The notes under the pieces are model-generated. The model was not told the DNA's origin. It did not search any database and saw only the letters and a list, made by a program, of their open reading frames with translations. A program made the position numbers and the translations under genes. From a virus, in IMG/VR virus record IMGVR_UViG_3300043410_001007, positions 1-64,000 of that record: a DNA stretch of 64,000 bases; one strand, written 5' to 3'. The stretch's first letter is position 1. Every line of letters begins with the position of its first letter. Of this stretch, positions 1 through 64,000 are shown one piece after another.

Positions 1-1333
1 TGCCGTTGCCCAAGAGTGCTGTTTGAGCGTTACCGTTGAGATTGACCGATGCGATGTTACCGGCACCACTAACGTTTGCTAGTGCTACTGAGTTCGCTGT
101 ACCTGCTGTTGTAGCATATGTTGCGTTTGCGACCGTACCAGTTACATTAGCACCAGCAACAGCGTTAGCAGTACCTGCTGTTGTAGCATATGTTGCGTTT
201 GCTACGGTGCCAGTAACGTTGGCACCGGCGACAGAGAACGCTACGTTTGCGTTAGTTGATGCTGTTGCGAATGCGACTGTACCGGTGATATTTGCCGCGG
301 CTATCGAGTTAGCGGTATTAGCAGTGCCCGCGCTGACGGCATAAGTTGCGTTTGCTACGGTACCAGTTACGTTAGCGCCTGCCACTGCGTTTGCTGTATT
401 TGCTGTTGTTGAGTTCGTTGCGAATGAGACTGTACCAGTGATATTTGCTGCCGCTACACTATTCGCAGTGCCTGCTGTTGTCGCATATGTCGCATTAGCA
501 ACAGTACCAGTTACATTAGCACCTGCTACACTATTAGCACTGTTAGCAACTGTTGCGCTACTTGCTGTGCCTGTGAGGTTACCCACTAACTGCTTGTTGA
601 AGTTCCAAGTATCATCACTGCTCTTGTATGTCATGGTGGCATTAGCGCCGTTGATAGTGAGGCCGCCGCCGTTTGCTTGTGCCGCGTTAGTTGCTGAGTT
701 TGCTAGTGTTAGATTTTTATCATCTAGCGCTACTTCTGTTGAATGAACGGTAGTTAGTGTGCCGTTGACGGTAAGATTACCGCCTACAAGTATGTCGCCT
801 GTTGTAGATAAGGATGTGAGAGTGCCGACACTTGTGATGTTTGGCTGTGCTGATGCGGTTACTGTTGCGGCTGTGTTTGCGGTGGCCACTGTGCCGGAAA
901 CATTGGCACCAGCAACACTATTCGCTGTGTCTGCTGTTGTTGCGTAAGTTGCGTTTGCTACAGTACCGGTTACGTTAGCACCCTCAACAGAGAATGCTAC
1001 GTTTGCGTTAGTTGAGTTCGTTGCGAATGAGATGGTGCCAGTGATATTGGCGGCCGCTACTGAGTTAGCACTGGCAGCGACAGTTGCCGATGCGACCGTA
1101 CCGGTTACGTTTGCGCCGGCTACTGCGTTTGCTATTGTTGCTGTTGTCGCTAGGGTAGCAGTGTTAGCGTGTGCGGCGTTTGCTACTACGCCAGATACGT
1201 TTGCTCCCGCTATGTGAAGATTTGCTTGATCGATACCGACTAAGCTACCGTCTTCTGCTGATATCATTACTTGATCTGGTATCGCGGCTAGTGCTACGTC
1301 CATTACTGCTGGTGTTACTCTTGTTAGTGCCAT
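1..1333 (-). CDS. Fibre-like virion protein with many GANV(T/S)GTVANATYA repeats; truncated at window edge and missing from the ORF track
   Basis: Own translation from ATG at 1333 (SD AAGGA upstream): MALTRVTPAVMDVALAAIPDQ...AQPNITSVGTLTSL...GNLTVNGTLTTVHSTEVALDDKNLTL; no stop before position 1. Confidence 0.85.
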   Translation of the reverse strand, partial: MALTRVTPAVMDVALAAIPDQVMISAEDGSLVGIDQANLHIAGANVSGVVANAAHANTATLATTATIANAVAGANVTGTVASATVAASANSVAAANITGTISFATNSTNANVAFSVEGANVTGTVANATYATTADTANSVAGANVSGTVATANTAATVTASAQPNITSVGTLTSLSTTGDILVGGNLTVNGTLTTVHSTEVALDDKNLTLANSATNAAQANGGGLTINGANATMTYKSSDDTWNFNKQLVGNLTGTASSATVANSANSVAGANVTGTVANATYATTAGTANSVAAANITGTVSFATNSTTANTANAVAGANVTGTVANATYAVSAGTANTANSIAAANITGTVAFATASTNANVAFSVAGANVTGTVANATYATTAGTANAVAGANVTGTVANATYATTAGTANSVALANVSGAGNIASVNLNGNAQTALLGNG

Positions 1334-1350
1334 GATGTTTCCTTATTCTT

Positions 1351-3195
1351 TTATCCTATGTATGCTACGGCCCAGTTGTCGTTGCCGTCGAATGTTACTG
1401 TTCCTAGTAATACTTTGATTGCTAGTGTGTCGCCAACTGCTAGTTTTGATATCGAACTTACGCCGTAGTGATTGACTGTTGCGTTTGCTCCACACTCCCA
1501 CATTGCTTGAACTACGCCCGTAGTAGCGTGATTTTTTATCACCGCGATTTGTGCTGTTGATGCGTTGTTTATTCTAGCGACTAGATGAACTGAATACAGA
1601 CCAGCTACTGGTGCTGTGAATACACCCGTTGAACTGTTGAAACCAGTACCCTGTGTGTAATCTACTGTCCAGTTGTTTGAGTTTAGTATGCCGTTAGTGT
1701 TTGTTGTTGTCGTTATTACTGTCTGACCGCTGCCCGTGACCCGAAATGCTGGTCTAGTTGGTAGAGCGATACCGTATTGATCGATTTTTGCCCACTGAGT
1801 GAATGCGTTGCTACCTCTAAACTGAAACTGATGAGCAGTGACGTTTGCGCCGATACCAACATCGAAATACATAGTTGATGTTGTAGTCGAAAAATCACGG
1901 ATGGCCATGTTTGCGCCGACGTTTGCTGCCGGTTGAAAACCAATCGCTACGTTGTTGGTAGCACCGTTGCCCACTAAGAAGCCTGTTGCGTTTGTGTTAC
2001 CTGATGATGTTACGATGCCGTCGAGCGTAATGTTACCCGTCACTGCTAGTGAGGTGAGTGTGCCGACAGATGTGATGTTGGGTTGAGCATTTGTGGTTAC
2101 TGTGCCTGCAGTTGTTGCCGATGTTGCTGACGTAGCAGTACCAGCGCTTGTGGCGTATGTTGCGTTAGCGACAGTACCGCTTACATTGCTACCAGAGATA
2201 GAGTTTGCTGTGTTAGCAACGCTAGAGTTTGTTGCGAACGAGACGGTACCGGTGATATTAGCGGCTGCTACGCTTAGGGCTGTGTTTGCTGTGTTCGCTG
2301 TGTTTGCTGTGTTTGCTTCGCCCGCATAGTTAGCGTAGTTAGCATCGTCGTTAGCAGTGAGTGAGACCCACCCGCCGTTGCCTGCTAGCACCGTGTTCGA
2401 GTTGCCGTTGAGATTGACCGTTGCTATGTTGCCGATGCCCGAGACGTTTGCTACCGAAATAGAGTATGCTGTGAGCGCTATGTTTGCTTCGTTAGAGAAG
2501 TTAGCATAGTTGGGCTGTGTGTTTGCGCCGATAAGGGTCGTAATCTCCATCACTGAACTTACCGGCAGTGCCTCAGACAAGATGATGTTAGCATCCTCTA
2601 TCGTGTATGCGTTTCGCATCTGTGTGATACCGTCGATAACAACTGATGTGCTACCGATAGTGGGCGGGGTGACCGATAGTTGATAGGTGTCTGCGTTGCC
2701 GTTGCCGATGTAAGTATCTACTGTTGCTGAGAGTGCTGAGTTACCGTAGCCCACCAGGGTAGTAACTTCCATTCGTGTGTTTGCTGGTAGTGCGCCGCCG
2801 ATAGTCAGCACGTTGTTGTTGAGTGAGTATGTTGTTTTGAGTTGTGTTACACCGTCGATAACAACTGTTGTAAAGTTCTCTGATACGGGTGTAGTGCTGA
2901 GTGGGTACTGCGTGGTCTCACCGTCGCCCTGAAATACGTCGATAGTTGCTGATAGACCGCTGTCGGGATTGAACGAGTACCATGATAGGCCACCGTTGCC
3001 GTCTGTTTGTAAGAGTTGATTTCTGATACCGCCCTGAATGCGGACGTTAGCAACATTGCCCAGTGATACTAGTCCAGTAGCGTTGATGTTTGCTATGTTA
3101 GCAGTTGTTACACCCGTGAGTGTATCGGTGGCCGCATCGATAACGACATTGCCCACCGTGAGGCCGTTCTTGGCCACGAAATTCTTTTGAGACAC
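1351..3195 (-). CDS. Fibre/virion structural protein with C-terminal C1q/TNF-like domain
   Basis: 614 aa, GTG start; two GDG/GNG-xxxx-YxL-xxTP...VVIDG repeats; C-terminus PAFRV...FNSSTGVFTAPVAGLYSV...SKLAVGDTLAIKV fits a C1q globular domain. Confidence 0.75.
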   Translation of the reverse strand: MSQKNFVAKNGLTVGNVVIDAATDTLTGVTTANIANINATGLVSLGNVANVRIQGGIRNQLLQTDGNGGLSWYSFNPDSGLSATIDVFQGDGETTQYPLSTTPVSENFTTVVIDGVTQLKTTYSLNNNVLTIGGALPANTRMEVTTLVGYGNSALSATVDTYIGNGNADTYQLSVTPPTIGSTSVVIDGITQMRNAYTIEDANIILSEALPVSSVMEITTLIGANTQPNYANFSNEANIALTAYSISVANVSGIGNIATVNLNGNSNTVLAGNGGWVSLTANDDANYANYAGEANTANTANTANTALSVAAANITGTVSFATNSSVANTANSISGSNVSGTVANATYATSAGTATSATSATTAGTVTTNAQPNITSVGTLTSLAVTGNITLDGIVTSSGNTNATGFLVGNGATNNVAIGFQPAANVGANMAIRDFSTTTSTMYFDVGIGANVTAHQFQFRGSNAFTQWAKIDQYGIALPTRPAFRVTGSGQTVITTTTNTNGILNSNNWTVDYTQGTGFNSSTGVFTAPVAGLYSVHLVARINNASTAQIAVIKNHATTGVVQAMWECGANATVNHYGVSSISKLAVGDTLAIKVLLGTVTFDGNDNWAVAYIG

Positions 3196-3220
3196 AGTTC
3201 ATTTTCCCTATGTTATGCTT

Positions 3221-3228
3221 TATTTATC
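3221..3228 (-). promoter_or_regulatory. T4-type late promoter GATAAATA
   Basis: Same octamer precedes many structural genes here; resembles the gp55 consensus TATAAATA. Confidence 0.7.
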
Positions 3229-3235
3229 AGCATAG

Positions 3236-3261
3236 CAAAAGAGGCCCGGAGGCCTCTTTTG
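3236..3261. terminator. Rho-independent terminator, potentially bidirectional
   Basis: CAAAAGAGGCC-cgga-GGCCTCTTTTG perfect inverted repeat just after the stop of 3279..5057. Confidence 0.85.
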
Positions 3262-3278
3262 TTTGTTGTATCGGCTGA

Positions 3279-5057
3279 TTATACAGCACGAACTTGTGTC
3301 GACCAAAATGTATTGTTACTGCTTGTTGCTGTTACAAATACTTCGACGTTTGCGCCGCCGTCTGCTGCCGCAAATGTGAATGTACCTGCGCCGCCACCCA
3401 TGTCTAGTGCGCCGTAAATAGCGTAATCTACGTTGCCTTGTGCGTCAGTTAGTACCATTGCTGATGCGGTTGAGTACTTAGGAGCATAGAGGTCACTACC
3501 GCGAATGAGGAAGTTGTATGCCTGACCTGCGCCCGCACCAAACTTGCCCAGTGACGTTTGAGAGGTTGATGTTGTGTAGCCGTCTGCTGCCAAGATTGTA
3601 GATGTTTTGATTTCTACATAACCAGATGTACTTAGAGCAGTACCAGCAGATACGTAGCCGTTAGCGTGAATATCACCACTAGCGTTGATACTCTCATCAA
3701 CTTGAACGTTACCGGTTAGGGTAGCATTTCTAGCGGCCATGTTTGCTAGGTTCGTGAAGTTGACCGTAGCAGTAGGAGCACTAGTTGTATCGAAGAACTT
3801 CCAGGCGCCGTCTGTGTGGTCACGAGCGATACCAGTGTAAGTATCACCGTCAAATTCACCCGCAATACCGATATCAATTAAGTCAGCACTGTTATTAGCG
3901 GCTAGCATTAGTAGCGAATCGCTGACTGTTGTGTTCTCTACGTTGAGATATACTAAGTTGCCGGTAATAGTTAGGTTGCCGTTGACGCCGACATCACCCG
4001 TGATGTTAGCGCCGCCGCTTGTGATTGTGATGCCGCCGTTGCCACTGATGTTGCCACTAACGTCTAGTGATATTAGTGTGCCAACACTAGTGATGTTTGC
4101 TTGTGCGCCTTGAACAACATAGTCAGCCGTATCAGCAGAGCCTGAACTATCGGCATATTGAGCATTAGCAACTGTACCGGAGACATTAGCACCATCTACG
4201 CTATACGCAGTACCTGCGAATGTCGCATAGTTTGCGTTAGCAATTTCACCGATGTTAGTTATGTTTGCCCAGTCAACACTGTACGCTGTACCAGCGAATG
4301 TAGCATAGTTTGCGTTAGCAACTTCGCCGCTTACGTTAGCACCGTCTACGCTATACGCCACATTAGCACTACCAACTGTACCGCTTACGTTAGCGCCATC
4401 AACTGAGTACGCAGTGCCAGCATAGTTTGCGTAGTTTGCGTTTGCTGCCTGACTAACATCAGACCATGTAACTGTACCGGCGCCGTCTGTTGTTAGGACG
4501 TAACCACTAGTACCACCAGTGATAGTAATAGTTGAGATATCTGTGTTTAAGGCATTAGCAGTTCCGGCAACGCCTGAGTAGTTAGCATAGTTAGCATATG
4601 CTACGTCACCGTCGATATTAGCACCATCAACTGAGTATGCTGTACCTGCGAATGTAGCATAGTTTGCGTTTGCTACTTCACTGACGTTAGCGCCGTTGAT
4701 GTTAGTTAGATTACTACCGTCGCCGTGTAAGTACATTGCGCTGATGTTTGCTAAGTTACCACTCGCTAATAAATTAGCAACGTCACTGTTACCGTATTGA
4801 GCGGCCGGTGTTGCGAACGAAATGTTACCGTTGCCGTCTGTTACAAGCGCTTGCCCGTTACTGCCACCTGTGATGTGTAAGTTAGCAATCCCACCCAGCG
4901 ATACATTAGTACCAGTGAGAGTAACGTTGCCCGTGAAAGATACGTTACCATTAGCGGAGAGGTCTGCCGCTGTAATATTAGCGTTCTGATCGATTACGTC
5001 GGTAGTGATACTCCCTACGCTCAATCCCTTTGCTACGTTAAATGATTTTAAAGCCAT
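3279..5057 (-). CDS. Fibre-like virion structural protein with VANANYATFAGTAYSVDGAN repeats
   Basis: 592 aa; ITGGxxGxxLxTDGxG motifs, ~23-aa tandem repeats, beta-rich C-terminal domain shared with 5072..6310. Confidence 0.75.
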   Translation of the reverse strand: MALKSFNVAKGLSVGSITTDVIDQNANITAADLSANGNVSFTGNVTLTGTNVSLGGIANLHITGGSNGQALVTDGNGNISFATPAAQYGNSDVANLLASGNLANISAMYLHGDGSNLTNINGANVSEVANANYATFAGTAYSVDGANIDGDVAYANYANYSGVAGTANALNTDISTITITGGTSGYVLTTDGAGTVTWSDVSQAANANYANYAGTAYSVDGANVSGTVGSANVAYSVDGANVSGEVANANYATFAGTAYSVDWANITNIGEIANANYATFAGTAYSVDGANVSGTVANAQYADSSGSADTADYVVQGAQANITSVGTLISLDVSGNISGNGGITITSGGANITGDVGVNGNLTITGNLVYLNVENTTVSDSLLMLAANNSADLIDIGIAGEFDGDTYTGIARDHTDGAWKFFDTTSAPTATVNFTNLANMAARNATLTGNVQVDESINASGDIHANGYVSAGTALSTSGYVEIKTSTILAADGYTTSTSQTSLGKFGAGAGQAYNFLIRGSDLYAPKYSTASAMVLTDAQGNVDYAIYGALDMGGGAGTFTFAAADGGANVEVFVTATSSNNTFWSTQVRAV

Positions 5058-5071
5058 GATTTTTATTTCCT

Positions 5072-6310
5072 TTAGTTGTAGAGAGTTATCACTAATCGGT
5101 AATCAACTCGATTAGAGGTAGTCGGACGAGCGATAACTCTTACGAGTCCGCTCGATTGGTCCATAGTGAATGCGGCCATTTCAGATCCGATCAATACGTT
5201 TCCGTACTGACTGTATGTTGTAGTTGTGCCTTTTGTTACACTCAACATTTTAGTGATTTGTCTTGATGCCCCGTCATCAGCAGTGATATGAATATCAATA
5301 CTACTAACAGTGTTAGGTGTAGTAAATAACACTGTTGGATTAACGGTTGTGGTAATCACATCTAACCATTTGCTAGTAGAGATGGTTGTTGTCGCATTAC
5401 CCAAAACAAAATTGTTACTTGTTTGTACATTAGCATATGTACCACGATTAGTAACTGATAACATAGTATTACCACCAACAGCAAGCGTGATATTACCATT
5501 CAGTGCGACCGAGGCATTACTAGTGCCGTTTGATATGAAACTTTCTGCGCCTGGTGTGTTTGAGCTTGGGCCGTTTGACCATCTCAGATTACCTGCCCCG
5601 TCAGTTACAATAGTTTGTCCTGGTAGTCCGCCTTGAATACTTACGTTATTTAAATCACCGAATACTGAACGATAGATGACGTTTAGATTGCCAGTTAATA
5701 ATTTACCGGTTAATGTTAATGTATCATTAGTAGTATTGTACTTGAAATCATTATCTGCCGCAAACTTACCATTATCAACAAACTGGACTTCACCGGTATT
5801 GCCGCCGCCTGGAGTGTTTATGATTGTAGACACTCGTTGATTTAGAGTTGCTTGTGAAGGTGTTGGTGATACTGTGTTATTAGTAGGGGCGACTGCTGTT
5901 ACTATTGGTTTTTGAACTGTTTTTATGCCGGTATCTTGTACTGATTGTTGTTCTACTGGAGTAATAGTTACAGATGTCACTGTTGTTTGATTAGTATTTT
6001 CACCTATTATTGTTGATATTGGTGTTTTTACATAACGAAGTGGCTGTGATTGAGATGATTGTTGTACAACAGTAGCTTGTTTCGCTACTGTTAATCGTTG
6101 AATAGTGCCTGATGATTGCTCAACTGTTGCTTGTTTCGCTACTGCTAATTGTTGTTTGCTACCAGATGATTGTTCGATAGTAGCTTGTTTCGCTACTGCT
6201 AATTGTTGATTGCTACCTGATGGTTGTTCAACGGTAGGCTGCGGCCTTGCTATCAAACGGCGAGGGCTCGATAGAGGAGAATCAATAACTGGTGCTTGTG
6301 TTCTTGCCAT
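5072..6310 (-). CDS. Virion structural protein, possibly head fibre/decoration, with Q/S/T-rich repetitive N-terminus
   Basis: 412 aa directly downstream of the major capsid gene; PGGxNTxEVQF and IQGGxxGQxIxTDGAGNLxW fibre motifs. Confidence 0.65.
   Translation of the reverse strand: MARTQAPVIDSPLSSPRRLIARPQPTVEQPSGSNQQLAVAKQATIEQSSGSKQQLAVAKQATVEQSSGTIQRLTVAKQATVVQQSSQSQPLRYVKTPISTIIGENTNQTTVTSVTITPVEQQSVQDTGIKTVQKPIVTAVAPTNNTVSPTPSQATLNQRVSTIINTPGGGNTGEVQFVDNGKFAADNDFKYNTTNDTLTLTGKLLTGNLNVIYRSVFGDLNNVSIQGGLPGQTIVTDGAGNLRWSNGPSSNTPGAESFISNGTSNASVALNGNITLAVGGNTMLSVTNRGTYANVQTSNNFVLGNATTTISTSKWLDVITTTVNPTVLFTTPNTVSSIDIHITADDGASRQITKMLSVTKGTTTTYSQYGNVLIGSEMAAFTMDQSSGLVRVIARPTTSNRVDYRLVITLYN
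6072..6233. repeat. 3 x 54-bp tandem repeat encoding VEQ(S/P)SGxxQxLxVAKQAT
   Basis: Units start at 6072, 6126 and 6180 (gt(a/t)gcttgtttcgctactg...). Confidence 0.9.
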
Positions 6311-6331
6311 TTGTAGATTAGTGTTATCTAA

Positions 6332-6339
6332 TATTTATC
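6332..6339 (-). promoter_or_regulatory. Late promoter GATAAATA
   Basis: 21 nt upstream of the 6310 start codon. Confidence 0.7.
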
Positions 6340-6370
6340 TAAAATGGAGATATTGATTGTGCGTAGGCAA

Positions 6371-6394
6371 CAAAAAAGCACCCTGAGGTGCTTT
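6371..6394 (-). terminator. Rho-independent terminator after the major capsid gene
   Basis: Minus strand AAAGCACC-tcag-GGTGCTTTTTTG. Confidence 0.85.
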
Positions 6395-6437
6395 AATGTA
6401 ACTTCCCATCCCTGAGAATAAAAAGTTTTTGTTACGA

Positions 6438-7634
6438 TTACTGGAATGTAACGTTTTGGATTGCGACTTCACCTAGGTAGTCAGCGGCGTTACCGAAACT
6501 ACTTGCTGTGTTTGTCAACTCAACATAACCATAACGTGTCATGAATGATACGACTGGTTCGAATGTTGATGGGTCTAGAACAACACCACTACTCATCAAT
6601 GGGATGTATGGGCAGTAGAATGCGGCTGCGTCAGTTTCGCTGGTGCCCTTGTAGCCAACTAGTACTGATGTACCTGTTGGAGCATAAGAGTCAACGAACA
6701 CACGCATTGCGTTGTTTAGTGTACCGACAAACTTAGTGTTTGTTGGGGCTTCGAATGTACCTTCTGTTGTACGAGCGAAAGCACTTGTTGTAGCACTTTG
6801 TAGTACTGTTAGGGCTTCACTAGAAACAACAGCCCAGTTACCTGCGCCACGACGAGTGCGTTGAGCGATTAGGTTAGCTGTACGGTTGATTAGAACTGCT
6901 AGAGCGGCGTGCTCGTCACCTACGAATGTAGCTGTACCAGAAACGGTAGCTTGGTTGTATGTGAACTCTGTAGCGGCCAATGAACGTAGAGATAAGAGAA
7001 TCTCTTGGTCGATTTCAGCAGTGATTTCTTGAGCTAGAGCAGCCATGATTTCTGCTTCAACGTCGATACCATGCTGACTTTGTGCGTCTTGAGCGGCTTC
7101 GAATGTCCAACGAGCTTGGAGCTTACGGCTCTTAGCTTCTACGGCTTGACGTAGAATCTGGACAGAGATTGCCTTACCGCCATTGCCTTCTAGCTTAGCA
7201 GTATTAGCACCTGTGTAGCTACTAGTAGTAGTGTCACCACTTGCAGCTGTAGAGTATGCTTGAGCAATCTTGAATGGTGATAGTGCTTCTTCACCAGCTG
7301 TAACTGGAGTAGCAGCGGCAGAAGTGTCACCTAGTGTGTTAGCATAACGCACACGTAGAGTGTGGATTTGGCCAACTGGACCAGTCATTGGCTGAACGCC
7401 TACCAATTCGTTAGCGATAACGGTTGGCATGACACGGCGGATAACTGGTAGAATTACGCGGTTTAGCGTAGCGATGTTACCAGCAGTAGTAGTACCGGCT
7501 GAACTTTCAGCTAGTAGTTGCTTCTTGGTGTTTTCTAAAATAACACCCATTGATGAGCGCTTGGTGCCCTTGAGACCTTCTAGGAGGGCTTCTTTGGTTT
7601 CACCCCAACGGCTCTCTAATAGTACTTTTGACAT
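6438..7634 (-). CDS. gp23: Major capsid protein, T4 gp23 family
   Basis: IRRVMPTVIANELVGVQPMTGPVGQIHTLR, AKSRKLQARWTFEAAQD, AAFYCPYIPL and FMTRYG motifs. Confidence 0.97.
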   Translation of the reverse strand: MSKVLLESRWGETKEALLEGLKGTKRSSMGVILENTKKQLLAESSAGTTTAGNIATLNRVILPVIRRVMPTVIANELVGVQPMTGPVGQIHTLRVRYANTLGDTSAAATPVTAGEEALSPFKIAQAYSTAASGDTTTSSYTGANTAKLEGNGGKAISVQILRQAVEAKSRKLQARWTFEAAQDAQSQHGIDVEAEIMAALAQEITAEIDQEILLSLRSLAATEFTYNQATVSGTATFVGDEHAALAVLINRTANLIAQRTRRGAGNWAVVSSEALTVLQSATTSAFARTTEGTFEAPTNTKFVGTLNNAMRVFVDSYAPTGTSVLVGYKGTSETDAAAFYCPYIPLMSSGVVLDPSTFEPVVSFMTRYGYVELTNTASSFGNAADYLGEVAIQNVTFQ

Positions 7635-7661
7635 GTGTTTCTCCTATAGTAGTATGTCGAT

Positions 7662-8759
7662 TTAAAGCCCTGCCAGACGTTTGAAGTCAACTAAGTTATC
7701 ACTCATGTCTTCTTCTGTCTTCACGGCAGATTTATCACCAGTTACTGCAACGCTCTCGCTGATCATGGCTTTTTTAGGAGCGGCTGATTGTTGAGTTTGA
7801 TTCAATACTGCTGGTAGATACTTGTCGAAAGCGGCCTTTAGCTTTGGTGTCTGGACGCTTTCTAGTAAGTTCTTCATTACGGTTGCTTTCTCTTCGTTTA
7901 GAGTACCTAACAATTCTGTCATGGTCTTCTCACGTAGATTAGATTCCTTAATGATGCGAACTTCACGTTCTTTTGATTCAACCAAGGTCTTAGCTTGATT
8001 GATTTGTTTCTTTGATTCTGCTAGTTGAGACTGAGCTTTTTGTAGTTGAGTCATTAGCTTGCGTGTTTCAGCTTTCTCATTTAGGTGAGTAGCACTGAAT
8101 TCGGCAGCAAATGCTTCAAACAAGCGTTGACCAAATGCGCTCTCACGAGCACTCTTGATGTCTTCTTTCAACTGGCTGATTTCGCCTTTGAGTTGCTTAG
8201 TTACAACAGCGCCTAATTTCTTAGCGCTTTCAGCGATGAATTGTTGTTTTAGTGTTTCAAGTTGTTGCTTGCCTTCAGCTACTAATTTCACTTTAGCTTC
8301 CACAACAGCACGTTTGTCTTGTTCAAATTCTTTGATTTCACGAGCAAGGGCTTGAACAACGAATTGTTCTAGCTTATCACGTGATTCTAATTGAATTTGG
8401 CGATCAGAACGTAGTTCTTTGATTTCATCAGCTAGTTTAGTAACCATGAAGTCATTGAACTTTGTAGCACTTTCACGTAATTGGACTTGTGCCTTTACGC
8501 GGTCTTCGTTCATTGCTTGGCGTTCTTGCTGAAATTCTGAGATTTCAGCAGATAGGCCTTCAGTAACCATCTTATCTAGGGCCTCGACCATAACATTCTT
8601 GTCATGTTCGTACTTTCTTGCGTACTCTTCACGGAGTTCGCTACGTACTTGTTCACGTGCTTCGCCTAACTTTGCTTCCCAAGCTTCATTGATAGCTTGA
8701 GCAGTTTCAGTATTAACGATGCCGCTCTCAAGTAACGTCTTAATGAATTTATCACTCAT
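7662..8759 (-). CDS. gp22: Prohead core scaffold protein
   Basis: 365-aa coiled coil between protease and capsid genes; many L/I-x-E-S protease-type sites. Confidence 0.85.
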   Translation of the reverse strand: MSDKFIKTLLESGIVNTETAQAINEAWEAKLGEAREQVRSELREEYARKYEHDKNVMVEALDKMVTEGLSAEISEFQQERQAMNEDRVKAQVQLRESATKFNDFMVTKLADEIKELRSDRQIQLESRDKLEQFVVQALAREIKEFEQDKRAVVEAKVKLVAEGKQQLETLKQQFIAESAKKLGAVVTKQLKGEISQLKEDIKSARESAFGQRLFEAFAAEFSATHLNEKAETRKLMTQLQKAQSQLAESKKQINQAKTLVESKEREVRIIKESNLREKTMTELLGTLNEEKATVMKNLLESVQTPKLKAAFDKYLPAVLNQTQQSAAPKKAMISESVAVTGDKSAVKTEEDMSDNLVDFKRLAGL

Positions 8760-9406
8760 TAAATTTCCCCTTTGTTGATTTTTAGATCCTTGATTAAGCG
8801 AGTTACCTCGTCCTTCAAGTATTTTTGGACTGCGGGACTCTGACGGTCGCCCTTCAATGCTTCGATCAAATTGTGACCGTGAGGCATGTTCATCAAGCCC
8901 TCATAGATCGCTTTCGGATAAGCATTAGGGGCGCTTGGTTGAGCCACAATGTCCACAGTGACAATTTCAAAGTCACTGACCTTGCCAGTCATTTCGTCAA
9001 CGTTTCCGCTGCCTCGACTACTGACACCGAGTTTGACACCAGCACCTAACATTTTGGCGATAACATCGCCCATAGGTGTTGGTAGAATTTTGAGTTTTCC
9101 AAAGCCATTGGCGCCATCCATCCACATTTGTTCAATCATGTGAGATACACGGTCCAGATTAATTTTTAGATCATCAGGATGGTCAACTTCGCCTAAGACG
9201 GAGTTGCCTTCTTTGAGTTGCTCGTTTAGGGTTCCAACTGCTCGTTCGATTTCATGGACTGGGTAAATACGCTCGTTAGCGTTCTTTACCCCTCCTTGAA
9301 TGAAAATACCCTTCATGTAGAAGTTCTTTCCATGATCTCCCTGCTCACTTTCAACGATGATACCAGCGTTGTTGTAAGTCAGATTTTCACGTAGGTACAG
9401 AGCCAT
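8759..9406 (-). CDS. gp21: Prohead protease
   Basis: GIFIQ, NANERIYP, LGEVDHP, ILPTPMG, GVSSRGSG and DIVAQPSAPNAY motifs. Confidence 0.96.
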   Translation of the reverse strand: MALYLRENLTYNNAGIIVESEQGDHGKNFYMKGIFIQGGVKNANERIYPVHEIERAVGTLNEQLKEGNSVLGEVDHPDDLKINLDRVSHMIEQMWMDGANGFGKLKILPTPMGDVIAKMLGAGVKLGVSSRGSGNVDEMTGKVSDFEIVTVDIVAQPSAPNAYPKAIYEGLMNMPHGHNLIEALKGDRQSPAVQKYLKDEVTRLIKDLKINKGEI

Positions 9407-9419
9407 TGTCCTATGTTCC

Positions 9420-16936: not shown

Positions 16937-19021
16937 TTATTCTGTATCTGCCATAGCAAACGATGTAAACCCGTTCTCTTTGACTACCTTCAAGATGCTT
17001 GAAACTCGATTTATGAGTTCATCTCGGTGGGAGACAACGAAAATTGATTTATTACGCTTACGGTTCATATCTTTGAGAATAGCAAGACTATTCTCTAAGC
17101 CAGCCTGGTCTAGACCATTGTCTAAGAGTTCATCAATAAACACCAAGTTGATTGGCGAGTACAAACTCTCATACACATCACGGAACGCAAGACTTAGGGC
17201 TAAGATAACACGAGTACGCTCACCGCGTGATAGGTTATCAAAGTCTAAATCACGACCTAGTTCAGTGATTTCTACGCTCAAGTCGTCTTGAAAGACAACC
17301 TGGTGCGGTAGACCCACAGCAGTTAGATAGTGTGTTAGTCGTGCGTTTAGATAGGTCAAGTTCTGGCTGATAATGCGTTTACGAACAAAACTCTTCTTGT
17401 TCGTCAGCAGGTCTAGTAAGTAATCCTGATGAGCGAACTGCTTATTTAGACGGTTAATCTCATCAAAGTCTACTACTTGAATAGCGGATTGTTCCATTTC
17501 CTGGATTTGTTCGCTGTATGGGTCAGTTTCCTCATGCTTAGCGACTAGTTGTTGCTCTAGGTTAGCTACTTGCGTCTTGTGAGCAATAGCTTCCTGCTCT
17601 GTGGGGTACAGGGTAGTCGGTTTAGGGCCTAGTTCCTCGTCGGTATGCTCAGCTACTTGCTCAGCGTACGGGTCAGTTTCCGCCTTTTTAGCTTCAATCT
17701 GACGCACAATGTTCTCAATATCGCTACTGTGTCGCACTGCTTCTGCTTCGGTTTTGTAATGAGTCACTGGCCGATCGCCTAGAGGCTCCAGTGCCTTGAG
17801 CGCATCAGTATGCTCCATCCACTGAGTATTAGTAGCTAGTGCTTGTAGGGCAGCCTCTTGTAGCGCCTTCTCTTTTGTAGCTAGGACAGCCGCATGGCCA
17901 TCATCATGGAAGTCTTGACCACACGCATAGCACTTGTGATTCTTTAGTTCTTCGACTTCTGTCTTGAGTTTGTCTAGGAGCTTTTGTTCCTTCTTCTCAT
18001 CAGCCTCACAACGATCAATATACTTCTGTAATTGAGTCATATTGGCAGATTTTACTATCCAAGCAGCCAAGTCCTTATGTGCTTGTAGTTCTGCCGTGAT
18101 ATCGATGTGTGACCGCTCGTCTAGGTTCCGTTCCAATTCTGCTAACTCTGAAATAATTTTATTTTTCCACTGAGTTTGACGGGTTAGAATGGATTGGTAC
18201 GCATCCTGTTGCTTTTTCTTTTCATTCCAGATAGCCAGGTCTTTGTGCGCCAATAGTTCAGCATCGATATCAACCTTAGTCAATCGCTCATAGTTACCTA
18301 CCAAGAAAGCAACATCGCTGTCGTATTTTTTCTGCCATAGAACCTGTCGGCGCTTGAGACTATCAATCTGTGTAGTGATTTGCTTGTTAGCTTCCTCTAC
18401 ACCCTTGATTCTAAATTCCTCTCGCTGAATGTCCTCTTTGATTTTTTTGTTGAGTTCTTTGAGTGCTTCTGCTTTCTCACTTAGTAAGGTAATACCTAAC
18501 AACTGCTCGATAACTTCACGCTGTTCGCCCACTTTGAGCGATAGAAATGGGGTAGTATATGTGTTCAAGCCGGCAATCTGGTTGAACATAGTGCCGCTCA
18601 TACACAGAATACGTTCGATAGCATCTTGAGTTTCACGACTATCGCCCTGTGAATCATCTTCACTACTTTGCTCTTTGTTGTTGATGTAGAACTTGAGTGA
18701 GTTAGGCTTACGAGTGCGAACAACTTTGTATTCTACACCACGAACCGAGAACTCGACCGTAACACTCATGTTCTTTTCATTAGTGCGGTTAATCAAGTTA
18801 TCTTTTTTGATTGAGTTGATAGCAGTACCAAACAGGGCGTATGATAAGCCCTGTAAGATAGCAGTCTTACCGACACCGTTTCTGCTACCGCTGTCGTTAC
18901 CGCCTAAGTCTAAGTTCTCGCCTAAGATTAGCGTAAGTTCTTGATTGTTAAAGTCGATTGTTTGCTCAACTGCCCCTACTGATAAGAAGTTTTTAAGTTT
19001 AAGTGTCTTGATTAAAATCAT
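16937..19021 (-). CDS. gp46: Recombination exonuclease ATPase subunit (Rad50/SbcC-like)
   Basis: KNFLSVG, Walker A NGVGKT, CYAC zinc hook, LSRGE signature, VFIDE Walker B, VSH. Confidence 0.95.
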   Translation of the reverse strand: MILIKTLKLKNFLSVGAVEQTIDFNNQELTLILGENLDLGGNDSGSRNGVGKTAILQGLSYALFGTAINSIKKDNLINRTNEKNMSVTVEFSVRGVEYKVVRTRKPNSLKFYINNKEQSSEDDSQGDSRETQDAIERILCMSGTMFNQIAGLNTYTTPFLSLKVGEQREVIEQLLGITLLSEKAEALKELNKKIKEDIQREEFRIKGVEEANKQITTQIDSLKRRQVLWQKKYDSDVAFLVGNYERLTKVDIDAELLAHKDLAIWNEKKKQQDAYQSILTRQTQWKNKIISELAELERNLDERSHIDITAELQAHKDLAAWIVKSANMTQLQKYIDRCEADEKKEQKLLDKLKTEVEELKNHKCYACGQDFHDDGHAAVLATKEKALQEAALQALATNTQWMEHTDALKALEPLGDRPVTHYKTEAEAVRHSSDIENIVRQIEAKKAETDPYAEQVAEHTDEELGPKPTTLYPTEQEAIAHKTQVANLEQQLVAKHEETDPYSEQIQEMEQSAIQVVDFDEINRLNKQFAHQDYLLDLLTNKKSFVRKRIISQNLTYLNARLTHYLTAVGLPHQVVFQDDLSVEITELGRDLDFDNLSRGERTRVILALSLAFRDVYESLYSPINLVFIDELLDNGLDQAGLENSLAILKDMNRKRNKSIFVVSHRDELINRVSSILKVVKENGFTSFAMADTE

Positions 19022-20034
19022 AGTGTTCGGTAAATATCCAGTAGTAGTTTTTTATCGTATTGACCTTCGATTAAGGAATCGATTTGAGTTTGAATAATAG
19101 TATCAACGCTCTCAAACTCTAGATTAGTGTAGTCAGTAGCGTCACTCTCTAAGTCGGCCTTCATAGGAATAAGCGTCATTTCGCGGAGACCATACTGAGG
19201 CACTAGACTTTCACGAATGAATGCCGCCTCCTCGAACGAAATTTCAATATCAAGATTGACTTTAACATAACTGTCGGGCAAAAGCAAGGTTTCTGGATCT
19301 TCTAACACCTCGCTCAATTTATACACACGGAATCTAGGCTGACCTGGCCAAGCACGAAATTGGTGTGGTTTGTCCCATTCAAGGATCATCATACCACGCT
19401 CATCATCGCCAACATCCGAAAAGTTGTGTGGGAAAGCATTACCGATGTAGGTGATATTGCCCTTAGTCTGACGCTTATGAAAGTGTCCGCTATAAACATG
19501 GGTGAAGTTTCGTACATGGTTGTCTTTGAGTTCACCGTGATCGGGCATCTCGACCATAGCGTTCATATAGTAGCCTGGTAACTCAAAGTGTCCCATAAGA
19601 TATTTGCCACGCTTGTGCTCTAACTGCTTCCAATCATCACCGCATAGCCACGGAGCGATAACAACATCGCCCTCTTCAAACCAATCGTCAATGATTTTTA
19701 CATTTGGTAAGTGTTTAGCCCACTCAACACTATGAACATCACGCTTGTCTCTGTAATATAGGTCATGGTTGCCGGCAATAAAGAATACTTGTTCAAAAGA
19801 CGCATTCAACTTTTCTAATGCCCGCAATCCAAAGTTTAGAGTTTGAATATTGATAGCGGCACGATTGTGATTGTAATCACCCAAGAAGAAACAGGTCTCA
19901 CAACCCTCCTTCTTTGCTTCTTCGATGAACCAATCCACGAAGTTCATACAATCTTGATTGTGTTGTAGCGAGTTTGACTTCAAACCGAAATGAATATCGG
20001 TAAAGCAAGCTGCCTTTTTGAATAGTTGTTTCAT
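19018..20034 (-). CDS. gp47: Recombination nuclease subunit (Mre11/SbcD-like)
   Basis: TDIHFG, LGD, GNHD, GHFE and SGHFH metallophosphoesterase motifs. Confidence 0.95.
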   Translation of the reverse strand: MKQLFKKAACFTDIHFGLKSNSLQHNQDCMNFVDWFIEEAKKEGCETCFFLGDYNHNRAAINIQTLNFGLRALEKLNASFEQVFFIAGNHDLYYRDKRDVHSVEWAKHLPNVKIIDDWFEEGDVVIAPWLCGDDWKQLEHKRGKYLMGHFELPGYYMNAMVEMPDHGELKDNHVRNFTHVYSGHFHKRQTKGNITYIGNAFPHNFSDVGDDERGMMILEWDKPHQFRAWPGQPRFRVYKLSEVLEDPETLLLPDSYVKVNLDIEISFEEAAFIRESLVPQYGLREMTLIPMKADLESDATDYTNLEFESVDTIIQTQIDSLIEGQYDKKLLLDIYRTL

Positions 20035-20073
20035 TTATACCTAGTAAAAATATACGAAATAGTAGTATAACGC

Positions 20074-20100
20074 AAAAAGGTTGCCGAAAGCAACCTTTTT
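20074..20100. terminator. Terminator after the gp55-like gene, overlapping a possible sigma70 promoter (TTGCTT-18-TATACT, minus strand) for gp47
   Basis: AAAAAGGTTGC-cgaaa-GCAACCTTTTT perfect inverted repeat. Confidence 0.8.
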
Positions 20101-20122
20101 GGACAACACAGCACCAAACCAT

Positions 20123-21034
20123 CTATTCAGGTGCGTGTGCCTTGTATTCGTTAGCAAACTGGCGGGTGAAAGATGGAGCTAGGCCGTTCTGTTCCATGAT
20201 ATCATCACGAACACTTTGATTACGCTTTTCAGTGTTGAGAACACGACAGAATGAGTTATTGAGAACTGCTGTGAAGTATGCGAATGGATTATTAGACTTG
20301 GCTTCATTGAATCGCAAGCCAACATAGGTTAGTTGTAAGATAGCGGCACCGCGCATTTCATCGTTGTATGAATAACCACGCCAGTTCCACTTTGTGCCAT
20401 ATTTCTCACATAACTTTAGATACATACGAGCAAGAGTATTGGTAATCTGTCCCTTATCTCTGGCAAACTCACCCGTCTTAACATCACCCTCCCAGTGTGA
20501 CTTACCTACACAGATAAGGCTACCCATAGCATTTAGTTTAAAGTGTTGGAATGGTGGAAAGTTTACACGAATGTGAGCCATATCACCTAGTTCAGCGGCC
20601 GGTGGAAGAGCTTCGTCTAGGTCAGCGAATAAATCTTCACCGTCGTCGTCAAACTGAATAATGTCTTTAGCAGACTTCTTCTTGGCAACTTTTTTAGGTG
20701 CTCTTGGAGCAACAGGAATGTGATCCCAGGTCATCACTCGAAATACTAAATCAGTAACTGGAATAGATAGTGGATCAGTGGTACCCTTGGGTAATCCCGC
20801 CTCAATATCAAGACGCAATGCTCTTGCTTCTCTGGCCTGCTGGATAGTTTCTGGACGACTAGTATATTCTAAATTGACCTCTAGATTGCTATTATCCATG
20901 TAATCAACAATGAAGTCGTATTGATGGTCAGTGGGACTAGCGTAGGAGCAATAAGTATTTTTGCTCTTATGTATTTCAGCTAGAATGTCTTTGTTGTTTA
21001 GATAGTTTTTAGGTTTTGTTGTAGTAATAGTCAT
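20123..21034 (-). CDS. gp55: Late-transcription sigma factor, gp55-like, with a long insertion
   Basis: NYLNNKDILAEI and NWRGYSYNDEM...RFNEAKSNNPFAYFT...EKRNQ; adjacent to gp47 as in T4-like phages. Confidence 0.85.
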   Translation of the reverse strand: MTITTTKPKNYLNNKDILAEIHKSKNTYCSYASPTDHQYDFIVDYMDNSNLEVNLEYTSRPETIQQAREARALRLDIEAGLPKGTTDPLSIPVTDLVFRVMTWDHIPVAPRAPKKVAKKKSAKDIIQFDDDGEDLFADLDEALPPAAELGDMAHIRVNFPPFQHFKLNAMGSLICVGKSHWEGDVKTGEFARDKGQITNTLARMYLKLCEKYGTKWNWRGYSYNDEMRGAAILQLTYVGLRFNEAKSNNPFAYFTAVLNNSFCRVLNTEKRNQSVRDDIMEQNGLAPSFTRQFANEYKAHAPE

Positions 21035-21055
21035 AGAATAGTTATAGATTAGTAC

Positions 21056-21083
21056 ATTCTATCACAGTTTTGTGGCCTGTCAA
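21056..21083 (-). promoter_or_regulatory. Host sigma70-type promoter for the gp55-like gene
   Basis: TTGACA-16 nt-TAGAAT with extended TG. Confidence 0.7.
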
Positions 21084-21108
21084 GTACTTTTTATCTAAAA
21101 AGAGCACT

Positions 21109-21126
21109 TATTTATCTCGATAAATA
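21109..21126. promoter_or_regulatory. Back-to-back divergent late promoters
   Basis: TATTTATC-TC-GATAAATA inverted repeat. Confidence 0.7.
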
Positions 21127-21147
21127 CTAAAAAGGACAATCATATTC

Positions 21148-22386
21148 ATGGCAACTAACATCACATGGCAAGACCTCTACGGTCTCAACCCACAACTTCG
21201 TAGTGGCAACCCCGATCTAATCTATCCAGGTGAAGTGCTGACCATGCCCGACGGATCGTCCTACACCATCGTCAAGGGCGACACACTGAGTGGTATTGCG
21301 GCAAGATGGAACAACGAGCATGTAACTACGGTACAAGAGGCAGAAGATCCAGGGATCCAGCCTAACCACGGTCTACCATACGATGACGATGGTAATCTTA
21401 TGCCCGGCTGGACTCTAGACGAAGAGAATAACCCCGTATGGGTTGGTGGCGATTTTAGAGAGTCCGCAATCGTAGCACAAGATAAAAAAGATAAGCAAGA
21501 TGAGGCCGCTAATCCAGCGCCAGCGACACCGATCAACAAAGTAAATCCTCAATCAACCTTTGCTACACCACCAGACTGGCGATTTCGCATCACGCTTGCT
21601 CCTAACGCAAAATACTTCTACAATCTATCATCAGCAGAAGCGGGTATCTTAGCGCCACTGAAATCTACTAACGGTGTAATTTTCCCATACACCCCAACAG
21701 TGTCAGTCAATTACTCAGCTAACTATGATGCTACTACTCTAACACACAGTAACTTCAAAATCTACAACTATCAAAGTAGTGCTGTAGAAAGTATTTCTGT
21801 TACTGGTGAGTTCACAGCACAAGATGCGGCAGAAGCAAACTACATGCTAGCAGTTATTCATTTCTTTCGTAGCGCAACTAAAATGTTCTACGGTAAGGAC
21901 GCTAATCCCAGTCGCGGCGTGCCGCCACCACTACTCTTTATGAGTGGTTTTGGTCAGTATCAGTTCGATAATCACCCCGTAGCTCTACAATCATTTACAT
22001 ACACACTACCAACTGATGTAGATTACATCAACGCTTACCCTAATGCTCCTAGCGGCTCAGGCGTAAACGGCGCTCAACTTCGTTCGTTTGATCTTTTAGG
22101 TGGCTTGAAGGCTGGACCTATTAGAAGTTTCATCGAGGGCGCCGCTAATAGATTATTAGGCTCAGGACTAAAATCAGGCGGCGCACAAGTAGGACCACCT
22201 AACAATCGCCTGCCAACAGCATCAACTGAACTAACTCGTGTCCCTACTAAAATTTCGCTATCGCTGACATTTATCCCAATGGTCAATCGTTACGCAATCA
22301 GTAATGAGTTCAGTCTAAAAGATTACGCTAGTGGTAAACTATTACGCGGTAGTCAAAATCCTAAAGCAGGCGGAGGTATCTGGTAA
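21148..22386 (+). CDS. Baseplate/tail-tube initiator-like protein with N-terminal permuted LysM
   Basis: VIFPYTP, IHFFRSATKMFYG and PPPLLFMSGFG motifs; NPDLIYPG...YTIVKGDTLSGIA. Confidence 0.7.
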   Translation: MATNITWQDLYGLNPQLRSGNPDLIYPGEVLTMPDGSSYTIVKGDTLSGIAARWNNEHVTTVQEAEDPGIQPNHGLPYDDDGNLMPGWTLDEENNPVWVGGDFRESAIVAQDKKDKQDEAANPAPATPINKVNPQSTFATPPDWRFRITLAPNAKYFYNLSSAEAGILAPLKSTNGVIFPYTPTVSVNYSANYDATTLTHSNFKIYNYQSSAVESISVTGEFTAQDAAEANYMLAVIHFFRSATKMFYGKDANPSRGVPPPLLFMSGFGQYQFDNHPVALQSFTYTLPTDVDYINAYPNAPSGSGVNGAQLRSFDLLGGLKAGPIRSFIEGAANRLLGSGLKSGGAQVGPPNNRLPTASTELTRVPTKISLSLTFIPMVNRYAISNEFSLKDYASGKLLRGSQNPKAGGGIW

Positions 22387-22685
22387 TGAGTTATCCAAAA
22401 ACAAGTCCATATTATGAAACAACATCAGTCAACTCACAGTACTTAGATGTAATGAACCCGCGAGATATTCCGCCTGATACTAAAGATACATTCTGGGCAG
22501 TGACGCCAGTGTATGAAATGCGTCCTGATTTATTAGCCAGTGACTTGTATGGTGATAGTAGATTATGGTGGGTATTCGCAATGAGAAATCCAAACACTCT
22601 CAAAGATCCGCTGTTCGACTTCGTAACTGGTACTAAGATTTACATACCAAAGCAAGAAACAATAAGTAAAGCTCTAGGACTCTAA
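22386..22685 (+). CDS. gp53: Baseplate wedge protein, gp53-like
   Basis: RPDLLASDLYGDSRLWWVFAMRN...IYIP. Confidence 0.85.
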   Translation: MSYPKTSPYYETTSVNSQYLDVMNPRDIPPDTKDTFWAVTPVYEMRPDLLASDLYGDSRLWWVFAMRNPNTLKDPLFDFVTGTKIYIPKQETISKALGL

Positions 22686-22686
22686 G

Positions 22687-25245
22687 ATGACAACATGGCA
22701 CGACCTCTGGAATAAAAACAAGTCAACACTAAAGAGTGGCAATCCCGATCTAATCTACCCCGGTGAAGTTATTATTCTACCGGACGGATCATCTTACACG
22801 ATTGTATCGGGTGACACACTCAGTGGCATTGCCGCCCGTCAACCAACAGCCCCAAAGATTCCTGAAGTTGGTAATCAAAACAGCGAAAATCAAGCATCAG
22901 ATGATAGCGGCGCAGAAAAAGAAAAAACTGATGCCGAGAAGCCACCAGAAAAGTTAGATTACCGGGCCATGGCTAAGCCTAATCCTCTGTCTAAGTTCAC
23001 TAGTTACACATACGGTCTATCTCTCTACATGGTAACAGCAGAAGCACTAAACAACTTTACTAAAAAAGGCGGCACACTAACAGGTATCAAGGGCAAGAAC
23101 AGCGGTGTGTATGTAGTAGCACAGAGCGGTGGTATCAACAGCGATGTAGAAGACCGTGCTATCACTATTGATAGAAAACTAGGCGGCGGCTCACCTGGTT
23201 ATGACTACTACTTAGACGATTTCGAAGTATCATCTTATCTACCCGGCGGCAGTAATAAAGGCACTGCTAGTACGGAAGTAAAGTTCAAAATTACTGAACC
23301 GTATGGTTTCTCGTTTCTCCGAGACCTAAGTATTGCCGCTACTAATATCAACAAAGCAAGTGAATTTACTAAGAAACTAGATCCCTCTAAACAACCTAAC
23401 GCAATCTCTCAATACTTTATCATGGGTGTAAAGTTCTATGGTTACGATGTAAACGGTGATGTAGTTACCGGCGGTAACCCACTAGCGCAGGGTTACGATA
23501 ACGGTGACGATACAGATCCTAACGCAGTTATTCAACGCTTCTACCCACTAAAACTATCTAACATGAAATTCTCGTTAGACGGTAAAGCAGTGACCTATGC
23601 GTTCGACGGATACATATTTGCTGAGTTCGATGGATACAATGAACTCAATTCTACTATTCAAAGTGCTATGAAGATTAGCGGCGCTACTGTACAAGACGCT
23701 CTAACCGGCGAAGATGGCATAATCACTAAAATGAATGCTGCCAATAAAGGTCAACAAGACAGACAAAAGATTGGTATACCAAATGAACTTGAAATTGAGT
23801 TCTTAGATGAGAATGGCAAAGTAGTAACTGATAGTCCGATAGCTAAAGGTAGATTAGTAGATGATGAAACATTTGCGGCATCAACTGCTCCAATGACACC
23901 AGTAAAATCAAAAGATGAAGTAACTGTGGCAGATAGCTTTAGAGCAGTGTCTATCAATAAGGGAGTTCGTGCTATCAATATCTCAGCTGGCACGAACATT
24001 ATCTCTGTTATTGAGAACTTGATAATCAAGAGTAGTTACATAGGTGATGCTCTGGGCGCTACAAAATCACCAGAAGCCGGCGAGAACCGTGTAATCAAAA
24101 AAGAGCCTACTAAAAAACTAGTATGGTTCTCTATTGCGCCGGTTGTAGAAATAAAAGGTCGTGATGAAAAGACAAATCAATGGGCGTTCAAAATCAAACT
24201 ACAGATCCGTCCATTTGATGTTCCGTATCTAAAAACAACAGTCGGTAGTACAGTATCAAAATACCCAGGCCCACGCAAATTCTATGAATACTTATTGACG
24301 GGTGGAAACAGCGAGATCATATCGTATGTACAAGAATACAATAACATGCTGTTCATACCGCAATTACAATCAGGCAACACTGATGCGCCTGATAAAGAAA
24401 TCAAAGACGGTACACCGGTAGGCACACAAAACACAACAGGTAATAAAGGCTCAGTGGGCGCAGGCCCCAACCGCTCAAGTGAAATCAATGACTTAGTAGC
24501 GGCGCAACTTTACAGCCCTGCTGATAACGCACAAGCAAAAATCAAAATCATGGGTGACCCTGATTACCTAATGTCGTCACTAGCACTACCAACTATTACT
24601 GCTAACAAAGTTTATTCTCGGGATGGTAGTATCAACGGCTTGAACGGACAAGTATTCATTCAAATTACATTCAATACTGGCTTCGATTACAATGGCGAGA
24701 CCGGATTATTCAATGTAGATGATAGAGTTCAGTTCTATCAAAGTGATAAACCTAAGAGTCTTGGTATTGATGGTGTGGTCTACAGAGTAAATCAAATCAG
24801 TAGTTCATTCTCTAAGGGAAAGTTCGAGCAAACATTAGAGCTAATAATTGTTAGTGAGACTATGCTAGTGGGAGAAGAGACACCTACTAAAGGCGGCGAG
24901 CGTAGTGAGAGTAGTAGCGCTAGTGCTAACGGCGGTGGCAAACAGAGCGCGGCAGGCGGAACAAAATCTGTTCCACAATCAGTTAGAAGTCAAGCACATG
25001 ATAAACGAAGTGCTAATGCGCCCACTAACAAAACGCAAGTTACTAATACTGAGATGCGTGTCGAGCCTAACTCATCTAGTACACCGCCTGACCCTAATAA
25101 CGATCCTGGTATGCACGAGCCTACTGAACCAGATAGCAACTATAACAACACTGCTACTCAGCTACCTAACGGCAGAGTAACGGTGTTAGACGATACTAAC
25201 CCTGGCGGCGGCTACGACGGCTACGATAACACTTACGAGACATAA
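22687..25245 (+). CDS. Baseplate hub-like protein with N-terminal permuted LysM
   Basis: NPLSKFTSYTY, FKITEPYG, IKIMGDPDYL, GVVYRV...FSKGKFEQTL; lies between gp53 and gp5. Confidence 0.65.
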   Translation: MTTWHDLWNKNKSTLKSGNPDLIYPGEVIILPDGSSYTIVSGDTLSGIAARQPTAPKIPEVGNQNSENQASDDSGAEKEKTDAEKPPEKLDYRAMAKPNPLSKFTSYTYGLSLYMVTAEALNNFTKKGGTLTGIKGKNSGVYVVAQSGGINSDVEDRAITIDRKLGGGSPGYDYYLDDFEVSSYLPGGSNKGTASTEVKFKITEPYGFSFLRDLSIAATNINKASEFTKKLDPSKQPNAISQYFIMGVKFYGYDVNGDVVTGGNPLAQGYDNGDDTDPNAVIQRFYPLKLSNMKFSLDGKAVTYAFDGYIFAEFDGYNELNSTIQSAMKISGATVQDALTGEDGIITKMNAANKGQQDRQKIGIPNELEIEFLDENGKVVTDSPIAKGRLVDDETFAASTAPMTPVKSKDEVTVADSFRAVSINKGVRAINISAGTNIISVIENLIIKSSYIGDALGATKSPEAGENRVIKKEPTKKLVWFSIAPVVEIKGRDEKTNQWAFKIKLQIRPFDVPYLKTTVGSTVSKYPGPRKFYEYLLTGGNSEIISYVQEYNNMLFIPQLQSGNTDAPDKEIKDGTPVGTQNTTGNKGSVGAGPNRSSEINDLVAAQLYSPADNAQAKIKIMGDPDYLMSSLALPTITANKVYSRDGSINGLNGQVFIQITFNTGFDYNGETGLFNVDDRVQFYQSDKPKSLGIDGVVYRVNQISSSFSKGKFEQTLELIIVSETMLVGEETPTKGGERSESSSASANGGGKQSAAGGTKSVPQSVRSQAHDKRSANAPTNKTQVTNTEMRVEPNSSSTPPDPNNDPGMHEPTEPDSNYNNTATQLPNGRVTVLDDTNPGGGYDGYDNTYET

Positions 25246-25247
25246 AC

Positions 25248-28200
25248 ATGGCAAATAATAAGATACGAACATCAGGCACAGCTAGTAGCTACTCTGAAAG
25301 TGCTGGTAGTAAAGATAGTACCCCCGCACTCAAGGGACTGATGATCGGCACGGTCAAGAATAATATTGACCCTACACACTCAGGTAAGTTACAGGTCTAC
25401 ATAGCGGCCAGTGGCGGCGCTGATCCAGATGACCAAAATAGTTGGGTTGATGTGGAATACATGAGCCCTTTCCTAGGAACAACTTCACCTGGCGGCGATC
25501 CAAAGAATGGTCCAGACAAAACAGGTGATGGTAAGTTCGTGGGTAACCCACAGAGTTACGGATTCTGGGCATCTGCTCCAGACATTGGCACTGAAGTGCT
25601 ATGCTTATTCACTGACGATGATAAACATCGCGGCTTCTACATCGGTTGTATTCCTAAATCAGGGATGATGGCAATGGTTCCTGCCATTGGTAGTACCAGT
25701 AAAGTAGTACCTAATAGTGGCGAAGCTACAACCTACGGCGGCGCTGATAGACTACCAACTACAGAAGTCAACATGGGTAACCCTTCCGTAAAGAAAAGCG
25801 CAACGGTGTATGACGAGCCTAAACCTGTTCACTCATATCAAGCTGGTATTTTATCACAGCAGGGCTTGATTAGAGACAACATCAGAGGTGTAATCTCATC
25901 TAGTGCTCAGCGTGAATCACCAAGTAGAGTATTTGGTATCTCTACGCCAGGCTCAGCAATCTTTGAGGGTGGTTACGATGCGTCAACAATCGCGGCAGCC
26001 GCGGCCAAAGGCGATAAGAAAAAACTACAAGTTCAGGGCAGAACTGGCGGTCACTCATTTGTAATGGACGATGGCACACTAGAGGGTGCAGATCAACTAG
26101 TTCGTTTACGCAGTAGTGCTGGACATCAAATACTAATGAGTGATAGTGGACAAACTTTATTCATCATTCATAGCAATGGCTTATCATGGATCGAACTCGG
26201 CAAAGAAGGCACAGTTGATATCTACGCAACTAACTCATTCAATGTTCGAACTAAAGGCGATCTAAACCTACACGCAGATAACGATGTGAACATTCATGCT
26301 AATAAGAAACTAAACATGTATGGTCAATCAATCTCAATAGAAAGTGAAAAAGATTCGACATGGCGTAGCGGCGGCAACTTCTCTGGCTACACTGTAGGCA
26401 ACTACACATTCAAAATAGACGGTAGTATGGGCTTACAAAGTGCGGGTGAAGGCGGCATCAATAGCGCAGGTACCCTACACTTGAATGGCTCTAAAATCAA
26501 CATGAATAGTGGCACAAAAGGACCAGTTCCTGCCACAATCAATAAGATTACTAAAACTAGTCATATCGAAACTACATTCAGTAAAAATGTTGGTTGGATG
26601 AATCCAGCTCCAGAACCTAATATGAGTATTACTAGTAGAGCACCGACTCACCAACCATGGATAGGTTCAGGTAAAGGCGTCAATGTAAAAATCAATGATG
26701 TGGCACCGGACGCTAGCGCACCAACAGCAACACCGGCAACAACAGCGGCGAATAATGCGGCAAAACAAGCACCTACTGCGCCAACATCGGCAGCAGAAGT
26801 AGCAGCCGCTCCCGCCGCAAAATCAGCGGCAGGACCGCTACCAGCTACAGGCGTAAAAGCACTCACTGCGCAAGTAGCAACTACGGCTCAATCACTAACA
26901 ACAGAAGCACAAAAGGCAGCCGGCGTAGTAAGTGCCGCTAGTGGACTCACAGTCAATCAAATGGAGGCAGCCGGTGCTGTTCCGCCAGGCGCCGCCGCGC
27001 AAGTAACAGCACTTGTAGCTAAGGGCATGCCGGTAGAAAAAGCATTAGATGGTAAGCTAACGGGGGTCGGTGGAGTAACTGATGCGAAGGTACTAGTGGG
27101 CGATGTTGTAAAACAAGCCGGTGTACTACAAGACGCAATCGTAAACAGCGCTACAAAACTAAAAGAGGCCGGAGTTCTAACAGGCAAAGAAAGTGCACTA
27201 CAAGCGGCAGGACCGATATTAGCTGGTGTAACACACGGTGTAAAAGATGTAGCAGATGCTCTAAAGGGCACTGCGGGTAGCGTCGGTGCTTTGATTGATG
27301 GTGCCGCAACAAGCGTCGGTAGTTCTCTTGGTAGTCTAAAAGACAGTTTGGCTAGTGGTAAGCTGGCGGCCGGTTTGGGTGAAAGTGTAAGCAGTGGTCT
27401 TGGCGGACTAAAGGCAAGTCTAGAAGGTCTGGGCGATAAACTCAAATCAGAAGCAGACAGCATGAAGTCAGGATTACAGAACGCATTCGCAAGTGTAGAA
27501 AAATCATTCACTGCTCTAAAAGGCGGCACAGTCAATACTCTTGGTAACGGTGACGGCAGTACTCCTCCACCTAAGGGTAAAACTGAACTTGCCGCTAACG
27601 ATTATGATAGTGCTAAAGCAGAATACGAAAGCGCAGAGACTGAATGGTTCAATGCTAAGCGTGATTACTCATACTCTAAGAGTGATGAAGATTATGAAAG
27701 AATAGCGGCCGCTGAAAAGAAAATGTCTTCAGCAAAACAAACAATGGCCAAAGCTAGTATGGCATTCTTGGGCAGTATGCCGGGTGGCAGTGCCGTGGCT
27801 GATGCGGCCGGTAGCATCAAGGACAAGTTAGGCGGCATCACTGATTCATTAAGTGCTAAAGCTGGCGGACTTCTAGACTCACTAAAGTCATCTACTGCTA
27901 CGAGTGGACTAAACGCACTGCCTGGTGGAGCTGGTGCTCTAATGGCATCAGTAAGCAATAGTGGCGCTGGCGGCACTAGTCCGCTTGATGCTATGAAGAG
28001 TGTGTCTGCTGGTGCTAATAGTCTAATAGCTAAGGTAGCACCATATTCAGGCGCTCTAGGATTATCTTCATCGGTTGCTCAACTACAATCAGCGGCTGGT
28101 AAGTTTACTGCTCTAACAGCAAAAGCAGACAGCTTATCTAATAAAATAACATCAGCGTCTGCTAAAATAGATAGTTTATCTGGTAAAGCTAGTGAACTAT

Positions 28201-28757
28201 CAGCATCACTGAATGACCCTACTAAGCTAGGTGGCAAACTAACAGAGGTAGGAGATAAACTCAAAGGAGCTATGGAAGGTGGTATGTCCAAACTAAATGG
28301 CGCGGCTGACTTGGCGAAGTCTGGCGCTAGTGGTATCATGGCCCAACTACAAACACAGCTAGATGCTATTGGCGGCGCGGGAGCTGAGGTAAAGAGTGCC
28401 GTAGCCGCTACAGGAACATTCGATACTACTGCGCTCAAAGCTAAGATGGGTAAACTACTTGGTGACGCTAAGATTCCTATGCCGTCGTTCAATGATAGCG
28501 TCAAACCATCATCGGATGTAGTAGCAGTAACAGAAGCACAAACAGCCGCACTAGAAGCAGTCAAAGATGCTCAATACAAGGTCAATGCGGCTAAGCTAAA
28601 CGCATCACTGACTAAGACTACAGCCTCATTTATGCCAGCCGCCCAGAAAGAAAAAATGTTAGCTGATGTACAAGAGAAGGTACAGGCCGCGCTAGATAAG
28701 TTAGATGAAGCTGAGAAAGCATATCAAGCTACTCTAAATGGCGGCACTACAGCGTAA
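25248..28757 (+). CDS. gp5: Baseplate central spike gp5/VgrG-like protein with long Ala/Gly/Ser/Lys-rich C-terminal extension
   Basis: OB fold (VKNNIDP..SGKLQVYI, PDIGTEVLCLF), GHSFVMDDG, RSSAGHQILM, beta-helix repeats. Confidence 0.8.
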   Translation: MANNKIRTSGTASSYSESAGSKDSTPALKGLMIGTVKNNIDPTHSGKLQVYIAASGGADPDDQNSWVDVEYMSPFLGTTSPGGDPKNGPDKTGDGKFVGNPQSYGFWASAPDIGTEVLCLFTDDDKHRGFYIGCIPKSGMMAMVPAIGSTSKVVPNSGEATTYGGADRLPTTEVNMGNPSVKKSATVYDEPKPVHSYQAGILSQQGLIRDNIRGVISSSAQRESPSRVFGISTPGSAIFEGGYDASTIAAAAAKGDKKKLQVQGRTGGHSFVMDDGTLEGADQLVRLRSSAGHQILMSDSGQTLFIIHSNGLSWIELGKEGTVDIYATNSFNVRTKGDLNLHADNDVNIHANKKLNMYGQSISIESEKDSTWRSGGNFSGYTVGNYTFKIDGSMGLQSAGEGGINSAGTLHLNGSKINMNSGTKGPVPATINKITKTSHIETTFSKNVGWMNPAPEPNMSITSRAPTHQPWIGSGKGVNVKINDVAPDASAPTATPATTAANNAAKQAPTAPTSAAEVAAAPAAKSAAGPLPATGVKALTAQVATTAQSLTTEAQKAAGVVSAASGLTVNQMEAAGAVPPGAAAQVTALVAKGMPVEKALDGKLTGVGGVTDAKVLVGDVVKQAGVLQDAIVNSATKLKEAGVLTGKESALQAAGPILAGVTHGVKDVADALKGTAGSVGALIDGAATSVGSSLGSLKDSLASGKLAAGLGESVSSGLGGLKASLEGLGDKLKSEADSMKSGLQNAFASVEKSFTALKGGTVNTLGNGDGSTPPPKGKTELAANDYDSAKAEYESAETEWFNAKRDYSYSKSDEDYERIAAAEKKMSSAKQTMAKASMAFLGSMPGGSAVADAAGSIKDKLGGITDSLSAKAGGLLDSLKSSTATSGLNALPGGAGALMASVSNSGAGGTSPLDAMKSVSAGANSLIAKVAPYSGALGLSSSVAQLQSAAGKFTALTAKADSLSNKITSASAKIDSLSGKASELSASLNDPTKLGGKLTEVGDKLKGAMEGGMSKLNGAADLAKSGASGIMAQLQTQLDAIGGAGAEVKSAVAATGTFDTTALKAKMGKLLGDAKIPMPSFNDSVKPSSDVVAVTEAQTAALEAVKDAQYKVNAAKLNASLTKTTASFMPAAQKEKMLADVQEKVQAALDKLDEAEKAYQATLNGGTTA

Positions 28758-28768
28758 TAAATACAACT

Positions 28769-29209
28769 ATGGCAACAAACATCTACAACGGCTTTTCGAC
28801 TATCGGCGTAAAGGAACGAAACTCAATCTACGACAACGGTGGATTGATTCCGGTCTCGACGGTGCCGTCTACTACATGTAAACTCAATGACGAGTATCTA
28901 GTTACTAGAGATTTACTAAATGCTTTCAATATTAGGCAAGGCGAGAAGCCAGGCAACCCAAAATATGGTACTATTATTCAAGGATTTATGTTCGAGCCTA
29001 ACATCGAAAACATTCGCAGTGAGATGGAGATGGAGATCCGCCGAGTGGTATCACTTGATCCTAGAATAATACTAAACTCACTAAACATCTATTCCCAAGA
29101 TAATCAAGTGACTTTTCAGATGGAAGTCATGTATGCGCCGTTCAATAACCCTACTACCCTTACTATGGGCATCGATAGACTAAGCGGTCGAGTATCTCAG
29201 GTAGCATAA
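28769..29209 (+). CDS. gp25: Baseplate wedge protein, gp25-like
   Basis: DLLNAFNIRQGEKPGNPKYGTII..MFEP...DPRI. Confidence 0.9.
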   Translation: MATNIYNGFSTIGVKERNSIYDNGGLIPVSTVPSTTCKLNDEYLVTRDLLNAFNIRQGEKPGNPKYGTIIQGFMFEPNIENIRSEMEMEIRRVVSLDPRIILNSLNIYSQDNQVTFQMEVMYAPFNNPTTLTMGIDRLSGRVSQVA

Positions 29210-29259
29210 AATAGCAGATTTACGGGGTGATAAATACATCACTACGGGATAAATCAACT

Positions 29260-32200
29260 ATGGCATCATCAAAAAAATCTTCATTGTTCGGCCTCCAGGA
29301 CTGGAAAAAGTTCTACGAGCCATACAGCAGTGCTGACCTTCAAAGTTATGACTATGAAAGTCTACGCAAGAACTTTATTGACTATCTAAAGCGTAACTAT
29401 CCCGAAACATTCAACGATTATGTAGAAAGTAGTGAGTTCGTAGCACTCTTAGATGTGATGGCATACATGGGCCAATCAATGGCCTTCCGTAGTGACCTAA
29501 ACGCCCGTGAAAACTTTATCGACACCGCCCAGCGCCGTGATTCCGTAATCAAACTAGCAAACTTAGTCGGCTACACGCCTAAGCGTAACACTAGTGGCCA
29601 AGGCCTAGTAAAAATCTCAGCAGTATCTACTACAGAAGCAGTCACTGACTTTAACGGCATCAATCTTAGCGGTCAATCTATCTTATGGAATGACGCGGCC
29701 AACCGTAACTGGCAAGAACAGTTCAACGCGGTTATCAATGCGGCACTCATCAACTCACAGCGCATCGGTAAACCAGGCAACAGCAACAATATTCTTGATG
29801 TAAAGACAGATGAATACACAATAAACCTAACATCAAATACTATTCCTACTATCAAGTTTCAGGCTAATGTAAGCGGTAGTTCAATGAACTTCGAACTAGT
29901 AAGTGTGACTAGTCTAAATCAAGAATACTTGTATGAACTACCACCAGCCCCAAGCAGCCAGTTCAACATCTTGTACAGAAACGACAAACTAGGATATGGT
30001 AGCCAAAACACCGGTTTCTTCGCATACTTCAAACAAGGTAGTTTAGAAACATTTGACTTCTCATTTACTGAAAAAATCGAAAACAATCAACAAGCAGTCA
30101 ATATTCAAGGCATCAATGATGATGATACTTGGTTGTACAAGCTGGATTCGTCTAATACACCTACAGAACTATGGACACAAGTACAAAACGTGTACATTGC
30201 TAGCGACAACAAACAAAGTACATCAGTAAAAACAATCTACAGTGTGCTAAGTAGAGCTAATGATGAGATTACAATATCATTCAGTGACGGTATCTTCGGT
30301 ACAATCCCAGTTGGTAGCTTCAGAACATACGTTCGTACAAGTAATGCTCGTCAATACACTATCAATCCTAGTGATATGTCTGGTAAAACTGCTCAACTAC
30401 AGTATGTAAGTAGAAGTGGTAAAACAGAAACCCTAACATTCACCTTCTCTCTACAATCACCATGTAGCACCGCATTGAACCGCGAAACTCTAGCAAACAT
30501 CAAAGAACGTGCGCCTAGTAGATACTACACACAGAACAGAATGGTCAACGGCGAAGACTACACAAACTTTCCATTCACACTTTACAACTCGATTATCAAA
30601 TCAAAAGCAGTCAATCGTAGTTCAATTGGCGTGTCTCGTAACTTAGACTTACTAGACCCAACAGGCAAGTACTCATCAACTAACGTGTTCGCTGACGATG
30701 GCGCCCTAACATTCGACAACTCGCCGCTAATCACATCTTTCTCTACCGCTAGTAGCAGTTATGCGACAGAGTTTCTAAGTAGTACTCTACCGTCCATACT
30801 AGGCGACAGTCCAGCAATACAATATTATCAAACATATTACAGTAAGAAGAAAGCACCAACTGGTTCAGATAGCTGGCGCTGGAATCTAACTAGTATCAGC
30901 GGTAGACAAGTAACTGGTTATTTCTACACCGATATCGCAGGTGGTCAATCACCGTTTCCACTTGGTCCATACAGTACAACAAACGCAAAATACATTACTA
31001 AGGGCGCACTCATCAAGTTTGAACCCGTAGATAGTACAATGTACTTTGATACTAACAACAGATTGACTTCGCAAGATACAGGTATTCGAAGTATCTGGGT
31101 CGGTGTAGACAATGTTGTTGGCGACGGCTTCAACTATGGCGCTGGCAACCTATCAACTGGTACCGGACCAGTAACACTCAACATGTATGTGCCTGGTAAT
31201 CCACTTGGCGCAACAACAGCGCAAGTACAAATCAGTGAAGTTGGCATTATTGCTCAGTTTGATAATACGCTAAGCAGTACAATCATTGCCTCAGCACTAG
31301 CAAAAATCAAAGTTCAGCAAGACTTTGCTCTACAGTTCGATGATACTAAACTAGCAAGTAGTGAACGTTGGAGTGTAATCGATATCCCAGTCACTGACCC
31401 AAGTGCTAGTACCTATTACACAGATCATTTAGTAAAATTTGAGCACTTGTCAGCCAAGGGAGTGTATCAAGTAACAATTAGAAACGTAAACTACAAGTTC
31501 TCATCGGTAAAAGCGGTCCGCTTCCTATTCGATGGCGTAGAGAAAGTCTATGATCCTAAGACAGGTCAAGTTCTTACCGACAAAGTATCAATATTGTCCA
31601 AGTATGATAAATCAATGCCGATCACGCATCAGTACGGATTGAACATTATTGGCCAACCCGTACAGAACGACGGTTTCAGCGACGACTTCCAAGTCACAGT
31701 ATCGCCGATCAACTCTAATACCGGTTACAGCAGTAACCCAATATTCTTTGATGAGATTGTCGGCGGCTCTACAATCGATCCTAGTAGAGCAGTATTCTTC
31801 AATGTATTGACTGATAGCGACAATTTAGACACAATCGAACTACTACCAACTGATACTGACATTGTGTACAATAAATCATTGATAAGTTTAGCTAGTATCA
31901 ACGATATTATCTATGAGCAACCGGTTGGTACAATCTTCTATTGTACACGAGCGCTAACTATTGAACTATCAGCGGTACCACAACTACGTAGTTCTACTGC
32001 GTACAAAGTAACTGCTATCAGTCCTATTGAGCATAAACTTACCAATGGTGATTCGGTAACCATCGTCGATGCTGGTCTTATTACTGAGACTAACAAGTAT
32101 CCATACAACGGTACATACACCGTTACTGTCGTAGATGACTTTACATTCACATACGAAGTTACAAGTACTGTTCAGTTGATTGCTGTCAAGGACGCACACG

Positions 32201-32922
32201 TAGCTAACAGATTTTATCAATCATATCAGGAACCAGGTAGTGTTCCTGCCGTCTATCTATTCGAAGATGTAACTAAACAATACAAGGTTGAACCAGGTCG
32301 CAACGGCATCAATTTTCAATACCGTCACAACACTGGCCAATCTAACCGAATTGACCCAGCAACTACCAACATTGTAGACCTGTTCCTGGTAACCCAAGAC
32401 TATTACACCAACTACACAAACTGGTTGAGTGATACTACAGGACGTGTTGCTAAGCCGGCTAAGCCAACGGTCAATGACCTACAGCAATCTTATGGTGAGT
32501 TGAGTGGTTACAAGATGATTAGTGATAATATTGTACTAAACTCAGTAGACTTCAAGCCACTATTCGGCACAAAAGCCGCAACTAACCTACAGGCCACTAT
32601 CAAAGTAGTAAAAAACAGCACCACCACCGCTAGTGACAGTCAAATCCGTAGTAGCGTACTAAGCGCCATGAATACATATTTTTCACTAGATAACTGGAGC
32701 TTTGGCGATACGTTCTACTTCTCGGAACTAACGTCATATCTACACGTTCAGCTTGGTGGCCTAATCAGCAGTGTAATCTTGGTACCTAATGACCCTACCA
32801 AAAAGTTCGGAGATATGTACGAAGTTCGTAGTGGTCCTAATGAGATTTTTGTAAACGGCGCCTCCGCAAGCGACATTAGTATCATTGCTAGCTTGACAGA
32901 TAACTCAATGGGTAAGTGTTAA
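29260..32922 (+). CDS. gp6: Baseplate wedge subunit, gp6-like
   Basis: DYESLRKNF, FNDYVESS, ENFIDTAQRRDSV, FSDGIFG, TQNRMVNGEDY; start moved from GTG 29227 (inside the promoter at 29229-29236) to ATG 29260. Confidence 0.88.
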   Translation: MASSKKSSLFGLQDWKKFYEPYSSADLQSYDYESLRKNFIDYLKRNYPETFNDYVESSEFVALLDVMAYMGQSMAFRSDLNARENFIDTAQRRDSVIKLANLVGYTPKRNTSGQGLVKISAVSTTEAVTDFNGINLSGQSILWNDAANRNWQEQFNAVINAALINSQRIGKPGNSNNILDVKTDEYTINLTSNTIPTIKFQANVSGSSMNFELVSVTSLNQEYLYELPPAPSSQFNILYRNDKLGYGSQNTGFFAYFKQGSLETFDFSFTEKIENNQQAVNIQGINDDDTWLYKLDSSNTPTELWTQVQNVYIASDNKQSTSVKTIYSVLSRANDEITISFSDGIFGTIPVGSFRTYVRTSNARQYTINPSDMSGKTAQLQYVSRSGKTETLTFTFSLQSPCSTALNRETLANIKERAPSRYYTQNRMVNGEDYTNFPFTLYNSIIKSKAVNRSSIGVSRNLDLLDPTGKYSSTNVFADDGALTFDNSPLITSFSTASSSYATEFLSSTLPSILGDSPAIQYYQTYYSKKKAPTGSDSWRWNLTSISGRQVTGYFYTDIAGGQSPFPLGPYSTTNAKYITKGALIKFEPVDSTMYFDTNNRLTSQDTGIRSIWVGVDNVVGDGFNYGAGNLSTGTGPVTLNMYVPGNPLGATTAQVQISEVGIIAQFDNTLSSTIIASALAKIKVQQDFALQFDDTKLASSERWSVIDIPVTDPSASTYYTDHLVKFEHLSAKGVYQVTIRNVNYKFSSVKAVRFLFDGVEKVYDPKTGQVLTDKVSILSKYDKSMPITHQYGLNIIGQPVQNDGFSDDFQVTVSPINSNTGYSSNPIFFDEIVGGSTIDPSRAVFFNVLTDSDNLDTIELLPTDTDIVYNKSLISLASINDIIYEQPVGTIFYCTRALTIELSAVPQLRSSTAYKVTAISPIEHKLTNGDSVTIVDAGLITETNKYPYNGTYTVTVVDDFTFTYEVTSTVQLIAVKDAHVANRFYQSYQEPGSVPAVYLFEDVTKQYKVEPGRNGINFQYRHNTGQSNRIDPATTNIVDLFLVTQDYYTNYTNWLSDTTGRVAKPAKPTVNDLQQSYGELSGYKMISDNIVLNSVDFKPLFGTKAATNLQATIKVVKNSTTTASDSQIRSSVLSAMNTYFSLDNWSFGDTFYFSELTSYLHVQLGGLISSVILVPNDPTKKFGDMYEVRSGPNEIFVNGASASDISIIASLTDNSMGKC

Positions 32923-32985
32923 GTAAAACCACTGATTTTCGGTAAGATAAATACTAGTTAGAACAACTAACACGGACTAACTAGC

Positions 32986-35900
32986 ATGGCCAAACAAGTA
33001 AGAACACTTACATTTTTACCGGAAATCTTCCAAACTGAAACGAACAGTCACTTCCTAGAGTCTACTCTGGACGTACTGACGAACAAACCTAATCTCTCTC
33101 GTGTCCAGGGCTATGTGGGCGAGAAGCACGGTTACGGCGTCACTGCCAGCGACAAGTATGTGGCTGAGCCTACAGCAGAACGTACAAACTATCAGTTAGA
33201 ACCTAGTGTAGTGTTCCTAAAGAAAGACACCAAAGTCGCACAAGACTTTATTGACTACCCAGGTATCATCAATGCGCTAGAAAAACAGGGCGCTAATGTA
33301 TCTAATCACAACAAGTTGTTCTCAAACGAGTTTTACACATGGGACAGCTTTACTGACCTAGATAAGACAGTCAACTACACAATGTACTACTGGTTGCCAC
33401 TGGGCCCAGATGCTATTCTCATCACAGAAGCACTAGACATAGACACTATCATCGGTCAACAACAGTACACAACGCCTAGTGGTCTAAAGTTCATCAACGG
33501 TCTAAAAGTAAACTTTGTAAATCCAGTACAGACTGGTATGTCAAAGATAGATTACTATGTCGAGGGTGTTGGCACCTCTATTACCCTACTTCCTGCTGAC
33601 GAGATGATTAGTACAGAAGTCACTGCTGGCGGCATGTATGTTCCATATGACAAAGACAACTTCGATACTACTGTATGGAGTATCAAACTGTATGTTCCTA
33701 TTCAACCAGATTACATTACTATCAATAGAAATAGTGAGGATCGTAACGCATGGTCTCGTGGCAATCGCTGGTTTCATCAGCGTGTTCTAGACACTACTGA
33801 GGAGTGGAACGGCCAGATCACACGTAACCCTAGTAACACAATCACTCGTGCTCAGCGTCCTATCATTGAGTTCGAGGGCAATATTCGCCTGTTCAACAGC
33901 GGCACAAAGAGCGCCGGCGCAGTTGATTACATCGACACATACACAACAAACGCACAAGTATCAGTAAGTGGTGCAGCTAAAGGTACCGCTGAAATCGTAG
34001 TTACGCTAACTGATACTACTACTATTACTAACGGTTACTTCACTGTTGCTAGTACAGATAAACTAACACTAGATCAAGCTATTGTATTCAAAGCAACACC
34101 TGGCGTTGGATCAACTTACGTAGATAACTACGGTAAAACAATCGCATACGAAACATTAGGTGGCGTAAAACTATCTACAAAAACATACTACATCTCTAAA
34201 ATCGATAGAGATAACAACGGCATTCAGCTAACAGACATTACTGGTAATACATACCCTAAAGCGGTCACCCACGTCAAAGAAGTCATCCCTTCGATGACAC
34301 TAACAAACGTAGCAACTGTACAGAGTGGCGCCCGTGTTGTGTTTGCGGCAGATGATAACCCAGCAGTACGTTCAAAAATCTACAACATCAGTTACACTAG
34401 TACATCTGGTGATTCGGTCGCTGTTATGGCAGACACTGGTGCCACAGTCACTGATGGCACACAAGTTCACGTTAGTGACGGACCTGGTGATCTAAACGGC
34501 ACTTCATGGCGCTACAGTAGCACTACTGGTGGCTGGATCGAATCACAAAAGAAAGTAGCAATCAATCAAGCGCCTCGCTTCGATATCTTTGATACTAATG
34601 AGATCAGCTTGGGCGACAGTGACTTCTATCCTGCTACAACATTCAAGGGCACAAAAATCTTTAGTTACGCTCCTGGTGTAGGTACTAGTGATAGCGTACT
34701 AGGCTTCCCTGTTGCGTACAGTAGTGGCGAGACCGGTGCCGACTTCGAATTCCGTGTTGATTTCAACTACGATACATTTACATACACTAAGAGTGGTACA
34801 AAAACTACTGCTCTAGTAAGTATTGGATACGTACACACCGGCACAACAAACGTAAAGAAGCGAATTGGTTGGACTAAAGCAATCGCTCCTAGTAAACAGT
34901 ATCAACTATTTTCATTTGATACTACAACTGCCAATCAAACAGATGGTTACGTGTGTGACATCTTAGCTAACACACGCCAAGAAGTAACATGGTCGCCAGC
35001 AGTTGTATTCAATGACGGTGAGTTCGTTGACCCAACAAAATTCACAGTGGTGCGTGATGCTGTGAAAAATACTACAACAATCAAACTATCATCTACTGCT
35101 GATATTGGTTCTAAAGTGACCGTATCTTTACTAAGTGATCAAGTAAGCTCTACTGCGTACTACCAAATCCCTGCTAACCTACAGAACAACGCATTCAACG
35201 TAAACATGACTGCTATTGCTCTAGGTGAAGTCAAACAACATTACGTTGGCGTATTCAATAACGCGCCAGGCTCAAGTGGCCCGCAATTAGGTAGTAACAA
35301 CTACAGCGACTTAGGCGATCTAACAAAGTACGGTAATCGTATTATTCAAAACAGTGCTAGTCTCTTGTTACCTGGTGTATTCTTGCGTAAAGCAGAATAC
35401 AACTTACACGATGCTCTACGCTTCAATGCTGAGAAATATCAAGAATACAAGAACCGTCTAGTAGACCTAGCAGAAGCTAGTGACTACTCAGTGTATCAAA
35501 CACCTGAGCAAATCTTAGACGACATTATCAGTCGAATAACTGCTAACAAACTACAAACAGACAGCTTCTTCTGGAGCGACATGGTCATGAGTGGTAGCCC
35601 GTATGTAACTAACACATACGAATATCGCACAGATATTTTTGCTGGTGTCATTCCTCTATCACACACTTATGATACTAAAAACGCAAACTATGAAGGTTTC
35701 TGTGTTTATTATCAGTCAACAGTTGATGGTAGATTAGTAAACGAGCTATTGATTCGCGGTATCGATTACAACATCACTGATGGTGAACCAAGTATTGTTA
35801 TGACTAGAACTATTCTAGCCGGCGACAAACTAGTTGTAAAAGAATACAACCAAACATACGGCAGTTACTGCCCTAATACACCTACTAAGCTGGGTATGTA

Positions 35901-38900
35901 TCCAGCAACTACACCAAAGATTGTTACTGACTACACATTCATAGAGCCAACTCAATTCATTGTTGGTCATGATGGTAGCATGACTAAGATGTATGGTCAG
36001 ATAGTCAATGGTCGTATGAATGACTTCCGTGACGTAGTGTTATTCGAATTCGAAAAGCGTGTATTCAACAACTTGAAAGTAAGTGGCGAACTACCACTCA
36101 CACAGGACGACCTCATGCCTGGTCAGTGGCGCACTACTAAGTTTACATGGGAAGACATATTAGGTACTTACAGTGAGAACTTCTTAGATTGGGCGGGTAA
36201 GAACCGTGTAAACTACCGCCGTCAGTTCTACAACAAACTAGACAATCGCACATTCAATTACAATAAGGCAACTAACCGCATCGATGGTACACTATTGAAG
36301 CAGGGTGGCTGGCGCGGCATTTATCGTTGGTTCTACGACACTACTAATCCTTCACAAGCACCGTGGGAAATGTTGGGTATTACCGATAAACCCCTATGGT
36401 GGGATGAACGTTATGGTCTAGCGCCATACACTAGTGGTAATACACTAATGTGGGAAGAAATCTCTCGCGGTATTGTATGGAATCACGGCAACCCATTCGT
36501 AGTCAGTACAAAAATCAGACCAGATTTACTAAAGGTATTACCTGTTGATAGTGAAGGCAAGCAACTATTCCCGCAAGATACAGTTGTTGGTAACTATGAT
36601 ATCAATACGTTCAAGCGTGATTGGTTCGCAGGTGACGGTTCGCCAGCAGAAGAAGCATACCGTCGTAGTAGTACATGGGCATTCGACTTGATGAAGCTAC
36701 TATCTACATTCGAGCCAGTACGCTTCTACAACTACTTTGCCGACCGCGACAATTACAAATACAACAGTGATAACAGTCAGTTCTTATTCAAAGAACGCTA
36801 TCACCTAAGCCCATCTTTACTAGATATTTACGGTACAGATGGTACAACTGCTAAACATTCATACATGAACTGGGTTGTTGATTACAATAATCAATCAGGT
36901 AAAGATGGCGCGGCAGCCCTACATCAAACATTACAGAACTTAGATGTTCGTCTAACATATCGCTTAGCCGGCTTCAGTGATAAAGAATACCTAAAGTTCT
37001 TTACTGAGAACTCAACACCTAGTGCTACTAGTGCTAACTTATTGATTCCTGACGATAGCTTTGACCTTATTCTTTATGATAACGTAGCTGATGTTCGCAT
37101 TGAATACAGTTCAGTAATCATTCAAAAGAACTCACTAGGTTACACAGTGTGGGGCAACTCAATGAATGCGCCACACTTCAAAACAGTTACTCCGTTACCT
37201 GGTCCAACTCAAACAATCTCAGTAGATGCGTCTAGTGTAGAAGTAACTACTGAATTTGATAGCACACGTACTGTTGCTGTAGCATACGGCACTCAGTACT
37301 ACACTGAAACTGGCGTAAGTGAGTTCCTAATGAACTACGGACGCTACTTAGAAACTACCGGTGTAACATTCGAGCAAGTAAAGAGCGGCAAGAAGTTAGA
37401 CTGGAAATACAGCATCGAGCAGTTCTTGTACTGGGCTCAACAAAGTTGGGAAGACGGTAGTACCATCAACCTAAACCCAGCGGCTACAAAATTCACTGCT
37501 TACAAAGAAGGCTTAGTTGTTCAACCACTAACCCTACGTCAAAGTAACTTTGTTCTAAATCAAAACTTGTTACCAGTAGATGCGGCCGATCTAGCAGTAT
37601 CTCGTTACAATCAATCATTCGGCGTAACTGTATTGAGTGAGGGTGATACTATCGCCTACACTAATCTAAACATGAGTGCCGTTGAACACGCCATTATCTT
37701 CAATAATGAAACCTTATTCGGTGACGTTATCTACAATAACGAAACAGGCAACAGACAGTCACGTGTTATTCTACAAGGCAGAATAACAGCAAACTGGACC
37801 GGCGGTGTAACTGCTGAGGGCTTTATTCTAAACGAAGGTGACATCGAAGAGTGGAACACCAACTCTAAGTATCCTAAGGGACAAATTGTTACCTACAAAA
37901 ACTTGTACTGGGTAGCACAGTCACTAATCGAAGCAAGCAATGAATTCGACTACACCCTATGGAAACAAAGTTCATACGATCAAATCAAAGTAGGATTGTT
38001 ACCTAACCCAACTACGTTAGCATACGATAGTGTAACACTCTACGACATCAACATGGCTAATTTAGACAGTGAAGCTGACTTACTAGCATTCGGTCTAATC
38101 GGCTATCGTCCACGCACATACATGAGTGAAACACAACTAAGTGATATCACACAAGTAAACATCTATCGTGGCATGATCCCAATGAAGGGAACTAACAAAG
38201 TTGCTGACGCACTAATCGGCGCAACGACTGCGCAGGGAACACTTGACTACTCTATTAGAGAAAACTGGGCTATCAAGCGAGGTGAGTTTGGTAGCGTACT
38301 AAACACTAACTACGCAGAAGTGTTGTTAGACGGCGGTCTACTAACTGCTAACCCATCAATCATTGGATTCAGTGACGGTACAGTAGCTGTTGATGGCGCA
38401 CATCAAACTATTACTGTAAACCCATACAACCTAAAGGGCACAACAAACTACGTCAACGATCTAATCAACTACGGTCGTGCTCCTAAAGATAACGAATTCC
38501 TACCACTATCAGGTGTAACTACTAGTCAACAACGTGGTTTACCAACTGCTGGTTACGTAAACATCGATGACGTAAAGTATGTTGCTTACACACTTGATGA
38601 TCTAAACTTGAATTCTGACGCAATCGATAACTTGTATCGTGATGATGTAGTATGGATAGCAAATCATCGCGGCGAGTGGGATGTATTTACTCCAGTAAGT
38701 CAGGAAATAAACTTACTAACAGTAACTAACAACTTCGATGGCACTGCTACTCTCAAATTTAGCAAGCCACATACCTTAGTTGAGTATGACGCATTCTATG
38801 TTATCGAGTTTGATAGTACTATCAACGGCTACTACATGGTCGACAGTATTCCAGCGGCCGATCAAGTAACAGTTAGTAAATCACTAGCTAAATCAATCAT

Positions 38901-41900
38901 TACTCTAACAGGTACCGGTGTTGTATTCAAACTAGTAAGTAAGCGTGTTACTCACAGTAGTGAACTATCAAGTTACAAAGAAATTGTAAAATACGGTCAA
39001 TATTCAACTCATCGCAATTGGGTTGATACTAGTACAAGTGGTGAATGGCAAGTGCTTGCTAACGGCCCAGTGTACTTGGAATCTAATTTAGATGATAAGT
39101 CTACTGGTATCACTAACTATGGTCTGACAGTAGCTTACTCAAGTAAGATCGGTCAGTTAGTAGCAGACGGTGCTGGCAACCTGTACCTAAATAATGTACT
39201 ACTCGCTAATAGAAAAGCTGGTATTGGCGCAGACACAAAACTAATTGTTGACGGTTATCATGCTTACTGTAGTAGCCCAACAGAGGGTCTTATCTACGTC
39301 TATGACTTCTCTGGTAGTACGCTATCTGCCAAATCAATTGTTGCTGGTAACAAGTACACAATCAGTACACTAGGTACTACCAACTATGTTGCTCTAGGCG
39401 CAACACCACGTTGGACTAATGTACAAGCATACTTCACACCTGAACAAACTGCTACCGCTCCACTAATGATTGTTACTAATGCTAACGGTCATACAATCGA
39501 GGCTGGTACATACTTGAGTGGTAATAACATCACTCCTGGTACGTACATTACCGTACAGACGCACCGCCTAATCACAACTACTCCTACATCAATCGAAGTG
39601 AGTGGTAAAGGCAAGCAAAATCAACAGAGTGTTGGTTTGACTAACGTAACTGGTATTCGTGTTGGTGACTGGGTCGTAAACGATGACCTACCACTAGGCA
39701 CCTACGTACAGAGTATCAACACATACGATAAAGTTATTGTTGTTACCTCTCGTTTCACAAAGAATGTAGCGGTCGGTACACCATTCACATTCTATCGTCC
39801 AATCAGTGCTAATGTCGAAACTAGCACATTCATAGAGCCGCTACACGCTCGTGGTATCTATCGTGTAAGTGAAGCTACACCGGTAGCAGGACTGACTAAC
39901 GTAAACGGCGATCAAACATCAATTCAGGTTGTTGGTCAGCCAGCAGAGAAGACATCATTCTTAGCTACTGTTTCTGGCGGCACAAACACCGGTACAGGTA
40001 CAGTTACACAAGAGTACACTACAATCGATACTAAAGTGGATCTCACTGACCCACGTTTACAAGATGATCTCAGCGCAGTCACGCTATTCGACGGCTTCCT
40101 ACCTAACGACTTTGCTATTAGTCAAGACAATCAGTGGTTGTACGTAAGTAATAAAAATACTAACGAAGTAAAAGTATTCATCAATGAAGTGGGCAAGTTC
40201 AAGCCAGTAAGCAAATACAAAGCAGAGAATTCATTCACTAACGGCGCAATCACCGCGGGATGGGGCACTACTATCGACACCCCTCGTGATGGTAGTAAAC
40301 TAATTGTCGGCGCACCAGAAGAAACAGTAGACGGTTCAGATAACGCAGGCGCAACATACATCTATGCTCGACTAACTGAGAACTTCTTACAAAGCGACCG
40401 CGCCCTAAAAATTGTACCATATCAAACATACTCAATCGAAGATATGGGTGATGTAGACGCTACTAGTCTAGAGGGCTGGTTCGATCTAGGTGCCGGTGTA
40501 CAGTTCAGAGCACGTATTACTAAAGACGATGGCTACATTGATAACACAGCTTGGAAATCAGGCACTATCATGACTGTCGGTGATGCTACATATGGCATCA
40601 AAGATACAACTGGTGCTAGTAGCATCATACGCATCGGTTCATACTTGAGTGGTTACGATCCCGCACATAGCGTTGGCGATACACAAGATCGTATCGTTGC
40701 TGGTACTACCGTTGTTGGCCAGTTCGACTCATATGAAACAGATACACTAACAGCGTTCTGCGACGGAGCTAATGGTTCAAGTGAAATAACATTCGCTGCC
40801 AGAAGCACACCGGCCGCGGTCAGTGTAGGGCAAATAGTTTGCGTAACAACACGTAATAGTACAACACCATTCGCAATCAACCATGTTAGTAAGGCTGACT
40901 ATGAAGATAGTACTAAGAACAGTGAAGTTTCTAAAATTCAACCAGATACATATGTTGCTTACATCAAAAACAACGTAGACTATCACACAGTGTCACTATT
41001 CGATGGTACTAGTCACTCTACAGGAAGTCTAACAAAAGGCAGTGACGGTAAGATTTACAAGGCTAAGAATACCACCACTATGGACCCTGTTACTGATACT
41101 ACGTTTGTAAACTGGTCACAAGTAAAAGTTACTGTTGGTTTGACAAGAAAACTAACAGGTCAACTAGCATCAGCAAACAATGAAGTATCATTCCGTGCGG
41201 CTGGTCGTACTGGTCGCTACATAGTCAGTGAGGCGCATAACTTTAGTGGTGCTCAGGTGAATCACATAGCAGGTTCAGTAGTCACTGCTATCTCTAAAGA
41301 CGTACCGTTTGTTGCTCGTGGCTATGGCTCAATCGTAAAACGCATTAACGGTGTACTATCATCAGTAGACAAAACAGGAACAGTATCACTACGCAAAGAC
41401 TTTATCATCAATGATGTAGTTCCTAACAATAAAGTTATTGTCTACATCGATAACAAGCTAGTACCACTGTACACAATCGGTTATCGTAACGGTCGTAATT
41501 ATCGCAGTTACAACTACAAGATAACAGTCAATACCCTACTCAATCAAACTAAAGTTAGTTTTACTAAAACACCACCTATCGGTAGTGTAGTTGTTATTGA
41601 CTTTGGTAAACTAATCTTACAGCAACGAACTCAAAGTGCGGCGCCACGTGTTGGCGCACAATACGGTCACAGCGTTGCTACTAACAATTGGGGCGCAGAA
41701 GTATTCACAGGCGCACCATATGAAATCTCAGACATCAACAGCAAACATAACATCGAGGGTGCTGTCTATCGCTGGACTAACGTAGGTCAACGATACAACA
41801 ATATTGTTGGTGATCTAAAGAATTTAGTACCAAACAACGCTGGTACATACGATGTTGATGCTAACATTTACATCGACGGCTTCTTAGTGAACATCAAGTT

Positions 41901-44900
41901 TACTGGTGAAGCATCTAAAGCATCAGTAGCCGAACGTATTGCTAAAATCATTGATACTACTGAACCTACTAACGTAATTGCTAGTTCTAATGGCACAACA
42001 TTTACTATCTACAACGGTATCCCAGGCACAACTAATGACCAGGTAGACATCACCGGTGACTTAGACAAGATTGGTATTACCCCTTACATCAAGACGCAGA
42101 CTATCGTTGATACAATCAACTACAGTACTACGGCCGCATTCGGCTACACCATCGCAGTCAACAAAGAACTCAATAGTACACGTGATGCGCTAATCGTATC
42201 TGCTCCCTACACTAACGTATTAGCAGAAACAACATTCGACTTCATTGACGACCTGCGTGATGACGATACAATTTATGATAACGGTGGCACTACATTCGTT
42301 GATAGATTTACTTCTATCGGTGGCGTTTATGAGTATGACTACTTAGCAAGCGACACTGAGACGCCTACTAATCCAGGTATCTACACATTCGGTCAATACG
42401 TCAATCACGTACCGTCCGAAACTGCCGCACTAAGAGCTAATACACCTCGTTACGGTCAATCACTCAATTTCAATGATGGTACTATCACTGTTGGTAGCCC
42501 ACTATGGTATCGTGACGGTACTGGCCGTGTATCTCAGTTCACTACTACAACATATGAGAGTTGCTGGTATGTAGACAAAGCACCTCTACCTAAAGTAGAT
42601 GTAAATAAACTAGTAACAGTTGCTATCTATGATACCAACGATGGCACTGCCCTATCTAGCCTGGACTACATTGATCCAGCACAAGGTAAACATCTAGCGG
42701 CAGTCAACACAAACTTAGACTTTATCGGCGCTACTGACCCTGCTAGTTACACCACTGGTATTATCTGGAACAAAAAGCAAGTTGGTAAGACTTGGATGGA
42801 CACTACCAACTTCCGCTTGATGAACTACAATCAGCCTGATCTACAGTACAACGCACGTTACTTCGGTCAAACATTCCCAGGCAGTACAGCAGATATCTAC
42901 ACATGGATAGAGAGTGATGTTGAGCCTATGGATTACCAAGGCAGTGGTTATGTAGTCAGTATGGACGCTTACACTGCTGGTGTAGTATTCGACCGTCAAA
43001 GCAACACAACACAGACCAAGTACTACTACTGGGTCAAGAACTATGGCGATATTCCACACGGTAAGACCTTAGCACCGACTACTATCGCTAGTTATGTATT
43101 AGACCCACTAAACAGCGGCATTCAATTCCTAGGCGCACTAAGCACAAACTCAATCGCACTATTCAATGCTAGAGAAAGTATCACTGAGAACACTAGTGCT
43201 CTACACGTAGGCTACAGTGAAAGTGATAATGATGACGTTGGTCACCAAGACTGGTTACTCATACAAACTAATAACAAAGACAGCTTCTTGCCTGGCGTAC
43301 CACTATCAATCGCTGATGCTCCAAGTGGGTTGTATCTAAAGTATCTAACCAGCTTCATGGGTCACGAAATTGATACAGAAACTCAACTAGTCAGAAAAGC
43401 CCTAACTGTGCCTGATGAAAACTTGAGTATTCTAACAAGATATGGTGTATCATTCCGCCCACGTCAAACAATGTTCTTGGATCGTGAACTTGCTCTAAAG
43501 AATTACATTGATTATGCTAATCAAGTATTAGCTAGTGAACCTATCACAGAAACACGCGGCACATTCTTACTAAACAAGAGTGGCAGTGATTATGATACTG
43601 CTGACTTCTGGACAGTAACTGACTGGTGGGCTACCGGTTATTCTAGTAGCACAAAGCCATCACTAGAAGTTGATACTTACAATACTCTGTTGACTATCGG
43701 CAGTGTTGATCCTGTAAACGCTGATAGTACCGGTATTGTCACAACACTAAGCGACGGTTTAGTAGCACGTGTAAAGAAGAACGGTCAAGGCCTGTATGAA
43801 ACTTATCGATACACCTCTAGCGCTGGTTGGTCACGTATCAACTTAGAGAACGGTACTATCGCAATCAAAGATACAATCTACACACAAACGTCACCGATTC
43901 CATCGCAAGAAATCTATTGGATTATTCGTTGGCTAACTGAGCAGGTGTTCGTAGATGACTTATCAATCGAGAACAACAACTCATTGATTATGATGTTCAA
44001 CTTTATTCAAAGTGATAGTCCACAGGGACAAAACTATCTACCTTGGTTGAACAAGACAAGTCTAGTAGATATTCAACATACCATTCGACAACTACTACCG
44101 TACAAGAAGTTCCAGATTCAATCTAGTACTCTAATCAACGGCTACATCAATGAAGTCAAACCATTCCACGTTTATGTAAAAGAGTTCTCATACAAGTACA
44201 CTGCTACAGAGACATTCGAAGGCGACATCACTGATTTCGACTTGCCAGCTAAATTCCGCTCTAGTAGTGCGACTTATGTTACGCCACGCCTAATACAGAA
44301 ACAGTCAGAATCTCTTGGCGAATACACATCTACTGATGGTATCTGGAGTGAGAGTGAATACGCAAACTGGTTCAAGTATCATGGTCTATCATACACTAAC
44401 GATGGCGTTGGTGTAGAGGAATCAACTGTTGTTCCGGTTACACAAGTAATAGTAGATATTACAAGTAGCGCGGCTAGTATCTACGTAGAATCTGTTGCGG
44501 GTCTACCAGTAAGCGGTACAGTAAAAATCAATGGTGAAGAAATCTGGTACGAATCAGTAAATAGATCAACCAACTCAATCACTGGTCTAGTAAGAACAAC
44601 TGGTAGTACTCACGCAAGTGGTTCAATAGTATCTCTCATTACTAAACCGGTAATGGTAATGGAAACAGGACGAGGCTATCTAGCTGCACCAATAGTTACT
44701 GCTTGGTATGATACAACTGACTTCCCGTACGGTCCAACAGTTACTGCTACGTTTATGACTACAATGAAGAACGGCGGTCTAACTGTAGTTGATGTAGTAG
44801 AAGAAGGTCGTGGATATCCAACTACACCAGAACTACGTGTTAGTATGAGTAGCATCGTTAGTACATTTACTAGCGGTCAAGTAGATACACAAGTCAATCA

Positions 44901-47900
44901 GTTCAGCGTCGGTGGCCACCAGTTTGTAAACGGTGACAGTGTTGTGTTCGTAACTGACTCGACAGACAGCAATCTAGCACTACGCAACTATGGCAACTAC
45001 TATGTAGGCGCACTAGACGGCGAATCATTTGCGCTGTATGAAACTTATCGTGAGGCTATGGCTAGCTTTACAACTACTGAACCCATCGTTCGTGGCCGTG
45101 CCGCCGGTGATAACTATCACTTCTATCTATCTAGTCCATATGATTATTCTACGCCAATGTTTGTAACAGGCGACTTAGTAAAATTACGCACAAACGTAGC
45201 GGGCGGAACTATTACTGACCCTTCATACAATGATGCGTTCGAATATTACTATGCTCACGTAGATGAAAGCATCGATACAACCGGCGCTACACCTCACTAT
45301 GCTCTGTATGATTATGTAACATTCCATACATCTCACAGTGATGCTATGAGTGGCGCTCACCCTGTCGAATTTGCGCCAGTGGGCGACCCTAATGCTGTAA
45401 GAAGTAATGAGTTCTGTATCGCAAGTCGTACACAACGTGTTGATGATGGCAGAGTCACTATCGGTGCTAAGATTGATGGTACAGTTGGTATCGCGGCGAG
45501 ATTACAAGCGTATCACGGTAATCGTCAAACTCGTGGCATCAGAACCGCCATGAAGTTCGATAGAATTACATACAAGACATCAGTATTCAACTGGGAAAGT
45601 GGCGTCAATAGATTCCAAGAAATGGGCTGGGATGTAACAACCTGGAGCAAGGGCACTGCATACTCTAAGGGCGACCTAGTAGTGTACAACGGCCAACTTT
45701 ATCGTGCTTCACGTGATACAATCAAACGTTGGGAAGTATCTAGTGCTAGTCCTAATGAAACTATCTCTCTATGGACACCTGGTACTAAGTACGCTGTTGA
45801 TAAAAAAGTTCTGTACTCTACTATTATCTACAAGTGTACAGAAGCAACTACAGATAAACCTACCGACGGTGACTTAGAAGTCTTTAGTCTAGCAAACTTC
45901 ACTGAAGTCGCTAGTGATGATCCGCTCATTACTGCGGCCGATCGTATTGTTGGTTTCTACAGACCTACTAGCGACATGCCAGGTAGTACCTATGCTGACC
46001 TAAGTCAACTAATGACTGGCACAACTTATCCGTATCAAACGATTATTGATCCTGAGTTCACCTGGGGCGAGACATACGCATTCTTACCTCGTAACGTAGA
46101 TACAGAAGAGAACACAGTAACTCTAAACAATATCAAGCCACTACTAGCGAGTTACCAAGAAGTTGTCTATGGTACGTACACAACAACAGCAAACTCTATC
46201 ACTCAGTATCACATGGCATCTCAGTTCACGCCAGCAGTTACAGAAACTAACTTAGTTGGCAATTCACTGAGCGTAAGTGGCACACAGAACTTACACAAGG
46301 GCATGCCTATCCGATTTATCGGTGACATGATCCAAGTTTACACTAACACAATCGTAAACGGCACAATCGTTGAGAGTGTTGCTAACGCATTCTACAAAGA
46401 TACAACATACTTTATCGCCAATGTCGATGCTAGTAATAGTAGTATTCAAATTAGTTACAATCAGCAACTATCACAACTATCATCAATATCGACTACTGCG
46501 TCACGTGTTTACGCTAACGGCATGATTACCCTAGATACAGCAATTGGTAACTACACAGACGCTACCATCAAGTTCTCTGGTAGTTCATTCGGTAACGTAT
46601 CTGCTAACTTCTATTACATTGATAGTATCGATGGTACTGGTAAGAACGTAACTCTACGTACTGATGTATTCAGTAGTGGCGGGCAATTCGTTCCTCCTGT
46701 TAGTGCTAATATCGGTGCTAACGGTATCAGTGGTAATATGAAGGTCACTATTGACCCATACTTACCGCAGAAGAATGCAAGTGGTTACACCACTTTAGTT
46801 CTTGGACATCATGTTGGTATGATTGGTGTTGCTAATGCTAACGCTAATATTACTGTTACTGTTGATTCCACTGATGGACTGTATCTAAATGCTCCAGTAA
46901 AGTTCGGCGGCAATAGTATTGGTAACATCAGTAATAGCAGTGTTTACTTCATTAGTAATGTTGACGTTGCTAATAGCGCTATCAACATCGTTACTATTAT
47001 GGGTGATACGACAGCGGTACCTAACGTAGCAAACGCTACTGGTACAATGACCGTTCGTACTGGCTTCCCGATTACAACAGTTACTGGTATCTCTAGTGGT
47101 AACTACTATGTTGCTAATACTACAACACATATTGTAGGTTCAACTGGCAACATCACAGTAGGCACACTTGGTGCCAATGCTAAAGTTCAGTTTGCTAGTG
47201 GTAGTGTTTCTGGTGCTAATGTAAACAAGACTACATCATACTACATTACTAGCGCTAATACAACTACTAATCATATTACTATTACTGATAAGTTAGTGGG
47301 CGGCACTACCATCACACCATCAACTAGTACTCTTAGTAACAGTACTGGTCCACTCTATCTAGTATCAGACTACTACACCCAACCAGTTGAATCCAGTTAC
47401 ATCACTGGTGACTTGTTGAAGATGTACTACAAAGACCCAGCAGATGAAACTATCGGTTTCTACTTTACAAACAGAGAAGCGAATAACGTAATCTCCTTGT
47501 ATGCTTCGTCTGATGACGCGGAAGCAAAGACTAATAGTATTGCTATCCACGACGGAGCATATGGCTACCTGGTCAAGCCACAAACAGTTGTATCGGCCGT
47601 TGGTCCACTAAAGTACATGATAGGCGACATCGTGCCAATGACCTTCGAATTGTCTAGTCCAACTCTAGGCTTTGGTCTAACACCTAACAAGACATATTGG
47701 GCTCGCTTCATCTCTGTAACAACAGTTCGTCTGTATCGCACACGTACTGACGCACAGAACGAGTACAATCACCTACCACTACTAAAACAAATCGGTGGAC
47801 AGATGGTCATCGGCTCACCAATTATCGTTGATGTAGTACAAGCAGATGGTAGTACTAAGATAGAAACAGTAGGTTACAATGAGTACGACAGTATCATCGT

Positions 47901-50900
47901 TAGCGACAATAACGTAACTCCTGACTACAATGTAGCAGGCAAAGAGTTCACATGGGGCTTCGGTCCAGAAGAACTAATGGCGGGTGTAGTTAGTGATGGT
48001 GTGAACATCACTGTAACTACTCGTGCTGGTAGTACCTGGGACCCACTAGCAACAATCAACGGCACAGTAAACGCACGTGCCATCAGCGACAAGTTCGGTC
48101 ATACTGGCTTCAACATGGTCCGCTTTGATGCTTCTGCTAACGGCACTAAAGTAGACTGGTACTTAGATGCCGGCGACTTAGATAGTAATGGTCACGCAAA
48201 AATCAAATCTAGTGGTTTTGTTGGCGCAACTACATTCGTTGAGAGTACATTCACTAACCCAGTAACAACACCATCTGGTGTGAAATTCGCATCAGCAGTG
48301 TACTTTGGTGATCGTGTGAAGAACCCCGTTACAGTTGAAGTTTATGCTAAAACAACTACTTATGGTCAAGTAAAACTAGTTGAGGGTACAGATTACATCC
48401 TAGACATGGCTAATAAAGTCATTCATAGTGTATCAAATACATACGTATCGATATCACTAGAGTTAGTGGTGTATGAGTTCGGTAACAGTAGTCACTTACT
48501 ACGTAGCACAAGTGACATTTATGGCTTACAAACTGTCGGCGATCATAGTGAGATGATGCTAGATGTTCCGTTTGCGCTAGTTGATCTTCCTACTATTGAA
48601 AACTACTGGCTGGGCGCATCAGTATTCGTCAATGGCGTAAAGTTAGAGTACTATGATGGTGTTCGTCCGCTATTCAATTACAATGCTCCAATGTTTAGTG
48701 TGATTCCACAGCGCCCATTCGATCCAAAGAATGACCCATACAACCCAGCCAAGATTGTATTCAATACGCTGTACACTTCCTCAGATTTTGCGTCATTCGT
48801 GTTAACCACTAACGTAATCGGCTACTATCGTGTAGAGAATGCTAGTGATACATACAAGGCCCCAATCACTGATGAAACTGCTTACTCCCGTGGCAAGATT
48901 GGTGTTTATGTAAACGGCGTACTCACCACACAAGATAGTGATTACAAGGTATCCATGATTACAAAAGGCAGTAAATCGGCGCTAGTAACAATCACATTTA
49001 CTAGTGGTGTAGTAGCGGTGGGCGACAACGTAAAGATTACTTACGAGAACGGTGGCGCTAGTGCTCCTATGATGGAAATGTTAGGCACACCAACGCCAAC
49101 TACCGGTGCTGTACAGTATGATCTAACTGGCTTCCTGGGCGATAATAACTATGCGCCGTTCAGTGACTTACGTGTCCTATTCGATAACGCGGCATCTACT
49201 CAACCCAACACATTTGTTACACGTTGTGGTGTTGATTTAGCAGACGGTATGTCTGTGGTAGTTGTCGGTGACGATACTAACAAAATCATTCCTGGTTTCC
49301 CATCATCACATGCCGCAGACATTGTGACTAAGACATATTATCTACGTGATGTAGTCTATCACAGCGACAACTTATGGCAAGATACATTCGGTACTTACAC
49401 ATTCAGATTAGCAACTATCCCAGATGGTCAGCCAATCGTATTGAGTAGTGGTACAGATGGTACGGGTCAACCGCGCCACCTAACATTTGTAGTCAACAAC
49501 GATAACTTGATTGTTGAGATTGACGGCACACGTATCAATGGTATCGCTCCTAATACTCTCAAGTACGGCGGTATTGCTACCCCAATCAACAACACAGTAA
49601 CACTAAGTTACCCAGCACCAGTCTACAGTCGTGCTACATTCTCATCAAGTTATTTGATTGTGAACATCAACGGCGTGCCTTACTCTGCCGCAAATAATTT
49701 CGATAATATCGATCCTGTCTCTGGTGCTAGTAGACACATTCAGTGGTACACTAACTACGATGCTAATAATAACCTGATGGCTGGCTCTGATGCGACATTC
49801 AATGTTGATGATACACTAGCAGACACTGGAGCATTCTTCGACGCTGGTGACCCATTCGATAATCAAAGCATTATTGACATTGTATTTGCTTACGACCTCA
49901 CAGGTAGTTCTGGTCTAATATCTACTGATATTATTACTGTTGAATACAACATAGTTGGTAACGCATGGGTATCAGGACAAACATACGAAGTGGGCGATAT
50001 CGTTACTTACAATGGTGTAATCTTCCGTTGCTACAGTGATGTTACTAGTGCTACTAATCCAGTAACAGATTACTCTCACTGGTCGACTATTTCTATGTCA
50101 CCACCTCCGGTGTATGTAGTAGAAGTAAATCAAGATACTGCTGGAACTACCGGCGTGAACGAAACTTCTATCGGTGGCACTCTAACGGTTTATGCGCCAT
50201 GGTTAGATAACACTCACAAAGTATCAGTGACATCATTTGGTAGAACTACTCAACAGTATCTCAAGACACAAATCTTGAGTGACATCACTGTCACGCAGGT
50301 AACTAACGTTATTGAAATCACAGGTCAACCAACAGTTGTCTACACTGGACCAACACTATCACTACCTGGCGCGGCCCATGGCATAAACATCGGCGACTTA
50401 GTAATGATCAATGGTACAGCAGTCAAAGATTTAGATGGCGGCAACTATTACGCTAAACCAATCGATCTATCAGGAACGCTAGGCTCAACCTACACAGAAG
50501 AATACACATTCCAGTTGTTCTCTGATAGTGGTCTTGTTACACCGATTGATTTAGCAAACCCAGGCGCATTCCAGCCGATAACTACTGGTAAAGAAAGTTA
50601 TGTACAGTTGTTACAAACTGCGACCAATACTGCTTCCATAGCAGTCAACCCAGCGGTCATCAATCAGTCTCAATTCAATTTAGTTGATAAGCAACGCTTA
50701 TTCGTTTCGTTCACTAAGGACAGTACAGTCAAAGGTTCAACAGGCCGCTATTACGTACAAACTAGTAAGTTCGATATTGCTACATTAGACTATGTAGATG
50801 AAGAGGGAACATCACAAACAGTGTACACTCTCATCTTGTTACAACCAGTAGTGCCTGGCAATCTGATTACTATCACGAGTATGGTACCAACAGCGTCTCC

Positions 50901-52608
50901 AGGCGAGAACAGATTACGTATGAATGCTCAATGGGATACTATCTCTAGTTCAGCAGTAGTGCCGTTCTTGTTCCAGCAAGACCCAGCAAATCAATTGTAT
51001 TACACTAGTGTGTATCGTGAGCCTGAGGTTAGTAGAACGCATATTACTGCGGTTAATAGCAGTGATAGTATCACAGTTGCTAACCCATACGCTCTTGTAC
51101 GTATCTACAACTACACTCGCAATATTAATGAAATCGGTGTTCTAAAAACTGGTGAGCACTACGTACTAATCGAAGGCATTACTACTGACGAAATTGCTCA
51201 AATCAATATCACTGATAGTACTGGTGTGAAGATTGAAGAATTCTACTGGGTAAACTCTGGTAACTCATCGAGTGCTCGTATTGTATTCACATTCAACCCT
51301 AACTCAAAACTATCGATTGTAGTAGCAGTAGGCAATAACTTACTAATCAAGGGTGAACAATTACAATATCGTGCTGTAGAACTAGATGTAAACAAGACTA
51401 ACTATGGTCAAATAACTGGTATTCGTCATGCTAGAAATACAACGATTGCCGCTGACCTACAACCATATGATATCGTACAGAGTATCAAAGAAGAAGACCT
51501 GATGGCTTCTAGTTTGTACAATAAAACTTGGTACAGTAATACAGTTACCGCTTTAGTTGATACTAGTGGCGGCGATGTATCTGGTACGTACACACTACAG
51601 GACAGTACACTAGAAACATCACTAGTAAAAGTAGGTGACACGCTCAAGTTCAGCAGTACAAGTAATGATTTCTCTGGTATTGCTTATGTCTACACTGGTC
51701 TACAAGCAATCAAGTCGATTGTTAGTGATAATGGTACCTATGTAAACTTTGCGATTACTGCGTATGGTGACACCGGATGTGTTATTACAGACCGCTATTA
51801 CTATGATACTGGTACCAGTACATGGCTGTATGATCGCCCATCTACTGGATCTCAGCCAGCTAAGTTTGGTGAGACTATGGTGGTGAGTGGCAATGCTACT
51901 GATGGTTACTACATGTCAGTTCGTGTAGATCAGCCAGGAATGGCAGTTGGCCAGACAGTTGTGTGTAGCGCAATCGCTTACGCTATTCGTGAGGGTACTA
52001 CCATATCCAATATTGAAGAGGCAACACCTAGTAAACCATCCAATGCTAAGATTATTACCATGTACAACAAGACTGGCTGGCCTCTACTCAAGGATATCCC
52101 TCGAGGAACAGCAATCCAATACGGTACTACAATGCCAGTACTAGCGCCTAATGCTAAGTTCGCTAAGCCTGGGGAGAAGATCCAGTTCAGAAGATACAAC
52201 AAAGCGAATGATGACTGGTCTACTAAAATCAAATATTACGTAGCATCGGTTGGATCGTATTTGGACGTCTTTACAGTGGTAGAAAGCAAGGTCAACCCCG
52301 ATAATCCACAACAATGGACCATCAAGATTGCTGAGCCAGTTACTATTCCTAGTGACGCCCGCGCAGAAATCGCAATCAGCGAATTCACAGTCACAGACAT
52401 CGTAGATAACGGCGATACTACATACGCAGTGACAGTAGAAACTTACACTGATTGTGTTGATGGCTCAGGAGCAACCGCGGCAGCAACGCCGCTAATTACC
52501 GGAGGCTCAGTAACATACGCAACTGCTACATACAAGGTGATGGACAAGCCGCTACAACTTGATAATAGTAGCATTGCTGGTGGATTCTTGAATTACACGG
52601 CAAAATAA
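32986..52608 (+). CDS. Giant 6540-aa baseplate wedge (gp7-position) / multidomain adhesin-like virion protein
   Basis: Follows gp6; own late promoter at 32946-32953; YINEVKPFHV wedge motif, FG-GAP-like and CBM5/12-like repeats. Confidence 0.75.
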   Translation: MAKQVRTLTFLPEIFQTETNSHFLESTLDVLTNKPNLSRVQGYVGEKHGYGVTASDKYVAEPTAERTNYQLEPSVVFLKKDTKVAQDFIDYPGIINALEKQGANVSNHNKLFSNEFYTWDSFTDLDKTVNYTMYYWLPLGPDAILITEALDIDTIIGQQQYTTPSGLKFINGLKVNFVNPVQTGMSKIDYYVEGVGTSITLLPADEMISTEVTAGGMYVPYDKDNFDTTVWSIKLYVPIQPDYITINRNSEDRNAWSRGNRWFHQRVLDTTEEWNGQITRNPSNTITRAQRPIIEFEGNIRLFNSGTKSAGAVDYIDTYTTNAQVSVSGAAKGTAEIVVTLTDTTTITNGYFTVASTDKLTLDQAIVFKATPGVGSTYVDNYGKTIAYETLGGVKLSTKTYYISKIDRDNNGIQLTDITGNTYPKAVTHVKEVIPSMTLTNVATVQSGARVVFAADDNPAVRSKIYNISYTSTSGDSVAVMADTGATVTDGTQVHVSDGPGDLNGTSWRYSSTTGGWIESQKKVAINQAPRFDIFDTNEISLGDSDFYPATTFKGTKIFSYAPGVGTSDSVLGFPVAYSSGETGADFEFRVDFNYDTFTYTKSGTKTTALVSIGYVHTGTTNVKKRIGWTKAIAPSKQYQLFSFDTTTANQTDGYVCDILANTRQEVTWSPAVVFNDGEFVDPTKFTVVRDAVKNTTTIKLSSTADIGSKVTVSLLSDQVSSTAYYQIPANLQNNAFNVNMTAIALGEVKQHYVGVFNNAPGSSGPQLGSNNYSDLGDLTKYGNRIIQNSASLLLPGVFLRKAEYNLHDALRFNAEKYQEYKNRLVDLAEASDYSVYQTPEQILDDIISRITANKLQTDSFFWSDMVMSGSPYVTNTYEYRTDIFAGVIPLSHTYDTKNANYEGFCVYYQSTVDGRLVNELLIRGIDYNITDGEPSIVMTRTILAGDKLVVKEYNQTYGSYCPNTPTKLGMYPATTPKIVTDYTFIEPTQFIVGHDGSMTKMYGQIVNGRMNDFRDVVLFEFEKRVFNNLKVSGELPLTQDDLMPGQWRTTKFTWEDILGTYSENFLDWAGKNRVNYRRQFYNKLDNRTFNYNKATNRIDGTLLKQGGWRGIYRWFYDTTNPSQAPWEMLGITDKPLWWDERYGLAPYTSGNTLMWEEISRGIVWNHGNPFVVSTKIRPDLLKVLPVDSEGKQLFPQDTVVGNYDINTFKRDWFAGDGSPAEEAYRRSSTWAFDLMKLLSTFEPVRFYNYFADRDNYKYNSDNSQFLFKERYHLSPSLLDIYGTDGTTAKHSYMNWVVDYNNQSGKDGAAALHQTLQNLDVRLTYRLAGFSDKEYLKFFTENSTPSATSANLLIPDDSFDLILYDNVADVRIEYSSVIIQKNSLGYTVWGNSMNAPHFKTVTPLPGPTQTISVDASSVEVTTEFDSTRTVAVAYGTQYYTETGVSEFLMNYGRYLETTGVTFEQVKSGKKLDWKYSIEQFLYWAQQSWEDGSTINLNPAATKFTAYKEGLVVQPLTLRQSNFVLNQNLLPVDAADLAVSRYNQSFGVTVLSEGDTIAYTNLNMSAVEHAIIFNNETLFGDVIYNNETGNRQSRVILQGRITANWTGGVTAEGFILNEGDIEEWNTNSKYPKGQIVTYKNLYWVAQSLIEASNEFDYTLWKQSSYDQIKVGLLPNPTTLAYDSVTLYDINMANLDSEADLLAFGLIGYRPRTYMSETQLSDITQVNIYRGMIPMKGTNKVADALIGATTAQGTLDYSIRENWAIKRGEFGSVLNTNYAEVLLDGGLLTANPSIIGFSDGTVAVDGAHQTITVNPYNLKGTTNYVNDLINYGRAPKDNEFLPLSGVTTSQQRGLPTAGYVNIDDVKYVAYTLDDLNLNSDAIDNLYRDDVVWIANHRGEWDVFTPVSQEINLLTVTNNFDGTATLKFSKPHTLVEYDAFYVIEFDSTINGYYMVDSIPAADQVTVSKSLAKSIITLTGTGVVFKLVSKRVTHSSELSSYKEIVKYGQYSTHRNWVDTSTSGEWQVLANGPVYLESNLDDKSTGITNYGLTVAYSSKIGQLVADGAGNLYLNNVLLANRKAGIGADTKLIVDGYHAYCSSPTEGLIYVYDFSGSTLSAKSIVAGNKYTISTLGTTNYVALGATPRWTNVQAYFTPEQTATAPLMIVTNANGHTIEAGTYLSGNNITPGTYITVQTHRLITTTPTSIEVSGKGKQNQQSVGLTNVTGIRVGDWVVNDDLPLGTYVQSINTYDKVIVVTSRFTKNVAVGTPFTFYRPISANVETSTFIEPLHARGIYRVSEATPVAGLTNVNGDQTSIQVVGQPAEKTSFLATVSGGTNTGTGTVTQEYTTIDTKVDLTDPRLQDDLSAVTLFDGFLPNDFAISQDNQWLYVSNKNTNEVKVFINEVGKFKPVSKYKAENSFTNGAITAGWGTTIDTPRDGSKLIVGAPEETVDGSDNAGATYIYARLTENFLQSDRALKIVPYQTYSIEDMGDVDATSLEGWFDLGAGVQFRARITKDDGYIDNTAWKSGTIMTVGDATYGIKDTTGASSIIRIGSYLSGYDPAHSVGDTQDRIVAGTTVVGQFDSYETDTLTAFCDGANGSSEITFAARSTPAAVSVGQIVCVTTRNSTTPFAINHVSKADYEDSTKNSEVSKIQPDTYVAYIKNNVDYHTVSLFDGTSHSTGSLTKGSDGKIYKAKNTTTMDPVTDTTFVNWSQVKVTVGLTRKLTGQLASANNEVSFRAAGRTGRYIVSEAHNFSGAQVNHIAGSVVTAISKDVPFVARGYGSIVKRINGVLSSVDKTGTVSLRKDFIINDVVPNNKVIVYIDNKLVPLYTIGYRNGRNYRSYNYKITVNTLLNQTKVSFTKTPPIGSVVVIDFGKLILQQRTQSAAPRVGAQYGHSVATNNWGAEVFTGAPYEISDINSKHNIEGAVYRWTNVGQRYNNIVGDLKNLVPNNAGTYDVDANIYIDGFLVNIKFTGEASKASVAERIAKIIDTTEPTNVIASSNGTTFTIYNGIPGTTNDQVDITGDLDKIGITPYIKTQTIVDTINYSTTAAFGYTIAVNKELNSTRDALIVSAPYTNVLAETTFDFIDDLRDDDTIYDNGGTTFVDRFTSIGGVYEYDYLASDTETPTNPGIYTFGQYVNHVPSETAALRANTPRYGQSLNFNDGTITVGSPLWYRDGTGRVSQFTTTTYESCWYVDKAPLPKVDVNKLVTVAIYDTNDGTALSSLDYIDPAQGKHLAAVNTNLDFIGATDPASYTTGIIWNKKQVGKTWMDTTNFRLMNYNQPDLQYNARYFGQTFPGSTADIYTWIESDVEPMDYQGSGYVVSMDAYTAGVVFDRQSNTTQTKYYYWVKNYGDIPHGKTLAPTTIASYVLDPLNSGIQFLGALSTNSIALFNARESITENTSALHVGYSESDNDDVGHQDWLLIQTNNKDSFLPGVPLSIADAPSGLYLKYLTSFMGHEIDTETQLVRKALTVPDENLSILTRYGVSFRPRQTMFLDRELALKNYIDYANQVLASEPITETRGTFLLNKSGSDYDTADFWTVTDWWATGYSSSTKPSLEVDTYNTLLTIGSVDPVNADSTGIVTTLSDGLVARVKKNGQGLYETYRYTSSAGWSRINLENGTIAIKDTIYTQTSPIPSQEIYWIIRWLTEQVFVDDLSIENNNSLIMMFNFIQSDSPQGQNYLPWLNKTSLVDIQHTIRQLLPYKKFQIQSSTLINGYINEVKPFHVYVKEFSYKYTATETFEGDITDFDLPAKFRSSSATYVTPRLIQKQSESLGEYTSTDGIWSESEYANWFKYHGLSYTNDGVGVEESTVVPVTQVIVDITSSAASIYVESVAGLPVSGTVKINGEEIWYESVNRSTNSITGLVRTTGSTHASGSIVSLITKPVMVMETGRGYLAAPIVTAWYDTTDFPYGPTVTATFMTTMKNGGLTVVDVVEEGRGYPTTPELRVSMSSIVSTFTSGQVDTQVNQFSVGGHQFVNGDSVVFVTDSTDSNLALRNYGNYYVGALDGESFALYETYREAMASFTTTEPIVRGRAAGDNYHFYLSSPYDYSTPMFVTGDLVKLRTNVAGGTITDPSYNDAFEYYYAHVDESIDTTGATPHYALYDYVTFHTSHSDAMSGAHPVEFAPVGDPNAVRSNEFCIASRTQRVDDGRVTIGAKIDGTVGIAARLQAYHGNRQTRGIRTAMKFDRITYKTSVFNWESGVNRFQEMGWDVTTWSKGTAYSKGDLVVYNGQLYRASRDTIKRWEVSSASPNETISLWTPGTKYAVDKKVLYSTIIYKCTEATTDKPTDGDLEVFSLANFTEVASDDPLITAADRIVGFYRPTSDMPGSTYADLSQLMTGTTYPYQTIIDPEFTWGETYAFLPRNVDTEENTVTLNNIKPLLASYQEVVYGTYTTTANSITQYHMASQFTPAVTETNLVGNSLSVSGTQNLHKGMPIRFIGDMIQVYTNTIVNGTIVESVANAFYKDTTYFIANVDASNSSIQISYNQQLSQLSSISTTASRVYANGMITLDTAIGNYTDATIKFSGSSFGNVSANFYYIDSIDGTGKNVTLRTDVFSSGGQFVPPVSANIGANGISGNMKVTIDPYLPQKNASGYTTLVLGHHVGMIGVANANANITVTVDSTDGLYLNAPVKFGGNSIGNISNSSVYFISNVDVANSAINIVTIMGDTTAVPNVANATGTMTVRTGFPITTVTGISSGNYYVANTTTHIVGSTGNITVGTLGANAKVQFASGSVSGANVNKTTSYYITSANTTTNHITITDKLVGGTTITPSTSTLSNSTGPLYLVSDYYTQPVESSYITGDLLKMYYKDPADETIGFYFTNREANNVISLYASSDDAEAKTNSIAIHDGAYGYLVKPQTVVSAVGPLKYMIGDIVPMTFELSSPTLGFGLTPNKTYWARFISVTTVRLYRTRTDAQNEYNHLPLLKQIGGQMVIGSPIIVDVVQADGSTKIETVGYNEYDSIIVSDNNVTPDYNVAGKEFTWGFGPEELMAGVVSDGVNITVTTRAGSTWDPLATINGTVNARAISDKFGHTGFNMVRFDASANGTKVDWYLDAGDLDSNGHAKIKSSGFVGATTFVESTFTNPVTTPSGVKFASAVYFGDRVKNPVTVEVYAKTTTYGQVKLVEGTDYILDMANKVIHSVSNTYVSISLELVVYEFGNSSHLLRSTSDIYGLQTVGDHSEMMLDVPFALVDLPTIENYWLGASVFVNGVKLEYYDGVRPLFNYNAPMFSVIPQRPFDPKNDPYNPAKIVFNTLYTSSDFASFVLTTNVIGYYRVENASDTYKAPITDETAYSRGKIGVYVNGVLTTQDSDYKVSMITKGSKSALVTITFTSGVVAVGDNVKITYENGGASAPMMEMLGTPTPTTGAVQYDLTGFLGDNNYAPFSDLRVLFDNAASTQPNTFVTRCGVDLADGMSVVVVGDDTNKIIPGFPSSHAADIVTKTYYLRDVVYHSDNLWQDTFGTYTFRLATIPDGQPIVLSSGTDGTGQPRHLTFVVNNDNLIVEIDGTRINGIAPNTLKYGGIATPINNTVTLSYPAPVYSRATFSSSYLIVNINGVPYSAANNFDNIDPVSGASRHIQWYTNYDANNNLMAGSDATFNVDDTLADTGAFFDAGDPFDNQSIIDIVFAYDLTGSSGLISTDIITVEYNIVGNAWVSGQTYEVGDIVTYNGVIFRCYSDVTSATNPVTDYSHWSTISMSPPPVYVVEVNQDTAGTTGVNETSIGGTLTVYAPWLDNTHKVSVTSFGRTTQQYLKTQILSDITVTQVTNVIEITGQPTVVYTGPTLSLPGAAHGINIGDLVMINGTAVKDLDGGNYYAKPIDLSGTLGSTYTEEYTFQLFSDSGLVTPIDLANPGAFQPITTGKESYVQLLQTATNTASIAVNPAVINQSQFNLVDKQRLFVSFTKDSTVKGSTGRYYVQTSKFDIATLDYVDEEGTSQTVYTLILLQPVVPGNLITITSMVPTASPGENRLRMNAQWDTISSSAVVPFLFQQDPANQLYYTSVYREPEVSRTHITAVNSSDSITVANPYALVRIYNYTRNINEIGVLKTGEHYVLIEGITTDEIAQINITDSTGVKIEEFYWVNSGNSSSARIVFTFNPNSKLSIVVAVGNNLLIKGEQLQYRAVELDVNKTNYGQITGIRHARNTTIAADLQPYDIVQSIKEEDLMASSLYNKTWYSNTVTALVDTSGGDVSGTYTLQDSTLETSLVKVGDTLKFSSTSNDFSGIAYVYTGLQAIKSIVSDNGTYVNFAITAYGDTGCVITDRYYYDTGTSTWLYDRPSTGSQPAKFGETMVVSGNATDGYYMSVRVDQPGMAVGQTVVCSAIAYAIREGTTISNIEEATPSKPSNAKIITMYNKTGWPLLKDIPRGTAIQYGTTMPVLAPNAKFAKPGEKIQFRRYNKANDDWSTKIKYYVASVGSYLDVFTVVESKVNPDNPQQWTIKIAEPVTIPSDARAEIAISEFTVTDIVDNGDTTYAVTVETYTDCVDGSGATAAATPLITGGSVTYATATYKVMDKPLQLDNSSIAGGFLNYTAK

Positions 52609-52622
52609 GAGATAAATACTCA

Positions 52623-52769
52623 ATGAACGCTAATACTAAATCAGAAACTCAGCAGGTAGAACAGAATTCTCGTGAAAATTTCGAGGATTCTGGCTTCCAC
52701 TATTCAAGTTTTCTAAAAATTACTGACCCGGAAACAGGCCAAGTACTAGTACAGCAAAGAGCAGACTAA
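52623..52769 (+). CDS. 48-aa small virion-associated protein, not in the ORF track
   Basis: MNANTKSETQQVEQNSRENFEDSGFHYSSFLKITDPETGQVLVQQRAD; GATAAATA promoter at 52611-52618. Confidence 0.75.
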   Translation: MNANTKSETQQVEQNSRENFEDSGFHYSSFLKITDPETGQVLVQQRAD

Positions 52770-52782
52770 AAGGAATAATAAC

Positions 52783-53400
52783 GTGAAAAGCAACTTCGGA
52801 TTCTCAGTACACGGACACATAAAAATACATGACCCACAGACAGGGGAAGTATTCGTTGATAAAGATAACGCCATCAACTACGAGGCGATGAGTATTGCTG
52901 TTGCTAACGCCTTATCTAATAGAGGGACTGGTATGATTTACAAAATGGCACTCGGCAACGGCGCCTCAAGTATCGACAGTACTGGTCTAATTACCTATCT
53001 ACCACCAAACGTAACAGGTACTAATGCTAGTCTGTACAATCAAACATACTCTAAGATTGTAGACGATACATTACTATCTAATACTGACCCAACACGTAAC
53101 AAAATGAGTGTAAGTCATACTGCTGGTAAGACATATTCAGACATTCAAATTCAGTGCCTACTGGACTACGGTGAGCCTAGTGGTCAGTACGCTTTCGACA
53201 ATGCGACTGATACTACTAGTGACTATGTATTCGATGAACTAGGGCTACTATGCGACTACGGCGCAGACGGCGAAGGTAGTATTACTACTAAGTTGATTAC
53301 TCACGTTGTGTTTCACCCCGTACAAAAAGCTCTAAACAGACAAATTCAAGTTGACTACACTATTCGTATTCAGTCAATTACTAACTTAGTCACGCTGTAA
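52783..53400 (+). CDS. Virion/baseplate structural protein
   Basis: 205 aa, GTG start with AAGGA SD; MALGNG, LDYGEP, FDELGL, HVVFHPVQK. Confidence 0.75.
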   Translation: MKSNFGFSVHGHIKIHDPQTGEVFVDKDNAINYEAMSIAVANALSNRGTGMIYKMALGNGASSIDSTGLITYLPPNVTGTNASLYNQTYSKIVDDTLLSNTDPTRNKMSVSHTAGKTYSDIQIQCLLDYGEPSGQYAFDNATDTTSDYVFDELGLLCDYGADGEGSITTKLITHVVFHPVQKALNRQIQVDYTIRIQSITNLVTL

Positions 53401-53409
53401 GGATAGAAC

Positions 53410-56400
53410 ATGGCGAATTCTCAATACACAATCTCATACAGCGGCGGTAATATTGCGGTACCAGTGGGTCAGGTAGACGGTAAATTACCATCTACATCAA
53501 ATCTAGCATCTGCTACCTATGTATCTAACACTAGCACAACACTAACACTAGTAGGTCGTAACTTCAATGATCCAACATCGGTCAATGGTGTCCTTCACGG
53601 ATATGGTTACTACTTCAATCAAAACTTTGTTACCTTATTAGAGAATAGTGCTAATACTACGGGTAATCTAGCAAATGCTAATATCTTACATGGTCAACTA
53701 GTGTTTGTTACACAAGATACTAACTATGTAGGTAACGTAAACAACAGACTATTTGTTAGTGGCGCTAACGGTATCAACAAATTTAGTAATCTGTACGCAA
53801 ACGGCAACAGTGGGTCATACACTACTGGACTAATCGAAGTATTCACTGAGGCTAACCCTGCTTCTAACTTACACGCAACTGTTGGCACTAACCCTGTCAA
53901 CTTCTCAGACATCACAATCAGTCGTGCCAATGGTAACACTACAATCAACTCTACAACTGCTAGTAATACAACTACTATCGCTAAGTTCTGGAATGATAGT
54001 TCAGTAACTGGCGCGGCAAAGTTCGGTCTAAACTTAGGTAATGGTGTGACACCGGTAGACATGTCTATGTTGAACGGCAACATCTCTGCTAACGGCAACA
54101 TCTCTGCTACACAGGGCGGCTATCTACGAACCAACTATCTTGGCGCAGAAACTGCTACAACTGCTAACATCAACATAGAAAGTAACGTAGTATCTTCTAA
54201 TCTAAACATTACTGGCGCATGGAACATCAATGCTACAAACTTTACAGGCACACTAAGCGCTAATAGCAACGCTCAACCCAACGTCACAACATTAGGCGAT
54301 CTACTCTATGCAAACATCAACGGCGACTTACGTGTATTTGATGCCGCAAATGCTAATAGTTATGTAAATGCTTATGCCAACGGTCAACTAGTAGTATCAA
54401 ATACTGTTACTGCTACCAAGTTTATTGGTGATGGTAGTTTACTAACTAACATTAGTGCTAACGCTCTAACAGGAGCAACAGTAGATAACGCTAACTATGC
54501 CGCCTATGCTGGTAATGTAACCTTAGCGGCACAATCAAATATTACTTCACTAGGTACATTAACTAGTTTAACAGTTAGTGGCGACACAATACTTGGCAAC
54601 ATTGCTAACACGAGTGGTGACTTAACAGTTGGTAATAAACTAACAGTTGGTGGTAACTTAGTAATCAGTGGTAGTTTTGCCGCAACTAACTTGATTGCGG
54701 ATATTATTACTGCTAACACGAGAGTTATTACACCAACAGTATCTACTGGCGCAACAGTAGGTTCAGTTGGTAACATTAGCGGTCAATGGCGTCTAGCACA
54801 AGGCTCATCACTAAACTTATCTAGATTTTCTGATGACGCCAATAGTACTTCTGGTGATATTCAATTATTTGCGGCAAACATTTCTACTGGTCAGACCAGC
54901 GCCGGTAACGTTTTAGAAGGCTCTATTACTGGTAGATGGACCGCGGCGAACGCCTGGACCTTCGAATCTAAACCAACATTCGTGTCTGGTGTTCTGTTTG
55001 ATAATGCTACTAGTCTGTTACAGACAACTGGTTCAAACGTAAACATGTTTACTGCTAATGCTGATGCTATCAAAATTGGCCTGGCCGCAACATCTATTCA
55101 ACTTGGTTCCGTAACTGGTAACTCTAATGTAGAACTTAGAAATGATGCCCTGGTGGGCAGAAACTTGTATGTAGCAAATGGCATTTTATTCAACGGTACA
55201 GATGCCAACGGCAACTCTACGGGCATCGCTAGAATAGCAAACACTGGTTCTAATACCGTGTACTTTGGCGGTGAAGCAGACACAATCAGCATCGGTAATA
55301 CCGCTGGCAATACTACAATCAATCATAATCTAATTGTGACTGGTGATGCCCAGATTAACGGTGGTGATTTAACGACAACTGCTACTACGTTCAACGCATT
55401 GAATGCTAATGCTACGACAATCAACTTTGCTGGCGATACAACTACCCTATCAGTTGGAGCATCTACAGGTAATACTACAATCAATCACAATCTAATTGTG
55501 ACTGGTGACACACAGGTAAACGGTGGTGATTTAACAACAACTGCTACTACATTTAATTTACTAAACGCAAATACTACTACTCTAAACATCGGCGCAGCCG
55601 CTACTCAGATAAATCTAGGTGTTTCTACGGGCAGAGCAAATGTAAACTCAAATACACTATCTGTGTACAATAATAACGACGGACAGGTATTAATTGGAGG
55701 AGATACTAATGGTGGTATCGAAATAGGATTATCTGGCCGCTCAGCAACAGGAACACCGTTCATTGATTTTCATTCAAGTACAAATAGTTCGGACTATGAT
55801 GTTCGATTAATTGCCAGCGGAGGTAATTCAACTGCTGGTAGCGGTAACCTATCGATCAATGCTGCAATCTTAACAATCACCGGCGGTCAAATCAATAATC
55901 TAACCGCGATTAACCCTGACGGTGACGGCGTAGCTATTCGTTACAGTGATAACAATCCTACAATCAACTCATACACTCATGGCGGTGGCTGGAGTATTGG
56001 CGCAGATGGTGACACACTTCAAGGATGGACTCAGAGTAAATCAATCAATGCTGACGGCGGCATGATTAACTCATCTGGTGGTTACTATGTTGGAACATTA
56101 GATTTTGGAGCAGATAGCGGCGCACACACGACAACTCAAGTAATCACAGGCTCAGGAGCAGTGCTAGCTACATCAGTAAGTATTGGTGGACCAACATCTA
56201 CGCCAGCAACTGGCGAACTGTATGCCACCGGCAACATCATTGCCTTCTCCGCATCTGATGAAAGTCTAAAGACAAATATTGTTGACATCAGTGGCGCTCT
56301 ACCTATGGTAAGAGCAATCGGTGGACAAACATTCGAATGGACAGACGAAGCCCTATCAGGTAAAGAAATTGACGGATATCTAGTTCGCAAAGAAGACTTC

Positions 56401-56589
56401 GGACACATTGCTCAGCGTGTATTAAAACAATTCCCACTGGCAGTTCGTAAGAGACCAGATGGCATATTGACTATCGATTACGAAAAATTATCAGCATTAT
56501 CTTTTGCGGCAATCGATGAGTTAGCAGAACAAGTGGACGAGTTAAAAGTAATTGTACAAACTCTAATTGATAAATTGGAAAATAAATGA
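53410..56589 (+). CDS. Long tail fibre with C-terminal peptidase S74-type intramolecular chaperone
   Basis: N-terminal LTLVGRNF...YG...NQNFVTLLEN anchor; C-terminal SDESLKTNI...FEW...GHIAQ...IDYEKL...AIDEL coiled coil. Confidence 0.85.
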   Translation: MANSQYTISYSGGNIAVPVGQVDGKLPSTSNLASATYVSNTSTTLTLVGRNFNDPTSVNGVLHGYGYYFNQNFVTLLENSANTTGNLANANILHGQLVFVTQDTNYVGNVNNRLFVSGANGINKFSNLYANGNSGSYTTGLIEVFTEANPASNLHATVGTNPVNFSDITISRANGNTTINSTTASNTTTIAKFWNDSSVTGAAKFGLNLGNGVTPVDMSMLNGNISANGNISATQGGYLRTNYLGAETATTANINIESNVVSSNLNITGAWNINATNFTGTLSANSNAQPNVTTLGDLLYANINGDLRVFDAANANSYVNAYANGQLVVSNTVTATKFIGDGSLLTNISANALTGATVDNANYAAYAGNVTLAAQSNITSLGTLTSLTVSGDTILGNIANTSGDLTVGNKLTVGGNLVISGSFAATNLIADIITANTRVITPTVSTGATVGSVGNISGQWRLAQGSSLNLSRFSDDANSTSGDIQLFAANISTGQTSAGNVLEGSITGRWTAANAWTFESKPTFVSGVLFDNATSLLQTTGSNVNMFTANADAIKIGLAATSIQLGSVTGNSNVELRNDALVGRNLYVANGILFNGTDANGNSTGIARIANTGSNTVYFGGEADTISIGNTAGNTTINHNLIVTGDAQINGGDLTTTATTFNALNANATTINFAGDTTTLSVGASTGNTTINHNLIVTGDTQVNGGDLTTTATTFNLLNANTTTLNIGAAATQINLGVSTGRANVNSNTLSVYNNNDGQVLIGGDTNGGIEIGLSGRSATGTPFIDFHSSTNSSDYDVRLIASGGNSTAGSGNLSINAAILTITGGQINNLTAINPDGDGVAIRYSDNNPTINSYTHGGGWSIGADGDTLQGWTQSKSINADGGMINSSGGYYVGTLDFGADSGAHTTTQVITGSGAVLATSVSIGGPTSTPATGELYATGNIIAFSASDESLKTNIVDISGALPMVRAIGGQTFEWTDEALSGKEIDGYLVRKEDFGHIAQRVLKQFPLAVRKRPDGILTIDYEKLSALSFAAIDELAEQVDELKVIVQTLIDKLENK
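55306..55600 (+). repeat. 162-bp internal duplication in the tail fibre
   Basis: GNTTINHNLIVTGDxQxNGGDLTTTATTFNxLNAN encoded from 55306 and from 55468. Confidence 0.9.

Positions 56590-64000: not shown

What the first reader, a model, noticed from the sequence alone, without database searches (positions are those of the whole stretch)
21148..22840. Circularly permuted LysM module duplicated on two baseplate proteins
Seen: both 21148..22386 and 22687..25245 begin TWxDLxxxNxxxLxSGNPDLIYPGEVxxxPDGSSYTIVxGDTLSGIAAR, with clear DNA similarity (~21201-21303 vs ~22734-22836). Known: canonical LysM order is YTVxxGDTLxxIA followed by LxxxN..NPxxIxPGxxLxxP. Here the halves are reversed, joined by a DGS turn, and no further half follows. 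Inference: a true circular permutant, or halves that complete by domain swapping between subunits. It may have been copied between two genes flanking the LysM-like gp53 and may give the baseplate peptidoglycan/GlcNAc binding.
Basis: partly seen in the sequence, partly recalled or inferred. Interest (0 to 1): 0.75.

Follow-up and report, generated by a model that had tools for sequence, protein, structure and literature searches.

The report
Circularly permuted LysM on baseplate proteins
Two baseplate proteins of an uncultured giant T4-like phage each start with a small cell-wall-binding (LysM) domain whose two halves are in swapped order, and the same swapped domain turns up in about 70 other phage tail and cell-wall-cutting proteins, although I found no paper that describes it.

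Summary
ORF A (21148-22386, baseplate tube-initiator, gp48/Afp7 class) and ORF C (22687-25245, virion structural protein at the hub position) share a roughly 50-residue N-terminal module (37/49 identical, E 2e-19).

Pfam LysM matches each module above its cut-off, but in two pieces in reversed order: profile 16-43, then four residues, then profile 1-16. The profile is covered once, with nothing missing and nothing extra.

This is not a one-off remnant.
- Divergent orthologues carry the same order, on A only, on C only, or on both.
- A DNA pattern for the junction found 82 ORFs in viral contigs. All are orphan permuted modules with no canonical LysM in the protein. At least 10 of the 73 distinct proteins also carry a peptidoglycan hydrolase domain.
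- The same pattern in bacterial and archaeal genomes found only 10 hits, all ordinary tandem LysM pairs.

AlphaFold gives helix, beta-hairpin, helix (pLDDT 80). An independent viral model superposes at TM 0.74.

The two window copies are old (dS about 1.2) and under purifying selection (dN/dS 0.19).

Caveat: the engineered equivalent of this permutant was reported unfoldable. Autonomous folding and peptidoglycan binding are therefore inferred, not shown.

The parts
21148..22386 (+). ORF A, 412 aa: permuted LysM module, then a linker, then a baseplate tube-initiator core (gp48/gp54/Afp7/Pvc7 class)
   Evidence: ORF list. The AlphaFold model of the whole protein hits Pvc7 9qgl_7A, A-1(L) 8kea_P, Cis7 7b5h_AK, Afp7 6rao_G and T4 5iv5_BE (Foldseek E 3e-4 to 5e-3, prob 0.99-1.0, TM by target 0.36-0.47). 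Its core is homologous to the gene annotated 'baseplate tail-tube protein; gp48' in Rak2-like phage fEgEco12, in the same gene order.
21154..21249 (+). ORF A module, first half (residues 3-34): LysM helix 2, the long loop and strand 2
   Evidence: Pfam PF01476 profile positions 16-43, 17.1 bits. My own canonical-LysM HMM places it at positions 16-45, 36.6 bits. The model has helix 7-13 and strand 30-32.
21250..21261 (+). Four-residue join D35-G36-S37-S38 between strand 2 and strand 1 (predicted beta-turn)
   Evidence: It is the gap between the two Pfam pieces. It is 4 residues long in every non-pattern-selected lineage tested. In ordinary tandem LysM arrays the linker median is 15 residues and only 3.3% of 424 are 4 or shorter.
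21262..21309 (+). ORF A module, second half (residues 39-54): LysM strand 1, the GDTL loop and helix 1
   Evidence: Pfam PF01476 profile positions 1-16, 21.5 bits. The model has strand 38-40 and helix 47-58.
21310..21567 (+). ORF A linker (residues 55-140), which contains a conserved beta-hairpin motif (about 21367-21447)
   Evidence: pLDDT is below 50 for residues 57-70 and 125-134. A hairpin at 88-98 and a helix at 106-121 are confidently predicted. This region is hypervariable in orthologues.
22386..22685 (+). ORF B, 99 aa: gp53-like baseplate protein with a LysM-like domain in canonical order (the structural 'glue' LysM of contractile baseplates)
   Evidence: PF11246 Phage_gp53, 24.9 bits against a cut-off of 21; phrog_7145 baseplate wedge subunit, 4.3e-27. 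The role of this domain in T4 gp53, Pvc7 and A-1(L) gp16 is described in PMC10966104 and 10.1101/2025.04.20.649488.
22687..25245 (+). ORF C, 852 aa: permuted LysM module, then an acidic linker, then a virion structural protein core (phrog_11190) at the position between gp53 and gp5. Probably hub-associated; its exact role is not established.
   Evidence: ORF list. phrog_11190 matches 30 of 36 family members. Synteny with the 751-aa 'virion structural protein' of fEgEco12. No solved relative by sequence or by profile. One structural-neighbour cluster in the ESM Atlas carries Phage_lysozyme (a lead only).
22690..22848 (+). ORF C permuted LysM module (residues 2-54): 22690-22782 is helix 2 plus strand 2, 22783-22794 is the DGSS turn, 22795-22848 is strand 1 plus helix 1
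   Evidence: Pfam pieces at profile 18-43 (12.8 bits) and 1-18 (20.9 bits). The doubled module gives a full 1-45 hit at 53 bits.

Best explanation
Each of the two proteins starts with a complete LysM domain in circularly permuted order: helix 2, strand 2, a 4-residue turn, strand 1, helix 1. The chain is cut in the helix 1-helix 2 turn, and the old termini are joined into a beta-hairpin. The module belongs to a widespread, mainly phage-borne type of permuted LysM. It is a self-contained unit of about 48-50 residues, tethered by a flexible linker. It keeps both loops that form the GlcNAc-binding groove of LysM: strand 1-helix 1 (GDTL..IA) and helix 2-strand 2 (N..NP.LIYPG). Most likely (inferred) it binds peptidoglycan glycan strands. 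The tube-initiator ring and the hub-position protein move with the tube tip, so several tethered copies would reach the cell wall after sheath contraction. There they could hold the tip in the peptidoglycan or position wall-cutting activity. The module is an optional accessory that has moved between the N-termini of these two proteins during evolution. It is distinct from the structural LysM-like 'glue' protein gp53 encoded between them. Shown here: the sequence permutation, its conservation, its distribution and its domain partners. Inferred: autonomous folding, ligand, stoichiometry and the step of infection at which it acts.
For: Permutation. The curated Pfam LysM model hits both modules above its cut-off, in two pieces in reversed order that cover the profile once. 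An HMM built from 138 canonical domains gives the same split. It gives a full-length 1-45 hit of 50-61 bits only when the module is doubled in silico, for six of the seven modules tested (window A and C, P0122, P0069, P0084, P0138). The seventh, P0052, gives a full-length hit at 30 bits.

Conservation. The same order occurs in orthologues whose modules are only 36-65% identical to the window's (P0069, P0084, P0052 on ORF A; P0122, P0123, P0138, L091 and L093 on ORF C).

Selection. Between the two window copies dN/dS is 0.19 with dS 1.19. Over strand 2, the turn, strand 1 and helix 1 it is 0.06.

Census. A junction pattern found 82 ORFs (73 distinct proteins, 65 unique modules) in viral contigs. 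Every one is an orphan permuted module with no canonical LysM in the protein, and the flanks are P/A/G/K-rich low complexity. As a control, the same pattern in 596 Gb of bacterial and archaeal genomes gave 10 hits, all canonical tandem pairs.

The turn. It is 4 residues in all lineages found without the pattern. In canonical arrays the linker median is 15 residues and 3.3% are 4 or shorter.

Fold. The AlphaFold model of the module has pLDDT 80.2 and pTM 0.63, with helix 7-13, strands 30-32 and 38-40, and helix 47-58. The same elements appear in the full-length model. An independent BFVD model, A0A6J7WS77 ('LysM domain-containing protein', uncultured Caudovirales phage), superposes at TM 0.74 and rmsd 2.1 A over 53 columns. 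No solved structure aligns sequentially, as expected for a permutant.

Function. Ten of the 73 proteins also carry Peptidase_M23, Phage_lysozyme, SLT, Hydrolase_2 or VanY. Others are gp5-like hub, tape-measure and internal-virion-lysozyme families. [quoted passage not shown]

Accessory nature. Most ORF A and ORF C orthologues lack the module: only 1 of 86 related loci has it. The Rak2-like gp48 homologue has no N-terminal extension at all.
Against: Nickson et al. 2008 (PMC2441773) built exactly this helix 2-strand 2-strand 1-helix 1 permutant of the E. coli MltD LysM, also with a 4-residue linker. It was insoluble and judged unfolded, and inserts of only two residues in the inter-helix turn were not tolerated either. 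Autonomous folding of the natural module therefore cannot be taken for granted.

I could not run a permutation-aware superposition on a solved LysM. That the two helices pack as in LysM therefore rests on AlphaFold confidence alone, from a 10-sequence alignment; in the full-length model the module has pLDDT of only 40-73.

No binding data exist. Where the N-termini of these proteins lie in the assembled baseplate is unknown, and the role of ORF C is not established. The census pattern itself demands a 4-residue join, so it cannot show that longer joins do not occur.
Confidence: 0.62

Rival explanations
1. The permuted segment does not fold alone. Its halves are completed between subunits: helix 2 of one chain packs on the hairpin and helix 1 of a neighbour. 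This would happen within the tube-initiator hexamer, within the hub oligomer, or between ORF A and ORF C, so that LysM-like folds double as assembly clamps.
For: The engineered permutant with the same connectivity was insoluble (PMC2441773). Both carriers are expected to be oligomeric baseplate components. In this phage two different proteins carry the module.
Against: The module occurs on only one of the two proteins in L010 (A only) and in L093 (C only). It also occurs on proteins not expected to form rings, such as a 263-aa M23 peptidase. The 4-residue D/N/G-G turn favours an intrachain hairpin. The AlphaFold monomer model is compact, with pLDDT 80.
Confidence: 0.15
2. The module is folded but serves as a protein-protein adaptor inside the baseplate, like the LysM-like domain of T4 gp53, Pvc7, Afp7 or A-1(L) gp16. 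It does not bind glycan.
For: LysM-like domains are established structural glue in contractile baseplates (PMC10966104 and 10.1101/2025.04.20.649488). ORF A is of the same class as Pvc7 and Afp7, which carry such a domain.
Against: The phage already encodes the gp53-like glue protein, ORF B. The module is absent from most orthologues, so it cannot be an essential joint. It scores above the Pfam LysM cut-off and keeps the groove-loop motifs, and the same module is fused to peptidoglycan hydrolases. It is separated from the core by linkers of about 40-85 residues that are largely predicted disordered.
Confidence: 0.15
3. The segment is a non-functional remnant: the end of one LysM and the start of the next, left over from a truncated tandem array.
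For: The module aligns in one stretch across the junctions of ordinary tandem LysM arrays in endolysins. Duplication followed by truncation is the classical route to a permutant.
Against: There is strong purifying selection on both copies despite saturated synonymous sites. Exactly one full profile's worth of sequence is present. The same unit recurs in 65 unique modules with low-complexity flanks and never with a neighbouring canonical domain. The turn length is constant.
Confidence: 0.03

Closest known systems
Canonical LysM domain (Pfam PF01476, CBM50), for example the modules of E. faecalis AtlA (PMC4083421) and E. coli MltD
   Same: All profile positions are present. Scores exceed the Pfam cut-off. 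The GDTL..IA and N..NP.LIYPG motifs of the two groove-forming loops are kept. It has the same partner domains (M23, lysozyme, SLT, amidase-type hydrolases). The nearest canonical relative seen is the W-type LysM of P0305.
   Different: The order of elements is helix 2, strand 2, strand 1, helix 1 instead of strand 1, helix 1, helix 2, strand 2. The strands are joined by a fixed 4-residue turn and the inter-helix turn is open. With the junction pattern it was found only in viral contigs, never in bacterial genomes.
Engineered alpha2-beta2-beta1-alpha1 circular permutant of the MltD LysM domain (Nickson, Stoll and Clarke 2008, PMC2441773)
   Same: It has identical connectivity, the cut is in the same inter-helix turn, and the linker joining the old termini is also four residues long.
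   Different: The engineered protein was insoluble and judged unfolded. The natural module is conserved under purifying selection in many phage proteins and is predicted to be compact. Its folding has not been tested.
LysM-like 'glue' domain of contractile baseplates: T4 gp53, pyocin R2 glue, Pvc7, Afp7, A-1(L) gp16
   Same: It is a LysM-related element on or next to the tube initiator in the inner baseplate. ORF A has the tube-initiator fold of Pvc7 and Afp7, and ORF B is gp53-like.
   Different: Those domains are divergent, in canonical order, essential and buried in protein-protein contacts. The module here is optional, N-terminal, linker-tethered, permuted and close in sequence to sugar-binding LysM.
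Virion-associated peptidoglycan hydrolases and hub proteins that carry cell-wall-binding modules (T4 gp5 lysozyme domain; Mu Gp44-type hub clusters with LysM in 66% of members)
   Same: A wall-directed module is placed on a tail-tip or hub protein.
   Different: No catalytic domain was detected on ORF A or C, or on the gp5-like ORF D. The module is a binding domain only, and it is permuted.

Membership tests
LysM domain (Pfam PF01476 / CBM50) | Sequence match to the curated profile above its gathering score | tested here: met
   31.9 bits (ORF A) and 25.6 bits (ORF C) against a cut-off of 20.9. 72 of 73 permuted-module proteins from viral contigs also match at E <= 0.001.
LysM domain (Pfam PF01476 / CBM50) | Complete domain: every profile position present once | tested here: met
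   The pieces are profile 16-43 plus 1-16 (ORF A) and 18-43 plus 1-18 (ORF C). The doubled module gives a single 1-45 hit of 58 and 53 bits.
LysM domain (Pfam PF01476 / CBM50) | Canonical connectivity strand 1, helix 1, helix 2, strand 2 | tested here: not met
   The order is helix 2, strand 2, strand 1, helix 1 in the sequence and in the model. It is therefore filed as a permuted variant, not an ordinary member.
LysM domain (Pfam PF01476 / CBM50) | Two helices packed on one face of a two-stranded antiparallel sheet (3D fold) | tested here: inconclusive
   The model has the right elements at pLDDT 80.2 and pTM 0.63 and agrees with an independent viral model at TM 0.74. No permutation-aware superposition on a solved LysM could be run. 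Sequential searches gave Z <= 3.2.
LysM domain (Pfam PF01476 / CBM50) | [quoted passage not shown] | tested here: met
   GDTLSGIA and NP(D/N)LIYPG(E/Q) are invariant or nearly so in the alignment. The groove is defined in PMC4083421. This is sequence conservation only.
LysM domain (Pfam PF01476 / CBM50) | Binding to peptidoglycan or chitin oligomers | not testable with these tools
   This needs pull-down, ITC or NMR with the purified module. The only indirect support is fusion to peptidoglycan hydrolase domains in 10 of 73 proteins.
Baseplate tube initiator (T4 gp48/gp54, Afp7, Pvc7, Cis7) | Tube-protein fold of the core | tested here: met
   Foldseek hits to 9qgl_7A, 8kea_P, 7b5h_AK, 6rao_G and 5iv5_BE, at E 3e-4 to 5e-3, prob 0.99-1.0, TM by target 0.36-0.47. 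The core has pLDDT around 90.
Baseplate tube initiator (T4 gp48/gp54, Afp7, Pvc7, Cis7) | Position in the baseplate gene block | tested here: met
   The gene order is the same as in Rak2-like phage fEgEco12: gp46, gp47, sigma factor | gp48-like, small wedge protein, virion structural protein, gp5-like, gp25, gp6.
T4 gp53-like baseplate protein (PF11246), for ORF B | Profile match above the cut-off | tested here: met
   24.9 bits against 21; phrog_7145 at 4.3e-27.
gp27-type baseplate hub, for ORF C | Sequence or fold similarity to a solved hub protein | tested here: inconclusive
   No PDB match by sequence or by a 36-member profile. No Pfam hub family. The assignment rests on gene position and the phrog_11190 label 'virion structural protein'.

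The most novel reading that the evidence does not exclude
Permuted LysM is a distinct, essentially phage-specific domain class that evolved because the permutation itself is useful. It changes the folding nucleus from the helix-turn-helix of canonical LysM to a beta-hairpin. Proteins that sit in, or are expelled through, the tail (tube initiator, hub, tape measure, internal virion lysozymes) could then refold and grip peptidoglycan quickly in the periplasm. It would also be the natural solution to a permutant that protein engineers reported as impossible to fold.
Probability: 0.15. Interest if true: 0.8.

Novelty: new variant of a known kind. Interest (0 to 1): 0.62.

Why it matters
LysM is one of the most studied carbohydrate-binding modules, and its connectivity has been treated as fixed. 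A natural, conserved, widely used permutant would matter in four ways.

1. It would give folding research a natural counterpart to an engineered permutant that failed (PMC2441773).
2. It would correct annotation: current profiles hit it as two half-domains and call the proteins 'LysM repeat protein'.
3. It points to a set of tail-tip, hub, tape-measure and virion-lysin proteins that probably grip the cell wall during genome delivery.
4. It offers a compact wall-binding tag with different chain ends for lysin engineering.

For this phage, it suggests that the tube tip carries several tethered peptidoglycan-binding modules. The gp5-like protein shows no recognisable lysozyme domain.

Tried and rejected
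I therefore could not read the contigs of P0069, P0084, P0138, P0122 or P0123. That P0005 and P0122 lie on one contig is inferred only from their equal contig length.
- Foldseek against PDB, VIA-align against 48,161 representatives, and VIA-align on Foldseek's list gave no meaningful match for the module: best E 0.96, Z 3.2 and Z 2.5. I read this as expected for a permutant, not as evidence of a new fold.
- Sequence and profile searches of the PDB for the ORF A core and for ORF C found nothing useful.
- Megablast of 20000-26000 and tblastn of the ORF C core against cultured phages found nothing. tblastn of the module found only endolysins with ordinary tandem LysM; I checked this for Arthrobacter phage Tuck.
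- The representative search with the module was swamped by multi-LysM proteins, so it could not be used as a census.
- P0273, with two permuted units in tandem, was first taken as proof of the folding unit. It can also be read as one canonical LysM with a Pro-rich insert between the helices plus two orphan halves, so I count it as ambiguous.
I corrected it.
- Literature searches for 'permuted LysM', 'LysM + circular permutation' and 'LysM + circularly permuted' found no report of a natural permutant. Subscription-only papers were not searched.
- ESM Atlas look-ups gave only leads.

Full report
**What is in the window.** The region is the start of the baseplate operon of an uncultured T4-related giant phage. 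The record is 103,929 bases and CheckV rates it 29% complete. Earlier notes of this scan call it a freshwater jumbo phage.

On the minus strand lie gp46-, gp47- and gp55-like genes. On the plus strand follow:
- ORF A, 21148-22386, 412 aa;
- ORF B, 22386-22685, 99 aa;
- ORF C, 22687-25245, 852 aa;
- a gp5-like hub protein, 25248-28757;
- gp25, gp6 and a 6540-aa ORF.

The same order is annotated in the Rak2-like phage fEgEco12: a gp48-like 'baseplate tail-tube protein', a small wedge protein, a 751-aa virion structural protein, a gp5-like protein, gp25 and gp6. There the gp48-like protein is only 243 aa and has no N-terminal extension.

**Check of the observation.** ORF A residues 6-53 and ORF C residues 3-51 are 37/49 identical (E 2e-19). 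Nothing else in the two proteins is similar. At the codon level the module is 102/144 nt identical, and the 60 nt on either side are unrelated.

The curated Pfam LysM model matches both proteins above its cut-off (31.9 and 25.6 bits against 20.9). It does so in two pieces in reversed order:
- ORF A: 21154-21249 is profile 16-43 and 21262-21309 is profile 1-16.
- ORF C: 22690-22782 is profile 18-43 and 22795-22848 is profile 1-18.

There is no other LysM piece in either protein or elsewhere in the record. There is also no room for one upstream of either start codon. ORF B is gp53-like (PF11246 above its cut-off).

**Is it a complete permutant?** I built an HMM from 138 canonical LysM domains harvested from the tandem-LysM proteins returned. 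Native modules hit it as positions 16-45 followed by 1-17. When a module is doubled in silico, a single full-length 1-45 hit appears across the junction. It scores 58 bits for ORF A, 53 for ORF C and 50-61 for four orthologues, and 30 for a fifth, P0052. The module therefore holds exactly one LysM's worth of sequence. It is cut in the turn between the two helices and rejoined strand 2 to strand 1 by four residues (DGSS). The nearest canonical relative seen (P0305) has almost the same two halves in the normal order.

**Conservation and history.** Both protein families have hypervariable N-terminal extensions, and most members lack the module. Only 1 of 86 related loci has it. Where it occurs it is always permuted:
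- on ORF A orthologues P0001, P0069, P0084 and P0052 (the last is the L010 gene);
- on ORF C orthologues P0121, P0122, P0123, P0138, L091 and L093.

In L010 only the ORF A orthologue has it. In L093 only the ORF C orthologue has it. In this phage and a 95-98% identical relative both have it.

The window's ORF A module is 84-88% identical to the ORF C modules of sister phages. It is only 76% identical to its own ORF C module, which has diverged mainly in helix 2. Between the two window copies dS is about 1.2 and dN/dS is 0.19. Over strand 2, the turn, strand 1 and helix 1 dN/dS is 0.06; over the 13 codons of helix 2 it is about 1.2. The module was therefore exchanged between the two genes, but long ago, and both copies are maintained by selection.

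**A wider family.** A DNA pattern for the junction (G-[QE]-x-h-x-h-P-[DNGS]-G-x-x-Y-x-V-x-x-G-D-x-L) hit 96 stretches in the viral contig collection. The 82 ORFs I could read comprise 73 distinct proteins and 65 unique modules. Every one has one 'profile 18-45' piece, four residues, then one 'profile 1-17' piece. None has a full canonical LysM anywhere in the protein. The flanks are the N-terminus or P/A/G/K-rich low-complexity sequence on both sides. The module lies at N-terminal, internal and C-terminal positions.

The same pattern in 596 Gb of bacterial and archaeal genomes gave only 10 hits. All are ordinary tandem pairs of full domains, which also shows that my classifier recognises canonical arrays when they are present. 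In canonical arrays the strand 2-to-strand 1 linker has a median of 15 residues, and only 3.3% of 424 are 4 or shorter.

Among the 73 phage proteins, Pfam finds LysM in 72. Partner domains are Peptidase_M23 (3), Phage_lysozyme (3), SLT (2), Hydrolase_2 (1) and VanY (1). PHROGs adds the ORF C family, gp5-like hub, tape-measure and internal-virion-lysozyme families.

**Structure.** AlphaFold2 on a 10-sequence alignment gives pLDDT 80.2 and pTM 0.63, with helix 7-13, strands 30-32 and 38-40, and helix 47-58. The same elements appear in the full-length model, at lower confidence. The best match among predicted viral structures is a 'LysM domain-containing protein' of an uncultured phage, at TM 0.74 and rmsd 2.1 A over 53 columns. 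This is an independent model with the same connectivity. No solved structure aligns sequentially, which is what a permutant should give. I could not run a permutation-aware superposition.

The full-length ORF A model identifies the core as a baseplate tube initiator of the Pvc7, Afp7, Cis7 and T4 gp48/54 class. The role of ORF C could not be established beyond 'virion structural protein at the hub position'.

[quoted passage not shown] Both loops lie intact within the two halves, and their motifs are the best conserved positions of the family.

The tube initiator and hub travel with the tube tip. I therefore propose that several linker-tethered modules bind peptidoglycan once the tip has crossed the outer membrane. 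This is inference.

The structural LysM-like 'glue' role known for gp53, Pvc7 and A-1(L) gp16 is already filled here by ORF B. The module is also optional among orthologues, which argues against an essential assembly role.

**Main caveat.** Nickson et al. made exactly this permutant of the MltD LysM, with a four-residue linker, and found it insoluble. They concluded that it cannot be made (PMC2441773). Either the natural family has compensating features, or it folds only in context. Completion between subunits is therefore kept as a rival, although single-module proteins such as the M23 peptidase of L092 argue against it.

**Novelty.** The scan has noted other permuted cell-wall domains in phage tail proteins. 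Databases label these proteins simply 'LysM'. I rate this as a new variant of a known kind, of moderate to high interest.

Noticed in passing
window 21367-21447 (ORF A residues about 74-100): A conserved motif, G.PYDDDGNLMPGW.LDEENNPVWVG, is predicted as a confident beta-hairpin (pLDDT 81-91). It is present once here and repeated up to four times in the N-terminal extensions of ORF A orthologues (for example P0002, P0017, P0033). It has no Pfam match and its function is unknown.
   Followed up: partly
ORF A and ORF C orthologues (P0002-P0240), N-terminal 50-300 residues: Both baseplate families have hypervariable N-terminal extensions: coiled coils, acidic or proline-rich stretches, and MucBP domains in 4 of 37 ORF A orthologues. 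The conserved cores appear to serve as platforms for exchangeable accessory modules.
   Followed up: partly
window 25248-28757 (ORF D) compared with L010:5339-8544 and L008:4618-8057: The 1169-aa gp5-like protein of the window corresponds to two adjacent ORFs in relatives, with the split near residue 480-500. No lysozyme domain is detectable in it. Its C-terminal 700 residues are Ala/Gly/Ser-rich.
   Followed up: no
window 32986-52608: A single 6540-aa ORF lies at the gp7 position of the baseplate block.
   Followed up: no
L092:2403-3191 (minus strand): A 263-aa phage protein combines an N-terminal permuted LysM with a C-terminal M23 peptidase (PF01551, 1.8e-22). It is a compact candidate for testing the folding and wall binding of the permuted module.
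   Followed up: partly
P0273 residues 70-187: Two permuted LysM units lie in tandem, separated by a 16-residue Pro/Thr-rich linker between helix 1 and the next helix 2. Pfam instead reads the middle as one canonical LysM with a long insert. The source organism is unknown.
   Followed up: partly
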